The notes: generated from the letters alone by a model not told the origin. Positions 1 to 64,000 are shown, counted from the stretch's first letter. The stretch is 64,000 nt of DNA from an uncultured Solirubrobacterales bacterium (GCA_963817865.1 CAWFQO010000015.1:6385-70384); one strand, 5' to 3'. Translations and numbers: made by a program.

Positions 1-1470
1 GACGCCGTCGTCGTCGTAGACGGTGCGGAGCGGCTCGCCCGGCGAGAGGCAGTCCTCGAAGGACGGCGGCCGCCCCATGATCGGGTCGGGGATCAGCTTG
101 GCCAGCCGGTCGCCGACGCCGTAGTCGTGGCCGAGCACCCGGGCCGCGTCGCGCGTCGCCGCCCGCGGGAACATCTTGCCGAAGGTGACGATCTGGGCGA
201 CCGACTCCTTGCCGTACTTGGCGATCACGTACTGCATCACCTTCTCCCGCCCGCGCACCGAGAAGTCGATGTCGATGTCCGGCATCGACACCCGCTCCGG
301 GTTGAGGAAGCGCTCGAAGAGGAGGTCGTACTCGAGCGGGTCGACGTCGGTGATCCGCAGGCTGTAGGACACGATCGACCCGGCCGCCGATCCCCGGCCC
401 GGGCCGACGGCCACGCCGTTGGCCTTGGCGAAGGCGACGAAGTCCCAGACGATCAGGAAGTAGGAGTTGAAGCCCATCCGGTCGATCACCTCGAGCTCCA
501 TCTCCGCCCGCTCGAGTGCCGCCGCCGGCGGCGGGTCGCCGTAGCGTTCGCGCAGTCCCTCCTCGACCCGCGCGCGCAGGAACGACCGGTCGCTCTCACC
601 CGCGGGCACCGGGTAGCGGGGGATCAGCTGGCGACCGAGCTCGAGCTCGACCTCGCACCGGGCGGCGATCTCGAGCGTCGACTCGAGCGCCTCCGGCCAG
701 GCGGCGAACGCCGCGACCATCTCGCCGTTGTCCTTGAGATAGAACTCGTTCGTCTCGAAGGTCATCTTCGGCTCGGCCAGGGTGCTCTTGGTCTGGACGC
801 AGAGGAGGGCCGCGTGGTTCTCGTAGTCCTCGCGCCGGAGGTAGTGGACGTCGGCCGTGGCGGTCAGCGGCCGGCCGAGCTCCCGGGCGATGCGGACGAT
901 CTCCTCGTTGCAGCGGTCCTGGACGGCCAGCCCGTTGCGCTGCACCTCGAAGAAGACGTTCTCGCGACCGAAGACCCCGAGGAGCTCCTCCGCGTGGGCG
1001 CGCGCCTCGCCGAGCCGGCCGTCGGCGATCCGCTGGCAGAAGCGGGAGGCGAGGCAGCCGGTCAGGGCGATGATGCCCTCGCCGTAGCGCTCGGCCTGGC
1101 CGAGGTCGACGGTCGGGCGCCCCCGGTTGAGGCCCTCGAGGAACCCGGCCGACGAGAGCTTGACCAGGTTGCGGTAGCCCTCGTCGGTGGCGGCGAGCAG
1201 CGTCAGGTGGTTGCGCTCGACCCGGCCCCGCGTGGCCGCCTCGTGGTCGTCGACGAGGTAGACCTCGCACCCGACGATCGGCTTGATCCCGTGGCGGCGG
1301 CAGGCCTGGTGGAGCTCGACGGCGCCGTTCATCACGCCGTGGTCGGTCAGCCCGAGGGCCGGCTGATCGAAGGCGGCCGCCCGCTCGGCGAGGGCGTCGA
1401 TCTTGCACGCCCCGTCGAGGAGCGAGTACTCGGAGTGGACGTGGAGGTGGGCGCAGGCGGGCGGGGACAT
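1..1470 (-). CDS. dnaE: DNA polymerase III alpha subunit, N-terminal part (continues past window start)
   Basis: Hand translation from ATG at 1470 gives MSPPACAHLHVHSEYSLLDGACKIDALAERAAAFDQPALGLTDHGVMNGAVELHQACRRHGIKPIVGCEVYLV, a PHP-domain N-terminus typical of DnaE. The frame stays open to position 1. It is absent from the ORF track because the window edge truncates it. Confidence 0.85.
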   Translation of the reverse strand, partial: MSPPACAHLHVHSEYSLLDGACKIDALAERAAAFDQPALGLTDHGVMNGAVELHQACRRHGIKPIVGCEVYLVDDHEAATRGRVERNHLTLLAATDEGYRNLVKLSSAGFLEGLNRGRPTVDLGQAERYGEGIIALTGCLASRFCQRIADGRLGEARAHAEELLGVFGRENVFFEVQRNGLAVQDRCNEEIVRIARELGRPLTATADVHYLRREDYENHAALLCVQTKSTLAEPKMTFETNEFYLKDNGEMVAAFAAWPEALESTLEIAARCEVELELGRQLIPRYPVPAGESDRSFLRARVEEGLRERYGDPPPAAALERAEMELEVIDRMGFNSYFLIVWDFVAFAKANGVAVGPGRGSAAGSIVSYSLRITDVDPLEYDLLFERFLNPERVSMPDIDIDFSVRGREKVMQYVIAKYGKESVAQIVTFGKMFPRAATRDAARVLGHDYGVGDRLAKLIPDPIMGRPPSFEDCLSPGEPLRTVYDDDGV

Positions 1471-1547
1471 CGGTCGTCGACGATGCTAGGCACCGGGTCG
1501 GATGGCGCCGTCGCCGACCTCGCTCGGTGCGGCCTTCCGCGGCCGCC

Positions 1548-1907
1548 TCAGCCGATCTTCGGCCCGAGGCCCCACTTCGGCATCGGCGAGAGCCCACCCT
1601 TGGCGATCGCCAGCTCGGTGTCGGCGGAGCGGCGGGTCATCGGGTACGGCGGCATCGCCCACACCTGGTAGCCGACCGTCCCGTAGTGGATGCGCAGGAA
1701 CGCGGTCAGGTCGCCGCGGTGCTCGTCGCACGCGTAGCGGCGGGGTCCGAGCGGGCCGCCGCCGTGCCAGACGAGCCACATCCCGGGCAGGGCGTCGAGG
1801 TACTCGCCGAAGATGAGCTCCCGCAGCTGACCTTCGAGCGTCACCTGCGTCTGCTCGTCGGGAGCGGTGCCGCAGAACTGACACTTGAAGCGGACGAAGA
1901 CCGGCAT
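1548..1907 (-). CDS. hypothetical protein (about 119 aa)
   Basis: ORF 1548..1967. I chose the internal start MPVFVRFKCQFCG at 1907. Third-position GC is high. No family recognised. Confidence 0.5.
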   Translation of the reverse strand: MPVFVRFKCQFCGTAPDEQTQVTLEGQLRELIFGEYLDALPGMWLVWHGGGPLGPRRYACDEHRGDLTAFLRIHYGTVGYQVWAMPPYPMTRRSADTELAIAKGGLSPMPKWGLGPKIG

Positions 1908-2020
1908 GGCTTCTAGTCCTCGGGTTCGGGCCCCGACGGCGGGCTGGGACGGTCGTGATCCAAACACTAGCGCGGCCGGAGCGGGCCGTCGAGGGACCCG
2001 GCCGCTAGGCTTCCCGGCCC

Positions 2021-3274
2021 ATGACCGACGTCACGCTCCGCACGGCCACCTACGAAGCCGACCCCGAGCACGTCCACCGCGTGCTCCTGCTGTACTCCGG
2101 CGGCCTCGACACCAGCGTGATGCTGAAGTGGATCCAGGACGAGTACGAGGCCGAGGTCGTCGCCCTGACCGTCAACCTCGGCCAGCCGGGCGAGGACTAC
2201 GAGGTCGTCCGGGGCAAGGCCCTGCAGATCGGCGCCGTCGAGTGCCACGTGGTCGACGCGCGCGAGGAGTTCGCCCAGGACTTCGTCGCCCCGGCGATCA
2301 AGGCCAACGCCCTCTACGGGGGCGGCTACCCCCTCTTCACCGCGCTCGGACGCCCGCTGATCGCCAAGCTCGCCGTCGAGCACGCCCGCCGCCACGGCTG
2401 CGACACGATCGCCCACGGGTGCACCGGCAAGGGCAACGATCAGGTGCGCATCGACGCCACGGTCGCCACCCTCGCCCCCGAACTGCGGGTGATCGCCCCG
2501 GTCCGGTCGTGGCGGATGGGCCGCGACGACGAGATCGTCTACGCCCGCGAGCACGGCATCCCGGTCAAGGGCGGCACCGAGATCACGCCCTACTCGATCG
2601 ACGACAACCTCTGGGGTCGCTCGTCGGAGGGGCGCTGGATCGAGGATCTCGGGCACGCGCCCGAGGACGACGTCTTCCAGCTCGTGACCCGCCCGGAGGA
2701 GGCACCCGACGAGGCCGAGACGGTGACGATCGGCTTCGAGGCCGGGCGCCCGGTCGCCCTCGACGGCGAGCCGCTCGAGCTCGTCGATCTGCTCGAGCGG
2801 GTCGCGACGATCGCCGCCCGCCACGGCGTCGGCATCGTCGACCACATCGAGGACCGGATCGTCGGCCTCAAGGTCCGCGACATCTACGAGATCCCGGCGG
2901 CCGCGGTCATCCTCCCGGCCCACCAGGAGCTCGAGAAGCTCGTCTCGACGATCCATCAGAACCAGTTCAAGGCCGGTCTCGACCGCCAGTGGGCCTACCT
3001 CGTCTACGCCGGGCTCTGGTGGGAGCCGCTGCGCGCCGACCTCGACGCCTTCATGGAGTCGGTCAACGCCCAGGTGACCGGGACGATCGGGATCAAGCTC
3101 TACAAGGGGCACGCCCGGGTGGTCACCCGCGAGTCCCCGAACGCCGTCTACGACCAGTCGCTGGCCTCCTTCGGCGAGTCGGGCGGACTCTTCTCGCAGG
3201 CCGCCTCCCCCGGGTTCATCGAGCTCTGGTCGCTCCAGTCGCGGATGGCCTGGCAGCTGCGCAACTCCGACTGA
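2021..3274 (+). CDS. argG: argininosuccinate synthase
   Basis: 417-aa ORF with LLYSGGLDTSV (ATP pyrophosphatase motif), ALYGGGYPLFTALGRPLIA and AHGCTGKGNDQVR. Confidence 0.95.
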   Translation: MTDVTLRTATYEADPEHVHRVLLLYSGGLDTSVMLKWIQDEYEAEVVALTVNLGQPGEDYEVVRGKALQIGAVECHVVDAREEFAQDFVAPAIKANALYGGGYPLFTALGRPLIAKLAVEHARRHGCDTIAHGCTGKGNDQVRIDATVATLAPELRVIAPVRSWRMGRDDEIVYAREHGIPVKGGTEITPYSIDDNLWGRSSEGRWIEDLGHAPEDDVFQLVTRPEEAPDEAETVTIGFEAGRPVALDGEPLELVDLLERVATIAARHGVGIVDHIEDRIVGLKVRDIYEIPAAAVILPAHQELEKLVSTIHQNQFKAGLDRQWAYLVYAGLWWEPLRADLDAFMESVNAQVTGTIGIKLYKGHARVVTRESPNAVYDQSLASFGESGGLFSQAASPGFIELWSLQSRMAWQLRNSD

Positions 3275-3313
3275 CCGCCCCCGGCGGCGCCGGCCCGTCT
3301 CTGCGTCCGAGCG

Positions 3314-3499
3314 CTACCGCGAAGCGACCTCCCGGTTCCGGCGCCGGTCGCCCGCGGGGGTGGGCGCCACCCGGCAGTAGGGGCAGGGCTCCTCCCAGAC
3401 GGTCAGCTCTCCGCCGTCCTCCTCGGTGACCACCGCGGTCACGTAGTCCTTCTTGCAGGCGCTGCATACGCGCAGCTCGGTCGGCACGAATCCGGTCAT
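3314..3499 (-). CDS. small zinc-ribbon-like protein (61 aa)
   Basis: MTGFVPTELRVCSACKK...CPYCRV carries two CxxC pairs. AGGAG lies about 10 nt upstream of the ATG at 3499. Confidence 0.5.
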   Translation of the reverse strand: MTGFVPTELRVCSACKKDYVTAVVTEEDGGELTVWEEPCPYCRVAPTPAGDRRRNREVASR

Positions 3500-3633
3500 G
3501 TGCTCTTCGCTCCTGTGATCGTGAGGCACTAGCTATAACAGATGCATCGGACGGTCAACCCCCGAGCTGAAGCCGGGCGGCTGCCCCTGAACATCACTTC
3601 GCAGGGCGGGCGCCCGCGGATGACTACCGTGGG

Positions 3634-4698
3634 TCAGGCGGCGGCGCGCAGCGACTCGGGCACGACGCCCGAGAGCGCCGACTCGGCGAGCACGCGGCCG
3701 AGGAGCGGAGCGAACTTGAAGAGGTTGTTGCCGAAGCAGACCGTCGCGTTCGGGAGCGCCCAGACCCCGAGGTCGTCCCCCCCGCCGAGGAGCGGCGTCC
3801 GCTGGAAGGTGCAGCGCAGCTCGGCCACCGCCTCCGGCTCGAGCTCGGGCATCCGCTCGGCGACGTGGGCGCGCAGGCGCAGGTAGCTCAGGTGGGACGC
3901 CTCGTCCGCGCTCACCCGGTCGGTCGGGTAGTCGGTCTCGCCGGAGAGGCCGATCGCGTAGCGGCCGCTCGAGGCGACCGGGAGCCCGTAGATCGACTCG
4001 GCGCCGCCGTGGTCGAGCAGGCAGGACGGTCGGCGGGCCGGGTCGCGCAGGGGAAAGGCGAAGCGGCTGTGGCGGTAGAAGGTGGCTTTGAGCTCGAGCC
4101 CCAACTGGGCGGCCAGGGCCGGCGTGCCGGCGCCGGCGCAGACCACGAGGTGGTCGGTCGACCAGATCCCGTCCGGCGTCATCAGGTCGAACCCGTCGCC
4201 CCGCCGGTCGACGACCTCGAGGCGCGTGACCGTCCGGTCGGCCTCGGTCGCCCCGGCCAGGTAGCTCATGATCGCCCCGACGCAGATGTTGCCCCCGGCC
4301 GGGTCCCACAGGGCCGGCTCCCCCGGCTCGAGCCGCACGCCGGCCCGGTCGCGGGCCTGCGCCGGGTCGAGGATCGACCAGTCGAGCCCCGCGAGCTCGA
4401 GGTTGCGGCGCATCGGCTCGACCCCGGCACCGACGACGAGGGCGCCGCGGTCGTCGATCAGCTCGCGACCGACCCGTCCCTCCCACCCCGTCCACTCGGC
4501 GCGGGCCTCCCGGGCCAGGCCGGTCAGCTGCGGGCTCGAGTGGGCCATGCGGAAGATCCGCACCGGTCCCTTCGACTGGCCGCCGCCCGGCTCGTCGGCC
4601 TCGAGGCTGACGACCTCGACGCCGCGCTCGCGCAGGGCGAGCGCCGTGGCCATCCCGATCACACCCGAGCCGACCACGGTGACCCTGCTGACGCCCAT
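3634..4698 (-). CDS. FAD-dependent oxidoreductase (DAO family, glycine/sarcosine oxidase-like)
   Basis: N-terminal Rossmann motif VTVVGSGVIGMATALAL..G..V. Length 354 aa. Confidence 0.75.
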   Translation of the reverse strand: MGVSRVTVVGSGVIGMATALALRERGVEVVSLEADEPGGGQSKGPVRIFRMAHSSPQLTGLAREARAEWTGWEGRVGRELIDDRGALVVGAGVEPMRRNLELAGLDWSILDPAQARDRAGVRLEPGEPALWDPAGGNICVGAIMSYLAGATEADRTVTRLEVVDRRGDGFDLMTPDGIWSTDHLVVCAGAGTPALAAQLGLELKATFYRHSRFAFPLRDPARRPSCLLDHGGAESIYGLPVASSGRYAIGLSGETDYPTDRVSADEASHLSYLRLRAHVAERMPELEPEAVAELRCTFQRTPLLGGGDDLGVWALPNATVCFGNNLFKFAPLLGRVLAESALSGVVPESLRAAA

Positions 4699-4747
4699 GG
4701 GTCCAGGCTACTCCGACCGGTCGCGCGCGGCCATATGATTGGCGGAC

Positions 4748-5008
4748 ATGCCGACCGTGATCCTCCGCGGGCAGCTCCAGAAGCTGGCCGGCGGCGACTC
4801 CGAGCACGCCCTCGACGGGGGCACCGTCACCGACCTCCTGCGCGAGCTCGAGCAGGCCCACGAGGCCCTCGAGGGCTGGATCCTCGACGAGCGGGGCGTC
4901 CTGCGCCGCCACATCAACGTGTTCGTCAACGGCGAGCGGGTCAATCCCGACGCGACGCTCGGGCCTGACGACCGGATCGAGATCCTCCCCGCCATCTCGG
5001 GCGGCTGA
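4748..5008 (+). CDS. MoaD/ThiS-family ubiquitin-like sulfur-carrier protein
   Basis: About 86 aa ending ...ILPAISGG with the C-terminal Gly-Gly typical of the family. The ORF track starts at TTG 4739; the ATG at 4748 is more likely. Confidence 0.65.
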   Translation: MPTVILRGQLQKLAGGDSEHALDGGTVTDLLRELEQAHEALEGWILDERGVLRRHINVFVNGERVNPDATLGPDDRIEILPAISGG

Positions 5009-5018
5009 CCCGGCCTCG

Positions 5019-6086
5019 ATGACCGAGCTGCTGGTCGGGACCCGCAAGGGCCTCTTCGTCCTCGATGGCCCACCCGGCGGGGCGTTCGAGATCACCCGCC
5101 GGGCGTTCGTCGGCGAGCCGGTCGACTACGCCGTGCGCGACGCCCGCAGCGGCCGGGTCTTCGCCGCCGTCACGTCCCCGTTCTTCGGCCCGCGGATCTG
5201 GTTCACCGACGACCTCGAAGCCGACAGCTGGTCCCCCGCGGCCGGGGTCTCGCTCCCCCGCGGTGGGGATCAGGCGCTCTCGCGCATCTGGGTGATCGCC
5301 CCGGCCGGCGAGGACGGCGAGCGCCTCTACGCCGGAGGCGACCCCGGCGTGCTCTTCGAGAGCCACGACGGCGGCGCGACCTGGACGCTCAACCTCCCGC
5401 TCTGGGAGCACCCCTCCCGCCCGGACTGGCAGCGCGACTCCGGCGGCCTCTCGGTCCACTCGATCGCCCCCTGGCCCGGGGATCCCGACCGCCTCGCGAT
5501 GGCGATCTCCGCCGCCGGGGTCTGGCTGACCGAGGACGGCGGCGCGACGTGGCGCCACGGCAACCGCGGGATCGTGGCCGACTACCTCCCGGAGGAGACG
5601 CGCAGGAGCGCGATCAGCCTCTGCGTCCATCACCTCGAGCGGGCGCCCCGGCGCCCCGAGCGGCTCTACATGCAGTTCCACGGCGGCGTCTACCGCTCCG
5701 ATGACGCCGGGGAGTCATGGCTCGACATCTCCGCCGGCCTCCCGTCGGACTTCGGGTTCCCGATCGTCCTCGACCCGGCCGACTCCGACTGCGCCTACGT
5801 CATCCCCGTGGCCACCGTCGACCGCGTCACCCCCGGTCGCGTCGTCGTCTGGGAGACCCGCGACGCCGGGGTGACCTGGCGCCCTCTGGGGGCCGGCCTC
5901 CCCGACCGTGACGCCTACCTCCAGATCCTCCGCCAGGCGTTCGACCGCGCCGGCGAAGGGCCGGCCCTCGAGCTTTACTTCGGGGCGACCTCGGGCGAGG
6001 TCTTCGGATCGCCCGACGCCGGCGCCCACTGGTCGACGCTCGCCGCCCGCCTACCGGCCATCAGCTCCGTCCGCGTCGGACGGTGA
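5019..6086 (+). CDS. BNR/Asp-box repeat beta-propeller protein (sialidase-like / Ycf48-like)
   Basis: Repeated SxDxGxTW-type boxes: SHDGGATW, TEDGGATW, SDDAGESW, TRDAGVTW, SPDAGAHW. Confidence 0.7.
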   Translation: MTELLVGTRKGLFVLDGPPGGAFEITRRAFVGEPVDYAVRDARSGRVFAAVTSPFFGPRIWFTDDLEADSWSPAAGVSLPRGGDQALSRIWVIAPAGEDGERLYAGGDPGVLFESHDGGATWTLNLPLWEHPSRPDWQRDSGGLSVHSIAPWPGDPDRLAMAISAAGVWLTEDGGATWRHGNRGIVADYLPEETRRSAISLCVHHLERAPRRPERLYMQFHGGVYRSDDAGESWLDISAGLPSDFGFPIVLDPADSDCAYVIPVATVDRVTPGRVVVWETRDAGVTWRPLGAGLPDRDAYLQILRQAFDRAGEGPALELYFGATSGEVFGSPDAGAHWSTLAARLPAISSVRVGR

Positions 6087-6593
6087 GTCGCCGACGATCT
6101 GGAAGGTGAACATCTTCGCCGCCTCGATCCGGACGTAGACGACCCCGGAGTCGAGGAACGCCTCCCACTCCTCCCCGTAGCGGGGCACGTAGATCCCGAG
6201 CACCGTCGCCCGGAAGCCCGCGTGCTCGGGCGCGGCCACGTCGATCGTGACCGCCCGCCCGTGGACGGTCACGGCGAGCTCCTCGCCCGGGAGATGGGTT
6301 GCGCTGACCTGGGGCCGGCGGCTGATGTGGCGCAGGCGCACCGACTCGGGCGATGACCCGAAGTGGAAGGCCCCGCGGTAGAAGATCCCGTCGACCGGGC
6401 CGACGATGGGCCGGCCGTCGGCGGTCACCGTGGCCAGGGCGAGCAGGCGCATCCCGGTCAGCCGCTCCGCCACCTCCGCGGCCGTGAGCCGGCGCTCGGC
6501 GGTGATGATGCTCCGCAGGTGGGCGCCCGCCGCCGCGTCGCTGGCGTCGAGGAGTTCCTGGAGGGCGGCGATGTCGGCGGCCGTCTCGTGCAC
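6051..6593 (-). CDS. pyridoxamine 5'-phosphate oxidase family protein
   Basis: 180-aa ORF with LATVTADGRPIVGPVDGIFYRGAFHF, the typical PNPOx-like split-barrel N-terminal pattern. It overlaps the previous gene convergently by 36 nt. Confidence 0.55.
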   Translation of the reverse strand: MHETAADIAALQELLDASDAAAGAHLRSIITAERRLTAAEVAERLTGMRLLALATVTADGRPIVGPVDGIFYRGAFHFGSSPESVRLRHISRRPQVSATHLPGEELAVTVHGRAVTIDVAAPEHAGFRATVLGIYVPRYGEEWEAFLDSGVVYVRIEAAKMFTFQIVGDSPSDADGADGR

Positions 6594-6602
6594 GGCCAGA
6601 CG

Positions 6603-7250
6603 CTACCGCCCGACCGCCCCCACGTCGACCCCCGGCCGGTCGGCCCCGCCGGCGTGCGCCTCCCCCGCCGCGAGCACGGCCGCGGCGAAGGCCGCGACGA
6701 GCAGGTCGCGGAGCTCCGCGCGGCCGAGGTCGCGGTGCTCGACCCAGTCGAGGACGGCCGCGTCGATCGCGCCGAGCCAACCGCGCAGGGCGACGCGGAG
6801 CGCCGGCGCCGGCTCGCCCGGGCCACCGAGACGAGCGAGGATCTGCCGGAGCGTGCGGGCTCGGAACCCCTCGACGAGCTCCCGGGCGGCCGGCACCGTG
6901 CTCGCGCTCTGCATCAGCTTCACCCAGGTCCGGGCGTGACCCTCGATCCAGACGAGGTAGGCGTCGAGGCTCGCGCTGAGCTCGGCCATCGGCTCGCCAT
7001 CGCCGGCCGGGGCGATCAGGCGCTCGAGCTCCTCGGCGTGGGCGCGGACCGCGGCCTTGAAGAGCGCGGTCTTGCTCGGGAAGTAGTGGTAGAGGAGCGC
7101 CTTGGAGATCCCCGCTCGGTCGGCGATCCGGCGCATCGAGATGTCGGCGAACGCATGGTCGGCGAACAGGTCGCTCGCCGCGGCGATCACCTGCCGGCGG
7201 CGCTCGTCGACCCCGAGGCGGGTGTACGCGGCCCCGGCCCCGGCCACCAC
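6603..7250 (-). CDS. TetR family transcriptional regulator
   Basis: HTH region RRRQVIAAASDLFADHAFADISMRRIADRAGISKALLYHYFPSK. The GTG start at 7250 overlaps the upstream TAG stop (TAGTG). Confidence 0.85.
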   Translation of the reverse strand: MVAGAGAAYTRLGVDERRRQVIAAASDLFADHAFADISMRRIADRAGISKALLYHYFPSKTALFKAAVRAHAEELERLIAPAGDGEPMAELSASLDAYLVWIEGHARTWVKLMQSASTVPAARELVEGFRARTLRQILARLGGPGEPAPALRVALRGWLGAIDAAVLDWVEHRDLGRAELRDLLVAAFAAAVLAAGEAHAGGADRPGVDVGAVGR

Positions 7251-9079
7251 TAGAGCACCAGCGGCCGGCGCCGGCCCCGGTGCCGGCGGAGGGCCAGGGT
7301 GACCCGGATCCCCTCGAGGCTGATGCCGAGGCTCATCTTCGACGCCCCGGCGAACCGCTCGGAGAAGACGAACGGCACCTCCTCGATCCGCGCCCCGGAG
7401 AGGTGGGCGAGCTGGGTCGCCTCGACCTGGAAGGCGTAGCCGGCGCTCAGCATCTCCTCCAGCCCGAGTCCGCCGAGGCACCCGGCCCGCCACACCTTGA
7501 AGCCCCCGCTCAGATCGCTGAACGGCAGCCCGAGGACGAGGCGCGAGGCGCGGCAGCCGATCCGGCTGAGCGCGAGCCGCGTCGCGCTCCACCCGTCGGT
7601 GCCGCCCCCTTGGATGTAGCGGGAGCCGAGCACGAGTCCGGCGTCCCGCTCGAGCAGCACCCGCCGCATCTCGGCCAGCTTCTCCGGCGGGTGGGATAGG
7701 TCGCAGTCCATCTGGCCGATGACCTCGTAGCCGCGCTCGAGACACCAGCCGAAGCCCGCCCGGTAGGCCATCCCGAGCCCGTCCTTGCCCGTCCGGTGGA
7801 GGACGTGCATCCACGGCCGCTCGGCCGCGAGGGCGTCGGCGAGCCGGCCGGTCCCGTCGGGCGAGGCGTCGTCCACGACGAGCAGGTCGAATCCCGGGGC
7901 CGCGGCTTCGAACCGGGCGACGAAGAGCGGCAGCGCATCGCGCTCGTCGTAGGTCGGCACCACGACGACCGTCGGGGGGCTCGGCGACGGCCGGGCGGGC
8001 GCCGGCAGCGGCGCCAGCGCCCGGGGCAGCGGCAGCACCGGCGCCGCCCGCGCCGCCGCCGCCGCCGCCGGCGGCCCGGCCGCCGCGGCGGTCCGGGGCG
8101 TCCGGCCGCGCCGGGCCAGGATCAGGGCCGCGCTCTCGGCGAGACCGGCGGCGAGGATCTCACCGGCGAGAGAGACCACCCGCAGGCCGAGCGCGAGCAC
8201 GGCCGCCCGACCCGGTCCGATCGCCGGGGCGAGGCCGACCGCGAGGGCGGCGTCGCGCGGGCCGAGGCCGCCCGGGAGGAGCGGGACGAGCACGCCGACG
8301 ACCCAGGCCAGAGCGAACGTCCCGAGCAGCGTCAGTCCCCCCGGCGCGCGCGACGAGCCGAGCAGCGCGCCGGCCAGCACCAAGGCACCGAGCCCGGTCG
8401 CCGCCCAGCCGCCGACGTTCACGGCGACCATCGCGGCCAGCGTCCGGCCGGGGAGCGGGCGGGCGACGGCGATCCCCCGCCGGGCGAGCCGGCGGGCGAG
8501 GCGGTCCCCGAGGAAGGCCGGGCGCAGGGCGAGGGCGAGCGCCCCGAACCCGGCCGCCAGCCCGCAGGCGAGCGCCGGGGGGGTGTCCCCGGCGAGGACG
8601 AGGGCGGCCAGCGCGACGAGCGCCCCGGCGGTCATCGCCGCGAGCTGCTCATAGCCCGTCGCCGTGAGCACCTGCGGCCGGGTGGCGCCGAGGCGCTCAC
8701 GCTCCCGGACCCGGTAGACGAAGCCGACCGCGCCGCTCGGCTCGTAGCGCAGGAGGAACGACCGGGCCCACACCCGGAGCAGCCCGACCGCCGCCGGGTC
8801 CGCCCCCGATCGCCGCAGGGCCAGGCGCAGGGTCAGCGCCTGGGCGAGCGGCGCGACGGCGAGCAGGCCGACCGCCCCGCCGAGGGCGAGCGGATCGATC
8901 GACCAGTCGAAGCGGGCGATCGCCTCCCGGTTGGCCTCGACGCCGAGGATCAACCCGACGAGGAGGGCGATCCCGGCCAGCAGCCGGAAGCGCCGGCCCG
9001 CCCACCGGCGCCAGGCCCGCGGTCGATGCCAGAGCCCATCGGAAACCTTGTTGACCATCGGTCGATAAACCCCAAACAA
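7250..9079 (-). CDS. polyprenol-phosphate mannosyltransferase-like GT2 domain fused to an N-terminal polytopic membrane domain
   Basis: The C-terminal 250 aa, VVVVPTYDERDALP...LLVVDDASPDGT...MDCDLSHPP...FKVWR, match Dpm1/Ppm1-type GT2 enzymes. The N-terminal 330 aa are Ala/Leu/Gly-rich with multiple TM segments. Confidence 0.8.
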   Translation of the reverse strand: MFGVYRPMVNKVSDGLWHRPRAWRRWAGRRFRLLAGIALLVGLILGVEANREAIARFDWSIDPLALGGAVGLLAVAPLAQALTLRLALRRSGADPAAVGLLRVWARSFLLRYEPSGAVGFVYRVRERERLGATRPQVLTATGYEQLAAMTAGALVALAALVLAGDTPPALACGLAAGFGALALALRPAFLGDRLARRLARRGIAVARPLPGRTLAAMVAVNVGGWAATGLGALVLAGALLGSSRAPGGLTLLGTFALAWVVGVLVPLLPGGLGPRDAALAVGLAPAIGPGRAAVLALGLRVVSLAGEILAAGLAESAALILARRGRTPRTAAAAGPPAAAAAARAAPVLPLPRALAPLPAPARPSPSPPTVVVVPTYDERDALPLFVARFEAAAPGFDLLVVDDASPDGTGRLADALAAERPWMHVLHRTGKDGLGMAYRAGFGWCLERGYEVIGQMDCDLSHPPEKLAEMRRVLLERDAGLVLGSRYIQGGGTDGWSATRLALSRIGCRASRLVLGLPFSDLSGGFKVWRAGCLGGLGLEEMLSAGYAFQVEATQLAHLSGARIEEVPFVFSERFAGASKMSLGISLEGIRVTLALRRHRGRRRPLVL

Positions 9080-9177
9080 TTCCCCGGGTTACGCGGCCAG
9101 CGCGGGTGACTGCCTCGAGCGGCCGGGCCGCTGTGGGAGGCTCGGCCCCCCACGAACCCGACCCGCGGAGGCGACCG

Positions 9178-9933
9178 GTGACCACCACCCTCGAGCTCAC
9201 GACGACCGACGGCCCGATGGGCCTGCACGTCGCCCGACCCGTCGATCCCCCCCGCGCCGGGGTCGTCGTCATCCAGGAGGCATTCGGGCTGAGCCCGCAC
9301 ATCGCCTCGATCGCCGATCGGCTGGCGGCCGCGGGCTACCTCGCGGCGGCGCCGCACCTCTTCCACCGCACCGGCGATCCGGTGATCCCCTACGGCGACT
9401 TCAGCGTGGTCATGCCCCACATCCAGGCCCTCCGGTCCGAGACCCTCGACGGCGACGTCGACGCCGCCCTGGATTTCCTCCGCGGCGAGGACCTCGCCGA
9501 CCCCGGCATCGCGATCGTCGGCTTCTGCATGGGCGGCACGGTCGCCCTGGCCACCGCGGCGCGCGTGCCCCTCGGCGCCGCGGCGACCTTCTACGGCAGC
9601 GGGATCCGCGAGGGCCGGTTCGGCTACCCCCCGCTCCGGGAGCTGGCCCCGCGCCTGGCCACGCCGTGGGTCGGGTTCTACGGCGACGAGGACCAGGGGA
9701 TCCCGGTCGACCAGGTCGACGAGCTCCGCCTGGCCGCGGCGCAGGCACCGGTGCCCACCGCGGTCCGTCGGTATCCGGGCGCAGGCCACGGCTTCAACTG
9801 CGACGACCGCGACGCCTACCACCCGGACGCGGCCGCGGACGCCTGGGCGCGGATGCTCGACTGGTTCGCCCGCCACCTGACCCCCGCTCACGGCGGCGGC
9901 GGCGCCGACCAGGCCTCGGCACCGACCGCGTAG
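9178..9933 (+). CDS. dienelactone hydrolase family protein
   Basis: VVVIQEAFGL...IAIVGFCMGG (nucleophile Cys elbow)...GAGHGF. GTG at 9178 is preceded by GGAGG. The ORF track start at 9106 is an alternative. Confidence 0.75.
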   Translation: MTTTLELTTTDGPMGLHVARPVDPPRAGVVVIQEAFGLSPHIASIADRLAAAGYLAAAPHLFHRTGDPVIPYGDFSVVMPHIQALRSETLDGDVDAALDFLRGEDLADPGIAIVGFCMGGTVALATAARVPLGAAATFYGSGIREGRFGYPPLRELAPRLATPWVGFYGDEDQGIPVDQVDELRLAAAQAPVPTAVRRYPGAGHGFNCDDRDAYHPDAAADAWARMLDWFARHLTPAHGGGGADQASAPTA

Positions 9934-9961
9934 CGCCGGAGGCGCTCGGTGACGAGGCGCC

Positions 9962-11125
9962 TCACCCCCCGAGGAGGACGCCGATCCGCCGGAGCGCCTC
10001 GTCGACGTCGTCCTCCTCGACGATCAGGGCCGGGAGCAGGCGCAGGGTGGCCGGACCGGTGGCGTTGATCACCAGGCGCTCCTCGAGCAGCGCCCGGCGG
10101 GCGATCCGCGGGGCGTCGAGGTCGACGTCGAAGCCGATCATCAGCCCCCGGCCCCGGACCGCCGTCACGTGGGGCAGCGCCGCCAGCGCCTCGCGCAGCC
10201 GCTCGCCGAGCTCCCGGCTCCGGGCGAGGACGGCCTCGTCGAAGAGCACGTCGAGCACCGCGTGGGCCGCCGCGCAGACGGTCGGGCCGCCGGCGAACGT
10301 CGACCCGTGGTCGCCGGGGGCGAACGTGGCGGCCAGCCGCGGCCCGGTGATCATCGCCCCGATCGGGAGCCCGCCGCCCAGGGCCTTGGCCGTGGTCAGG
10401 ATGTCGGGCACGACCCCCGCGGCCTCGTAGGCCCACCGGGTCCCCGTCCGCCCGAGCCCGGTCTGGACCTCGTCGAAGACCAGCGCCGCCCCGTGGGCGT
10501 CGCAGAGCGAGCGGGCCGTGCCGAGGAGCTCGTCGGACAGCACGTGGACCCCGGTCTCCCCCTGGATCGGCTCGAGGATGACCGCGGCCGTCCCGTCGTC
10601 GACCACGCCCCGCAGCGCCCGCGCCGTCGCCGGGACGGCGAGGAAGCCGCCGACCAGCGGGGCGAACGGCGCCTGCTTGGACTCCTGCGGCGTCGCCGAC
10701 AGCGCCCCGTAGGTACGTCCGTGGAAGGCGCCGTGGACCGAGACGATCGTCCCCCCCTGCTTGGCTTTGCGCGCGCACTTGAGCGCCGCCTCGACCGCCT
10801 CGGCGCCCGAGTTGGTGAAGAACACCCGCCCGCCGAGCGAGCTCTCGGCCAGGCGCCGGGCGAGCCGGGCCATCGGCTCGGTGTAGTAGAGGTTGCCGAC
10901 GTGCAGGAGCCGCCCGGCCTGCTCGCGGACGGCGGCGACGACCGCCGGATGGCAGTGGCCGACGCTCGAGACCGAGATCCCGGTCAGGAAGTCGAGGTAC
11001 TCGTGGCCCTCGGCGTCCCACAGCCGGGTCCCGGACCCCCGGACGAACTCGACCGGGTAGCGGGCGTAGTTGGCGGTCAGGTAGTCGTCGGCCCAGTCGA
11101 CGCTGCTCTCCGGGGACTCGATCAC
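9962..11125 (-). CDS. argD: acetylornithine aminotransferase
   Basis: LWDAEGHEYLDFLTGISV..VGHCHP, FFTNSGAEAVEAALK, DEVQTGLGRTG and the Lys-region TTAKALGGGLP. The GTG start at 11125 overlaps the argB stop (GTGA). Confidence 0.9.
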   Translation of the reverse strand: MIESPESSVDWADDYLTANYARYPVEFVRGSGTRLWDAEGHEYLDFLTGISVSSVGHCHPAVVAAVREQAGRLLHVGNLYYTEPMARLARRLAESSLGGRVFFTNSGAEAVEAALKCARKAKQGGTIVSVHGAFHGRTYGALSATPQESKQAPFAPLVGGFLAVPATARALRGVVDDGTAAVILEPIQGETGVHVLSDELLGTARSLCDAHGAALVFDEVQTGLGRTGTRWAYEAAGVVPDILTTAKALGGGLPIGAMITGPRLAATFAPGDHGSTFAGGPTVCAAAHAVLDVLFDEAVLARSRELGERLREALAALPHVTAVRGRGLMIGFDVDLDAPRIARRALLEERLVINATGPATLRLLPALIVEEDDVDEALRRIGVLLGG

Positions 11126-11970
11126 GGCTCGGGCGAGACCTTCGTGCCGATGCCGGCGTCGGTGAACAGCTCGAGCAGCAGCGAGTGGGGAACCCGCCCG
11201 TCGACGATGTGGGCCGCCGCGACCCCGCCGCGGACCGCCTCGATGCACGCCTCGAGCTTCGGGCGCATGCCCCCGCCGATCCCGCCGAGCGCGGCGTCGA
11301 CCTCATCGACCGTCGCCTGCCCGATCAGGCTCCCCGGGTCGGCCGGGTCGCGCAGCCAGCCGCCGACGTCGGTCAGGAAGACCACCTTGTGGGCCTTCAT
11401 CGACCGGGCGACCGCCGCCGCCGCCGGGTCGGCGTTGACGTTGTAGGAGTTGCCCTCGCCGTCGGCCCCGACCGAGGCGACGACCGGGATGTAGTCCTGA
11501 GCGATGTGGCGGATCACGTCGCCGTCGACCCGCTCGATCTCCCCGACGAAGCCGATGTCCTGCCCGCCGGGCGCGCTCCGCCGCCGCACCCGGAACAGGG
11601 ACCCGTCGTCGCCGCACAGGCCGACCGCCGGCTGGCCGTGGCGGTTCAGGCGCAGGACGATGTCCTTGTTGACCTTCCCGACCAGCACCATCTTGGCGAT
11701 CTCGACCGTCGCCTCGTCGGAGACCCGCAGCCCGTCGACGAACTCGACGGCCATGCCCAGGCGCTCCATGTAGGAGGTGATCTCCGGGCCCCCGCCGTGG
11801 ACGACGATCGGGTTCATCCCGACGTACTTGAGGAGCACGACGTCGCGGGCGAACTCCTCGCAGAGCACCGGATCCTCCATCGCCGCCCCGCCGTACTTGA
11901 TCACGATCGTCCGGCCGTGGAACTCGCGGATGTACGGCAGCGCCTCGAGGAGGGTGCCGACGTCCCTCAT
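11122..11970 (-). CDS. argB: acetylglutamate kinase
   Basis: LPYIREFHGRTIVIKYGGAAM...VVHGGGPEI...NVNADPAAAAVA. The ATG at 11970 overlaps the argJ stop (ATGA). Confidence 0.92.
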   Translation of the reverse strand: MRDVGTLLEALPYIREFHGRTIVIKYGGAAMEDPVLCEEFARDVVLLKYVGMNPIVVHGGGPEITSYMERLGMAVEFVDGLRVSDEATVEIAKMVLVGKVNKDIVLRLNRHGQPAVGLCGDDGSLFRVRRRSAPGGQDIGFVGEIERVDGDVIRHIAQDYIPVVASVGADGEGNSYNVNADPAAAAVARSMKAHKVVFLTDVGGWLRDPADPGSLIGQATVDEVDAALGGIGGGMRPKLEACIEAVRGGVAAAHIVDGRVPHSLLLELFTDAGIGTKVSPEP

Positions 11971-13211
11971 GTCGTGTACTCGGCGTTGATCTTCACGTAG
12001 CCGTAGGAGAGGTCCGAGAAGAAGACCTCGGTCTCGGCCCCCTCCCCGTCGAGGCGGACCTCGTACTCGACCTCCCGGCCGGCCACCAGCCGCCGGAGGG
12101 CCTCGACGTCGTGGGGGACGGCGGCCCCGCCGGCGCAGACGGTGACGCCCTCGATGGCGATCTCGAAGGACACGGGCGCCCGCCCGGGCATCGCCCCGCC
12201 GATCGCCTGGGCGATCCGCCCCCAGTTCGGGTCGGCGCCGAACAGGGCCGTCTTGACCAGGGGCGAGTCGGCCACGGCGCGGGCGACCCGCTCGACGTCC
12301 TCCCCGTCCCCGCCCCGGACCACGATCCGCCCGACCCGGGCGGCGCCCTCCCCGTCGGCGACGATCAGGAGGGCCAGCTGGCGCAGGAGCGCGTCGAGCG
12401 CCTCGCCGAAGCGGAGCTCGTCGTCGGTCTCGGCCGCCACCGCCACCCCGCTCGCCCCGCTGGCCAGGAGGATGACCGTGTCGTTGGTGGAGAGCTGCCC
12501 GTCGACCGAGATCCGGTCGAAGGACCGCTTGACGGTGACCCCGAGGAGGAGGTCGGCCGTCTCGGCCGAGAGCGCGGCATCGGTCTCGATGAAGCAGAGC
12601 ATGGTCGCGAAGCGCGGCGAGATCATCCCCGCGCCCTTGCACTGCCCGCTCAGGCGGACGGTCCCCGACGGAAGCTCGACCTCGAGCGCGGCGTGCTTGT
12701 CGAGGGCGTCGGTCGTCCGGATCGCCGCCGCGAAGTCGACCGCCCCGTCCGGACGGAGCTGGGCCTGGGCCTCGCGCAGGCCGCCGACCACGAGCCGTCC
12801 GGGGAGGACGACGCCGATCACCCCGGTCGAGGCGACGGCGACCTGGTCGGCCTCGACCCCGGCGACCATCGCCCCCGCCCCCTGGACCCGGGCCGCCTCG
12901 TCGAGGCCGCGCCGCCCGGTGGCCGCGTTGGCGCCGCCCGAGTTGGCGACCACGGCCCGGAGCGCGTCCAGGCGGCAGCGCTCCTGGCAGACGAGCACCG
13001 GCGCGGCGAGGACGCCCGAGACGCAGAAGCGGGCGGCGCTGACCGTCTCCGGCGGGTCGGCCACGAGCAGCCCGAGGTCGAGCTCGCCCGCCGCCTTGAG
13101 GCCGCAGGCCACCCCGGAGGCCCGAAAGCCGGCCGGGAGGGGCGACGCCGGGTCGAGCTCGCGGACGTGCTCCGGGCGCTCGCACCAGCGCGAGTCGAAG
13201 AACGGGCTCAC
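11967..13211 (-). CDS. argJ: bifunctional ornithine acetyltransferase / N-acetylglutamate synthase
   Basis: KGAGMISPRFATMLCFIETDA (autocleavage site region ATML), SVDGQLSTNDT, and the C-terminal SYGYVKINAEYTT. The GTG at 13211 overlaps the argC stop. Confidence 0.92.
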   Translation of the reverse strand: MSPFFDSRWCERPEHVRELDPASPLPAGFRASGVACGLKAAGELDLGLLVADPPETVSAARFCVSGVLAAPVLVCQERCRLDALRAVVANSGGANAATGRRGLDEAARVQGAGAMVAGVEADQVAVASTGVIGVVLPGRLVVGGLREAQAQLRPDGAVDFAAAIRTTDALDKHAALEVELPSGTVRLSGQCKGAGMISPRFATMLCFIETDAALSAETADLLLGVTVKRSFDRISVDGQLSTNDTVILLASGASGVAVAAETDDELRFGEALDALLRQLALLIVADGEGAARVGRIVVRGGDGEDVERVARAVADSPLVKTALFGADPNWGRIAQAIGGAMPGRAPVSFEIAIEGVTVCAGGAAVPHDVEALRRLVAGREVEYEVRLDGEGAETEVFFSDLSYGYVKINAEYTT

Positions 13212-14227
13212 CACAGCCCCCGCGTCTCGTCGAGCCCGAACATCAGGTTGAGGTTCTGCACGGCCTGCCCGGAGGTTCCCTTCCAGAGGTTGTCGATCGC
13301 CGCGAACACGAACAGCTTGCCGGTCCGCTCGTCGGCCTGGACCTGGATCCGGCAGACGTTGGTCTCGCGCACGTCGCGGACCCCCGGCGGCCGGCCGGCC
13401 AACTCGACGAAGGGCTCGCCAGCGTAGCGCGCCGCGTAGAGGGCGGCCAGCTCGTCCTGCCCGACCCCCCGGGTCGGCGTGACGTAGCAGGAGACGAGCT
13501 CGCCCTGGTCGAGCGGCACCAGGTGCGGGGTGAAGGCGGCGACCACCGGCGCCCCGAGCCGGGCCAGCTCCTGGTCGATCTCCGGCATATGGCGGTGGGC
13601 CCCGACCCCGTAGGGGACGACGTTCTCGGTCACGGCGACGAAGTGCGTCTTCTCGGTCGGCTCGCGCCCGGCCCCGCTCACCCCCGACTTGGCGTCGATC
13701 ACCACGTCGGCCATCAGCCCGGCCTCGGCCAGCGGGGCGAGGGCGAGGATCGCGGCCGTCGGGTAGCAGCCCGGGCAGGCGACGAGGTCGGCCCCGGCGA
13801 TCGCGCCGCGGTACAGCTCGGGCAGGCCGTAGACGGCCCGGCCGATCAGCTCCGGGTGGGGATGCGGGACGTACCACCGCTCATAGACCGCGAGGTCGCC
13901 GAGGCGGAAGTCGGCGCTCAGGTCGACGACCCGGACGCCCCGCTCGCGGAAGGCGGCGGCCACCGGGGCCGACGCTCCGTGTGGGTAGGCGATCACGACG
14001 GCGTCGACGCCCGGGCCGGCGTGGCGGTCGAGGTCGAGCTCCTCGAGGGCGAGGGGCACCCGGTAGCGGGGGTAGAGGTCACCGATCAGCCGTCCGGTGT
14101 GCGACCGCGCGGTGACGCCGGCCAGGTCGAGGTCCGGGTGGCGCCAGAGGAGCTCGGCGGCGAGCGCCCCGGCGAAGCCGGTGGCTCCGGCGACCATCAC
14201 GCCGGGCCGGTCAGCCACGGAGCTCAC
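13208..14227 (-). CDS. argC: N-acetyl-gamma-glutamyl-phosphate reductase
   Basis: VAGATGFAG...LVACPGCYPTAAILALAPL (active-site Cys)...IDNLWKGTSGQAVQNLNLMFG. Confidence 0.92.
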   Translation of the reverse strand: MSSVADRPGVMVAGATGFAGALAAELLWRHPDLDLAGVTARSHTGRLIGDLYPRYRVPLALEELDLDRHAGPGVDAVVIAYPHGASAPVAAAFRERGVRVVDLSADFRLGDLAVYERWYVPHPHPELIGRAVYGLPELYRGAIAGADLVACPGCYPTAAILALAPLAEAGLMADVVIDAKSGVSGAGREPTEKTHFVAVTENVVPYGVGAHRHMPEIDQELARLGAPVVAAFTPHLVPLDQGELVSCYVTPTRGVGQDELAALYAARYAGEPFVELAGRPPGVRDVRETNVCRIQVQADERTGKLFVFAAIDNLWKGTSGQAVQNLNLMFGLDETRGLW

Positions 14228-16734
14228 CCCCGAGCTCGGCGGCCAGGGCCCGGGTGACGGCCTCCCGCCAGGCGGCGACGTCCGCGTCGGTCAGCGTCCG
14301 GTCGGGCGCGCGGAACTCGAGGTGGAGGCTCAAGGACGTCCGGCCCTCCCCGATCTGGGCCCCCCGGTAGACGTCGAAGACCGAGACCGCCGCGAGGGCG
14401 GGGCCCGCGTGGGCGCGCACGACGTCGACCACCGCCGCGGCCGCGACCGCGTCGTCGACCACCACCGAGAGATCCTGGAGCACGGCCGGGAAGTCGCCGA
14501 ACCCGGCATGGGCGAGCACGGCCGGGGCGACCGCGGCGACGAAGTCGAGGTTGACGGTGAACACGGCCGTCTGCCCGAGGTCCCAGGCCGCGGCGACCGA
14601 CGGGTGGAGCTCGCCCACGAAGCCGACCCGCCGGTCCCCGATCAGGACCTCGGCGCTCCGCCCCGGGTGGAGGAACGGCCACGTCGCGGGGGCGACCGAC
14701 CAGCCGACGCGCAGGCCGTCGAGCACGGCCGCGACCAGCGCCTTGGCCGCGAAGAAGTCGGCCGGCGGCGCCGGCCCGGTCCGCCAGGACCGCCCGCCGA
14801 AGCCCCCGGTCACCAGGCCGCCGAGGGCGTGGTGCTCGTCGGCCGGCGCCGGGCCGCCCGCGTAGCCCGAAGCCCGCCCGGCCCGCCGCCGCCGCCCGGC
14901 CCGCCCCCGCCGCCCGGCCCGCCGCCGCCGCCCGGCCCGTCGCCGCCTCGGTCTCGTCGCCCCCGGCCGCGCGCAGCCGCCGGTAGACCGCCCCGGACTC
15001 GAAGATGCCGAGCGCCGTGGCCCCGCGGGCCACGTTGTGGCGGGCGATGTCGAGGAGCGAGGCGAGGAGGGTCGGGCGCATGACCGACTGGGCCTCCGAC
15101 AGCGGGTTCTCGATCGTCACCACCCGGGTCATCGGGTGGCCGTCGGGGAGGCGCAGGCGGGCGAGGAGCCCGGGGTCGGTGAACGACCAGCCGACGACCT
15201 CGTGGAGGCCGCGCCCGGCGAGGATGTCCTCGGCCCGCCGCTTCGTCCGCTGGGCCGCCGTCAGCCGCCCGGCCGCCCGCAGCGGCGGGAGCGTCGCCGG
15301 GAGGCGGTCGACCCCGTCGATCCGGGCGACCTCCTCGATCAGGTCGACCTCCCGCGTGACGTCGCTCCGCCGCCACGACGGGACCGTCACCGCGAGCGCC
15401 CCCCCGCCCCCGCCGGCGACGCCGAACCCGAGCGACCGGAGGATCTCGGCCGAGCGCTCCGGGCCGATCGGGGCGCCGAGGAGGCGGCGGAGATGGTCGG
15501 GATCGAGGCGGATGACCGCGGGCGGCGGACCCGGGCCGCCGACGTCGATCGTCCCCGGGACCAGCCGCGCCCCGCAGAGCTCGACGAGCAGCGAGCTGGC
15601 CGCGACCAGCGCCTCGGCCGCCGCCTCCGGCTCGAGCCCCTTCTCGAAGCGCCCGGACGCCTCGCTGCGCAGCCCGAGCCGGGCCGAGGTCGCCTGGATG
15701 TTCGCCCCGACCCAGGTCGCCGCCTCGAGCAGGACCCGCGCCGTCTCGCCCCCGACCTCCGAGCGGGCGCCGCCCATGATCCCGGCGATCGAGGTCGGCC
15801 CGTCGTCGTCGCAGATGACGACCGTCTCGCCCTCGAGCCGGCGCTCGACCCCGTCGAGGGTCCGGATCGCCTCGCCGTCACCGGCCCGCCGCACGACGAG
15901 CCGCCGCCCGGCCACCCGGTCGAGGTCGAAGGCGTGGAGCGGCTGCCCGGTCACGAGCATCACGTAGTTGGTCACGTCGACGACGTTGCTGATCGGGCGC
16001 ATCCCCGCGGCCAGGAGGCTGGCCTTCAGCCAGGCCGGCGACGGCCCGATCCGGACGCCGTCGAAGGCCCGGGCCATGAAGCGCGGACAGAGGTCCGGGC
16101 ACTCGACGACGACCGCGGCCGCGTCGAGCTCGCCGGCGGACCCGGGGTCGGACGCCCAGGGCGGCGGGGCGAGCGGTGCCCCGGTCGAGGCATGGACCTC
16201 GCGGGCGATCCCGTACACGCCGAGGCAGTCCGGCCGGTTCGGGGTGATCTCGAACTCGATCACGTCGGTCCCCAGCGGCAGGACGTCCTCCAGTCGGGTG
16301 CCTGGCCGCGCTGGCGAGTCCAGCTCCAGAATCCCCGCCTGCTCAACCCCGACCGCCAGCTCCACCTCCGAGAGGATCATCCCCTCGCTGACCACCCCGC
16401 GGAGCTTGGCCGCCTTCAGCCTGGCGCCCCCGGGGAGCACGGCGCCCGGCCGGGCCACGGCCACCGTCTGGCCGGCGGCGACGTTCGGCGCGCCGCAGAC
16501 GATCGTCGCCGGGCCGGCCTCCCCGATGTCGACCGCGCACACCCGGAGGCGGTCGGCGTCCGGGTGGGGCGCGACGTCGAGGACCGCCCCGACCACGTAG
16601 CCCGACGGGTCGAGGACCCCGTGGTGGAAGACGCGCTCGTCCTTGGTCCCGGTCATGGTCAGGCGGGCGGCCAGCTCGTCGGTCGAGAGGGGCGGGTCGC
16701 AGAACCGGCGCAGGAGGCGGAGGGGGACGAGCAT
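14211..16734 (-). CDS. pheT: phenylalanine--tRNA ligase beta subunit, reading frame interrupted near 14.82-14.95 kb
   Basis: The N-terminal 640 aa (ORF 14224..16734) are typical PheT: tRNA-binding OB fold VVGAVLDVAPHPDADRLRVCAVD, plus B3/4 and B5 regions. The conserved C-terminus (ADFFAAKALV...VFDVYRG..IGEGRTSLSLHLEFRAPDRTLTDADV) lies in a different frame (ORF 14211..14813). One base must be removed to join them. Confidence 0.85.
14877..14948. repeat. four tandem copies of an 18-bp unit (cccggcccgccgccgccg) inside pheT
   Basis: Read directly: cccgg recurs at 14877, 14895, 14913 and 14931. Units 1 and 3 are identical; units 2 and 4 differ by 1 and 2 nt. On the coding strand this encodes GRAAAA-like hexapeptides. 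Confidence 0.9.
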
Positions 16735-16737
16735 CGC

Positions 16738-17796
16738 TCAGAACTGCTCGAGAAGGCGGACGTCGTTGTCGTAGAAGAGGCGCAGGTCGGGGACGCCGTG
16801 CTTGAGCATGGCGATCCGCTCGATCCCCATCCCGAAGGCGAAGCCCTGGACGTGGTCGTAGACCGAGTCGCCCCGGAGCTCGCCGACCCGGGCGAAGACG
16901 TTCGGGTCGACCATCCCCGCCCCGAGCACCTCGAGCCAACCCGACCCCTTGCACAGCGAGCACCGCGACCCGTCGGCCCGCCGGCCGGCGTCGCAGGCGA
17001 AGCAGGAGACGTCGACCTCGACGCTCGGCTCGGTGAACGGGAAGAAGTGCGGGCGCAGGAGGACCTCCCGCTCGTCGCCGAAGATCGCCTGGGCGAAGGC
17101 GAGGAGCGTGCCCTTGAGGTCGGCGAGGGTGATCGCCTCGTCGACGGCCAGCCCCTCGATCTGGTGGAACTGCGGGGTGTGAGTCGCGTCGTTGTCGGGG
17201 CGGTAGACCCGGCCGGGGACGATCACCGCGAGCGGCGGCGGCTGGCGCTCCATCAGCCGGACCTGCATCGGCGAGGTGTGCGTCCGCAGTAGCACATGCT
17301 CGGAGATGTAGAACGTGTCACTCCGGGCCCGGGCCGGATGGGTCGGGTCGTGGTTGAGGGCGTCGAAGTTGTAGTGGACGAGCTCGATCTCCGGGCCGAG
17401 GGCGATCCCGAAGCCGAGCCCCATGAACACGTCCTCGATCTCCCGCCGGGTCTGGGTCAGGAGGTGGAGGCGGCCGGTCGGCTGGGGCGGGTCGCCGGGC
17501 AGGGTGACGTCGACCCGATCGGCGACCAGGCGGCGGTCGAGCTCCTCGGCCTCGAGCGCCCCGGCCCGCCCGGCGATCAGGGTCTCGAGCGCCCGCCGGG
17601 CCTCGTTGGCCTCGCGGCCGACCACCGCCCGCTCGGACGCCTCGAGGCCGGCCACCCCGCGCAGGAGCTGGGGGAGCTCGGCCTTGCGGCCGAGGTAGCG
17701 GACCCGGAGCTCCTCGAGCTCGCCGGTCCCGGCCGCCGCGGCGATCGCCCCCTCGGCCTCGGCGCGCAGGGCGGCGATTCGCTCGGTCGCGCTCAT
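16738..17796 (-). CDS. pheS: phenylalanine--tRNA ligase alpha subunit
   Basis: HPARARSDTFY, LLRTHTSPMQVR, RPHFFPFTEPSVEVD and GFAFGMGIERIAML are class II aaRS motifs of PheS. Confidence 0.95.
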   Translation of the reverse strand: MSATERIAALRAEAEGAIAAAAGTGELEELRVRYLGRKAELPQLLRGVAGLEASERAVVGREANEARRALETLIAGRAGALEAEELDRRLVADRVDVTLPGDPPQPTGRLHLLTQTRREIEDVFMGLGFGIALGPEIELVHYNFDALNHDPTHPARARSDTFYISEHVLLRTHTSPMQVRLMERQPPPLAVIVPGRVYRPDNDATHTPQFHQIEGLAVDEAITLADLKGTLLAFAQAIFGDEREVLLRPHFFPFTEPSVEVDVSCFACDAGRRADGSRCSLCKGSGWLEVLGAGMVDPNVFARVGELRGDSVYDHVQGFAFGMGIERIAMLKHGVPDLRLFYDNDVRLLEQF

Positions 17797-18515
17797 CGCC
17801 GGGCCATCCTACGGGCCGCCGCCACGGCGTAGAGCCCGATCGTCGCCGCCATCGCCGCGTTCAGCGAGTCGCCGGCCACCTGGGGGATCGCGACCACCCG
17901 GTCGCACGCACCGAGGACGTCGGGGCCGAGCCCGTCCCGCTCGGCGCCGATCAGGAGCGTCAGCTCCGCCGGGAACGGCCCGCCGAGGGGCTCGGTGGCC
18001 GCCCGGTCGAGGCCCACGCGCGCACCGGGCAGGTCGCCCGGGGTCGCCCGGCCGACCGGGACGGCGAAGATCGCCCCCATGCTCGCCCGGACCGCCTTCG
18101 GGCCGTAGGGGTCGGCGCAGCCCGGGCCGAGGGCGACCGAGGCGGCCCCGAAGGCGTGGGCGGCGCGGACGATCGTCCCGACGTTGCCCGGGTCGGCCAC
18201 CCCGTGGAGGTAGACGCAGACCGGCCCGGCCGGCGCCGGCGCCCAGCGCTGCTCGTGGATGACGATCGCCCGGGTCCCGGACCCGAGGGTCGACGCGGCG
18301 GCCAGGAGCTCGGGGGCGACCTCGGTCCAGTCGCCGGGGCCGGGCGGGGGCAGGCCGGCCGGGCAGAGCCGGACCACGGGCTCCCAGCCGGCGGCGGTCG
18401 CCGCGGCGTCGAGGTCCTCGCCCTCGGCGACGAACCGGCCCGTCCGGGCGCGCCCGGCCTGGCGGGCCAGGCGGCGGAGCTCCTTGAGATGTTGGTTGTC
18501 GGGTGAGCTGATCAT
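17793..18515 (-). CDS. TrmH/SpoU family RNA 2'-O-methyltransferase
   Basis: MISSPDNQHLKELRRL...FVAEGEDL...DPGNVGTIVRAAHAFGA...IPQVAGDSLNAAMAATIGLY (SpoU motifs). This is the position of the tsnR-like gene in the actinobacterial infC-pheST block. Confidence 0.85.
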   Translation of the reverse strand: MISSPDNQHLKELRRLARQAGRARTGRFVAEGEDLDAAATAAGWEPVVRLCPAGLPPPGPGDWTEVAPELLAAASTLGSGTRAIVIHEQRWAPAPAGPVCVYLHGVADPGNVGTIVRAAHAFGAASVALGPGCADPYGPKAVRASMGAIFAVPVGRATPGDLPGARVGLDRAATEPLGGPFPAELTLLIGAERDGLGPDVLGACDRVVAIPQVAGDSLNAAMAATIGLYAVAAARRMARR

Positions 18516-18549
18516 AAAAAAGGGCGCCGTCCTCGAAGGAGCGGCGCCC
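18516..18549 (-). terminator. intrinsic terminator after rplT
   Basis: The minus strand reads GGGCGCCGCTCCTTCGAGGACGGCGCCC, with an 8-bp GC stem plus 3 further pairs, followed by TTTTTT. The T tract abuts the ATG of the next gene. Confidence 0.75.
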
Positions 18550-18576
18550 GGGAGGTTCGTCTGTCGGCGGTTGCGG

Positions 18577-18936
18577 TCAGGCAGCCGACGCCTCGCGGGC
18601 GGCATCGGCGAATCGGCGGAAGGTCTCCGGGTCGCGCACGGCGATGTCGGCGAGCACCTTCCGGTCGAGCTCGATCCCGGCGAGACCGAGCCCGTGGATG
18701 AAGGTCGAGTAGCTCATGTCGTTCTGGCGGGCCGCCGCGTTGATCCGGGTGATCCACAGCCGGCGGAAGTCGCGCTTGCGGTTGCGCCGGTCGCGGTACG
18801 CGTAGGCGTCCGCCTTCATCAGCGCTTCCTTGGCCCGCTTGTAGTTCGAGTTCGCCTCGCCCCGGAACCCCTTCGTCCGCTCGAGGGTCGCCCGGCGCTT
18901 CTTCTTGGCCGCGACCGACCGCTTGACCCGGGTCAC
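18577..18936 (-). CDS. rplT: 50S ribosomal protein L20
   Basis: [26 protein letters not shown]...[13 protein letters not shown]. Confidence 0.95.
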
Positions 18937-19133
18937 TTGCCCACCCCGAGCAGCTTCTTGACCCGCGGGGCGTCATGGTCGGAGAGCATCGCCGGCTGGC
19001 CGAGCGTCCGCTTGCGCTTGGGTGACTTCTTCCCGAGGATGTGGCTCGTGAACGCGTGACGGCCGCGGACCTTCCCGCCGCCGGTCACCTTGAAGCGCTT
19101 CTTCGCGCCGGAATGTGTCTTCATCTTGGGCAT
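18933..19133 (-). CDS. rpmI: 50S ribosomal protein L35
   Basis: [42 protein letters not shown], 66 aa. Its stop overlaps the rplT GTG start (GTGA). Confidence 0.93.
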
Positions 19134-19183
19134 CGCGGCGTCGAAGGTTAGCGTGCCCGGCCGCTCGGCGGTCGGGCGACCGC

Positions 19184-20108
19184 TCAGCCGGACTTCGGCG
19201 TCGCCTCGGCGAGCGCCGGAGCGTCGTCCGGGGCCTGGCGATCGAGGCGCGGCGGGAGATCGGCCATCGCTTCGCTCGTCCGTGGCGCCGAGGACGCCGG
19301 ACGGGTCTTCTTGGGGGCGGGCTTGGGCGTGACCGGGGTGGCCGGGGCCCCATTGGTGGCCGCGCGGTCGGCCGGGGCCGGGGCCCGAGGCCGGGGCCGG
19401 GGCGTCGGGGTCGGCCGGGGCCTCGACGTTCGTGGCCGCCGCCGCGGTCGGGGGCGCCGCCGCGGTCGGGGCGGCGTCCGCGGCCGTGGCCGCCTGGCCG
19501 TCCGCGACCTCGGCCTCGGTGACCTCGCCGCGCCGGCTGTCGTCGAACTGGCCGGCGAGGACGGCCTTCGACGGGCCGAGCATCATCGTCATGTTCCGCC
19601 CGTCCTGGAGTGGGCGCTGCTCGACGATGGCCAGCTCGGCCAGCTCGTCGGCCAGGCGGTCGAGGATCATCACTCCGCGCTCGGGGTGGGTCACCTCGCG
19701 GCCGCGGAACATGATCGTCACCTTGACCTTGTCCTTGTGCTTGAGGAACCGCTCGATGTGACCCTTTTTGGTGTCGTAGTCGTGCTGAGCGATCTTCGGG
19801 CGGAACTTGATCTCACGGATCGTGATCTGCTGCTGGTGCTTCTTGGCCTGCTTGACCTTCTGGGCCTGCTCGTACTTGTACTTCGAGTAGTCGAGCACCC
19901 GGCAGACGGGTGGCTTGGCCTCGGGGGCGACCTCGACGAGGTCGAGATCCCGGTTCTGGGCGTACTTGAGCGCGTCGTCGATCTTGAGGACGCCGATCTG
20001 CGCGCCGTCCTCGCCGATCAGGCGGACTTCGGGTACGCGGATGCGCTCGTTGATCCGGGTCGTGTCCCGCTCGGGCGGGCGACGATCGAACCGACGGGGA
20101 ACCGGCAC
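19184..20108 (-). CDS. infC: translation initiation factor IF-3 with a long Ala/Pro-rich C-terminal extension; frame change needed near 19.37-19.42 kb
   Basis: Core sequence [22 protein letters not shown]...DLVEVAP...[16 protein letters not shown]...[23 protein letters not shown]...VTIMFRGRE. The core frame has no stop before rpmI. Third-position GC indicates that the tail is read in the +1 frame and ends at TGA 19184..19186. Confidence 0.8.
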
Positions 20109-20599
20109 TAGGCTACGTCCCGTCCAGCCATCCGCTTACGCGGGGTAGCGGAGTCGGGCATCAATGGAGCCGCGAGCGCGTCAAGCCGGCTGGGCGCGCT
20201 GCGTGGTGGATGTCGCTGGAGCCAAGAAGGCCAGTATAGCCGGGAATCGCGCGCAGGTGGGATTTCTCGGCGCGGGCGGCCGCAGCCGACCCGACCGACG
20301 AGCAGCCGGCCGCTGCCGCGGGATGATATCGGGCCCGCGGCGACCCTGTGGTCCGTGGCCGGGGGGCGGCGACCGGCGCCTACCCCGCTCCGGCGGCGCC
20401 GCACCGTCCGGTCATCGGAGTCTTCCGGCGAATCTCCGGCTCGGCACCGCGCGGATCGCGCCCGTGTGGCCAGGCGGGTCTTGGAACTCAGCGGACGCGG
20501 GCTGCACGACATGACCGGTGGCGGGGAGCGCCGCTTCGTGCACCACCCTCGAAACCATCCGGCAGCCTCGAGACTGCCATCAATGTCCAGGAGACCCAC

Positions 20600-21094
20600 A
20601 TGCTCAAGTCCGTGCCGTCGGCGCGTCGCCGGCGCACCACCTTCCTCGCCGTTGCCGGCCTGACCGCCGCGATCGGCGCCGTCGCCCCGACCGGCGTCCT
20701 GGCGGCCACGCTCACCACCACGAGCTTCGCCGCCTTCCTGCCGAGCGGGTTCGTCGCGCTCACGCCGTCCCACACCGGCCGCAAGCTGGACACGGCGGGC
20801 ATCGGCTACACGATGAAGTGCAGCGACAACACGTCGTTCACCGACTGGGACGGCTTCCAGTCGGTCCCGATCTCCTCGTCGGGCGCGTTCACGACGACCT
20901 TCGTCTCCGGTCCCCGGCCGAGCGTGTCGATCCCCGGCGCCACCACCGATTACGCCGCGAAGCTCGCCGGCAAGCTCAACAAGAAGCACACCCGGATCAA
21001 GGGCACGGCCCGCTTCGTCGGCACGATCAAGAAGGCCGACGGGACGACGGTGACCTGTGACTCCGGGCTGATGAGCTTCACCGCCAAGGACTGA
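20600..21094 (+). CDS. secreted hypothetical protein (Arg-rich, possibly Tat-type signal peptide)
   Basis: MLKSVPSARRRRTTFLAVAGLTAAIGAVAPTGVLAA signal-like N-terminus. GGAGA lies 6 nt upstream of the ATG at 20600. Confidence 0.6.
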   Translation: MLKSVPSARRRRTTFLAVAGLTAAIGAVAPTGVLAATLTTTSFAAFLPSGFVALTPSHTGRKLDTAGIGYTMKCSDNTSFTDWDGFQSVPISSSGAFTTTFVSGPRPSVSIPGATTDYAAKLAGKLNKKHTRIKGTARFVGTIKKADGTTVTCDSGLMSFTAKD

Positions 21095-21147
21095 CCCGCG
21101 GGCCGGACCGGACGGCGACCCGCGCCCGGGTCGGGGTCGCCGGCCGA

Positions 21148-22035
21148 TCAGGGGGCGCCGGCGGGCGCGCGGCCCTGACCCGGGAGCGACCGGGCGAAGA
21201 GCTCCCGCGCCCGGACGGTGAGCGGACCCGGGGCGGCGAGGCAACGCCCGTCGATGCTCGCGATCGGGACGACCTCGGCCCCGGTCCCCGTGAGGAAGGC
21301 CTCGTCGGCCGTCCACGCGTCGGTCGGGACGAGCGTCACCTCCTCGACCCGGGCCCCGTCGGCGCGCAGGAGGCCGATCACGTGGTCGCGCGTGATCCCG
21401 CGCAGGCCGCCCGCGCTCGCCGGCGGGGTCCGCGTCACGCCCCGGCTGACGAGGAACACGTTGTCGGCCGTGCACTCGGCGATCTCCCCGGCCGCGTTGA
21501 GGAGGAGCGCCTCGTGCGCCCCGCGGGCGCGGGCCTCCATCGAGGCGAGGACCGAGGTCAGGTAGTTGAGCGACTTCACCTGCGGCGGGATCGCGTCGGG
21601 GGCGGCCCGCCGGACGGAGGCCGTGACGAGACGCGCCCCCCGTTCGTGGACGTCGGTCGGGTAGAGCTGGAGGGGGGCGGCGATGAGGACGACGGTCGGC
21701 CGCTCGCACGTGTGGGGCGAGACGCCGAGCGCCCCCCGCCCCCGGGTGACGACCAGGCGCAGATAGCCGTCGGGCGCCCCGAAGCGGTCGATCGCCTCCC
21801 GGCAGAGGGAGGCGAGCTCGGCGTCGTCGAGCGGGACGTCGAGGAGCAGGCAGCCGGCGCAGGCGCGCAGGCGGTCGAGGTGGCGGTCGAGGAGGAAGGG
21901 CGTGCCCGCGTAGAAGCGGATGCCCTCGAACACCCCGTCGCCGTAGAGGAGGCCGTGGTCGAGGGCGGAGACCGAGGCGTCCGCGGCGTCGTCGAACCAG
22001 CGGCCGTCGACCCAGGCGATGGCGGTGGAGGTCAC
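21148..22035 (-). CDS. class IV aminotransferase (branched-chain amino acid aminotransferase / ADC lyase family)
   Basis: LLYGDGVFEGIRFY...YLRLVVTRG...VKSLNYLTSVLA...AECTADNVFLV...GITR are fold-type IV PLP motifs. GTG start at 22035. Confidence 0.8.
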   Translation of the reverse strand: MTSTAIAWVDGRWFDDAADASVSALDHGLLYGDGVFEGIRFYAGTPFLLDRHLDRLRACAGCLLLDVPLDDAELASLCREAIDRFGAPDGYLRLVVTRGRGALGVSPHTCERPTVVLIAAPLQLYPTDVHERGARLVTASVRRAAPDAIPPQVKSLNYLTSVLASMEARARGAHEALLLNAAGEIAECTADNVFLVSRGVTRTPPASAGGLRGITRDHVIGLLRADGARVEEVTLVPTDAWTADEAFLTGTGAEVVPIASIDGRCLAAPGPLTVRARELFARSLPGQGRAPAGAP

Positions 22036-22065
22036 GATAGGATAACTTACTGAACGAACAGGAAG

Positions 22066-22749
22066 TTGTCTATGGTCCCCTCCCCTCCCCTGCCCGCGCC
22101 TCCGATTCCCGCCGCCGCCGCCGTCCGTCGCCGCGACGCCGGGGCCTCGCGGCGCGCGATTCTCGACGCGGCCGAGGAGCTCTTCGCCGAGCACGGCTTC
22201 GACCGGGCGAGCCTCCAGGCGATCGGCCGCCGGGCCGGCGTCTCGACCGCCCTGCCGGCCTACTTCTTCGCCGACAAGGACGGCCTCTACCGGGCCGTGA
22301 TGGCCCGGCTCCTCGCCGAGCGGGAGGCCCGCCTCGGGCCGATCGCCGCGGCCGCCGCCGCCCACCTCGAGGCGACCGGCGACCTCCCGGGCGGGCTCGA
22401 GGTCCTCGTCGGCGGGTACCTCGACTTCCTCCGGGAGCGCCCGGCCCTCGTCCGGCTGATGGGGCGCGCGGCCCTCGACGGGGGCCGGCGGCTCGGCCCG
22501 GAGCCCCGTCACTCGGTCGCCGTCGAGGAGGGGCTCGGCCGCTTCGTCCGCTGGCTGGAGCCCCGGCGGGGACCTTCGGTCGACCCGGAGCAGCTCCTGA
22601 TCACCACCGTCGCGCTCTGCTTCTTCCCGCTCGAGCACAACGATACGATGCTCGCGGCGATGGGCCTCGACGCGACGAGCGATTCGTTCGCGGCGGCGCG
22701 CAAGCGCCACGTCGTCGACCTGCTGGTCCGCGTGCTCGCGCCCGAGTAG
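22066..22749 (+). CDS. TetR family transcriptional regulator
   Basis: [44 protein letters not shown] region. The start is TTG 22066 or ATG 22072. Confidence 0.8.
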
Positions 22750-22764
22750 TCAGCCGTGAGGCCC

Positions 22765-23808
22765 ATGCGACTCGCCCACTTTCACAGCACGCTGCCCGGC
22801 CCCGGGCGCAAGCTCGGCGGCGTCGAGGTGTTCGTGCACCGGCTGGCCAATCGCCTCGCCGACCGGGGTCACGACGTGACGGCGTTCACGTTCGCTGATC
22901 CCCCGGCTGACGCGAGGTACACGGTCATCCGCGCCGGACCGTCGTGGCTCGGGACGAGCAAGGTCGCTGGCCTCACGCTCGCGCCGCTGGCCTTGAACCG
23001 CATTCCCCAAGCCGAATTCGACGTGCTGCATCTCCACGGCGACGATTGGTTCCTCGTCCGTCGCCGGCGCCCGACCGTGAGGACGTTCTACGGATCGGCC
23101 CTCCTCGAGGCGCGCCACGCCACCAGCGTGCGGCGTCAGGTCACGCAACGCGCCGTGTACCCACTGGAGGCCCTCGCCTCTCACCTGGCCACGCTCAGCT
23201 TCGACATCGGAACCCGGCTGCCAAACGGCTACCGCACCCACGGCTCGCTCAAGCTGGCCGTCGCCGACCCGCCTCCGTCCGAGGCGACCCGGACCGAGCA
23301 ACCGACGATTCTCTTCGTCGGGACCTGGGAGGGACGCAAGCGCGGGGCGTTCCTCGCGGACCGCTTCGCTGCCGAGGTGCTGCCGCGCCACCCCGGCGCG
23401 AGGCTCGTCATGGTGAGCGATCGCTGCGAGGAGCGTCCCGGGATCACCTGGGTCCGGTTTCCGTCCGACGACGAGCTCTCCCGCCTCTACGCGTCCGCCT
23501 GGCTCTTCTGCATGCCCAGCACCTACGAAGGTTTCGGGATGCCCTATCTCGAGGCGATGAGTCACGGCCTCCCGGTGGTGGCCACGCCCAACTGCGGTGC
23601 ACGGCTCGTTCTCGGGGCGGGTGCCGGAGTCCTCGCCGCCGATGCCGACCTCGGCCGGGCCATCGTCTCCCTCCTGGACGACGATGGGGCCCGTCGGCGG
23701 CTGCGGGCGGCCGGCCTCGCCCGGGCGGCGGACTTCTCGTGGTCGCACGTCCTCGACGAGCACGAGGCGGCCTACGAGGCGGCGGTGCGGGCGTTCCGTC
23801 CCCACTGA
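22765..23808 (+). CDS. GT4-family glycosyltransferase
   Basis: GGVEVFVHRLANRLADRGHDV N-terminal motif and C-terminal STYEGFGMPYLEAMSHGLPVVAT (E-x7-E region). ATG at 22765; GTG 22756 is an alternative. Confidence 0.8.
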   Translation: MRLAHFHSTLPGPGRKLGGVEVFVHRLANRLADRGHDVTAFTFADPPADARYTVIRAGPSWLGTSKVAGLTLAPLALNRIPQAEFDVLHLHGDDWFLVRRRRPTVRTFYGSALLEARHATSVRRQVTQRAVYPLEALASHLATLSFDIGTRLPNGYRTHGSLKLAVADPPPSEATRTEQPTILFVGTWEGRKRGAFLADRFAAEVLPRHPGARLVMVSDRCEERPGITWVRFPSDDELSRLYASAWLFCMPSTYEGFGMPYLEAMSHGLPVVATPNCGARLVLGAGAGVLAADADLGRAIVSLLDDDGARRRLRAAGLARAADFSWSHVLDEHEAAYEAAVRAFRPH

Positions 23809-23950
23809 CGCCCCCGGCATCTCGCGGCCGGCCGACGAAGCCGGGGCTCACCCGGGCGGGTGGGGCGCGCCGTCGCCACCCGGGTCGGCTCGTCGGTCTC
23901 CGTCGGGATCGCCTGAGGATCTCGTGCACCTCCGCCCCCCGCGAGGACGC

Positions 23951-25891
23951 TCAAGCCGACCGGTCCCGGGTCTGGGCGGCGATCCGGGCGACGAGCGCCG
24001 GAACGGGCATGGTCCCGATGTCGCCGTGGTGGCGCTCGCGTACGGAGACCGTCCCGTCGGCCGCCTCGCGCTCGCCGACCACAAGCATGTAGGGGATCTT
24101 CTGGAGTTCGGCCTCGCGGATCTTGCGTCCGATCGACTCGGTCCGCTCGTCGAGCTCGGCCCGGACGCCGCCCGCGCGCAGCGCGGCGAGGATGCCGGCC
24201 GCGACCGGGGCGAAGCGGTCGGAGATCGGCAGGACGATCGCCTGGACCGGGGTCAGCCAGATCGGGAAGTCGCCGGCGTAGTGCTCGGTGATGATGCCGA
24301 TGAAGCGCTCGAAGGTGCCCATCAGGGCGCGGTGGATGACCACCGGCCGGTGCTCGGCGTTGTCGGCCCCCGTGTAGGTCATGTCGAAGCGCTCGGGGTT
24401 CCCGTAGTCGAGCTGGACGGTCCCGAGCTGCCAGGAGCGGCCGATCGCGTCGGTCATGTGGAGGTCGATCTTCGGCCCGTAGAAGGCTCCGTCGCCCTCG
24501 TTGACCTTGTAGGCCATCCCGCGGCTCTCGAGCGCCCGGACGAGCTCACCCTCGGCCCGGTCCCAGAGCGCGTCGTCGCCGAGCCGGTTCTCCGGCCGGG
24601 TCGAGAGCTCGAGCTCGGGGGTGAAGCCGAAGAGCCGGTAGATCTCGAAGCCCATGTCCAGGCAGCCGGCGACCTCGTCCTGGATCTGGTCCTCGGTGCA
24701 CATGATGTGGGCGTCGTCCTGGGTGAAGTGGCGGACCCGCAGGAGGCCGTGGAGGGTGCCCGAGGGCTCGTTGCGGTGGAGCAGGCCGGGCTCGGCGTAG
24801 CGGACCGGGAGGTCGCGGTAGGAGTGGCGCTCGGACTTGTAGAGGAGGAAGTGCCCGGGGCAGTTCATCGGCTTGATCGCGAGCTGGCGGTCCTCCGACT
24901 CGGTGACGAACATGTGCTCCCGGTACTTGTCCCAGTGACCGGAGATCCGCCAGAGCTCGGCGTCGTAGAGCTGCGGCGTCTTGACCTCCTCGTAGCCGTG
25001 CTTGGCCGTCAGCTCGCGCGAGACCCCGACCAGCGTGTTCCAGAGGGTCGTCCCCCGGGGGAGCCAGAAGGCCGAGCCCGGGGAGAGCTCGTTGAAGTGG
25101 AAGAGGCCGAGCTCGCGGCCGAGCTTGCGATGGTCGCGGGCCCGGGCCTGCTCGAGGCGCGCGAGGTGGGCGGCCAGGTCGTCCTTCGAGAAGAACGCCG
25201 TCCCGTAGACCCGGGTCAGCATCGTCCGGTTCGAGTCGCCGCGCCAGTAGGCCCCGGCGACCGACTGGAGCTTGAACGCCTTGACCGTCTTGGTGGTCGG
25301 GGCGTGCGGGCCGCGGCAGAGGTCGGTGAACGGGCCGTTGGTGTAGAGCGAGACCGTCTCGAGCGGCGCCGCCGGGTCGGCCGCGCCGACCAGGTCGTCG
25401 ATCAGCTCGACCTTGTACGGCTGGTCGGCGGCGACGAAGCGGGCTCGGGCCTCGGCGACGGGGACGTCCTCGCGGACGAAGGTCTCCCCCGCCTTCACGT
25501 GCTCGCGCATCCGGGCCTCGATCGCCGGGAAGTCGGCCTCGGCGACGGTGACCCCGGCGGGGAACTCGAAGTCGTAGTAGAAGCCCTGGTCGATCGGCGG
25601 GCCGATCGAGATCTTCACCCCCGGGTAGAGCTCGGTCACCGCGGCGGCGAGGACGTGGGCGGCGTCGTGGCGGATCAGCTCGAGCGCCGGGTCCCCGCTC
25701 GAGGCGGTGACGATCGAGATCTGGCCCCCGTCGTCCAGCGGGCGGGCGAGATCCCGCAGCTCGCCGTCCACCTCGATGGCGAGCGCCGCCCGGGCCAGCC
25801 CAGGTCCGATCGCGGCGGCGGCGTCGGTGCCGCTCGCTCCGTCCGGGAGCTCGAGGGCCTTGCCGTCGGGGAGGTGCGCGGTGATCGCCAT
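23951..25891 (-). CDS. thrS: threonine--tRNA ligase
   Basis: TGS-domain start MAITAHLPDGKALELP, editing-domain HDAAHVLAAAV, and class II motifs FRHEPSG-like (LLHRNEPSGTLHGLLRVRHFTQDDAHI) and GTFERFIGIITEHY. Confidence 0.95.
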   Translation of the reverse strand: MAITAHLPDGKALELPDGASGTDAAAAIGPGLARAALAIEVDGELRDLARPLDDGGQISIVTASSGDPALELIRHDAAHVLAAAVTELYPGVKISIGPPIDQGFYYDFEFPAGVTVAEADFPAIEARMREHVKAGETFVREDVPVAEARARFVAADQPYKVELIDDLVGAADPAAPLETVSLYTNGPFTDLCRGPHAPTTKTVKAFKLQSVAGAYWRGDSNRTMLTRVYGTAFFSKDDLAAHLARLEQARARDHRKLGRELGLFHFNELSPGSAFWLPRGTTLWNTLVGVSRELTAKHGYEEVKTPQLYDAELWRISGHWDKYREHMFVTESEDRQLAIKPMNCPGHFLLYKSERHSYRDLPVRYAEPGLLHRNEPSGTLHGLLRVRHFTQDDAHIMCTEDQIQDEVAGCLDMGFEIYRLFGFTPELELSTRPENRLGDDALWDRAEGELVRALESRGMAYKVNEGDGAFYGPKIDLHMTDAIGRSWQLGTVQLDYGNPERFDMTYTGADNAEHRPVVIHRALMGTFERFIGIITEHYAGDFPIWLTPVQAIVLPISDRFAPVAAGILAALRAGGVRAELDERTESIGRKIREAELQKIPYMLVVGEREAADGTVSVRERHHGDIGTMPVPALVARIAAQTRDRSA

Positions 25892-26059
25892 CCCGCCGAT
25901 GCTAGTGGGCCGCCGGTCCGGGAGGATCGGCCCCCGGGGGACTCCGCGGGGGCGTCTTCGCTGCGCGGCGCGGGCCGCCACCGCCCGTCCCGCCGAACCG
26001 GCTGCGGGGTGGCAGAGGCGAGCGACCGGCCCCGAGCCGAGGCCGGTCGCCGGAGGCGC

Positions 26060-26245
26060 CTACCTGCGGGGTCCGCCCCTCAGGTTCTCACCGTAGGTGA
26101 AGCGTCCCTTCGGCTTGGTCGCCGTCAGCTGCTCGCGCCAGTCCGCCGGAAGGGTCCAGTTGGACGCGGCAGGAGCGGGCGGGGGCGGCGCCTGCTGCTG
26201 CTGGGCCTGGGGCTTGCCGCCCTTCCTCCGAAGCTTTAGGGCCAT
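26060..26245 (-). CDS. small basic hypothetical protein (61 aa)
   Basis: MALKLRRKGGKPQAQQQQAPPPP... GGAGAAAGG lies upstream of the ATG. Third-position GC is high. No family recognised. Confidence 0.45.
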   Translation of the reverse strand: MALKLRRKGGKPQAQQQQAPPPPAPAASNWTLPADWREQLTATKPKGRFTYGENLRGGPRR

Positions 26246-26378
26246 AAGCGATCACCTTTCTCCGTCATTGGAAACGTCACTGGGAACGTGGGACCGATGC
26301 GGTCTCCGGTAAGCCGATTTCTACCCTGCGTCGCCGGAGGCGTCAAGTCCAATTCGCGGTATCCGACCAGCGCGGCGA

Positions 26379-26948
26379 TTGGCCGGCACCGAGTCGGGGG
26401 TAAGGTCCACCGACCGTGTCCCCGGGCCGCCGAAACGGAGCCGCTTGCCGCACAATAGCTGCCGTATAGCCGCACCGCCGCGGCGCGTCTTCGCCGTCCT
26501 CGCCGATCCCCGCTCCTACGCCTACTGGGTCGTCGGGTCCAACCGGATCCGCGAGGCCGACCCGGACTGGCCGGCGGTCGGAAGCGCCTTCCACCACACG
26601 GTCGGCCTCGGTCCCCTGAAGGTCAACGACCACACGGTGGTCGAGGCGGTCGATCCGCCCCGGATGATCCGGCTCCTGGCCAAGGCCCGTCCCTTGGGCA
26701 CCGCGCGCGTCACCCTCGAGCTCCGCCGGGACGGGCGGGGGACCGTGGTGACCATGACCGAGCGGCCCGGCGACCTGGCGACGGCGCTCCTGCTCAATCC
26801 CCTGACCCGCCTCCTCGTCCGCGGCCGCAACCAATGGTCGCTCGAGCGCTTGAAGGATCTGGTCGAGGGCCGGGTGGAGATGCCCGACGACCGCCGGCCC
26901 TCCCGCTGGAGCTTCCGGCGCCGCCCGGCGGCCGCCGGCGACCGGTGA
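26379..26948 (+). CDS. SRPBCC (polyketide cyclase/dehydrase-like) family protein
   Basis: IAAPPRRVFAVLADPRSYAYWV...TVVTMTERP is the pattern typical of SRPBCC ligand-binding proteins. The start is uncertain; TTG at 26445 is plausible. Confidence 0.55.
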   Translation: MAGTESGVRSTDRVPGPPKRSRLPHNSCRIAAPPRRVFAVLADPRSYAYWVVGSNRIREADPDWPAVGSAFHHTVGLGPLKVNDHTVVEAVDPPRMIRLLAKARPLGTARVTLELRRDGRGTVVTMTERPGDLATALLLNPLTRLLVRGRNQWSLERLKDLVEGRVEMPDDRRPSRWSFRRRPAAAGDR

Positions 26949-27006
26949 CCGCACGCGGACGCGGGCGCGGTCGCGGGGCGCCGGGGGCGCCCGCCGGTCG
27001 GGTCCG

Positions 27007-28617
27007 ATGAGCGTCGATGCGATCGTCGTCGGCTCGGGGCCGAACGGCCTCGTCGCGGCGAACGTCCTGGCCGACGCCGGCCTCGACGTGCTCGTCCTCG
27101 AGGCGGCTCCCCACCCCGGGGGGAGCGTCCGCTCGGCTGAGCTGATCGAGCCCGGCTTCGTCAACGACGTCTTCTCGGCCTTCTACCCCCTGGCCGCCGC
27201 CTCCCCGCACATCCAGGACCTCGACCTCGAGGAGCACGGCCTCGAGTGGACCCGGAGCGAGACGGTCATCGCCCATCCGAGCCGCAACGGCGACTGCCCG
27301 ATCCTCGCCACCGACCTCGACCGGACCGCGGCGTCGGTGGAGGCCTTCGCCGCCGGGGACGGAGCGGCCTGGCGCGAGCTCTACGCCCTCTGGGAGCGGG
27401 TCGGCGACGATCTCCTCGGGACGCTCTTCGACCCCTTCCCCCCCGTCCGCGCCGGCCTGCGCCTGGCCGCCCGGCTCGGCCCGCGGGAGCTCGTCGAGTT
27501 CGTGCGCTTCTCGCTGCTGACCGTCCGGCGGATGGGCGAGGAGCGCTTCCGGGGCGAGGGGGGCCGGCGCCTGCTCGCCGGAAGCGCCCTCCACGCCGAC
27601 CTCGGGCCCGACATGCCGCCGAGCGGAACCTACGGCTGGGTCCTCAGCGGCCTCGGCCAGCAGCACGGCTTCCCCGTGCCCCGGGGCGGTGCCGGGGAGC
27701 TGACCCGCGCCCTGGTCAAGCGCCTCCTCGCCCGGGGCGGCCAGATCCTCTTCGACCGGGAGGTCGCCGCGATCGTGATCGACGGGGGGCGGGCGACCGG
27801 GGTGAGGACGGCCGCCGGCGAGCGGTTCGGCGCCCGCCGGGCCGTCCTGGCCGACGTCGGCGCCCCCCAGCTCTACCTGCGCCTGGTCGACCGCGAGCAC
27901 CTCCCGACCCGACTGCTCGCCGACCTGACCCGCTTCGAGTACGACAGCTCGACGGTCAAGGTCGACTGGACCCTGTCCCGACCGATCCCCTGGGCGGCCG
28001 AGGCGGCCCGCCGGGCCGGAACGGTCCACGTCGGCGAGGACGTCGACGCCCTGGCCAGGCACTCCGACGAGCTCGCCCGGGGACTCGTGCCCGCCCGCCC
28101 GTACCTCGTGATGGGCCAGTACGGCCACTTCGATCCGACGCGGGCGCCGGCCGGGGCCGACACGGCGTGGGCGTACACCCACGTCCCCCAGCACATCAAG
28201 GGCGACGCCGGGGAGGGGATCCGCGGCCGCTGGGACGAGTCGGACACCGAGCGGATGGCCGCGCGGATGGAGGCCGAGGTCGAGGAGCTGGCGCCGGGCT
28301 TCCGCGAGCTGATCCGCGGGCGCCACGTGTTCACGCCGCCGACGATGGAGGCGGCCAACGCCAACCTGGTCGGCGGGGCGATCAACGGGGGGACCAGCCA
28401 GCTCCACCAGCAGTTCATCTTCCGCCCGACTCCGGGCCTGGCCGGTCCACATACGCCGGTGCCCCGGCTGTTCCTCGCCTCGGCCTCGGCCCATCCGGGC
28501 GGCGGGGTCCACGGAACGTGCGGAGCGAACGCCGCCCGGGCGGCGTTGGGGATCCGCCACGGGCAGGTCAAGCTGCCGGCGCTCGGGCCTCTCGCCCGGG
28601 CTCTCCAGCGGCGCTGA
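27007..28617 (+). CDS. NAD(P)/FAD-dependent oxidoreductase, phytoene desaturase (CrtI)-like
   Basis: AIVVGSGPNGLVAANVLADAGLDVLVLEAAPHPGG dinucleotide-binding motif. Length 536 aa. Confidence 0.75.
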   Translation: MSVDAIVVGSGPNGLVAANVLADAGLDVLVLEAAPHPGGSVRSAELIEPGFVNDVFSAFYPLAAASPHIQDLDLEEHGLEWTRSETVIAHPSRNGDCPILATDLDRTAASVEAFAAGDGAAWRELYALWERVGDDLLGTLFDPFPPVRAGLRLAARLGPRELVEFVRFSLLTVRRMGEERFRGEGGRRLLAGSALHADLGPDMPPSGTYGWVLSGLGQQHGFPVPRGGAGELTRALVKRLLARGGQILFDREVAAIVIDGGRATGVRTAAGERFGARRAVLADVGAPQLYLRLVDREHLPTRLLADLTRFEYDSSTVKVDWTLSRPIPWAAEAARRAGTVHVGEDVDALARHSDELARGLVPARPYLVMGQYGHFDPTRAPAGADTAWAYTHVPQHIKGDAGEGIRGRWDESDTERMAARMEAEVEELAPGFRELIRGRHVFTPPTMEAANANLVGGAINGGTSQLHQQFIFRPTPGLAGPHTPVPRLFLASASAHPGGGVHGTCGANAARAALGIRHGQVKLPALGPLARALQRR

Positions 28618-29410
28618 GCGCGGGCGGGCGGGCGGCCGCGAGCCGGCGGCGGGCACGGCCGCCGCCCAGCTCGAGCGCGATCAGGGCGAGGGCGATCGGG
28701 ACGGTGGCCGGGAGCTCGGTGATGGCGAAGAAGAGCAGGTCGAAGGCGAGCGCGAACGCGGCGGTCAGCCCGGCGGCGCGGAGCTGGCCGCGGCGGTCGC
28801 CGGCGTAGAGGGCGCCGAGGGCGGCGGCGATGAACAGGTCGCCGTAGCCCATCGCGGCCGAGCCGAAGACGACGCTCTGGAGCTGGGGCAGGCCGGCGCC
28901 GGGGGCGGCGGCGCCGAGCACGCGGTTCGGGGCCTGGAGGAGGTCGGCGGCGACGAGGGCGGCGTCGACCACGGCCATGGCCACGATCCCGACCTTCAGC
29001 CACCGGGCCGGAGCGACGCCGGCCAGGAGCCCGCCGAGGGTGACGCAGCTGAGCGCCGAGAGGGCGAGGGCGGCCGCCTCCCCGGCGAGCGACCGGCGGG
29101 CCGCCCAGGCGAGGAGGAACAGGGCGACGACGCCCGGGACGAGCCGGGCGCGACCGCCGCGGGCGGCCCGGCCGGCGGCGAGCGCGGCGAGCGCCGGGAC
29201 GCCGACCAGGGCCACGTAGGTCAGGGCCTGGGCGGTCGCCGCGGTCGCGGCGACCCCGGCGACGACGGCGGCGACCGAGGCCGCGGGGATCAGCGCCCAC
29301 CAGCGGTTGCGCAGGCGCTCGAGGACGGGGAAGGGTCGGGGCGCGGGCAGGAGGACGAGGCCGCCCTGGACGAGCGAGAGGCAGGCGATCGACACCCAGA
29401 AGGGCGGCAC
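28568..29410 (-). CDS. polytopic membrane protein with a GxGD motif
   Basis: Ala/Leu/Val-rich sequence with about 7-8 predicted TM segments. Carries AVVDAAL, AAMGYGDLFIAA and ELPATVPIAL. See findings. Confidence 0.55.
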   Translation of the reverse strand: MPPFWVSIACLSLVQGGLVLLPAPRPFPVLERLRNRWWALIPAASVAAVVAGVAATAATAQALTYVALVGVPALAALAAGRAARGGRARLVPGVVALFLLAWAARRSLAGEAAALALSALSCVTLGGLLAGVAPARWLKVGIVAMAVVDAALVAADLLQAPNRVLGAAAPGAGLPQLQSVVFGSAAMGYGDLFIAAALGALYAGDRRGQLRAAGLTAAFALAFDLLFFAITELPATVPIALALIALELGGGRARRRLAAARPPALSAAGEPGREARAPAA

Positions 29411-29425
29411 CCGGGACGCGAACGG

Positions 29426-30355
29426 CTACGAAACGGCGGCGCGGTCCCGGGCGGCGAGCCGTCCGGCTTCGACCGGGTCGCCGGACACGCGCCAGAGGGC
29501 GTCGTCGCCGAGCGCGGTACGGGTGATCGTCCCGGCGCAGACGAGCTCGACCAGGGCCTGCTCGGCGGCCGAGCGGTCGGGATCGGTGAGCGGCGGCGCC
29601 ATCACGGCGGCCACCTCCTGGGTGGTCAGGCCGCCGGGGAAGCGCTCGAGCACGGGCAGGGGGTCGGCGGGGGGCGGGGTCCGCTCGAGCGTCGGGTCGA
29701 GGTTCGCGAGGATCACGTCGTAGGCCTCGAGCGTCTGGAAGCCGCCGGCCTCGAGGCGCCGGCCGTCGGGGCGCTCGAAGATCAGCGACGGGGCGGTGTA
29801 GCGGACCGCCCCGTCGGTCGCGGCCGCCTTGCCCTGGAACTCGGTCGGGCTCCCGGCGGCGGTCCGGGCCTCGGCCCGGTCGCGCTCGTAGGCGGCGGTG
29901 ACCTCCGGCGAGTCGAGGGCGTCGACGATCGCGTCCGCGTCGAGCCCCTCGACCGGGCGCAGCGTCCGCCGGAGGTCGTCGTCGTCGTCGAAGACGACCG
30001 AGTCGGTGAAGTTGCCGAACTGGAGCGCCCGGAAGACGTCGTGCTCGAGCGCGGGCGTCCGCAGCCGGGTGGCCACGATCGCCCGGCAGGCCCGGCCGGT
30101 CGCTGAGATCCGCGGCCGGGGCACGGTCGAGAAGGGCATGCCGAAGCGGTCGCGGAACATGATGTAGCCGTGGAGCTGGCGGAGCGGGGTGTACCCGCGG
30201 TCGACGTACTGGCGGGCGTCCTCGGCCAGCCCGATCGTCACGAGGCGCCAGTCGAGCTGGTCGCCGTAGCGCCAGCCGAGGGCGGCGAGCGCGGGGCTCG
30301 CCGAGTAGGCCCAGGGACAGCCCGGGTCGGTGAAGTGAGTGGTCTCGATGGCCAT
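29426..30355 (-). CDS. DsbA-like thioredoxin-fold protein with C-terminal extension
   Basis: N-terminal FTDPGCPWAY lies in the position of the DsbA/FrnE CxxC motif, but here it is CPWA with a single Cys. Confidence 0.5.
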   Translation of the reverse strand: MAIETTHFTDPGCPWAYSASPALAALGWRYGDQLDWRLVTIGLAEDARQYVDRGYTPLRQLHGYIMFRDRFGMPFSTVPRPRISATGRACRAIVATRLRTPALEHDVFRALQFGNFTDSVVFDDDDDLRRTLRPVEGLDADAIVDALDSPEVTAAYERDRAEARTAAGSPTEFQGKAAATDGAVRYTAPSLIFERPDGRRLEAGGFQTLEAYDVILANLDPTLERTPPPADPLPVLERFPGGLTTQEVAAVMAPPLTDPDRSAAEQALVELVCAGTITRTALGDDALWRVSGDPVEAGRLAARDRAAVS

Positions 30356-30414
30356 GGGCTGAGGGTAGCGGGTGGGGTCGGTCCGCCCGGCGGCTTTGCG
30401 TCTAAGTTGTAGGT

Positions 30415-30960
30415 GTGGACTCGCTCCGCGGCAAGCTCCTGATCGCCTCGCCGACGCTCATGGACCCGAACTTCAGGCGCACGGTCGTGCTGATCGCCGC
30501 CCACGACGAGGACGGCGCCCTCGGGCTGGTCCTCAACCGCCCGTCGGACCTCCTCGTGGCCGACGCGGTCGAGCGGCTCGGGCCGGTGTGCACCGAGCAC
30601 GAGCGGGTGTTCGTGGGCGGCCCGGTCGAGCCGGGGGCGGTGATGGTCCTGGCCGAGTTCGCCGACCCGACCCTGGCCGCGCTCCTGATCGACGGGGATC
30701 TCGGCCTCCCGACCATCGAGGCGAGCGCCGAGGCGCTCGGCGACGGGGTCCGGCGGGCCCGCTGCTTCGCCGGGCACTCCGGCTGGAGCCCGGGCCAGCT
30801 CGACGCCGAGCTGGCGGAGGAGGCGTGGATCGTCGAGGACCTCGAGCCCGAGGATGCGTGGTCGGAGGCCGGGGCCGAGCTCTGGAGCCGGGTGCTCGAG
30901 CGCAAGGGCGGCGAATACGCCCTCGTCGCGCGGATGCCGGTCGATCCGTCGGTGAACTGA
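30415..30960 (+). CDS. YqgE/AlgH family protein (UPF0301)
   Basis: GKLLIASPTLMDPNFRRTVVLIAAHDEDGALGLVLNRP...VFVGGPV...AGHSGWSPGQLDAEL. Confidence 0.85.
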   Translation: MDSLRGKLLIASPTLMDPNFRRTVVLIAAHDEDGALGLVLNRPSDLLVADAVERLGPVCTEHERVFVGGPVEPGAVMVLAEFADPTLAALLIDGDLGLPTIEASAEALGDGVRRARCFAGHSGWSPGQLDAELAEEAWIVEDLEPEDAWSEAGAELWSRVLERKGGEYALVARMPVDPSVN

Positions 30961-30978
30961 CCTTCCGCGGCCGGCGGG

Positions 30979-31530
30979 CTACTCGGCGAGGAGCTCCTCG
31001 ACCGTGGTCAGGGTCAGGTCGGCCGCCCGGGGGATCGCCGCCTTGATCGCCTCGCTGAGCACCATGTCCATCTCGTCGACGTGCTCGACGACGAGCTCGG
31101 GCTCGCAGGCGAGGACGATGACTCGGCCGGGAAGGGAGCCGCTCACCTGCTTGACGAAGCGCAGGACGGCGGTCGGGTTCATCCCGTGGAGGTCGAGCGT
31201 CGCGCCGGCGGCGATCTGCCGGTCGATCTCCGCCTCGTCGGGCTCGATCGTGTAGAGGGTCCCCGGGGGATGGCCCTGACGGCTGATGTCGATCAGGATC
31301 AGGGCGTCGTAGCCGGCCATGACCTCGTAGGCGAGGTTGAGGCCGCCGGTGCCGAAGTCGATCACGGTGACGCCCTTGGGCAGCTCCCGCTCGAGCAGGA
31401 CCTTGGCCACGGCGGGGCCGAAGCCGTCGTCCTGGAGCCACTGGTTGCCGACCGCGGCGACGAGGATCCGCTTCTCGGCGGGCGGGGCCGGCGGACCGGG
31501 GTCGGCCGCGACGGGGGTGAACTCGGTCAT
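30979..31530 (-). CDS. hydrogenase maturation protease family protein (HybD/HycI-like)
   Basis: ILVAAVGNQWLQDDGFG, VIDFGTGG, ALILIDI and LDLHGM correspond to the GVGNxxxxDDGxG, DxGTxG, Asp and His metal-ligand motifs. The ATG overlaps the pxpC stop. Confidence 0.75.
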   Translation of the reverse strand: MTEFTPVAADPGPPAPPAEKRILVAAVGNQWLQDDGFGPAVAKVLLERELPKGVTVIDFGTGGLNLAYEVMAGYDALILIDISRQGHPPGTLYTIEPDEAEIDRQIAAGATLDLHGMNPTAVLRFVKQVSGSLPGRVIVLACEPELVVEHVDEMDMVLSEAIKAAIPRAADLTLTTVEELLAE

Positions 31531-32426
31531 GGAACCTCCACTGGTGGGCGGACACGAAGAGTAGGGGGACCGGGCGGCGAGGCCTCGCGGAAGCGGACCG
31601 CTTGCCCGGGTCGGAGCTGACCGGCGGTGGGGAGGTCGTCGCGGGAGACGACGGCGATCACCGGGTAGCCGCCGGTGGTCGGGTGGTCGGCGAGGAGGAG
31701 GATCGGGGCTCCGGACGGGGGCACCTGGAGGGCGCCGAGGACCATCCCCTCGGACTTGAGCTCGCCGGGTCGCCGGCGGTCGAGGGTGGGGCCGTCGAGC
31801 CGCAGACCGACCCGGTTGGAGGCGTCGGTGACCGTGTAGGGGGACCGGGTGAGCCGGCGCCGAGCCTCGTCGGTGAACCAGTCGGCGCGAGGGCCGAATA
31901 CGAGGCGGAGGGTCGGCTCGGCGGCGAGCGCCGGGGTCGGGGCGACGTCGACGGCGGGGAGCTCCCGGGGGGCGGGGCCGACGGCGATCCGCAGGCCGGC
32001 CCGGAGCGGCCGGGGACCGAGGCCGGTGAGCAGGTCGGTCGAGGCGCTGCCGAGGGTCAGCTCGGGGGCGAGACCGCCGCGAACGGCGATGTAGGTGCGC
32101 AGCCCGGCGGTCGCGCCGCCGACCTCGAGGACGTCGCCGGCGCGGAGATAGATCGGCGCGTTCATCGCGACGGGCCGGCCGCCGGCGCTGGCGTCGACCG
32201 GGGCGCCGGTCAGGGCGACGACGGCGTCGGCGTGGACGCGGAGCCGGGGGCCGACGAGCGTCGTCTCGAGCGCCGGGGCGTCCTCGGGGTTGGCCAGGAG
32301 GCGGTTGGCCAGGCGGAGGGCCCGGGGGTCGGCGGCCCCGGAGTGGGGCACGCCGATGTGGGCCCAGCCGGGACGACCGAGGTCCTGGATCGTGGTGAGC
32401 GAGCCGGGGTCGAGGATCTCGATCAC
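31527..32426 (-). CDS. pxpC: 5-oxoprolinase subunit C (KipA/allophanate hydrolase subunit 2 family)
   Basis: MIEILDPGSLTTIQDLGRPGWAHIGVPHSGAAD...GGYPVIAVV. Confidence 0.85.
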   Translation of the reverse strand: MIEILDPGSLTTIQDLGRPGWAHIGVPHSGAADPRALRLANRLLANPEDAPALETTLVGPRLRVHADAVVALTGAPVDASAGGRPVAMNAPIYLRAGDVLEVGGATAGLRTYIAVRGGLAPELTLGSASTDLLTGLGPRPLRAGLRIAVGPAPRELPAVDVAPTPALAAEPTLRLVFGPRADWFTDEARRRLTRSPYTVTDASNRVGLRLDGPTLDRRRPGELKSEGMVLGALQVPPSGAPILLLADHPTTGGYPVIAVVSRDDLPTAGQLRPGQAVRFREASPPGPPTLRVRPPVEVP

Positions 32427-33046
32427 CGGGGCTCGAAGACGACGCGCATCCCGGCCGCGAGGAGGGCCGGGGGGTCGCGGTCGGGATCGAAGAGGACGGT
32501 GTCGGTGTGGCCGAGGAGGTGCCAGCCGCCGGGGGCGCGGGTCGGGTAGACGGCGGTGTAGGTGCTGGCGATCGCCACCGAGCCGGCCGGGACCTGCGGT
32601 CGGGGATCGTCCCGCCGGGGCAGCTCGAGCGTCGGGCTCCCGCCGGTCAGGTAGGCGAACCCGGGCGCGAAGCCCATGAACGCGACGAGGTAGTCGGGCC
32701 GGCTGTGGAGCTCGATCACCCGGTCGACGTCGAGGCCGGCGGTCGTGGCGACGGTCTCGAGGTCGGGGCCGTCGTAGCGGACCGGGATGGTGATGGTCGG
32801 GAGCGGTTGGTCGCCGGCCGGGGCGAGGTCGAGCTGGCGCAGGGCGTGGACGAGCTCGGCCGGGGCGGGGGGCCGGTCGCGCCAGCAGAGGAGGAGCGTC
32901 TCCTCTCCGGGGACGACCTCCTCGACCTCGGCGCCGTAGTGGTCGCGGGCGGCGGCGGCGAGGAGGTGGACGCGATGGTTGTCGCCGACCTCGACGAGGA
33001 AGGCGTGGTCGCCGACCGGGCGGACGGCGAGCTCGGGGGTGGTCAC
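32423..33046 (-). CDS. pxpB: 5-oxoprolinase subunit B (KipI family)
   Basis: 207 aa, with VRPVGDHAFLVEV...VPGEETLLL...GFAPGFAYL. Confidence 0.85.
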   Translation of the reverse strand: MTTPELAVRPVGDHAFLVEVGDNHRVHLLAAAARDHYGAEVEEVVPGEETLLLCWRDRPPAPAELVHALRQLDLAPAGDQPLPTITIPVRYDGPDLETVATTAGLDVDRVIELHSRPDYLVAFMGFAPGFAYLTGGSPTLELPRRDDPRPQVPAGSVAIASTYTAVYPTRAPGGWHLLGHTDTVLFDPDRDPPALLAAGMRVVFEPR

Positions 33047-33798
33047 ACGAACGGCCGGATCTCGACGCCGGCCCGCTCGAGGCGCTCGCGCAGGGCGCGG
33101 GCGAGATCGGCCGCGCCGGGGGTGTCGCTGTGGAGGCAGAGCGAGTCGACCTCGAGGGTCAGGCGCTGGCCGTCGGCGGCTTGGGCGGAGTGGGAGCGGG
33201 CGATCTGCTCGGCCTGGTCGAGGGCGGCCGGGGCGCCGAGGACGCTCCCGGGCTGGCCGCGGGGCATGAGCCGGCCGTCGGCGAGGTAGGCACGGTCGGC
33301 GAACCCCTCGGCGGCCCCGGCGAGACCGTGGGCGGCGGCGGCGGCGAGGAGCTCGGAGCCGGGGGGTCCGAGGACGGCGAGGGGCGGGTCGAGGGCGGCG
33401 GCGGCGGCGGCGACCGCGTCGGCGGCCGGACGGTCGGCGGCGCAGCGGGCATAGAGCGCGCCATGGGGCTTGACGTAGGCGAGGCGCCCGCCGATCGCGC
33501 CGGCGCAGGCGGCGAGGGCTCCGAGCTGGTAGAGGGTCTCGTCGCGGAGGCGGTCGGGGGGGACGTCGAGGTGGCGCCGGCCGAAGCCGGGGCGGTCGTC
33601 GTAGCCGACGTGGGCGCCGATGCGCACGCCCCGGGCGACCGCGGCCTCGCAGACGGCGCGCATCGTCTGGGCGTCGCCGGCGTGGAAGCCGCAGGCGACG
33701 TTGGCGCTGGTCACGGCGTCGAGGATCGCGGCGTCGTCGTCGAGCGACCTGGGGCCGGTGCGCTCGCCGACGTCGGCGTTCAGGTCGATCACGGGCAT
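33043..33798 (-). CDS. pxpA: 5-oxoprolinase subunit A (LamB/YcsF family)
   Basis: MPVIDLNADVGE...ANVACGFHAGD...IGAHVGYDD...VKPHGALY. Confidence 0.9.
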   Translation of the reverse strand: MPVIDLNADVGERTGPRSLDDDAAILDAVTSANVACGFHAGDAQTMRAVCEAAVARGVRIGAHVGYDDRPGFGRRHLDVPPDRLRDETLYQLGALAACAGAIGGRLAYVKPHGALYARCAADRPAADAVAAAAAALDPPLAVLGPPGSELLAAAAAHGLAGAAEGFADRAYLADGRLMPRGQPGSVLGAPAALDQAEQIARSHSAQAADGQRLTLEVDSLCLHSDTPGAADLARALRERLERAGVEIRPFV

Positions 33799-33877
33799 GG
33801 GCGCCCGCGGCGGGCGGTGGTGGTCGCGGACGCTGGTCGCCGGGTCCGCCGGGGCGGGCGGTCGGACCGGGGTCCGG

Positions 33878-34618
33878 TCAGGGGCCCACCCAGCACTCGA
33901 TGCAGTCCTCGCACGACCGGGGCCAGTTCTCGAGCGACCAGAGCGAGCCGATCGGCGTGAGCTCGTGGAAGCCGGCGTGCCCGCAGTAGTAGCAGCGGAG
34001 GAGGTCGTCGGGGAGGCCGGCGCCGGTGTGGGTGGTGAGGAGCTCGTTGAGCGAGCGGGGGACCTCGCGCTCGGCGATGTAGCGGTAGTCGTAGTCGTCG
34101 TACTCGCGCGGCGGCCCGATCGGCGTCTCGCCGAGCTTCCAGTCGGGGGGCTCGGCGTTCGGGTGGGTGAGGTCGAGGAGGCGGCCGTTGACGTCGATGC
34201 CGATGCCGGCGAGCTGGACGGAGGTCGGGCTGTCGGGGTCGTTGCCGGTGCCGACGCTGGCCACCCTCCAGCCGACCGGCCCGCGGGGGACGATCGTCTC
34301 GGTCGTGCCGGAGCCGATCAGGCGGGAGCGACGCTTGAGCAGGGGCTGGCCGAGGTGGGTGGCGCCGGGGTTGCCGGCGGCGTTGATGCGCGGGGTGAAC
34401 ACGGCGACGATCCGGTTGATCTGGTCGACCAGGCGGCGGTAGAGGCCCTCCTCGTGGGCGAGGCGGTGCTGGCGCTCGATCTCGCGGCAGCCGCTCCGGC
34501 AGACGGATTCGCCACCCTGCATGACCGAGTGCTCGCGACAGAGATAGCTGCCGCAGTCGGCGCAGCGTCCGATCGCGTAGATGCCGCAGTGGCAGGTGAA
34601 GGAGGCGATCTCGGTGAT
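33878..34618 (-). CDS. Cys-rich hypothetical protein; N-terminus uncertain (no canonical start for the Cys-cluster region)
   Basis: ORF track starts at ATG 34522. The frame is open and coding-like (hand count 31/35 G/C at third positions) back to a TAG at 34628..34630, and encodes ITEIASFTCHCGIYAIGRCADCGSYLCREHSV. The C-terminus carries CYYCGH...CEDCIEC. Confidence 0.5.
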   Translation of the reverse strand: MTEIASFTCHCGIYAIGRCADCGSYLCREHSVMQGGESVCRSGCREIERQHRLAHEEGLYRRLVDQINRIVAVFTPRINAAGNPGATHLGQPLLKRRSRLIGSGTTETIVPRGPVGWRVASVGTGNDPDSPTSVQLAGIGIDVNGRLLDLTHPNAEPPDWKLGETPIGPPREYDDYDYRYIAEREVPRSLNELLTTHTGAGLPDDLLRCYYCGHAGFHELTPIGSLWSLENWPRSCEDCIECWVGP

Positions 34619-34686
34619 CGACCGATCCTACCTCGCCGGGGGCGTCCCCGCCAGGGGCTTCGGGCCGTCCGACCGCGGCCGGGGGG

Positions 34687-35103
34687 TCAGCCGCCGGAGA
34701 ACGACCAGAAGGCGAGACCGGTGATGATCACCATGACGACTCCACCGACGATGCAGCCGATGATGAAGGCGCTGAGAACGGTCAGCGGGGTGCTGGCGAT
34801 GTCGATGACCCGGCGATCGGGGTCGGCCGGCCGGTCGAAGGTGCGGGTCGCCGCCGGCGGGGAGCGGACCGGGGCGCGACCGCCGGTGAGCTCGGGGTGC
34901 TCCTGGCTCCAGCGCTCGATCATGGCCCGCTGGGCGGCTCTGTCGACCGGTGCGGAGGGGGACGGGAGCGAGGCGGCGGACCGGGCCGGGGCGGGACGGG
35001 GGCGCTCGCGGGGGGCGGGGGCCGGCGACCCGTTGGAGAGCTCGGGATGCTCGGCCTTCCACTGCTCGATCAGATCCCTGGGTTCGGTGGTCCTGGTCGC
35101 CAT
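34687..35103 (-). CDS. tail-anchored membrane protein with an internal duplication
   Basis: LIEQWKAEHPELSNGSPAP and MIERWSQEHPELTGGRAP are repeats. There is a single C-terminal TM segment, LTVLSAFIIGCIVGGVVMVIITGLAFW. AAGGAG lies upstream of the ATG. Confidence 0.55.
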   Translation of the reverse strand: MATRTTEPRDLIEQWKAEHPELSNGSPAPAPRERPRPAPARSAASLPSPSAPVDRAAQRAMIERWSQEHPELTGGRAPVRSPPAATRTFDRPADPDRRVIDIASTPLTVLSAFIIGCIVGGVVMVIITGLAFWSFSGG

Positions 35104-35384
35104 GTCGTCTATGGCTCCTTGGTCGGGCTGGGGAGCGGTCGGGCCGAGCCGTTCATAGTGGAGGTAGGTTACCCGCCGGGTCCATCGTTGCCGTCAGGGT
35201 GCTCGATTCGGGGGTCGGCCAACCGCCTTCTCCAAAGATACGAAACCGGGCGGCGATCCGGCAAGAACCGCTCGGGCTGCTCGGAATGACCGGCGGGGAG
35301 CCTCAGAACTTCGGGAGGTCGCGTTGGGCTGGCAATTCGGCCCACCGGGACCGACGAACGCCCGATTTCCTGGTGCTTCTCGAG

Positions 35385-35455
35385 AGGCGACGATCGGAAT
35401 CGAACCGATGTACACGGCTTTGCAGGCCGTTGCGTAACCACTCCGCCACGTCGCC
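35385..35455 (-). tRNA. tRNA-Cys (GCA)
   Basis: GGCGACGTGGCGGAGTGGTTACGCAACGGCCTGCAAAGCCGTGTACATCGGTTCGATTCCGATCGTCGCCT folds as a cloverleaf with a 7-bp acceptor stem, anticodon loop CTGCAAA, T-loop TTCGATT and discriminator U. CCA is not encoded. Confidence 0.9.
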
Positions 35456-35514
35456 GCGCCGCGCCAAGCCTAGCGGCCGCGCCCCGACCGCCGTTGCTAG
35501 GCTTGCCTCTCCCA

Positions 35515-35587
35515 GGGCGATTAGCTCAGCTGGGAGAGCGCCGCCTCGACAAGGCGGAGGTCACTGGTTCGAGCCCAGTATCGCCCA
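35515..35587 (+). tRNA. tRNA-Val (GAC) with atypical anticodon loop TCGACAA
   Basis: GGGCGATTAGCTCAGCTGGGAGAGCGCCGCCTCGACAAGGCGGAGGTCACTGGTTCGAGCCCAGTATCGCCCA has perfect acceptor, anticodon (CCGCC/GGCGG) and T (ACTGG/CCAGT) stems and discriminator A. Position 33 reads C instead of the near-universal U. Confidence 0.85.
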
Positions 35588-35598
35588 TCATCAGAAAG

Positions 35599-35622
35599 CC
35601 CTGCAATCGCGGGGTTTCTTTT
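35599..35622 (+). terminator. intrinsic terminator after tRNA-Val
   Basis: CCCTGC-AATC-GCGGGG hairpin followed by TTTCTTTT. Confidence 0.6.
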
Positions 35623-35719
35623 GCCAGCTGCGCCGCCGGGTAGAGGGATATGGACGTTCTCGACCCCCGTTCGACCCTAAATCGGCTGTCCCGTCCGCCC
35701 CGGTGGGTACCTTGGATCC

Positions 35720-36106
35720 ATGCCTGAACGCTTCGACTGGCCCAACGCCGTCTTCAAGGACGACAACCTCTCAGTGGCTTTGTTGCGCGAGGAATCGCCC
35801 GAGTGGTGCCGCGCTCTTCATTTCTACCTCAGCGACGTGCTGGATCACCTAATAGGTGTTGGCGCTGACGCTGTCCGCGTCAACCCGACCAGCCGTACGC
35901 TCGTCCTGACCAACGTCATTGGCAACGCGCCGTCTCTCCCGCCGATTGTCGCGCAGTCCGCCGGTATGGCGGACGAGCACGAAGCGCGACAGGTTCGAGA
36001 AACGGCGCAGGCTTGGGAGGCCGTCGAGCGCTCGCAACGCGAGCAAGCAGAAGCGGACGAGCGGAGAACTCGCGAGATCCGCGAGGCTGCGAAAGTCAGG
36101 CAGTGA
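35720..36106 (+). CDS. hypothetical protein (128 aa)
   Basis: ORF with a charged C-terminal helix (EHEARQVRETAQAWEAVERSQREQAEADERRTREIREAAK). Its stop overlaps the next ATG (TGATG). Confidence 0.5.
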   Translation: MPERFDWPNAVFKDDNLSVALLREESPEWCRALHFYLSDVLDHLIGVGADAVRVNPTSRTLVLTNVIGNAPSLPPIVAQSAGMADEHEARQVRETAQAWEAVERSQREQAEADERRTREIREAAKVRQ

Positions 36107-36386
36107 TGCACGGCGTCTGCCTCGATGGTCCGCTCGCCCAAGAGTTCATCCCGGGCCTCCCGGACACGTTGACGAGTTGCCGCAGTTCTTGGAACTCCCG
36201 GCGTCAATCGACGATGACCCCGACGAGCCAGTAGAGCCGATCCCGCCGGGCGGCGAGTTCCCCGAGATGAAGTTCGAGTCCCATCTGTACCGCTACACGT
36301 CGATCACGGTCACGACCATCGGGAACGCTCCCCGCACGACGCGGATGATCGCGCGCTACAGGTACGTCCCGCCATCGGAGGTCTGA
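36106..36386 (+). CDS. hypothetical protein, apparent frame break near 36.15-36.17 kb
   Basis: MHGVCLDGPLAQEFIPGLPD (frame of ATG 36106, coupled to the upstream stop) continues in the -1 frame as VDELPQFLELPASIDDDPDEPVEPIPPGGEFPEMKFESHLYRYTSITVTT...PPSEV. Both parts have high third-position GC only in their own frame. Confidence 0.4.
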
Positions 36387-36391
36387 CAGCT

Positions 36392-36577
36392 GTGGCGACA
36401 CGCATCACGCTGGTTGGCGCCGCAGATCCAGTCCTGGTCCAGGAGGTCATGAGCGAGGTTCAGGCGGGGCTTGGCCGGGCCGAGCAAGGCGGGTTCTATC
36501 TCGCCACGCATAAGCCGTCTGGGCGATCGATCGCGATCCGAGCCCCCGCAGTCGCGGCGCTTCTACAGTTCGGTTAG
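36392..36577 (+). CDS. hypothetical protein (61 aa)
   Basis: GTG start with GGAGG 10 nt upstream. No family recognised. Confidence 0.45.
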   Translation: MATRITLVGAADPVLVQEVMSEVQAGLGRAEQGGFYLATHKPSGRSIAIRAPAVAALLQFG

Positions 36578-36846
36578 CGTCCCCGGTCGGCCAGACCGGG
36601 GGTCGGCCCCAACTCAGAGCGGCGCTCGACTAATAGACGCGTTGGCCAACTACATGCCCAAGGCCCAGGATCTCTTGGTCATCTTTCTTCTGAAGGTTCG
36701 GATCATTGAGGGCGACCTCCCAGCGGAGCTGAACCCCTACTACTCCCGTCTCGGTCGCGGCTCGTTTCTAACCTCCGATCGCCCCCGCGCGCGCCCGAGC
36801 AAACGACGCGAGACCACCTTTACCTCTTGCTAGAATCGTAAAGCGA

Positions 36847-37068
36847 ATGAGCAGGGTGTCGAGCAAGCATCAGGTCACGATCCCGGTCCATGTGCTCCGC
36901 CAGGCTGGCCTGGCGGCGGGCGATGATGTGGTTATCCGCGTGTCCGGCCGGGGCCGCGTCGAGGTCGAGCGCGCCGACGACCTCGTCGACCGCTACGCCG
37001 GCAGCCTCGCCGGCACCTACCCCCCCGGTCACCTTGACGAGCTCCGCGGCGAGTGGCGACGCGAGTAG
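36847..37068 (+). CDS. vapB: AbrB/SpoVT-family antitoxin
   Basis: SSKHQVTIPVHVLRQAGLAAGDDVVI is the looped-hinge-helix (AbrB/MazE) motif. It overlaps the downstream PIN gene. Confidence 0.8.
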   Translation: MSRVSSKHQVTIPVHVLRQAGLAAGDDVVIRVSGRGRVEVERADDLVDRYAGSLAGTYPPGHLDELRGEWRRE

Positions 37069-37445
37069 CACTCGACGCCGACGTCCTGATCGCCTTCCTC
37101 GACGCTGCGGACGAGCAGCACCAACGCGCCGTCGAGGTTCTGCGCCCCGAGCTCGCCGCCGGCCGGAGGATGCTGCTGAGCGCGAGTGTCTACGCAGAGA
37201 TCATGGTCCGCGCGCTCGAGCAGGCGACCGACGCGACGGTCGATGAATTCCTCGAGGCGATCGGCGCCACCATCGTCCCGGTCGACCGCACACTCGCTCG
37301 ACGCGCGGCCGAACTCCGCGCCCGTCATCGCGCTCTGCGCCTCCCCGACGCATTCTCCCTGGCGACCGCCCTGACCACTGACGCCGCACTCCTCACCCTC
37401 GACCACCGGCTCGCTCGGATCGCCGAGCGCGAGCGGTCTGCCTAG
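37053..37445 (+). CDS. vapC: PIN-domain ribonuclease toxin
   Basis: VALDADVLIAFLD (first acidic residue), ...SASVYAEI..., ...LPDAFSLATAL..DAALLTLD are PIN acidic motifs. Confidence 0.8.
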   Translation: MATRVALDADVLIAFLDAADEQHQRAVEVLRPELAAGRRMLLSASVYAEIMVRALEQATDATVDEFLEAIGATIVPVDRTLARRAAELRARHRALRLPDAFSLATALTTDAALLTLDHRLARIAERERSA

Positions 37446-37556
37446 TCACGGTCGGAGGGACCAGCCGGCGACATCCGAGCGAGCGGGTCCTCGGCCCCGA
37501 CCACCCCGACACGCCCGGTTCCCTATTCACGCACCCCCCGGGGGTAGGGTCTTCAC

Positions 37557-38246
37557 GTGGGACGGCCGGGGGCCCCCAACGCAAGCGATGCCGAGCTGGT
37601 CGATGCCGTGCGCCGCGGCGATCTCGGGGCCTTCGAGGTCCTCTACGACCGCCATCTCCCCGGGGTCAGAGCCGCCGTCCGCGGCCAGATCCGGGACGCC
37701 GACGAGGTGGCCGACGCGGTTCAGGAGACGTTCGCCCGCGCCCTCGCCTCGCTCCCCCAACTCCAGACGGCCGAGCGGTTTCGGCCGTGGCTCTTGTCGA
37801 TCGCCCGCCACACAGCGATCGACGCCCGCCGCGGTCGCGCCCACTGGCAGCCCGAGTTGCTCGGGGCGGCCGAGCAGCTCGAGAGCGGCGACCCCTCGCC
37901 CGCCGAGCTGGCCGAGATCGCCGAGCTCGCGACCGTCGTGCGGATCGCGATCGGAGGGCTCTCGTCGCGCGACGCTACGGCTCTCGGCCTCGTCGCCCTC
38001 GGGTTCGGCGTCGACGACGTGGCCGGCGCTCTGGGGATCGGCCGCGGAGCCGCGAAGGTCGCGCTCTACCGCGGCCGCAGGAGGCTTCGCGCCGCCGTCC
38101 TGCTCGAGATCCTCACCCGGCGACAGGTGCCCGGTTGTCCTCAGCTCGCGGAGATCGTCCCCGATCGGCTCGTCGAGGTCGCCCGCCATCTCGAGACGTG
38201 CGAGGCCTGCGCCGACGCCGCCCTCGTCCGACCCTCCGGCGCCTGA
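37557..38246 (+). CDS. ECF-type RNA polymerase sigma factor with C-terminal Cx16Hx3Cx2C (ZAS-like) extension
   Basis: Region 2 is FEVLYDRHLPGVRAAV...FRPWLLSIARHTAIDARR. Region 4 is LSSRDATALGLVALGFGVDDVAGALGIGRGAAKVALYRGRRRL. It is followed by VPGCPQLAEIVPDRLVEVARHLETCEAC. Confidence 0.8.
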   Translation: MGRPGAPNASDAELVDAVRRGDLGAFEVLYDRHLPGVRAAVRGQIRDADEVADAVQETFARALASLPQLQTAERFRPWLLSIARHTAIDARRGRAHWQPELLGAAEQLESGDPSPAELAEIAELATVVRIAIGGLSSRDATALGLVALGFGVDDVAGALGIGRGAAKVALYRGRRRLRAAVLLEILTRRQVPGCPQLAEIVPDRLVEVARHLETCEACADAALVRPSGA

Positions 38247-38337
38247 TCGACGCGCAGCAGCGGGCCGCGGTCGAAGCCTGCGACCCGCCGCTTGCTTCCG
38301 CCGAGAATCGTCGTGGTCTGGGCGACCGGACCCGGGC

Positions 38338-38529
38338 CTACTCAGACCACCAGGACTGCCAGGTCGACGCCCAGGCGTTCGGCTCGGCCCACCAGTTGGC
38401 GGCGTAGCCGGATACCTCGCTGCGGTTCGACCACCACTCGGCGAGCACTTCCTGCTCGGCCGGCTCCAGGCTCTGGGCCCAGTCCTGGAACTTCTTGCCT
38501 ACGCTGTCGATCGTCGCCTGATCCTGCAT
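38338..38529 (-). CDS. Trp-rich acidic small protein (63 aa)
   Basis: MQDQATIDSVGKKFQDWAQSLEPAEQEVLAEWWSNRSEVSGYAANWWAEPNAWASTWQSWWSE. GGAGG lies 5 nt upstream of the ATG at 38529. Third-position GC is high. Confidence 0.6.
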   Translation of the reverse strand: MQDQATIDSVGKKFQDWAQSLEPAEQEVLAEWWSNRSEVSGYAANWWAEPNAWASTWQSWWSE

Positions 38530-38613
38530 CGGAGCCTCCGCTCGTTCGTTTGGTGCCGTCATTGCCTTGAGTCGCAGCGGACCGGGAAAAGTTACAAGGG
38601 CCGACAGCCCCGG

Positions 38614-38631
38614 CCGCGCCGGCCGGCGCGG
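38614..38631. repeat. perfect 18-bp palindrome CCGCGCCGGCCGGCGCGG, nested in GTTACA...TGTAAC
   Basis: Read directly. It lies in the 137-bp divergent intergenic region between the Trp-rich gene and the 76-aa gene. Outer arms are at 38591..38596 and 38632..38637. Confidence 0.85.
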
Positions 38632-38666
38632 TGTAACCGAGCGAGCCGTCGGGAGACTGGAGACTG

Positions 38667-38897
38667 ATGGACCGGGATGCCGCCCAGACCCTCATCCGCA
38701 AGCTGCGGGCGTTCACTGCCGATGCGCTCGACGACCGCGAGCGGGCGCTTTTCGCGCGGTTGCTGGCGCCCGGACTCACCGCGGCCTACTCCGCCGGAGA
38801 CGAGGTGCACGGCTACGGCCTCGAGCCGCCGTGGACGGCGCCGCCGCTCGTCGACGCGTTGCTCGCCCAGCTCGAGACCCGCCCAGATCCCGAGTAG
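38667..38897 (+). CDS. hypothetical protein (76 aa)
   Basis: GGAGA lies 4 nt upstream of the ATG. The gene is followed 12 nt later by the CBS gene. No family recognised. Confidence 0.5.
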   Translation: MDRDAAQTLIRKLRAFTADALDDRERALFARLLAPGLTAAYSAGDEVHGYGLEPPWTAPPLVDALLAQLETRPDPE

Positions 38898-38909
38898 CCT
38901 CCGCCGGGC

Positions 38910-39374
38910 ATGCTGGTCGCCGACGTCATGGACCCCGATCCGGCCGAGATCGCGCTTGACGCGACGTTTCGGCAGGCCGCGGACTCGTTCGTCGAGCACC
39001 GGACCAGCGACCTCGTCGTCACCGACGGCGGTCGCTACGTCGGGATCCTCTCCGAGGGGGACCTCCTCCGAGCGCTGCTGCCCGACTTCGAGCCGATGAC
39101 GAAGTCGGTCGCCGGCGTCTCGCTCGACGAGGCTTCGCGGCTGTTCCTCGACTCCGGCCGCTTCAACGCCGACCGGTCGATCGCCTCACTCGTGCTCCGG
39201 CGACCGATCTTCCTGGCCCCAGGCGACCCGCTGCTCAAGGCCGCCACCGTGATGACCGCCGAGCACATCCGCCGGCTCCCGGTGATCGAGGACGGGGCGG
39301 TGGTCGGGATGCTGGCCCGCGCGAAGATCTCCCGGGCCCTGCTCTCCGATCCGCCGACCCCGGCCTCAGCCTGA
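38910..39374 (+). CDS. CBS domain pair protein
   Basis: Two CBS repeats: VADVMDPDP...DLVVTDGGRYVGILSEGDLLRAL and ...HIRRLPVIEDGAVVGMLARAKISRAL. Confidence 0.8.
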   Translation: MLVADVMDPDPAEIALDATFRQAADSFVEHRTSDLVVTDGGRYVGILSEGDLLRALLPDFEPMTKSVAGVSLDEASRLFLDSGRFNADRSIASLVLRRPIFLAPGDPLLKAATVMTAEHIRRLPVIEDGAVVGMLARAKISRALLSDPPTPASA

Positions 39375-42300
39375 GCCGACCGGCTCCCCCGGCACCGGCC
39401 GCCAGCCGAGCTCACCCAAGCCACCGACGAACTCCCGGTGCCAGCGGCGCAGGAGCTCCGGCACCCGGTCGAGGATCGCGATCAGCAGCTCTCCGCCCTC
39501 GCCGCTCGTCGCCGCCTCGAGCTGCTCGAACACGATCACGCCCTGGCGGATGGTCTCCCGGGCTTCGTCGAGGAACGCCTTGTCCTGCCGGGCGACGAGT
39601 CCGATCAGCTCGCGCAGCGATGCCCATTCCGACGCCGCGACAGCGTCGAACGCCCCATCGACCCGCTTGTAGAAGGTCTTGAACTCCTCGGAGAAGCTCC
39701 GGACCAGATCCGCCTCGGTGGTCGTCTCGGCATCGCTGATCGCCGCGTGGAGGCTCCGCGCGAAGTCCGGGGGCGCGCACAGCCCGCGGGTCAGCGCCCA
39801 CAGGTTGAGGACGTCCTCCCCGAGCGCGGCCGCGTAGTAGTTGGCCAGGAACCGCTGGTGGGTGTTGGAGGCGAACTGGACCTTGAGCGCGTTCAGCTCG
39901 TTCGGGTCGTCATTGCGGGTCATCGCGCCCGTGAGGTAGCCCCAGTCGTTCTGCAGGGCGTTGCCCATCTCGGTCAGCAGGTGCATGAACCGGACCCAGC
40001 TGCGGTAGAGATCGTGGAGGGTGACGACCGACAGCCCGAGCTTCGGGACGAGCGCGATCCCCCAGGCGTCGCCGAAGTCGAGCCGGCGGATCGAGCCGAT
40101 CTTGTACATCGCGAGCATCGCGTCGATCTCGCTGTTCTCGTGATGGAGCACGGCCTCGTACTCGCGCGTCGCGTCGAGGCCGAGGTTCTCGACGATGATC
40201 CGCGGACCGCCCGGATGGAGGTGGAGGAACTCGGTCATGTCGTAGACCTCGCCGTTCACCGTCAGCCACTGACCGGCCTCCGGCGTGGTCCGCAGCGCCA
40301 CCTCCGAGGCGTCGTAGACCCCACCTCCGAGCGCCCCGGGCCCGTCGTGCGGGGTCCAGCTCGTGAAGACGTCCTGCATGTAGCGCCCGTCGGCGACGAG
40401 CTGGCGCACGGCGATCCGCGCCTGCTCTCGGTCCCCGACGAACTCCTCGGCGACGGCCGTCAGCGCGCGCATGACGCTCTGGGCGAACCCGGCGCGCCCG
40501 CAGACGTAGAAGAACGCGCCGCCCTCGATCAGCGCCCACAGGGTGGCCCGCGCCTCGGGATCGGACGCGATCGCCGGCGCGATCCGCGCCGGGGCGCCGG
40601 CCGTCTCGACGAGCGGGCCGCCCGCGTCGCCCCGCAACCGGCCGTCCGCGCGGGAGAACGCGACCCGGAGCGAGAGCTCGCCCCGCTCGACCGCCGCCGC
40701 CAGCTCCGGCTCGCAGTAGAGCCGATCGCGTGAGGCCGTCGCGTAGAACAGCCAGTTCGCGCCCGTCGAGCCGTCGCTCCCCCGCTGCGCGATGAAGCCG
40801 AGGAACGGGGCGATGCCAACCCCGCCAGCGAACATCACGATCGGGCGGGAAGGGTCTCGGGGCAGCGTGAACCGGCTCGGACGCACGACCTGGATCGGGA
40901 ACGTCTCCCCCGCGGCGGTCTCGGTCACGTAGGTCGACGCCGTCCCGACGAGCTCGCCGCCGCGCTCGCCGGCGTAGCGTAGCTGGGCCACGGTCAGCGC
41001 GAGCTCGTCGGAGACGCCACCCGGGCCACCGTCCGGGGCCGACGCGACCGAGTACATGCGGAAGTCCTCGGGCGGGACGATCCGGGCCAGGGCCTCCCGC
41101 TGCTCGAGGCCCGCCTCGAGCAGCCGGGTCACGGCGTACCCCTCGAGGTGCAGCAGCGAGAGCACGTCGACCAGCTCCCACTCTGACTCGAGGTGGGCCT
41201 CGACGACGTCGCGCAGCCGCGGGGAGGCCGAGATGTCCATCAGCGCCTTGGCCATCGACCGGCTCATCGGGCGCAGCCTCGCGTAGGCCAGGAACGTCCG
41301 CAGCGGCAGCGTCGTCGCGCCCTGACGGTGCTCCGGCCGGTGGCGGACCGCCTGGCGCCAGCGGGCGTTCAGCGGGACGACCTCCTCGCCGCTCGCCCGC
41401 AGCGCCCGCAGCGTCCGCTCGACCGCCTCGGGACGGTTCGTCGGCAGCACCCCGCAGCGATCGCCCGGCCGGTAGACGACACCGGTCCCGGCGGCGTCGA
41501 GGACGATCCGCTTGACGGCGCCGTCGCTGCTCGTCGCCTCCCTCGAGCGCACCCGCGCCGCCTGCGAGTGGGGCGGGAGCTCCTTGTAGCGCTCGGTCCG
41601 CGTGTCCTCGAGGATCCGGTCGAGCGTCTTCCAGTGCCGGTCCTTGAACCCGCCCTCGATGTGGGTGATGGTGATCGAGCGGCCGACCTTGAACGCGAGC
41701 TCGAGGAAGCCATAGACCTTCAGCCGGTGGATGCCGAGGTATCCCTTCTTGCCTGCATAGGCATCGAACAGGGCGTCCCACAGACTCTGGAGCCGGCGAT
41801 CGCCGGTCCCGGCGACGTAGTCGCGGACCGAGACGGCGTCGACCGCGCGCAGGAAGGCGAGCTGGCGGACGGGGAACGAGTCACGGATGAAGCCCACCTC
41901 CTTGGCGAGCATCGACTCCTTGAACCGGCGGGCGAGAAACGCGTCCATCAGGTGGAAGATCGGAGACGCCTCGCCGCCCGGGCCCGGCGTTCCGCTCTCG
42001 ATCGGAACCGCGAGCGGGGCGACCGAGTTCGCCCATACCACCTGGTCGACGTAGGTCGCCGACAGCGGGTTCGGGTCGACCTTGCGGAAGGACAGCTCGG
42101 CGATGTCGCGCCAGGTCGCGAGCATCAGCAGCAGCTCCGCCACCAGCGCTCCGTCGTCCCGGCGGATCGCCGCCTCCTGAGCCCTGACCACCGAGCCGAC
42201 GAGCGGCGTCCCCCGGGCGAGGATCTCGACCTGGGCGAGGTAGAAGCGCCGCTCCTCGATGTTGTCGACGCTCGGGACGAGCAGCTCCATGTTGTCGATC

Positions 42301-42809
42301 GTGTGACCGAGCGTCGGATCGACCAGGCGGTGGTTGTAGACGATCAGGTCGTTGTAGGACATGTACGGGCCGGAGCGCCCGAGCCGTGCCGCGACCTGCG
42401 CCCAGGGGACGGCCACCGACGCCGGCAGATCGCCGGCGGGAAGCTTCTCGACGTAGACGTAGGCGTGGGCGAAGACGGCCATGGCCGAGGCCGCCCGCAA
42501 GACGTACTCGTCGGGCAGGGCCTCGGGCCCGGCGCTGAGCACCGGCATCGCGCGCAACGCCTGCCGGAGCGAGACCGTCCGCCAGAGCTCCGGCATCGCC
42601 GCGACGATCGCATCCCACGGCGCATGGGACGGTGGGAAGGCCCGCATCGTCGGGATCTTCGGGATGAACCCATGTGATGCCGACAGGAAGCCGTCGAGCT
42701 CGTGGCCCACCTGCGCGGTGTGACGCTCGGCTGCCTCGAGGACCGATCGGCTGGGCACGGACTCCGGGCCGGTGCTACCGGCCAGCAGATCCTCCAAGGT
42801 CATCGACAC
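39366..42809 (-). CDS. multidomain heme/flavin enzyme: IDO-like dioxygenase domain + FAD/NAD(P)H ferredoxin-reductase module + cytochrome b5 domain + helical C-terminal domain
   Basis: 1147-aa ORF. IDO-like motifs are GPGGEASPIFHLMDAFL, IRDSFPVRQLAFL and YLGIHRLKVYGFL. FNR motifs are RMYSVAS, MFAGGVGIAPFLGF and FYVCGRAGFAQSV. The b5 motif is EFLHLHPGGPRII...EAVLHH. Confidence 0.75.
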   Translation of the reverse strand: MSMTLEDLLAGSTGPESVPSRSVLEAAERHTAQVGHELDGFLSASHGFIPKIPTMRAFPPSHAPWDAIVAAMPELWRTVSLRQALRAMPVLSAGPEALPDEYVLRAASAMAVFAHAYVYVEKLPAGDLPASVAVPWAQVAARLGRSGPYMSYNDLIVYNHRLVDPTLGHTIDNMELLVPSVDNIEERRFYLAQVEILARGTPLVGSVVRAQEAAIRRDDGALVAELLLMLATWRDIAELSFRKVDPNPLSATYVDQVVWANSVAPLAVPIESGTPGPGGEASPIFHLMDAFLARRFKESMLAKEVGFIRDSFPVRQLAFLRAVDAVSVRDYVAGTGDRRLQSLWDALFDAYAGKKGYLGIHRLKVYGFLELAFKVGRSITITHIEGGFKDRHWKTLDRILEDTRTERYKELPPHSQAARVRSREATSSDGAVKRIVLDAAGTGVVYRPGDRCGVLPTNRPEAVERTLRALRASGEEVVPLNARWRQAVRHRPEHRQGATTLPLRTFLAYARLRPMSRSMAKALMDISASPRLRDVVEAHLESEWELVDVLSLLHLEGYAVTRLLEAGLEQREALARIVPPEDFRMYSVASAPDGGPGGVSDELALTVAQLRYAGERGGELVGTASTYVTETAAGETFPIQVVRPSRFTLPRDPSRPIVMFAGGVGIAPFLGFIAQRGSDGSTGANWLFYATASRDRLYCEPELAAAVERGELSLRVAFSRADGRLRGDAGGPLVETAGAPARIAPAIASDPEARATLWALIEGGAFFYVCGRAGFAQSVMRALTAVAEEFVGDREQARIAVRQLVADGRYMQDVFTSWTPHDGPGALGGGVYDASEVALRTTPEAGQWLTVNGEVYDMTEFLHLHPGGPRIIVENLGLDATREYEAVLHHENSEIDAMLAMYKIGSIRRLDFGDAWGIALVPKLGLSVVTLHDLYRSWVRFMHLLTEMGNALQNDWGYLTGAMTRNDDPNELNALKVQFASNTHQRFLANYYAAALGEDVLNLWALTRGLCAPPDFARSLHAAISDAETTTEADLVRSFSEEFKTFYKRVDGAFDAVAASEWASLRELIGLVARQDKAFLDEARETIRQGVIVFEQLEAATSGEGGELLIAILDRVPELLRRWHREFVGGLGELGWRPVPGEPVGSG

Positions 42810-42861
42810 TCGCCCACCCCGTTCCTCGGCACCCTACTCACCGGCGCCGGGCCGCGCAAGC

Positions 42862-43794
42862 CTAGGGGCCGCCGTCACGGAGCAGCCCGGCTTGGACGGT
42901 GTGGATCGCCGATGTGGCCCGCGGCGAGAGGAGCGACGCCCCAGCGCGCGCGTCGGTCACCCGGGGCGGTGCGGCGCCGCCGCGGGCGTTCGCCGCGGTC
43001 GCCCAGAGCACCGACTTGAGCTGAAACGGTCGCAGGCTCGGATGCTTCGAGCAGACCAACGCGGCGATCCCGGCGATGTGCGGGGCGGCATACGAATTGC
43101 CGGTGACCCGCCGCGTGCCTCCGTCCAGCCAGGCGACCTCGACGTCGATCCCCGGAGCGAGGAACTCGGTCGGGGGGTCGGGGTTGGCATGGAAGTCGAA
43201 TGCGTCGCGCGCGGTGTTGCAGGCGACGCTGGCCACCGACGCGCACAGGCTCGGGAAGCTCTGCTCCGCGGCGTTGCTGGCCGCCGTGACGACGAAGCAG
43301 CCCTGGAAGTAGGCGCGATCACAGAGCTCGTACAACGGCAGCGCCCAGTCCCGCCGGCCGGTTCCGAGCGACAGGTTGATCACGTCGAATCGGTGCTCGA
43401 TCGCCCACGCCAGCCCGTGGAGGAACACCGCCGCCCGCCCGCCCAGTCCTCCCCCGAGGACCTTGACGCTGGTGATCCGGGCCTCGGGGGCGATCCGGTG
43501 GATGATCGAGGCGCACGCCGTCCCGTGGCCGAACACGTCACCGTGCGCGCCGCCCCGCTCGCTGACGCCCCCGTCGCGCTCGAGCTTGAGGGCGACCCCG
43601 TCGTCGACGCAGCCCTCGAGCGCCGCGTGGCCGGCGTCGATCCCGCTGTCGAGGACGGCGACCCGGACCCCCCGGCCGGTCGCTCCGCCCCAGGCCCACT
43701 CCGGGTCCGGATGCAGCGGCCCCCGCTCGAGGGCGAGCGGGACGAAGATCGATTCGCCGCGGGAGAACGCCGGCCGCTCGCCCGCGCCGACCAT
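42862..43794 (-). CDS. S8 (subtilisin-like) serine peptidase without signal peptide
   Basis: Catalytic triad contexts VAVLDSGID, HGTACASII and TGNSYAAPHIAGIAAL. The ATG at 43794 overlaps the GAF gene stop (TGATG). Confidence 0.85.
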   Translation of the reverse strand: MVGAGERPAFSRGESIFVPLALERGPLHPDPEWAWGGATGRGVRVAVLDSGIDAGHAALEGCVDDGVALKLERDGGVSERGGAHGDVFGHGTACASIIHRIAPEARITSVKVLGGGLGGRAAVFLHGLAWAIEHRFDVINLSLGTGRRDWALPLYELCDRAYFQGCFVVTAASNAAEQSFPSLCASVASVACNTARDAFDFHANPDPPTEFLAPGIDVEVAWLDGGTRRVTGNSYAAPHIAGIAALVCSKHPSLRPFQLKSVLWATAANARGGAAPPRVTDARAGASLLSPRATSAIHTVQAGLLRDGGP

Positions 43795-44303
43795 CAGCTC
43801 ATGAGGGCGCCGATCGCCCGCGCCAGGCTTGCGTACCGGACCGGATCGCTCGCCTCGAGCCGGGCCAGCTCTCCGGCCAGCTCGGGCGGCGACGGCACGG
43901 CCGCGGCGCCGGCCGGCCCGATCGACATCGCCGCCCCGGCGACCTGGCCGAACAGCATCGCCACGCCGGTCGCCTCGATCGGAAACGGATCCTCGCCCGG
44001 ACCACGGACGAGCTCGAGGACCCCGACCGGCTCGGCCTCGTGCAGGCAGGGGACGCACAGGACCGCGCGGTCGCCGGACCCGGAAGCCGCGACGCTGAAC
44101 GGCTGACCGGAGGCGAGCGCGTAGCCGACCCCGCCGCTGTCCGGGGCGACGCGCGCGCCCAGGCGCCAGCCGGTCGCGCTGCCGGCGAGCGCGACCACGT
44201 GCAGGGCGTCACCCTCGCAGGCCAGCAGCCGAGCCGCCGCCGCCTCCGTCGCTCGCCGCGCCGCGTCGGCCACGGCATCGGCGACGGAACCCGACGAGGT
44301 CAT
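43794..44303 (-). CDS. GAF domain protein (169 aa)
   Basis: ARLLACEGDALHVVALAGS...GYALASGQPFSV...LCVPCLHEAEPVGVLELV is the GAF-like core pattern. Confidence 0.6.
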   Translation of the reverse strand: MTSSGSVADAVADAARRATEAAAARLLACEGDALHVVALAGSATGWRLGARVAPDSGGVGYALASGQPFSVAASGSGDRAVLCVPCLHEAEPVGVLELVRGPGEDPFPIEATGVAMLFGQVAGAAMSIGPAGAAAVPSPPELAGELARLEASDPVRYASLARAIGALMS

Positions 44304-44343
44304 CGGGAGACTCTACCCGGCGGGTCCGCCCGAGCCCGACCGG

Positions 44344-44550
44344 TTACCCCTGCTGGTGGGGGGTGAAGCGGTCGGGACCGACGTCCGGGACGTCCTCGCC
44401 CCCGAAGAGCGGATCCAGGCGCACGGTGAGCCCGCCGTCACCGACGCCGACGATGACGCCGTGGGCGGCGGTTCCCGCCCGGCACGCGACGCCGCCGACC
44501 TCGAGCCCCTCCAGATTGATGCTCCCCCGCGTCCCGACCGTCAAGTCCAT
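44344..44550 (-). CDS. small Gly/Val-rich hypothetical protein (68 aa)
   Basis: MDLTVGTRGSINLEGLEVGGVACRAG... GGAGGA lies 7 nt upstream of the ATG at 44550. It is the first gene of the GAF-S8-IDO operon. Confidence 0.45.
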   Translation of the reverse strand: MDLTVGTRGSINLEGLEVGGVACRAGTAAHGVIVGVGDGGLTVRLDPLFGGEDVPDVGPDRFTPHQQG

Positions 44551-44623
44551 TGCCCTGTCCTCCACGTAGCCTCGAATCGAGGCGCAAGCTTACCCGGCGG
44601 CGGCGCCCGGCCGGACGGCGCTC

Positions 44624-45859
44624 TCAGCCCGGCGCGGCCGTCGCCCGACCGGCGGCGACGGTCGCCGCCCGTAGCCGTGCGGCGAGCTCCCCGGTCAGCG
44701 CACCCGGCTCGAGCCGCCAGCTCCAGTTGCCCTGTTCCTGCCCCGGATGGTTCATCCGCGCCTCGGCCCCCAGGCCGAGGAGATCCTGGGCCGGGACGAT
44801 CGCCAGGTAGCCGGACGATCGGAGGGCGAGCTCGACCATCGCCCAGTGCGGCGCGTCGGCGTCGACGCCGGCCGCCGCGAATGCCCGCTCGGCATTCGCC
44901 CGCTCGCTCGCCGACGCCTCCTCCCACCACTCGGCGGTGGTCGGGTTGTCGTGGGTGCCGGTGTAGACGACGGTCCGGCGCCGGCTCGCCGTGACCGCCT
45001 GGGGATTCTTCATCCCCTCGCTGAACGCGAACTGGAGCACGAGCATCCCCGGGAGGCGGAGCTCGTCGCGCAACCGCTCGACCGGCTCGGTGATCACGCC
45101 GAGGTCCTCGGCGATCAGCGGCAGCTCGCCCAGGGCCGCCCGGGTCTTCGCGAACAGCTCGTGCCCCGGGGCCCGGTGCCAGGTTCCCGCCCGGGCGGTG
45201 CGGTTGCGCTCGGGCACCGCCCAGTAGGCGACGAAGGCCCGGAAATGGTCGATGCGGCTGACGTCGACCAGCTCGAACGTCCGGCGAAACCGCTCGATCC
45301 ACCACCGGTAGCCCGTCGCGCGCATGGCCTCCCAGTCGTAGATCGGGTTGCCCCAGCGCTGACCGGTCGCGCTCCAGTCGTCGGGCGGGACCCCGGCGAC
45401 CAGGCCCGGTCGGAAGAGCTCCGGCTGGGAGAGGTGGTCGGCCCCGCCCGGGGCGACGTAGATCGGGATGTCGCCGATCAAGCGCACGCCCCGGTCGGCG
45501 GCGTAGGCGCGGAGCGCCCCCCACTCCCGCTCGAAGCGGACCTGGTCGGCGACCGCGTCCTCGGCGGCGAACGCGGCCCACGGGCCGATCCAGTACGGGT
45601 GAGCGGCCACGAACGTCTCGAGCTCGCGCGCGGAGACCGAAGCCCCGGGCTCAGCGAGAAGGCCCGGCCACCCGGCGAAGGCCGAGGAGGCCCGGTAGGG
45701 GGACCCGCTCTCGTCCGGCGGGCCGAGCGGCAAAATCTGCCACCAGGACTGCCCGGCCGAGACCAGCCAATCGACGAACCCGTATGCCTCCTCCCCGAGG
45801 CGGCCGCCGGGCAGCGAGGTCGGGTGGAGCAGGACTCCGCTCTGGCGCGGTGCGATCAC
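44624..45859 (-). CDS. malQ: 4-alpha-glucanotransferase (amylomaltase)
   Basis: RQSGVLLHPTSLPG, WQILPLGP..SGSPY, GDIPIYV, WGNPIYDW, RIDHFRAF, LIAEDLGVIT, YTGTHDN and NHPG...NWSWR. GTG start at 45859. The upstream part of the 904-aa ORF is off-target. Confidence 0.9.
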   Translation of the reverse strand: MIAPRQSGVLLHPTSLPGGRLGEEAYGFVDWLVSAGQSWWQILPLGPPDESGSPYRASSAFAGWPGLLAEPGASVSARELETFVAAHPYWIGPWAAFAAEDAVADQVRFEREWGALRAYAADRGVRLIGDIPIYVAPGGADHLSQPELFRPGLVAGVPPDDWSATGQRWGNPIYDWEAMRATGYRWWIERFRRTFELVDVSRIDHFRAFVAYWAVPERNRTARAGTWHRAPGHELFAKTRAALGELPLIAEDLGVITEPVERLRDELRLPGMLVLQFAFSEGMKNPQAVTASRRRTVVYTGTHDNPTTAEWWEEASASERANAERAFAAAGVDADAPHWAMVELALRSSGYLAIVPAQDLLGLGAEARMNHPGQEQGNWSWRLEPGALTGELAARLRAATVAAGRATAAPG

Positions 45860-45946
45860 GGCGACCGGGCCTACCCGGTCGGCGGCGGAGAGAACCGCAT
45901 GGGTGGCGGCGGTTGACTCCGGGCGGCGAGGGGTAGGTCCGCGACC

Positions 45947-47521
45947 ATGCCCGACGCCCCGCGCCCCGCCCCACCCTTTCCCCGCCTCGGCGCGTTTCCC
46001 GGGCGCCCGGGCACCACCACGTTCCGGGTCTGGGCTCCGAGCGCCGGCGCGGTCGAGGTCGAGCTCGACGGCGCCCGCTTCCCGCTCGCGCCGCTCGGGG
46101 ACGGACTGTTCGAGGCGGACGCCCCGGGCGGCCCCGGGGACGACTACCGGTTCGTCCTCGACGGCCGCGAGAGGTGGCCGGATCCCTGGTCGCACGCCCA
46201 GCCGGACGGCCTGCGGGGACCCTCCCGGGTCGTCGACCTCGCCGTCGGTCGCCCCGACCGCACGGGCTGGCCGGGCTTGGCGCTCGAGGATCTCGTGGTC
46301 TACGAGCTCCACGTCGGCACCTTCTCGGCGGCCGGGACGTTCGATGGGGTCATCCCCCGGCTGGCCGCCCTGCGGGACCTCGGCGTCACCGCGATCGAGG
46401 TGATGCCCATCGCCACCTTCGCCGGCAACCACGGCTGGGGCTACGACGGCGTCTACACCTCCGCCCCCCACCCGGCCTACGGCGGCCCGGAGGGCTTCGC
46501 CCGCCTCGTCGACGCCGCCCACGCCGCCGGACTCGGCGTCATCCTCGACGTCGTCTACAACCATCTCGGCGCCGGCTCCGACGCCATCGACGCCTTCGGC
46601 CCCTACCACACCGACCGCCACGAGACGGTCTGGGGACGGGCGATCGACTTCTCCGCTCCCGCCGTCCGCGAGTGGGCGATCCAGAACGCCGAGACGTGGG
46701 TCCGCGACTACGGCGTCGACGGCCTCCGCCTCGACGCCGTCCACTCGATCTTCGACGAGTCCGGCCGGCACGTGATGGCCGAGCTCGCCCAGCGGGTGAA
46801 GGCGATCGACCCCGGAGCCCTCCTGATCTCCGAGATGGAGATCGGTGATCTGCGACCGATCGCCGAATGGGGTCATGACGCCCAGTGGGAGGACACCCTC
46901 CACCATGCCGCCCACGTCCTCCTGACCGGCGAGCGCGAGGGCTACTACGCGCAGTACGGGCGGGTCGCCGACCTCGCGGGAGAATTTGTCCGGCCCGAGG
47001 GCCGGCGCTTCGTGGCCTGCGCCCAGAACCACGATCAGGTCGGCAACCGCGCCCTCGGAGACCGCCTTCGCGGCCGCGACCTCCGGCTGGCCGCCTTCTG
47101 CGCCATCCTCTCCCCGAGCGTGCCGATGCTCTTCCAGGGGGAGGAGTACGACGAGGCGCACCCGTTTCAGTACTTCACCGACCACATCGATCCGGAGATC
47201 GCCCAGATGACCCGCGACGGCCGGCGGCGCGAGTTCTCCGAGTTCTCCGACTTCACGGCCGAGGAGATCCCCGACCCCCAGGATCCCGAGACGTTCGAGC
47301 GCTCGAAGCTCGATCCGTCCGGCGGCGATCCGGAGCACCTCACCTACTACCGCGAGCTCCTGCGGCTTCGGCGCGAGCTCCCGGACGGCCCGGCGGACAT
47401 CGAGGTCGACGAGGATCGGCGCCTCCTGCGCGTCCGCCGCGGCCAGGTCGAGTTGATCGCCAACTTCGCCGACTTCGACCAGGAGGGCGTCCCCGCCCGC
47501 ACCGGGGCGCTCCGCCGGTGA
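45947..47521 (+). CDS. treZ: malto-oligosyltrehalose trehalohydrolase
   Basis: FRVWAP N-terminal E-set domain, then YELHVGTFS..GTF, GVTAIEVMPIA...GWGYDGV, ILDVVYNH, GLRLDAVH and AQNHDQVGNR. Confidence 0.88.
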   Translation: MPDAPRPAPPFPRLGAFPGRPGTTTFRVWAPSAGAVEVELDGARFPLAPLGDGLFEADAPGGPGDDYRFVLDGRERWPDPWSHAQPDGLRGPSRVVDLAVGRPDRTGWPGLALEDLVVYELHVGTFSAAGTFDGVIPRLAALRDLGVTAIEVMPIATFAGNHGWGYDGVYTSAPHPAYGGPEGFARLVDAAHAAGLGVILDVVYNHLGAGSDAIDAFGPYHTDRHETVWGRAIDFSAPAVREWAIQNAETWVRDYGVDGLRLDAVHSIFDESGRHVMAELAQRVKAIDPGALLISEMEIGDLRPIAEWGHDAQWEDTLHHAAHVLLTGEREGYYAQYGRVADLAGEFVRPEGRRFVACAQNHDQVGNRALGDRLRGRDLRLAAFCAILSPSVPMLFQGEEYDEAHPFQYFTDHIDPEIAQMTRDGRRREFSEFSDFTAEEIPDPQDPETFERSKLDPSGGDPEHLTYYRELLRLRRELPDGPADIEVDEDRRLLRVRRGQVELIANFADFDQEGVPARTGALRR

Positions 47522-48270
47522 GCCCGGCCGGCGAGGAAGGCCCGCGGGCCCGGGCCGGCGCGGCGGCGGGCTACGCGGTCGGCGCCGCGCTGGCCCGGGT
47601 CGCCAAGCTCCGGGGCGGCAAGCCGGTCCATCCCCACGGGGTGGTCTACCGGGCCCGGCTGCGGATCGACGGCCAGGCGGGCGGGCCCCGGGGGGCGGAG
47701 CTCCTCTCGCGGTCAGGGAATCGGCCGGCCCTCGTGCGCTTCTCGCGATCGGTCGGCCTCCCCCGTCCCCTGCCCGACCTCCTCGGGGCGTCGGTACGCG
47801 TCCTCGACGCCTACGGCCCGTCCCGTCACCAGGACCTCCTGATGGTCTCCTCGGTCGACCGACCGATCCTCCATCACCTGTTCGTCCCGGCGACCGACGT
47901 CCAGCAGCGCCCCTACAGTTCCTCCCTCCCCTACCGGGCGGGCGCTGAGGTCATCCTCGTCGGCCTGCTCCCCGACCCCCTCTCCCCCCGCCCGGCGGGC
48001 ACCGACGAATTCGACCGCCTCGCCCGCGCCGCGGCCACCGGTCGGCTCGGCTTCGGCCTGGCCGTCGCAGCACTCGGCGGGCGCTTTCGCCGTATCGGAT
48101 CGCTCGACATCGAGGACCGCCTCCCGCGGGGGGCCGACGCGATCCGCTTCAATCCCTTCAACTCGGGCGGCGGACTCGAGCCGGTCGGCCTCCTCAACCG
48201 CATGCGCCGGCAGGCCTATCCGATGTCGCAGGCCGCCTGGGGGCCGGAGGGCGCCGGGCCCGACGGGTAG
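47518..48270 (+). CDS. catalase-related small heme protein (mini-catalase-like), tentative
   Basis: The GTG at 47518 overlaps the treZ stop (GTGA). PVHPHGVVY, LVRFSRSVG and RMRRQAYPMS lie in the positions of catalase VHAKGxG, VRFSTV and RLFAYxDT (proximal Tyr). Confidence 0.45.
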   Translation: MSPAGEEGPRARAGAAAGYAVGAALARVAKLRGGKPVHPHGVVYRARLRIDGQAGGPRGAELLSRSGNRPALVRFSRSVGLPRPLPDLLGASVRVLDAYGPSRHQDLLMVSSVDRPILHHLFVPATDVQQRPYSSSLPYRAGAEVILVGLLPDPLSPRPAGTDEFDRLARAAATGRLGFGLAVAALGGRFRRIGSLDIEDRLPRGADAIRFNPFNSGGGLEPVGLLNRMRRQAYPMSQAAWGPEGAGPDG

Positions 48271-48302
48271 CCGGCCGCACGGCTTGCGATGCTGAGGCCG
48301 CC

Positions 48303-49463
48303 GTGGACCTCGGTCTCATCGCCCTGATCTTCACCGCCGCCCTCCTCGGGCCGGCGCTCTCACTCCTCGCTCGCGGGGCGGTGCCCGTCGTCGTCGGGCA
48401 ACTGGTCGCCGGGCTGATCCTCGGCCGGACCGGCCTGCGTATCGTCGATCCCGAGAAGGCCGACCTCGCCCTCCTCTACACCTTGGGCTTCGCCACCCTC
48501 ATGTTCACCGTCGGCATGCACGTGCCGCTCCGCGACGCCCGGCTGCGCCCGGCGCTCGGCCGCGGGCTGGCCGCCGTCCTCGCGGCCCTCCCCCTCGCGC
48601 TCGCCGCCGGCTTCGCCGCCCACCTCGCAGGCGGCGGACCGACCCTCGTCTACGCCGTGGTGATCGTCTCCTCGTCGGCCGCCGTCGCCCTCCCCATCAT
48701 CGACGAGGACGGCCTCGGCGGACCGGCGGTGCTGACGGCGATGGCCTGGATCACGATCGCCGACATCGTCGCCACGATCCTCATCCCGCTGGCGATCACC
48801 CCGTCGCGGGCGGGCCGGGCCGCGCTCGGTGCGCTGATCGTCGCCGCCCTGGTCGGCGTCGTCTTCCTCGTCGGCCATCGCCTCGGTCGGGTCCCCGTCG
48901 TCAAGCGAATCCGCAAGGAGGGAAAGCGCCGCCAGTGGGCGATCGACCTCCGCCTCGCGCTGATCGTCCTCGTCACCCTCTCCTACGTCGCGCAGGAGGT
49001 CGGCGCCAGCATCCTCGTCGCCGGCTTCGGCACCGGCCTCGTCGTCGCCGCCATCGGCGGTCCGAAGCGGCTCTCCCAGGAGGTCCTCGGCCTCGGCCAG
49101 GGCTTTCTCGTCCCGCTCTTCTTCGTCCTGCTCGGGGCCAAGCTCGACCTCCGGGCCCTGGCCGGCAGCCGGCAGGCGGTGATCCTGGCCTGCGTCCTGG
49201 CCGTGCTCGCGATCGTCGTGCACGTCCTGGCCAGCGTCGCGATCCGCGCGCCCCGCGCGGTCGGGCTTCTCGCCAGCGCCCAGATGGGCGTCCCGGCCGC
49301 GGTCATCGCCCTCGGGCTGCCCGCCCGGGCCATCGATCAGGCGCAGGCCTCGGCAATCTTCTGCGCCGCGCTCGTCTCGATCGGCGCCTGCACGGCCGGG
49401 GCCGCCGTCCTCCGCCGGGACGGCCCGCCGCCCGACCCGACGACGTCAGCCGCAGCCGGATGA
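48303..49463 (+). CDS. cation:proton antiporter (CPA family)
   Basis: 386-aa polytopic protein, VVVGQLVAGLILGRTGL...LGFATLMFTVGMH, typical of Na+/H+ exchanger family N-termini. Confidence 0.75.
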   Translation: MDLGLIALIFTAALLGPALSLLARGAVPVVVGQLVAGLILGRTGLRIVDPEKADLALLYTLGFATLMFTVGMHVPLRDARLRPALGRGLAAVLAALPLALAAGFAAHLAGGGPTLVYAVVIVSSSAAVALPIIDEDGLGGPAVLTAMAWITIADIVATILIPLAITPSRAGRAALGALIVAALVGVVFLVGHRLGRVPVVKRIRKEGKRRQWAIDLRLALIVLVTLSYVAQEVGASILVAGFGTGLVVAAIGGPKRLSQEVLGLGQGFLVPLFFVLLGAKLDLRALAGSRQAVILACVLAVLAIVVHVLASVAIRAPRAVGLLASAQMGVPAAVIALGLPARAIDQAQASAIFCAALVSIGACTAGAAVLRRDGPPPDPTTSAAAG

Positions 49464-49488
49464 GGACGGATCGGCATATGCTCGCGGG

Positions 49489-49872
49489 GTGAGCGATCCG
49501 CCCATGAAGTGGCTCGCGATGCCCGAGGCGCACGACTACCAGGCGGCCGAGGACTACCTGCGCCTCGTGCTCACCCCCGAGCACGTCCACATGGCCGTCC
49601 ATCAGCTGCGCCACGCCAAGCACACCCGGGCCTGGAAGGCGAAGGACATCCTCCGCGCCGCCCGACTCGACCCGCTGCCCGCGGGCAACGAAGGCGTCGC
49701 GGCCAAGCTGGCCGAGGTGCGCGACGGCAAGCCCCTCTCCCCCGTCCTCCTCGTCGAGCGCGAGGACGGACCCCTGATCGTGGCCGACGGCTACCACCGG
49801 GTCAGCGCCGCCCACCTCGAGGACGAGTCGGCCGAGGTGCCGGCCGTCGAGGCGAGCCTCCCCTCCCGCTGA
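49489..49872 (+). CDS. hypothetical protein with ParB/Srx-like DGYHR motif
   Basis: PLIVADGYHRVSAA resembles the ParB-like nuclease/sulfiredoxin-fold DGxHR motif. Otherwise unassigned. Confidence 0.4.
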   Translation: MSDPPMKWLAMPEAHDYQAAEDYLRLVLTPEHVHMAVHQLRHAKHTRAWKAKDILRAARLDPLPAGNEGVAAKLAEVRDGKPLSPVLLVEREDGPLIVADGYHRVSAAHLEDESAEVPAVEASLPSR

Positions 49873-49884
49873 CCGGCGCTCAAC

Positions 49885-50787
49885 TCAGCCCACGGTGCGC
49901 TCGAGGCCGGCCAGCGCGACGCGCTCGAGCGCGCCCATCGCCTCGTGGTGGGCGTAGACGGCGAGGGACGCGTTCAGGAACAGGGCAAGCACCCGCGCGA
50001 CGAGCAGGGGTCCTTTGGCCACCGGTCCGTACTCGTCGAGAAACGCCGCGCGGGCCGCCCCTTCGAAGAGGCTCCAGTAGAGGGAGAGATCAACGGCCGG
50101 GTCGCCGCGGCAGACGTCCCCCCAGTCGATGACCCCGGTCGGCGTCCCGTCCGCCCCGACCAGCAGGTGGCGGACGTGGAGGTCGCCGTGGACGAGCCCG
50201 ACCGCGGCGGCGGGCCCGCGGCCGCGCGCCGCCGCCAGGATCCCGGCGACGTGACCCGGCGCCCGCCACAGCCCGAGCCGCTCGAGCTCCGCCAGGCGAA
50301 TCCGGGTGGCCGGGACACGGCGGGCCATGTCGGCGCGACCGATCGGGTCGATTGGCAGCCGCTCGAGCTCCGGGCCGCCGAGCGCGTGGAGGACGCGCAG
50401 GAACCGGCCGAGCGGGCGGGCCAGACGGCCGCGCGCGGTCGCGGTCAGATCCGCCGCGGCGATCTCCCGGCCCGGGATGAGCCTCCCGCCGAAGAACGGC
50501 CACGGGTAGCCCGCGGCCGGTCGGCCGACGAAGCGAGGGACGGGGATGGCCAGCGGCAGGCGGCCGGCCAGACCGGGAAGGACGGCCAGCTCCCGCTCGA
50601 CCCCGGCAACCGCCGCTGCCCGCTGGGGGAAGCGGAAGAACCAGCGCCCCTCGACGCTCCACACGCTGTTGTCCCAGCCGGCGCCTATCCGCTCCACCGA
50701 GGAGACGTCGAGGCCGGGGAACTGGCCCCCGATCAGGCGCCGCGCCAGATCCGCGTCGACGGCGAGCTCGGCGGTCCACGTGGGCAC
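49885..50787 (-). CDS. aminoglycoside phosphotransferase (APH)-family kinase
   Basis: IGAGWDNSVWSV..RWFFRFP (nucleotide-binding region), LVHGDLHVRHLLV (catalytic HGD) and VIDWGDVCRGDPAVDL (DxG/D metal site). Confidence 0.8.
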   Translation of the reverse strand: MPTWTAELAVDADLARRLIGGQFPGLDVSSVERIGAGWDNSVWSVEGRWFFRFPQRAAAVAGVERELAVLPGLAGRLPLAIPVPRFVGRPAAGYPWPFFGGRLIPGREIAAADLTATARGRLARPLGRFLRVLHALGGPELERLPIDPIGRADMARRVPATRIRLAELERLGLWRAPGHVAGILAAARGRGPAAAVGLVHGDLHVRHLLVGADGTPTGVIDWGDVCRGDPAVDLSLYWSLFEGAARAAFLDEYGPVAKGPLLVARVLALFLNASLAVYAHHEAMGALERVALAGLERTVG

Positions 50788-50943
50788 CGCTGGACCCTAC
50801 TCCTAGTGGCCCGCGCCTTCGACGCCAGCATCGCGGCCACCACCTTGTAGAGGTACTCCCCCGCCCCGACGCTCCAGACCAGCCCGAACGCCGCCGCGAC
50901 GCGCGCGAACCGATCCCCGGCAATCGGGGATCCCGCCCCGGTC

Positions 50944-51552
50944 TCAGGGATGACCCGGAGGGCGCCCGGCCGCCAGCGGCAGCCCGCCGGCCACGCGGAC
51001 GCCGCCCCGGGTCGTGTAGGTCCAGGTGTGGAGGCCCACAGCCGCCGCGACGAGCGCATTGCCGGTCGCCCGCAGGGTCTCCGGGGGGCCGCCGACCCGC
51101 GTGAGGCGCACGATTCGCACCCCGTCCGGGAGCAGCAGGGCCACCCGGTTGAGGCGATCGATCGACGACGCGGCCACCGCCGCGGCGACCCCCGAGTAGG
51201 CCGCCTGCGCCGCCTCCGCGCACGTCCCGCTCGCGCTCCCCGACCCCGTCGCCGAGACCCGGGTCGCGTAGGAGAGGCAGATCGACCCGCCGTGGACGTA
51301 GGCGAACAGCGTCCCGAGCGGCCCCGAGTAGACGAGCCGGCTGAGCGGGGGCTTCACGCCGCCGCTGGCCTGGTCGCTCGGGATCGCGTCGCGCGGCTGG
51401 GCCGGCCGGCGAAAGACGCCGAACCCCTGCCTTGCCGTCTGCGTCGCCCCGGTCGCCGCCGGACCCGCGCCGCCGCCGCCGGACCCCGGCGCCGTGCAGG
51501 CCGCGAGGGTGGCGGCCGCGAGCAGAGGCAGGGCGACCGTCAGCCGGCGCAC
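50944..51552 (-). CDS. putative lipoprotein
   Basis: VRRLTVALPLLAAATLAAC is a signal peptide with a lipobox. The GTG start overlaps the mraY stop (TAGTG). Confidence 0.6.
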   Translation of the reverse strand: MRRLTVALPLLAAATLAACTAPGSGGGGAGPAATGATQTARQGFGVFRRPAQPRDAIPSDQASGGVKPPLSRLVYSGPLGTLFAYVHGGSICLSYATRVSATGSGSASGTCAEAAQAAYSGVAAAVAASSIDRLNRVALLLPDGVRIVRLTRVGGPPETLRATGNALVAAAVGLHTWTYTTRGGVRVAGGLPLAAGRPPGHP

Positions 51553-52519
51553 TAGGAGATGCTCTGCTGGTAGACGGTGAAGCCGATCGCCGCGCAGATC
51601 GCCGCGACGATCCAGAAGCGGAGGATGATCGTCGTCTCCGACCAGGCCATCAGCTCGAAGTGGTGGTGGATCGGCGCCATCAGGAGCACCCGCTTGCGGA
51701 AGGTCTGAAACGAGAAGACCTGGATCGCCACCGACAGCGCCTCGACCACGAAGATCCCGCCGAGCAGCACGAGCAGGATCTCGGTCTTGGTCATCACCGC
51801 AAGGCCGGCGATCGCCCCCCCGAGGCCCAATGACCCCGTGTCGCCCATGAAGATCGCCGCCGGAAAGGCGTTGAACCAGAGGAAGCCGACGCACGCCCCG
51901 ACCAGGCACCCGGCGAGCAGCGCGAGGTCTCGCTGGCCGGTTGTGATGAAGGTGATCCCGATGTAGGCGAGGAGGACGATCGCCGCGCACCCGGCGGCCA
52001 GGCCGTCGAGTCCATCGGTCAGGTTCACCCCGCTCGTCGTCCCCGCCACGACGAGGTAGATCAGGAACGGATAGAAGACGCCGAGGTCGATCTGGTAGTC
52101 GACGAAGCGCAGGCGCAGGGTGGCCGGCAGGTGCGCCTGGCGCGTGGCCACCCACCACAGCCCGAGCGAGATCGCGACCTGGACGATCAACTTCGTCCGG
52201 GCGGTCAGGCCGAGCGACCGGCGCTTGACGATCTTCGTGAAGTCATCGGCGAAGCCGAGCAGCGCGCAGGCGACGGCCGCCCCGAACACCCCGAGCGACC
52301 GCGGGTCGTAGTCGGAGAGGATCAGGAACGGCGCGGCGATCGCCGTGAACATGATGATCCCGCCCATCGTCGGCGTCCCCGCCTTCTCGTGGTGACCCTG
52401 CGGCCCGTCCTCGCGGATGTGCTGGCCGAACTCCCGCCGGCGCAGGAAGGCGATGAACTTCGGGCTCAGGAAGATGCAGATGAGCAGGGCGCACGTCCCG
52501 CCGATCAGGATTCGCCCCA

Positions 52520-52520
<1 letters not shown>
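51552..52520 (-). CDS. mraY: phospho-N-acetylmuramoyl-pentapeptide transferase
   Basis: QHIREDGPQGHHEKAGTPTMGG, NLTDGLDGLA, FMGDTGSLGLGG and PIHHHFEL. Confidence 0.95.
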
Positions 52521-53865
<1,345 letters not shown>

Positions 53866-53869
<4 letters not shown>

Positions 53870-55314
53870 CGGCCCCGGGCTGCGAGAGCCGGCCGGGCGC
53901 GCAGGGCCTCGCGCGCCACCTCGACGTCGTCGAAGGGCAGCTTGCGCCCAGCCTCGAACTCCTGACCCTGCTCGTGGCCCTTCCCGGCGATCACCACGAC
54001 GTCGCCCGGTCCGGCCAGGTCGATCCCCCGGGCGATCGCCACGCGCCGGTCGACCTCCGCCTCGACGGCGGCCGGACCGACCGCCCCGGCGAGCACGTCG
54101 GCCACGATCGCCTCCGGATCCTCCGACCGGGGATTGTCGGACGTCACCACGACCGCGTCGGCGCCCGCGGCCGCGATCCGCCCCATCTGCGGGCGCTTGC
54201 CCCGGTCGCGGTCGCCGCCGCAGCCGAACACGCAGATCAGGCGACCGGTGCTCAGCGAGCGGGCCGCCCGGAGCACGTTCTCGAGCGAGTCGGGCGTATG
54301 GGCATAGTCGACGAGAACGGCGAACGGCTGTCCCTCCTCGACCGGCTGGAAGCGTCCCGGGACCGGCTCGACCCCGGGCAGCGTCCGGGCGATCAGCTCG
54401 AGCGGTACCCCGAGGCGGTGCACCGCCGCGACCGCGCCGAGGACGTTGGCCACGTTGAAGCTTCCCGGGAGCCGGCTGCGGAGCTCGACGGTGCCCTCCG
54501 GCGATTCGAGTAGGAAGCGGGCGCCGGAGCGCGTGAAGCTGGCCTCCCGCGCCGCGTAGTCGGCCGGCCGGTCGACCGCGAAGGTCACCGATCCGGGGAC
54601 CTCGGCGGCCAGCCGGCGGCCGTACGGATCGTCGAGGTTGGTCACCGCGACCCCCGGCCCGAGCTCGAAGAGCCGCCGCTTGGCCGCGAAGTAGTGCTCC
54701 ATCGTCGGGTGGAAGTCGAGGTGGTCCTGGGTCAGGTTGGTGAAGATCGCCGCCGCGAAGTGGATCGCCTCGGCCCGGCCGAGCTCGAGCGCGTGGGAGG
54801 AGACCTCGATCGCGCAGGCCCGGTCGCCGGCCGCGAGCATCTCGGCGAAGCCGGCCTGGAGGTCGACCGCCTCGGGCGTCGTGCGCCCGACCGGCCGCTC
54901 CCGCCCGCCGATCACCGACTTGACCGTCCCGAGCAGGGCGCACTGCTCCCCCGCCGCCTCGAGCAGCGAACGGACGACGAAGGCGGTCGTCGTCTTCCCG
55001 TTGGTGCCCGTCACCCCGACGACGCGCAGACGCCGGCTCGGGTCGCCGTGGAAGCGCGCCGCGACCGGGCCCATCGCCGCGCGGACGCTCGCCACCACCA
55101 CCTCGGGCACCCCGAGCCCGAGCCGCCGCTCGACCACGAGCGCCACCGCCCCCGCCGCGACCGCCTCGGCCGCGTAGGCGTGGCCGTCCCGCTCGAAGCC
55201 GCTGACGCAGAAGAAGAGCGCGCCCGGCGCGACCCGCCGGCTGTCGTAGGCCAGGCTCGTAACCACGACCGCGCCCCCGTCCACCCGCTCGCCGGTCAGC
55301 TCATCCAGGCGCAT
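53866..55314 (-). CDS. murE: UDP-N-acetylmuramoyl-L-alanyl-D-glutamate--2,6-diaminopimelate ligase
   Basis: VVGVTGTNGKTTT, EVSSHAL, VDYAHTPDSL, FGCGGDRD.GKR (DNPR-type region SDNPRSEDP). The ATG at 55314 was chosen; an upstream start at 55416 is possible. Confidence 0.92.
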
Positions 55315-55423
55315 GGCTCCCCAGTCTATGGAGGCGGCGCCGGCCCGGCCGGCCCGCGGCTCGGACGGGGCACGCCCCCGGGGCGGGACCCGGCGCCCGC
55401 CCACGCGGCCCCTCACGCCTCGC

Positions 55424-57082
55424 CTACCCCGGCGGGATCTTCAGGTAGGGCAGGGCGAAGGACATGATCTTGCCGAAGGCCGGCGCCGCCACCTGCCCAC
55501 CCGAGTAGCTCCCCCCCTGTGGCTCGTCGACGACGACCGCGACGAGGACCTTCGGGTCGGCGGCCGGGGCGAAGCCGACGAACGAGGCGACGAACCGCGT
55601 GGTCGAGTATCCGCCCGGGATCGCGACGTTCGCCGTCCCCGTCTTCCCCGACAGGTCATAGCCGCGGATCGAGACCTCGCTCGCCGTCCCGCCCGGGGCG
55701 AGGACGCCCTTGAGCATCTGGCGCACCGCCGCGGCCACCCCCGGGTCGATCACCCGATGACCCGCCGGGGTCGGCTCCGCCCGACCGCCGACCGCCGCGA
55801 CGATGTGGGGCGGGCGCAGCACCCCGCCGTCGGCGATCGCCGCGTAGGCGGTCGCGAGCTGGATCGCCGTCACCGCCTCCCCCTGTCCGATCGGGAGGTT
55901 GCCCATCGAGGCGCCCGAGTACTGCGCGAGCCGCGGGACGATCCCCAGCTCCTCGCCCGGGAGGTCGACGCCCGTCGGGGTGCCGAACCCGAACCGGCGC
56001 ACCCATCCGTCGAACCGCGTGGCCCCGAGCCGCTGGCCGATCTCGATCGCCCCGATGTTGCTCGACTGGGCGAGGATCTGCGCCGTGGTCAGGTTGACCG
56101 GTCCGCGCGCCTCGGCGTCGTGGATCGTGCGGTCGTAGAACTGGAGCTGGGGCGGGAGGTAGAAGCTCGTCGACGGCGTCACCAGGCCGTCCTGGAGCGC
56201 CCCGGCGACCGTGACGATCTTGAACGTCGAGCCCGGTTCGTAGGTCAGGCCGACCGCGTGGTTCTGGGTCGCCGAGACCGGTGCCCCGCCGATGTCGTTC
56301 GCGTCGACGCGCGGCCAGTTGGCCATGGCGAGGATCGCGTTGGTCCGCGGGTCCATGACGATCGCCGTCGCCTGCTTCGGCCGGAAGGCGGCCCCGACCT
56401 GGCCGAGCGTCGTCTCCACCTGGTTCTGGACGCCGACGTCCAGCGTCAGCTGGATCGACCGGCCCGGGCGGGCCGCCTTCACGTCCTGGATCGAGATCGG
56501 CGTGCCCAGGGCGTCGTTGACCACGTTGCGCTCCCCGTCGACCCCCCGGAGCGCCCGGTTCTCGGAGTACTCGAGCCCCGAGAGCCCCTTCCCGTCGATG
56601 CCGACCGTCCCGAGCACCTGCGAGGCCAGGGCGTCGTTCGGATAGCTGCGCAGGCTGACCGGCGCCAGGTTGACCCCGGCGAGCTTGAGCGCCGCGACCT
56701 GCCTCGCCCGGGGGTCGGGGACGTGGCGGGCGAGGTACACGAAGCCGGTGTGGCGAAGGACCAGCTTGGCCAGGAGCGCATCGGCGCTCGTCCCCAGGAG
56801 CGGCGCGAGCGCCTGCGCCGCGGCCGCCGGGTCGCGCACCAGGTAGGGCGTCGCCGAGACGTCGTCGGCCGGCTCGGAGACGGCGAGCTCGAGCCCGGTG
56901 CGGTCGTAGATCGTCCCCCGGAGCGCCGGCACCTTCGCGGCGCTGAGCTGCTGGGAGGTCGCCGCCGCCCGTAGCATCCCGGCCTTGACCACCCCGAGAT
57001 AGAGGCTCCGTCCCGCCGCGAGCAGGAGGAGCAGGACGAAGAGCGCGAACAGCCGGCCGATGCGGCGCTCGATCGGGGCCAT
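55424..57082 (-). CDS. ftsI: penicillin-binding protein (FtsI-type transpeptidase)
   Basis: N-terminal TM segment, then RGTIYDR, PGSTFKIVT (SxxK), QSSNIG (SxN) and GKTGTA (KTG). Confidence 0.9.
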   Translation of the reverse strand: MAPIERRIGRLFALFVLLLLLAAGRSLYLGVVKAGMLRAAATSQQLSAAKVPALRGTIYDRTGLELAVSEPADDVSATPYLVRDPAAAAQALAPLLGTSADALLAKLVLRHTGFVYLARHVPDPRARQVAALKLAGVNLAPVSLRSYPNDALASQVLGTVGIDGKGLSGLEYSENRALRGVDGERNVVNDALGTPISIQDVKAARPGRSIQLTLDVGVQNQVETTLGQVGAAFRPKQATAIVMDPRTNAILAMANWPRVDANDIGGAPVSATQNHAVGLTYEPGSTFKIVTVAGALQDGLVTPSTSFYLPPQLQFYDRTIHDAEARGPVNLTTAQILAQSSNIGAIEIGQRLGATRFDGWVRRFGFGTPTGVDLPGEELGIVPRLAQYSGASMGNLPIGQGEAVTAIQLATAYAAIADGGVLRPPHIVAAVGGRAEPTPAGHRVIDPGVAAAVRQMLKGVLAPGGTASEVSIRGYDLSGKTGTANVAIPGGYSTTRFVASFVGFAPAADPKVLVAVVVDEPQGGSYSGGQVAAPAFGKIMSFALPYLKIPPG

Positions 57083-57122
57083 CAGCGAGCCCGGGCCGCG
57101 CGCCCCGCCGCCGGCCTCCCCA

Positions 57123-57953
57123 TCAGCCGCCCCCGCCGGCTAGGGCCCCACCGGTCGCGCTCGGCGGACCGGCGCCGGTCGCGGTCGACGCCGACCCGCC
57201 GCCCGCGTTCGCCGCGGCGGTCGTGCCGCTCGCGTTCGGGGCGCCGGTCGCGCCGCTCGGGATCGGGGCGGACGCGGCCCCGGCGGACGACGTCGAGGGG
57301 GCGCTCGGTGTCGTGGCGCTCGGCGTCGTGGCGGTCTGGACGGCTGTCGTGGTCTGGGTGGCCGGGACGGTCGGGACGGCGGTTCCGGCGGTTCCCTGGG
57401 CGCCGGCCGTCGGGTTCGAGGACGTGCCCGCCGCGGTGGAGGACGAGGTCGAGGTGGTCTGCGCGAGGCCGCCCGGCGGGGTGATCGACGCGGCCGCCCG
57501 GGCGGCGTCGCCCGGGCCGGCGGTCAGGTAGCCGACGTCGCCGGGCGGCGCGTAGACCATCCCCTGCCGGGCCGCTGCCGCCTTCTGGAGGTCGCCGGCC
57601 CGGAGGGTCGAGATCTGGGCCGTCAACAGGGCGTTCGCGCGCTGGAGCGACGCCGCCCGACCGACCGACCGGCCGATGCCGGCATTCAGCTTGAGCAGCG
57701 CGACCTGCATGCCGACGATCCCGATCAGCGCGAAGGCGATGATCCCGATCCACGTCCGGCCGCTGATCAGCCGGTCGAGGAACGGGTGGTCGACCAGCCG
57801 CCGCAGCCGCGGCGCCAGCTGGGCCGCCGCCGGCGGCGGAGGGCTCGGACGCCGGGCTGGTCCGGAGACCCGCCGCGGGGCGATCGGCCGGCGGGCCGGG
57901 GCGCCCGTGCGGGCCGGAGCGGCGGCTCGCGCCGGGGCGCCGGCCGGGGTCAT
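57123..57953 (-). CDS. FtsL-position single-pass membrane protein with long Ser/Thr/Ala/Gly-rich tail
   Basis: One TM segment (WIGIIAFALIGIVGMQVALL) followed by a short coiled region, as in FtsL. It occupies the ftsL slot between rsmH and ftsI. The ATG overlaps the rsmH stop. Confidence 0.55.
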   Translation of the reverse strand: MTPAGAPARAAAPARTGAPARRPIAPRRVSGPARRPSPPPPAAAQLAPRLRRLVDHPFLDRLISGRTWIGIIAFALIGIVGMQVALLKLNAGIGRSVGRAASLQRANALLTAQISTLRAGDLQKAAAARQGMVYAPPGDVGYLTAGPGDAARAAASITPPGGLAQTTSTSSSTAAGTSSNPTAGAQGTAGTAVPTVPATQTTTAVQTATTPSATTPSAPSTSSAGAASAPIPSGATGAPNASGTTAAANAGGGSASTATGAGPPSATGGALAGGGG

Positions 57954-58897
57954 CGCCGACCATCCTCGAACTTGCGGGCCACCCGCAGGCGGGCACTCGC
58001 CGCGCGCGGGTTCGTCGCGACCTCTCCCGGCGACGCGGCGATCGCCCGGCGGTGGAGGAGCTCGCCCTCCGCGACCCGGCCACATCCGCAGACCGGCATC
58101 TGCGGCGGGCAGATGCAGCCCTGGGCCCGGGCGGCGAGGAACCGCTTGACCCGGCGATCCTCGAGCGAATGGAAGGAGATGCCGGCCAGCCGGCCGCCCG
58201 CGCCGAGCAGGCCCCAGGCGAGGGGCAGCGCCTCGTCGAGCTGGCCGAGCTCGTCGTTGACCGCGATCCGCAGCGCCTGGAAGCTCCGCTTGGCCGGGTG
58301 GCCGCCGGCGAACCGGGCCGGGGCGGGGACGGCGGCCTTGATCAGCTCGACGAGCTCGAGCGTCGTCGCGAGCGGCGACCGGCCGCGGGCGGAGACGATC
58401 CGGCGGGCGATCTGGCCGGCGTAGCGCTCCTCGCCGAATTCGCGCAACAGGCTCGCGAGGCGGCGCTCGTCCCACGTGTTGACGATCTCCCGGGCCGTCA
58501 GCTCCTGGCTCGGGTCCATGCGCATGTCAAGCGGCGCGTCGTAGGAGTAGGAGAAGCCGCGCTCCCAGGTGTCGACCTGCATCGAGGACATCCCGAGGTC
58601 GAAGTACGCGTGATCGGCGCGGACGCCCTCCGCGTCGAGGAGCTCCAGCCCCTCGACGAAGCTCGCCCGGATGAACCGCATCGAGCAGGAGACCTCGCGC
58701 GCCAGCGCGTCGAAGCGCTCCTCGGCCCCCGGGTCCCGGTCGATCGCGATCAGCGTCCCCGTCGGGCCGAGCCGATCGGCGACCAGGCGGGCGTGACCGC
58801 CCCCGCCGAAGGTGCAGTCGACCGCCAGCTGACCGGGAGCCGGATCGAGCATCTCGATCAGCTCGCCGGCGAGCACCGGGACGTGGGTGATGGTCAT
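57950..58897 (-). CDS. rsmH: 16S rRNA (cytosine1402-N4)-methyltransferase
   Basis: HVPVLAGE, DCTFGGGGH, DLGMSSMQ, ISFHSLEDR and PGEVATNPRA. The ATG at 58897 lies 1 nt after the mraZ stop. Confidence 0.93.
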   Translation of the reverse strand: MTITHVPVLAGELIEMLDPAPGQLAVDCTFGGGGHARLVADRLGPTGTLIAIDRDPGAEERFDALAREVSCSMRFIRASFVEGLELLDAEGVRADHAYFDLGMSSMQVDTWERGFSYSYDAPLDMRMDPSQELTAREIVNTWDERRLASLLREFGEERYAGQIARRIVSARGRSPLATTLELVELIKAAVPAPARFAGGHPAKRSFQALRIAVNDELGQLDEALPLAWGLLGAGGRLAGISFHSLEDRRVKRFLAARAQGCICPPQMPVCGCGRVAEGELLHRRAIAASPGEVATNPRAASARLRVARKFEDGRR

Positions 58898-58898
58898 G

Positions 58899-59339
58899 TC
58901 AACCAGGATGGCCAAGTTGCGCGGTGATTCGTTGGACGGCGGCGGCCAGGGTTCCGTTGTGCTCGCTCCAGGCCCCTCGATCCCAGACCTCGAGGCACTC
59001 CCCCGCCCCGGTGATCACGACTTCCTTGCCCAGGCCGGTCTGCTCGAGGAGCTTGGCCGGCACCCCGGCCCGCCCAGCGCTGTCGAGCTCGATCTCATGC
59101 GAGTTCGAGTTGTAGAAGCGGTTGATCGTGGCGTACTCGGCCGAGAGCGGATGGAAGCTCGAGAGGATCGTCTCGAGGAAGGCGTCGAACTCGTCGGGGC
59201 GCCAGACCGAGATGCAGCTCCCGCTGTCGTGGCGTAGCGCGAGCACGAGGCCATCGGCGAACGTCGCCCGGAACTTGGCCGGGATCGTGAGCCGGTTCTT
59301 TGCGTCGAGTGTGTAGTCAAAGGTTCCGCGGAAGGCCAT
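58899..59339 (-). CDS. mraZ: transcriptional regulator MraZ
   Basis: MAFRGTFDYTLDAKNRLTIPAKFR and ELDSAGRAGVPAKL are the two DxxxR SpoVT/AbrB-like repeats. Confidence 0.93.
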   Translation of the reverse strand: MAFRGTFDYTLDAKNRLTIPAKFRATFADGLVLALRHDSGSCISVWRPDEFDAFLETILSSFHPLSAEYATINRFYNSNSHEIELDSAGRAGVPAKLLEQTGLGKEVVITGAGECLEVWDRGAWSEHNGTLAAAVQRITAQLGHPG

Positions 59340-59359
59340 CTGCGTGGGTCCAAGGGGAT

Positions 59360-59406
59360 CCGAACCGAGGTGGAGGAGTGGGAGGAGCCCCTCCACCCCG
59401 GTTCGG
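59360..59406 (-). other. long imperfect hairpin in the mraZ 5' leader
   Basis: CCGAACCGAGGTGGAGG (59360..59376) pairs with CCTCCACCCCGGTTCGG (59390..59406). It lies 21-67 nt upstream of the mraZ ATG. Confidence 0.5.
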
Positions 59407-59420
59407 TGGCGCCGAAGCTA

Positions 59421-59465
59421 CCCCACTTTCCTCCACTCCGCAACTCTATTTGCACACTTTCCCCC
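59421..59465 (-). promoter_or_regulatory. candidate MraZ operator (phased GAAAGTG/GGAGTGG boxes)
   Basis: The minus strand reads GGGGGAAAGTGTGCAAATAGAGTTGCGGAGTGGAGGAAAGTGGGG. AGTG cores are spaced about 10-11 nt (or multiples), 82-126 nt upstream of mraZ. Confidence 0.4.
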
Positions 59466-59685
59466 ACGCAGCCGCACCGGAACGCCCCAGATCGCCCCCT
59501 ACGCCCGCCGTTGCAGGTCGTTTGCGCCCGGCGGGCGTCGCCCGGACGGCTCCGCCCGATTGCACGTCCGCCTTCAGCGTCCGCCCCTGGGCGATGACTT
59601 GCAGGCCCGGTCGGCGCGGCGCGCTCCCGGGCGGGCAGGAGCGGACGCGCGCCGGGGCACCCCCCCGGCGCGCCCGCCCCTCGAA

Positions 59686-61693
59686 TCAGCCGACCGGCAC
59701 TCCGGCGAGGCTTGTGAACGCGTCCTGGTCGTTGGCCGGGTTCGCGTTCGCGGCCGGGCCGGTGCAGACCGCCGGCGCGGTGGTCGGCGTGCCGGTCCCC
59801 GGGCAGAGCACGACGTTCGGGTTGCGGGTGTCCGACCAGAACGGATGGGCGACGTCCGGCGCCGCGAGGCCAGCGTAGTCGCCGTAGAACACGCCGCCGA
59901 ACTCGCTCGGCGGCGGCATCGAGGACCCGGTCACCCGCCGGGTGGCGAAGGCCCTCAGGTCGCGCGAGCCCGACAGGCTGATGTCGGACGCTCCGGTCGT
60001 CTCGTCGGCCCCATACTGACGGTCGTAGTAGGAGACGGCGAGCGTGCCCGTCCGGGTGAAGGCGGCCCACTGCCAGAACTGGTCGGTCGTGCCCTGCCCG
60101 GGATCCTGGGTGACGGTGGTCATCGTCCGCGGATCGGCGCTCCCCCCGGTGAAGCTGGCGCCGGCATCGTTGGACACGCTGACCAGGATGTCGTTGTTGC
60201 AAGCGCCGGCCGTCTTGACCCCGGTGTAGACCGGGTTGCCCTGGGCGCTGAAGCCGGCCGGGACGCAGCCGTTGCCCTCGTTGGAGTGCCGGTTGATGTA
60301 GGAGCCGAAGGTGACCACGACCTGGCGGGGGTTGTTCGGGTTGACCGCGCCGGACGGGTAGTTGGTGGCCCGGAAGAACGAATTGCTGGTCGCCCCCTTC
60401 TCGGGCACGCACGACCGGAACGGGTCCTGGCCGGTGTAGGTCGGGCAATCCGGGAGGTCGTAGTAGTCGGAGACCTTCACCGGCGCCGAGAAGGTCTGGC
60501 CGCCGTCGGTCGACTTGGCCAGCAGTACCTGGTAGCGGTTGTCGGGCAGCACCGGGGCCCGGCCGCCGCCCAGTGCCGGCGCCTCGCCGCCGCCGTCAAC
60601 TCGGGTGCGAGGCCTGGTTGTTGTAGCTGTCGTAGGCGACGTAGAGCGCGCCGTCCGGGCCGGTGAACGGCTGCGAGTCCTGGTTCTCGTTGCACGGGCC
60701 ATCCGGGGTCCCGGCGCCGAAGGTGTTGGTGCAGAACGGGCTGGCCGTGCTGACCAGCACCCGCGGGCTGAAATGCTCGCCGTAGTCGGAGGAGTGCGAT
60801 TCCCAGATGTAGGCGCTGCCGTCGGCGGCGAACTCGGTCCAGGTCACGTAGACGCGGTCCTGGAAGGGGCTGCCGACGTGGTTGTCCACCGCGAGGAGCT
60901 GCTTGTCCTCGAATGGCTTCAGGCCGGTCCCGACCAGGTCGGCGCTCTCGGCCACCGGCCGGCCGGGGAAGTTCCATGAGGCGCCGTGGTTCTGCGTCGA
61001 GCGGAAGACGTAGAAGGCGCTCGAGATGTCCGGGTTCGAAGACGGACCCTGCTGCGGCGGGGCGCCCCGGTTGAACACCTGACACGAGAGGTAGGCGTTG
61101 CCCTTGGTGTCCCACGCCACCGATGTGTCGCCGCCGGCCTGCCAGTACTGGCGCGAGACCGCGCCGGTCCCGAAGGTCGGGTCCGACCGGGTGAACGACA
61201 TCGGCACCGTCGTGTCGACCCAGTTCTGGCCGCCGTCGATGCTGTAGGAGGCGCCGCACTGGCCGTCGCCGCGCCGGTAGTCGTTGTAGCTCGCCACCAG
61301 GTGGCTCGTCTGTCTGGGATCGGCGGCGATCGAGGTCTCGTTCTGGGCCTGGGCCCGGCCCTGCAGATCGGAATCGGTGAGGTTCAGGCAGTTCTGGTTG
61401 ACCTTGACGTTGGCGCCCAGGTTCTGCGGGCAGTCGCGCGTGCCGAGGGGGAAGTAGTTCTGGAGGCCGTCTGCCGGTTGCAGCAGACCTGCGGGGGGCA
61501 GCCTGGTCGCGGCGGCGGGCGAGGAGCCGCTGGTGAGCTCACTCGCCGCGAAGCCGGAGATGATCCGGCGCTGGATCTGGTTGAGGTGTCCGTAGTCGAG
61601 TGCCCCGGCGAGCGTGGTCGTACCGACCAGCTCGATGACGCCCAGCGCGACCAGGGCGCTCCCGAGAGCCGCCAGGATGATCCGCCTCTTCAT
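59686..61693 (-). pseudogene. secreted BNR/Asp-box (sialidase-like) protein, frame broken near 60.60 kb
   Basis: ORF 60596..61693 has a signal peptide (MKRRIILAALGSALVALG) and boxes SIDGGQNW, STQNHGASW and SSDYGEHF. ORF 59686..60702 continues in the +1 frame with STDGGQTF and SNDAGASF. Removing one C of the CCC run (GGG at 60603..60605 on the plus strand) joins them. Confidence 0.7.
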
Positions 61694-61767
61694 CTCCCCT
61701 ACCCCTTCTCTGGGCGGACCGCCGATCGACTCGACCGCGTCGCCCTCCGTGGTTCACCGACCGGGTC

Positions 61768-61797
61768 AAGGTATCCGGCCGGGCCAGCGGCTGTCAA
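61768..61797 (-). promoter_or_regulatory. candidate sigma-70-type promoter for the BNR gene
   Basis: The minus strand reads TTGACA-N18-TACCTT (TANNNT -10), about 70 nt upstream of the ATG at 61693. Confidence 0.3.
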
Positions 61798-61892
61798 CGA
61801 CTCGCAAAGGTCGGAGCCCTGAAATAAACCGTGCAGATCGGGGGGGTGGGCAGGAATCGCGCTTATGATGCCGACGCCCCCCGGGGCCCCCT

Positions 61893-62354
61893 ATGGACAC
61901 TGCCCGACGCGGAAACTACAACTCAGGCGAGGACTTCGTGCTCGAGTACGGCGAGCTTCGGTTCACCTTCAACGAGCGCGACTTCCAGGAGCGCTGCGAG
62001 CAGGCGGCCCTCCGGCTCGGCTTCGTCGCCGGACGTCTCGACGAGGCCGAGCGCGAGGATCTCGTCAACCTCGCGGTCAACGGCGAGATCCAGGATCCGA
62101 CCTCGGCGCTCGGTGAGCACGTGAACGACTGCTGGCCCGAGCTCGTCGGGCCCGCCGAGCGCTCGCTCGTCCACTGGCTGCGCCGGCTCGTCTTCCGCGG
62201 CGCCTGGCTCGACCAGCGGGTCAACGAAGGCGAGCTCGAGGTCGCCTTCTGCGACCAGACACACAACTTCGAATACGTCCAGCCCGATCGCGGCCGTGAG
62301 CCGATCGAGCTCGCCCCCGAGCCCTCCTGGGGCCGGGTGGCCTACCGACCGTAA
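61893..62354 (+). CDS. hypothetical protein (153 aa)
   Basis: ORF with coding-like codon usage. No family recognised. Confidence 0.5.
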   Translation: MDTARRGNYNSGEDFVLEYGELRFTFNERDFQERCEQAALRLGFVAGRLDEAEREDLVNLAVNGEIQDPTSALGEHVNDCWPELVGPAERSLVHWLRRLVFRGAWLDQRVNEGELEVAFCDQTHNFEYVQPDRGREPIELAPEPSWGRVAYRP

Positions 62355-62387
62355 GGACCGGCGACCGGCCCGGCGGCCGCGACGGCG

Positions 62388-63689
62388 CTACGCCTTGGCC
62401 CGAGCCTTGGCGATCGCCTGATAGCCCTCGAGGCCGACCAGGAGCTCGGCGCGGAGCGTCCCGCTGGCGATCGGATCGATCGCCGGGAGGTGTCCCCGGG
62501 CGACCCGGCCGGCATCGAAGGCGACCACGGTCGTCTCGCCGCCGTAGGGGCGCTCGGCCGTCCCGATGACGGTCAGCGAGCCGCCGTCGCGGACGTTGCG
62601 GGCGGCGGCCAGGACGCGGCGGGCGACCGGGGCGTGGAGCCCGTCGAGCGTGTCGATCAGGAGCACGGCGTCCCCACCCCGGGCGGCGACCCGGCGGCCG
62701 CGCTCGACCGCCTGCTCGACCGCGCTCGCCTGGGCCTCGGCCGCCGCGGCGAAGGTCAGGCCGCTGACCGTGGCGATCGCCGACTCCTTCCACTCGCTCA
62801 GCTCCTCCGGGCGGATGCCGACGAGGAGGACCTCGAGCTCGAGGTCCTCGATCGCGGCCAGCGCCCCGGCGAGGCGCTTGATCGCCTCGGTCTTGCCCGA
62901 CCGGGGCGCACCGGAGAGGACCACGCGCGAGCCCCGGCCGATCGGCGCATAGAAGCCGATCGCCGCGAGCGTCTGATCCTCGTCCCCGAGCGGGAGCACC
63001 GCGCTCGGGAAGTCGGCGTCGAGGTCCTCGAGGCGGGTGCCCCGGACGGCCTCGTCGGCGGCGACGCCGTTGATCGTCGCCACCCGGATCAGCGACGGAT
63101 GGCGCTCGGAGCGCCGGGCCCGGCGGACGGGGCCGCCGACGCGGTCGCCGGCGACGAGCTCGCAGCGGCGGGCCTGGGCCGCCGAGATGTAGACGTCGTC
63201 GTCGGACGGGTCGGGTGGCGCGACGCGCAGGAAGCCGGAGCCGTTGGCCAGGAGCTCGACGATGCCCTCGACGATGTTCGCGTCCTCGGCGGAGCCGGCC
63301 GACGTGGGCTCCTCCTCGACCGCCGCCGGCTCGGGCGCCCGCGGCTCCTCGGCCTCGCGCCGGGCGCGGCTGGCGCGCCGGGCCCGGGGAGCGCGCGGCG
63401 CCGGCTCGGCGTCCGCCTCGGGCTCCGCCGGCGCCGCCGCCGGCTCGTCGGCCTCCTCGGCGCGGGCCGCGGCGCTGCGGCGTCGGCGCGGCGCGCGGGC
63501 CGGCCGGGCCGGGGCGTCGGCGACGGCCTCCTCAGCGTCGCCCTCGTCGCCGCCCTGGCGCTCGAGGATGGCGTCGGCGAGCTCGGCCTTGCGCAGACGG
63601 CGGAAGCCGTCGATGCCGAGCGTCGAGGCCAGGGCGTGGAGATCGGCAAGTGGACTGGCGTCGAGCGCGGAGCGGGTGAGAACGGGCAT
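62388..63689 (-). CDS. rho: Rho-like transcription termination factor homologue (divergent motor domain)
   Basis: Rho_N (LADLHALASTLGIDGFRRLRKAELADAIL), an Arg/Ala/Glu/Pro-rich insert, an OB/CSD RNA-binding domain (GIVELLANGSGFLRV...DDVYISAAQARRCELVAGDRV), Walker A GAPRSGKT and Walker B VLLIDT. GGAGG lies upstream of the ATG at 63689. Confidence 0.75.
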   Translation of the reverse strand: MPVLTRSALDASPLADLHALASTLGIDGFRRLRKAELADAILERQGGDEGDAEEAVADAPARPARAPRRRRSAAARAEEADEPAAAPAEPEADAEPAPRAPRARRASRARREAEEPRAPEPAAVEEEPTSAGSAEDANIVEGIVELLANGSGFLRVAPPDPSDDDVYISAAQARRCELVAGDRVGGPVRRARRSERHPSLIRVATINGVAADEAVRGTRLEDLDADFPSAVLPLGDEDQTLAAIGFYAPIGRGSRVVLSGAPRSGKTEAIKRLAGALAAIEDLELEVLLVGIRPEELSEWKESAIATVSGLTFAAAAEAQASAVEQAVERGRRVAARGGDAVLLIDTLDGLHAPVARRVLAAARNVRDGGSLTVIGTAERPYGGETTVVAFDAGRVARGHLPAIDPIASGTLRAELLVGLEGYQAIAKARAKA

Positions 63690-63786
63690 CTCTTGGTTCC
63701 TCCTGAACGGGTGGTAGGCGTCCCGCGGCGTTGAGACAGCCGCCGGCAACCGTGGCGCCGAGAGTCGGCGCGCTTGTACACCAAGC

Positions 63787-64000
63787 TTAGAGACCCGGCA
63801 GGACGAGGACCTTCTCACCCCAGAAGCTCGCGAGCGGATTGGCGTTGAAGCTCGGGACCGACCGGTACCCGGCCGTCTCGTAGAGGCGTTGGGCGTGAGG
63901 CTGGGCCGGTCCGGTGTCGAGGCGGGCGACCCGGTAGCCGAGCGCCCGGGCGGAGTCCTCGAGCGCGCCGAGCAGCGCCCCGGCCAGGCCGCGCCCGCGG
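63787..64000 (-). CDS. GNAT family N-acetyltransferase, C-terminal part (continues past window end)
   Basis: Hand translation gives RGRGLAGALLGALEDSARALGYRVARLDTGPAQPHAQRLYETAGYRSVPSF, the acetyl-CoA motif A region (R/Q-x-x-G-x-G/A). Confidence 0.7.
   Translation of the reverse strand, partial: RGRGLAGALLGALEDSARALGYRVARLDTGPAQPHAQRLYETAGYRSVPSFNANPLASFWGEKVLVLPGL

Follow-up and report, generated by a model that had tools for sequence, protein, structure and literature searches.

The window, the whole 64,000-nucleotide stretch of DNA from an uncultured Solirubrobacterales bacterium analyzed here (GCA_963817865.1 CAWFQO010000015.1:6385-70384), carries at 39366..42809 on the minus strand a single unbroken open reading frame (ORF) that encodes 1147 aa from a GTG at 42809. 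Translation from an alternative start, the ATG at 42803, yields 1145 aa and is 100% identical to the database protein P0001 (1145 aa), and both starts are preceded by the Shine-Dalgarno-like motif GAGGAA. The product is one large soluble protein composed of four modules. All four Pfam families predicted by the initial annotation (PF01231, PF00667, PF00175, and PF00173) scored above their curated cut-offs, and the fusion of an indoleamine 2,3-dioxygenase (IDO)-like domain, a reductase, and a cytochrome b5 was confirmed by Pfam, PDB comparison, models, and relatives. The architectural reading was right in each domain: an IDO-family heme domain, an FAD/NAD(P)H module without FMN, a b5, and a helical tail. 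Apart from the unusual ORF length, nothing speaks for an assembly chimera or fused pseudogenes, to which we give virtually no credence: the ORF is unbroken with a uniform GC3 of 0.94, the architecture was found again in more than 120 proteins (38-100% identity), relatives are present in 215 species-representative genomes, complete chromosomes among them (such as CP159919.1 and NZ_CP187232.1), and in a 22-sequence alignment all domain junctions are crossed by conservation. A chimera, raised earlier as a possible objection, is thus already refuted by the comparative data.

Residues 1-415 (41565..42809, minus strand) constitute the IDO-like heme domain, as judged by Pfam, profile-PDB comparison, AlphaFold2, and Foldseek. 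PF01231 matched residues 43-231 (E=2.5e-27; 96.1 bits; cut-off, 26). This match spans only profile positions 8-197 of 412 in the window protein; positions 8-339 were matched in other members of the fusion family. The family profile retrieved IDO2 (E=1e-33) and IDO1 (E=1e-29) from the PDB, and hhalign aligned the domain to human IDO1 with 99% probability. Furthermore, when the AlphaFold2 model (pLDDT 91, pTM 0.91) was used in Foldseek, the top 50 matches were all IDO1 or IDO2 (probability 1.0, TM 0.72-0.87), with alignments covering 384-423 columns (approximately 400) of the domain. By profile, residues 1-415 belong to the IDO family, and the model predicts the two-domain all-helical IDO fold across the entire catalytic domain. 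The fold over some 400 residues and the small-domain/large-domain layout are shared with IDO1 and IDO2, although identity is only about 20% and the fusion family is bacterial and covalently joined to electron donors and an extra helical domain.

The heme pocket was analyzed in an alignment of 28 sequences (A3), separate from the 22-sequence alignment used for the module motifs. Two motif pairings from the initial annotation, GPGGEASPIFHLMDAFL with GGSAGQSSVFQCFD and IRDSFPVRQLAFL with MRRYMPPAHRNFL, were recovered when phmmer and hhalign were run against IDO1/IDO2. In the distal heme-pocket loop (GPGGEAS, corresponding to GGSAGQS), G279 (codon at 41973..41975, minus strand) was identified by phmmer and hhalign as the equivalent of IDO1 G262 and was conserved in 28/28 sequences. 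Of the other distal heme/O2-side positions, those equivalent to IDO1 Y126 (Y152, 26/28), F163 (F189, 28/28), and A264 (A281; A in 20, S in 8) were kept, as was the equivalent of D274 on the O2/heme side (hhalign and A3). The family thus retains the distal-loop G-x-A of IDO1/IDO2 together with F163, Y126, and D274 equivalents, and has a flexible GG loop at the position of the IDO JK loop. In contrast, the Trp-binding residues F226, F227, and R231 of IDO1 appear to be replaced: they aligned to a variable position (A/R/S), to T (22/28), and to Q (14), P (13), or L (1), respectively, in a stretch of low alignment reliability whose predicted local structure differs from that of IDO1, and their loss is not certain.

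The third pairing, of YLGIHRLKVYGFL with the proximal-His motif SYHLQIVTKYI, was not reproduced. The phmmer, hmmsearch, and hhalign alignments all ended at Y357 (IDO1 Y345), one residue short of H346, which leaves L358 in register with H346. The candidate proximal heme ligand is H361 (codon at 41727..41729, minus strand), which is part of an invariant H-R-x-K motif and was present in 28/28 sequences of A3. This His begins a helix predicted by AlphaFold2 at 357-374, the putative counterpart of the IDO1/IDO2 proximal helix, but it is shifted by three residues relative to H346. It is one of only three conserved His residues in the domain and the sole one in its C-terminal half, and an HRxK-type motif was found in 220/250 family proteins with lengths of 420 aa or more. 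Judged by conservation, the IDO-like heme pocket is maintained, and H361 is invariant in the domain.

Residues 416-820 (40350..41564, minus strand) correspond, by Pfam, PDB matches, and motifs, to a CPR/sulfite-reductase-type FAD plus NAD(P)H module without an FMN domain. PF00667 (FAD_binding_1) matched residues 423-627 (34.1 bits; cut-off, 32.3) and PF00175 (NAD_binding_1) residues 659-779 (33.6 bits; cut-off, 22), while PDB sequence matches over residues 417-815 comprised SiR flavoprotein, CPR, and P450 BM3 reductase (E=1e-21 to 1e-24). The reductase signatures RMYSVAS, GGVGIAPF, and YVCGRAGF were present as annotated, and R584/Y586/S587, G663/G665/P668, and C770/G771 were invariant in the 22-sequence alignment. 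DVF (F815) may occupy the place of the FAD-stacking DVW of CPR. In line with the annotated absence of a flavodoxin module, PF00258 (FMN-binding flavodoxin domain) gave no Pfam match in the fusion protein even at E<=1. The linker between the IDO-like and FAD domains measures only about 10 residues, with no space for an FMN domain between residues 415 and 423. The best NCBIfam match of the module, sulfite reductase alpha, was far under its cut-off (139 versus 432 bits). Since the FMN domain is missing and the NCBIfam sulfite-reductase scores are this low, the protein is not a diflavin reductase (CPR/SiR/BM3/NOS), although its FAD/NAD part fits.

The cytochrome b5 domain claimed in the initial annotation was recovered at residues 835-907 (40089..40307, minus strand) as a match to PF00173 (E=6e-16; 58.7 bits; cut-off, 23.7). 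Rat OM b5 and the b5 domain of sulfite oxidase aligned to this module (E=5e-14), and H865 (40215-40217, minus strand) and H889 (40143-40145, minus strand), both invariant in the 22-sequence alignment, fell on the known axial ligands of rat OM b5, the HPGG His and the second His after DAT. For residues 905-1147 (39369..40097, minus strand), AlphaFold2 predicts a beta-hairpin plus helical-bundle domain (pLDDT 93.3, pTM 0.89), bearing out the description of residues ~910-1147 as helical and motif-free. This domain had no sequence match in Pfam, NCBIfam, or PDB and no relative among PDB structures by Foldseek (best E=0.13, TM<=0.28). W938, M948, N950, R986, F1094, and E1095 were invariant in the 22-sequence alignment.

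The fusion protein belongs to a widespread, so far unstudied bacterial family. Across 76 loci, each complete ORF contained all four modules; the one exception was L020, whose C-terminal domain was not detected by BLAST. Among 150 family representatives, approximately 85 have the four-part architecture, and approximately 30 are a short form in which the IDO-like domain, b5, and helical domain occur without the flavin module. Since the short form retains b5 together with the helical domain, b5 is the constant partner. Sister clades have an N-terminal FHA domain, and imine-reductase-like, GGACT-like, SDR, and DsbA-like domains are additionally fused in relatives. A literature search found no publication describing an IDO-like/reductase/b5 fusion, consistent with the earlier statement that no protein of such architecture has been characterized.

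A 154-aa CBS-pair protein (38910..39374, plus strand; PF00571 twice, E=4e-23), which is a bare Bateman module, is encoded by a gene that converges on the fusion gene and shares 9 nt with its 3' end. Orthologues of the CBS-pair gene adjoin the fusion gene in 54/76 independent loci, as in the window; their products are 36-59% identical across phyla and have a common insert between the two CBS motifs. The CBS-pair gene is a conserved, dedicated genomic partner of the fusion gene. The initial annotation had missed this partner, the reductase-less short form, and how large and widely distributed the family is. About 50 nt upstream of the fusion gene and on the same strand is a gene for a subtilisin-like S8 peptidase (42862..43794, minus strand; PF00082, E=2e-29). 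The gap contains no terminator-like site, and the two genes are probably cotranscribed. Elsewhere, this arrangement was found only in L003, which harbors a 90%-identical relative, and is lineage-specific. The same holds for the gene of a GAF-domain protein (43794..44303, minus strand; GAF Pfam families), which accompanies the fusion gene in the window and L003 only and whose stop codon overlaps the S8 start (TGATG). An ECF sigma gene is close by in the window lineage. Neither kynurenine-pathway genes (formamidase, kynureninase) nor other metabolic neighbors recurred across the 76 loci; in one of them, that of Cryptosporangium arvum, the fusion gene is directly followed by Rrf2 and flavohemoglobin genes. 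PADLOC anti-phage defense models did not match the fusion, CBS, or GAF proteins, and the S8 neighbor drew a generic subtilase match only.

Like P450 BM3 (CYP102A1) and NOS, the fusion protein has an N-terminal catalytic heme domain followed in one polypeptide by a CPR-type FAD/NAD(P)H module, and the FAD/NADPH parts are homologous (PDB E about 1e-21 to 1e-23). However, its catalytic heme would be IDO-fold and presumably His-ligated instead of thiolate-ligated, the FMN domain is absent, a C-terminal cytochrome b5 would take the shuttle role, and a helical domain is added. BM3 and NOS aligned through their reductase parts only, and the p450 and NO_synthase Pfam families were not matched; with no Cys-thiolate oxygenase domain found, the resemblance to self-sufficient P450s and NOS is in design and not in membership. 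NCB5OR and assimilatory nitrate reductase also combine b5 with an FAD/NAD(P)H module in one chain and pass electrons from flavin via b5 heme to a terminal center, an order that may apply here. They carry the smaller b5-reductase-type FAD_binding_6, whereas the fusion protein has CPR/SiR-type FAD_binding_1 with a connecting subdomain and an IDO-type heme as the terminal center. Flavohemoglobin (Hmp) likewise joins a His-ligated (here presumed) O2-binding heme domain to an FAD/NAD(P)H reductase in a stand-alone gene, and its need for one electron per turnover may be a further likeness. Hmp, however, has a globin fold unrelated in sequence to the heme domain here and transfers electrons directly from FAD to heme without b5. 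Neither globin nor FAD_binding_6 was matched in Pfam, the NCBIfam flavohemoprotein model matched the NAD part only (E=1e-4), and membership in the flavohemoglobins was rejected. MarE, PrnB, and heme tyrosine hydroxylases, of the heme-dependent aromatic oxygenase superfamily, are His-ligated heme enzymes related to TDO/IDO with non-dioxygenase, partly external-reductant-driven chemistry on aromatic amino acids. These single-domain proteins come mostly from the TDO branch, their genes lie in biosynthetic gene clusters, and they use ascorbate or H2O2 in vitro. A fused redox chain is absent from all of them.

We tentatively propose, at somewhat less than an even chance, that the fusion protein is an NAD(P)H-FAD-b5-IDO-type heme chain whose electrons are used in each turnover on an indole-like or aromatic-amine substrate. 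NAD(P)H would reduce the FAD of the CPR-type module, the FAD would hand single electrons to the b5 heme, which would act as the FMN domain does in P450 BM3 or NOS, and b5 would reduce the IDO-type heme, presumably His-ligated, at which O2 would be activated. We infer this order, and the geometry of transfer, from domain order only. Because b5 and the helical domain persist in members without the flavin module, b5 is proposed as the obligate direct donor to the IDO-type heme; the helical domain is probably a scaffold for the contact between the two. Spending electrons every turnover would imply monooxygenase-type or similar reductant-dependent O2 chemistry, not mere rescue of an autoxidized dioxygenase, on a small molecule bound otherwise than L-Trp in IDO1. 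Bateman modules are typically nucleotide-sensing, and the dedicated CBS-pair protein probably gates activity, a control that the FHA domain may replace or supplement in sister clades.

The chain model draws on the Pfam/PDB domain matches with conserved cofactor ligands, the constant four-part architecture, and the CBS linkage. Per-turnover use is suggested by the permanent fusion of a whole flavin reductase, as in P450 BM3, NOS, and flavohemoglobin, by the apparent replacement of F226/F227/R231 while F163, G262, A264, and D274 equivalents on the O2/heme side are kept, by the lack of recurrent kynurenine-pathway or metabolic neighbors, and by the small-molecule-processing domains fused in relatives. 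In favor of the model, cytochrome b5 has been proposed, together with a flavoprotein reductase, to reduce IDO physiologically (PMC4191572). Reductant-driven monooxygenation is documented within the superfamily (PMC12312684, PMC12921851, and bioRxiv 10.64898/2026.04.24.720734), with MarE, heme tyrosine hydroxylases, and a monooxygenase side-path of human IDO1 as precedents. On the other side, FMN is the normal acceptor for CPR-type FAD domains; a direct step from FAD to b5 is known from modules of the b5 reductase type and not from CPR-type ones. Moreover, thiolate hemes are better monooxygenases than His-ligated ones, and H361 was out of register with H346 in all sequence alignments.

Alternatively, the protein could be a genuine tryptophan/indoleamine 2,3-dioxygenase in which FAD and b5 only re-reduce autoxidized ferric heme to ferrous with substoichiometric electrons, as assumed in the initial annotation. 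Family membership and fold of the whole domain agree with this, as do the conserved distal-pocket residues F189, G279, A281, and Y152. IDO1 requires continual re-reduction, and a rescue role would be fully adequate to explain the fused b5; most bacteria are not known to have a soluble b5, a real lack that a fused copy would make good. The fusion is also a Rosetta-stone match to the b5 and flavoprotein reductase proposed for IDO in cells (PMC4191572). However, the F226/F227/R231 equivalents are not conserved, no formamidase or kynureninase neighbor recurs, and the Pfam match in the window protein does not extend beyond the initial half of the IDO profile. Enzymes known to carry a fused b5 or flavin reductase run their chain every turnover, and permanent fusion suits such use at least equally. 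We consider this explanation a serious but rather unlikely one.

A flavohemoglobin analogue on an IDO scaffold, which would turn over NO (as an NO dioxygenase) or nitrite at an O2-binding heme with one re-reduction per cycle and no organic substrate, is improbable. The architecture parallels Hmp, the gene stands alone, and Trp-binding residues seem to be lost; gastropod IDO-like myoglobins, which lost Trp turnover, indicate that the IDO fold can serve O2 binding alone (PMC4191572), although they are eukaryotic, single-domain proteins without attached redox partners. The adjacency to Rrf2 and Hmp, however, occurs in just 1/76 loci, the flexible GG loop (compare the substrate-gating JK loop of IDO) and a roomy IDO-type pocket are retained, and the GGACT, imine-reductase-like, and SDR domains of relatives suggest organic substrates. 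Highly improbable is a redox, O2, or heme sensor read out via the FHA domain, the CBS partner, or the helical domain: regulatory modules do recur, with FHA in cis, a CBS protein in trans, and, in the window lineage, GAF and ECF sigma close by, but no kinase, cyclase, DNA-binding, or other output domain was recognizable in any variant, an entire NAD(P)H-to-heme chain would be an expensive way to sense, and the CBS protein is a bare module.

It is doubtful, though conceivable, that the fusion protein founds an uncharacterized class of self-powered IDO-fold oxygenases that use NAD(P)H electrons in each turnover via an obligate b5 and a novel helical module under CBS-pair gating. If true, bacteria would have in this protein an equivalent of NOS, P450 BM3, or flavohemoglobin on an IDO scaffold, and its product, which would be indole-derived or a nitrogen oxide, may be a signal in developmentally complex soil bacteria. 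The fusion protein appears to be a self-powered relative of a human enzyme of medical importance.

The fusion gene is a single unbroken ORF (39366..42809, minus strand; 1147 aa) in DNA with a G+C content of ~72%, and its GC3 of 0.94 is as in the genuine genes of this DNA. The ORF starts with GTG at 42809; an alternative ATG lies two codons on, at 42803, and the resulting 1145-aa product is 100% identical to the public protein P0001. A GAGGAA motif is located upstream of both candidate starts. Exactly the four domain families predicted by the initial annotation passed the curated Pfam cut-offs: the IDO family (residues 43-231; E=2.5e-27), FAD_binding_1 (423-627), NAD_binding_1 (659-779), and Cyt-b5 (835-907). 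The proposed lack of an FMN/flavodoxin module also held, as there was no Pfam match to one and there is no space for one. No second paralogue of the fusion gene was found within the window.

The architecture is common to >120 full-length proteins with 38-100% identity, and a scan of 185,579 species (one genome each) revealed 215 relatives of the IDO-like domain, with complete chromosomes among the genomes carrying them. This answered the concern, raised at the outset, that the gene might be a chimera: an assembly artefact is excluded as the origin of the fusion. Wherever the ORF is complete, a single frame encodes all four modules, with the exception of L020, a locus where the C-terminal domain was undetected by BLAST. 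Relatives are present in Actinomycetota, Chloroflexota, Myxococcota, Bdellovibrionota (Oligoflexus), and Acidobacteriota, a range of at least five phyla, and also in single Bacteroidota and Alphaproteobacteria MAGs. When 1.84 billion representatives were searched exhaustively with a profile, 441 clusters were obtained at E<=1e-30. Public annotation of the proteins is limited to "cytochrome b5 domain-containing protein," "FHA domain-containing protein," and "sulfite reductase alpha-like."

Variants of the family carry an N-terminal FHA domain (~1235 aa) or an N-terminal GGACT/AIG2-like domain together with a C-terminal extension (~1570 aa). Rarely, a C-terminal NAD_binding_2 plus RedAm-like (imine reductase/reductive aminase) module (proteins P0211 and P0245; 1457-1497 aa) or a C-terminal DsbA-like thioredoxin domain (P0158; 1350 aa) is added, and SDR is a further accessory domain. 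A separate DsbA-like protein is encoded ~9 kb from the fusion gene (29426-30355, minus strand). The GGACT-type proteins P0065, P0080, and P0109 are extended at the C terminus by a conserved region of ~150 aa (columns ~1530-1670 of the family alignment A1) with the motif …YGxVVDxRQAPxRNDPxFExAM…SExAAxxFA; it has no precomputed Pfam domain and is superficially like STAS/anti-sigma-antagonist-like modules.

In searches against solved structures, the IDO-like domain matched only IDO1 and IDO2 (single sequence, E=1e-15; family profile, E=1e-33). Using hhalign, the family profile was aligned with human IDO1, whose sequence served solely as alignment target, at 99% probability across 306 columns. Furthermore, an AlphaFold2 model of residues 1-415 based on a 28-sequence alignment had a pLDDT of 91 and a pTM of 0.91. 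Since its best 50 Foldseek matches in the PDB were all IDO1/IDO2 (probability 1.0; TM 0.72-0.87) over ~400 aligned columns, the modeled IDO fold spans the whole domain, beyond the N-terminal half matched by Pfam. We conclude that the N-terminal domain is a divergent IDO family member.

Residue equivalences to IDO1 were taken from the hhalign alignment, and conservation was counted in 28 family members. On the heme/O2 side, IDO1 F163, G262, and D274 correspond to F189, G279, and D289 (each kept in 28/28), Y126 corresponds to Y152 (26/28), and A264 corresponds to A281 (A in 20 members, S in 8). In IDO1, F226, F227, and R231 hold the amino-acid part of L-Trp. These positions were not kept: F226 is variable, F227 is replaced by T, and R231 is replaced by Q (14 members), P (13), or L (1), an equivalence that is less secure because the local structure predicted for this stretch differs from that of IDO1. 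The sequence alignments all end at Y357, the counterpart of IDO1 Y345 and one residue short of the proximal His346, and the residue in register with His346 is Leu. The proposed pairing with the proximal His was not reproduced by these alignments: an invariant histidine, H361, is located at the start of a predicted helix (357-374), but three residues past the His346 register. H361 belongs to an invariant H-R-x-K-x-Y-G motif; among 250 family proteins with a length of at least 420 aa, 220 contain this motif. Of the three conserved histidines of the domain, it is the sole one in the C-terminal half, and by sequence it is the obvious candidate for the proximal heme ligand.

Over its full length, the stretch 417-815 can be aligned with the FAD/NADPH halves of three enzymes (E=1e-21 to 1e-24): sulfite reductase flavoprotein, cytochrome P450 reductase, and P450 BM3. 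In line with the ferredoxin-reductase signatures first noted by eye, the RxYS (FAD), GGxGxxP (NAD(P)H), and CG motifs are all invariant. A CysJ orthologue was rejected because the protein scores far under the cut-offs of the NCBIfam sulfite-reductase models. The module is CPR/SiR-like and, because the FMN domain is absent, not a diflavin reductase. A DVF motif (F815) appears to occupy the position where CPR ends with its FAD-stacking DVW, and the b5 domain starts ~18 residues after it. This domain, for which the initial annotation had suggested a b5 fold, is canonical: in alignments (E=5e-14), H865 (in HPGG) and H889, both invariant in the family, coincide with the axial ligands of rat outer-membrane cytochrome b5 and with those of the b5 domain from sulfite oxidase.

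Residues 905-1147 follow directly after b5 without a linker. Their AlphaFold2 model (pLDDT 93.3; pTM 0.89) shows a beta-hairpin and then approximately eight helices, which agrees with the earlier description of a helical region without a recognized motif. W938, M948, N950, R986, F1094, and E1095 are invariant. Searches with this domain against Pfam (28 members scanned), NCBIfam, and PDB profiles gave no match, and Foldseek against the PDB revealed no relative (best E=0.13, TM<=0.28); hits to b562/BRIL and designed bundles (E 0.1-1, TM<=0.28) were dismissed as generic helix matches. A profile search for the domain outside the fusion returned two fragments, and the same search missed the known family too. 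We conclude that this is a conserved domain without detectable relative.

Approximately 30 of the best 150 representatives belong to a short form (660-750 aa), which by direct reading and domain search consists of the IDO-like domain, b5, and ~200 residues with motifs of the C-terminal domain, without the flavin module. Therefore, the invariant core comprises the IDO-like heme, b5, and helical domains, with the FAD/NAD(P)H module as an insertion between the IDO-like domain and b5. That the core keeps b5 even without the flavin module is an argument for b5 as the donor from which the IDO-type heme directly and obligatorily receives its electrons. The reductase would act in cis in the long form and presumably in trans in the short form. 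The short-form locus L089 has no adjoining reductase or CBS gene, its upstream sequence being just 638 nt.

All ORFs flanking the fusion gene at 76 independent loci were grouped into clusters. Only a CBS-pair gene recurs beside the fusion (<=700 nt away in 54/76 loci): in 52 loci it is immediately upstream on the same strand, and in 2 it is convergent, as in the window, where the 154-aa ORF overlaps the 3' end of the fusion gene by 9 nt. All FHA-type loci and most of those from Chloroflexota have the gene, and the GGACT-type loci and the Streptomyces/Acrocarpospora clade lack it; in several other cases, there is no upstream sequence. Across phyla, the CBS partners are 36-59% identical to that of the window and have a common insert between both CBS motifs, and they matched none of the named subfamilies. 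The CBS protein is a dedicated partner of this large family. Acrocarpospora catenulata harbors two paralogues in one genome (loci L009 and L079): a plain-type copy, 70% identical to the window protein and with no adjoining CBS gene, and an FHA-type copy, 45% identical and with the CBS gene upstream. Since both types occur in this species, the subfamilies have probably diverged in function or regulation.

Upstream of the window fusion gene, on the same strand, lie genes for a GAF protein (43794-44303, minus strand) and then an S8 subtilisin-like peptidase (42862-43794, minus strand), which are translationally coupled by a TGATG stop/start overlap. The gap between the S8 and fusion genes is ~50 nt with no terminator-like site, and a promoter/terminator scan gave sites not above chance expectation. 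Both neighbors were rejected as functional partners, as the trio recurs solely in L003, a metagenomic locus with a 90%-identical relative. Ser/Thr kinase, P450, and ECF sigma neighbors were also rejected (3-5 loci each), and a conserved downstream ORF at 19 loci was an Arg-rich antisense artefact. An ECF-type sigma factor (Sigma70_r2/r4_2) is encoded two genes downstream of the fusion (37557-38246, plus strand), and similar genes are found near it in 5/76 loci of different phyla (L003, L005, L038, L054, and L080). At eight Chloroflexota-type loci, including L005/L006, L020, L026, L031, L032, and L041, a conserved protein of ~390-405 aa without Pfam match is encoded directly downstream; at L005, the genes after it encode PIG-L deacetylases, one of which has a fused cNMP-binding domain, and a GT4 glycosyltransferase, a set reminiscent of a pathway for low-molecular-weight thiols or glycosides.

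A complete 5-oxoprolinase set (LamB/YcsF, CT_C_D, CT_A_B; pxpABC-like) is located ~5.5 kb from the fusion gene (31527-33798, minus strand) and is found in L003 as well. GGACT/AIG2-like enzymes release 5-oxoproline. The parallel between the set and the GGACT variants may be due to chance, or it could point to gamma-glutamyl amines as a feed for the enzyme. A gene for a HycI-like hydrogenase maturation protease (30979-31530, minus strand) stands alone, with no hydrogenase genes among the annotated neighbors. The region 34500-37500, where G+C is lower (0.69), the codon-position signal is weak, and none of the ORFs has a Pfam match, contains divergent tRNA-Cys(GCA) (35384-35455, minus strand) and tRNA-Val(GAC) (35515-35587, plus strand) genes; the syntenic region of L003 has an Eco57I-like N6 methyltransferase instead. 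It may be a variable region or integration hot spot.

In one soluble polypeptide, the product combines a heme pocket of IDO fold, a module for FAD and NAD(P)H, a b5 domain with both of its ligands, and the conserved helical domain. Electrons would pass from NAD(P)H via FAD and the b5 heme to the IDO-type heme, the last center of the chain, where O2 would be activated. We tentatively lean toward electrons being used as a co-substrate in every turnover, because the Trp-binding residues, unlike those on the O2 side, are not conserved, because there is no downstream kynurenine pathway (among the 76 loci, neither an enzyme of this pathway nor a biosynthetic cluster was a conserved neighbor), because relatives carry fused small-molecule-processing domains, and because known permanently fused flavin/b5 chains, to our knowledge, run in each cycle. 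The chemistry of the IDO/TDO superfamily includes reductant-dependent monooxygenation, described for MarE (PMC12312684), human IDO1 (PMC12921851), and a heme tyrosine hydroxylase with ascorbate/O2 (bioRxiv 10.64898/2026.04.24.720734). A Trp dioxygenase that draws electrons for heme rescue only would fit the proposal, in the review PMC4191572 (citing Vottero 2006 and Maghzal 2008), that cytochrome b5 is the physiological reductant of IDO; given the same observations on residues and neighbors, we consider it somewhat unlikely and favor per-turnover use. The same review describes IDO-like myoglobins, family members that have lost Trp turnover and merely bind O2. A flavohemoglobin-like NO/O2 function is improbable: in Cryptosporangium arvum (L007, 11938-13566), the genes right after the fusion encode an Rrf2-family regulator and a flavohemoglobin, and this NO link was downgraded, being seen in 1/76 loci. 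A sensor role is more improbable still. No PADLOC model matched that would place the gene in a defense system, and UkkA of the antiphage system "Ukko" (preprint) is a different, TDO-type enzyme.

As in P450 BM3, NOS, flavohemoglobin, and nitrate reductase, a catalytic center is fused to its own electron supply; by membership, the protein lies outside all four. The searchable literature contained no description of the fusion, consistent with the earlier impression that the architecture has no characterized example. What appears new is the undescribed combination of known cofactor domains together with one domain without relative. IDO1 is a major drug target whose need for an external reductant (cytochrome b5 and a flavoprotein have been proposed) has made its assays more difficult and its regulation in cells harder to understand. 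A natural protein that connects an IDO-type heme to b5 and to a flavin module using NAD(P)H lends independent evolutionary support to the b5-IDO partnership. The fusion would offer a tractable single-polypeptide system for electron delivery to IDO-type hemes and is a candidate biocatalyst driven by NADPH, for which neither methylene blue nor ascorbate would be required. Members of the family have been sequenced repeatedly, but the searchable literature contains no study of them; with its large size, dedicated regulatory partner, and a domain without detectable structural relative, it represents untouched bacterial heme biochemistry.
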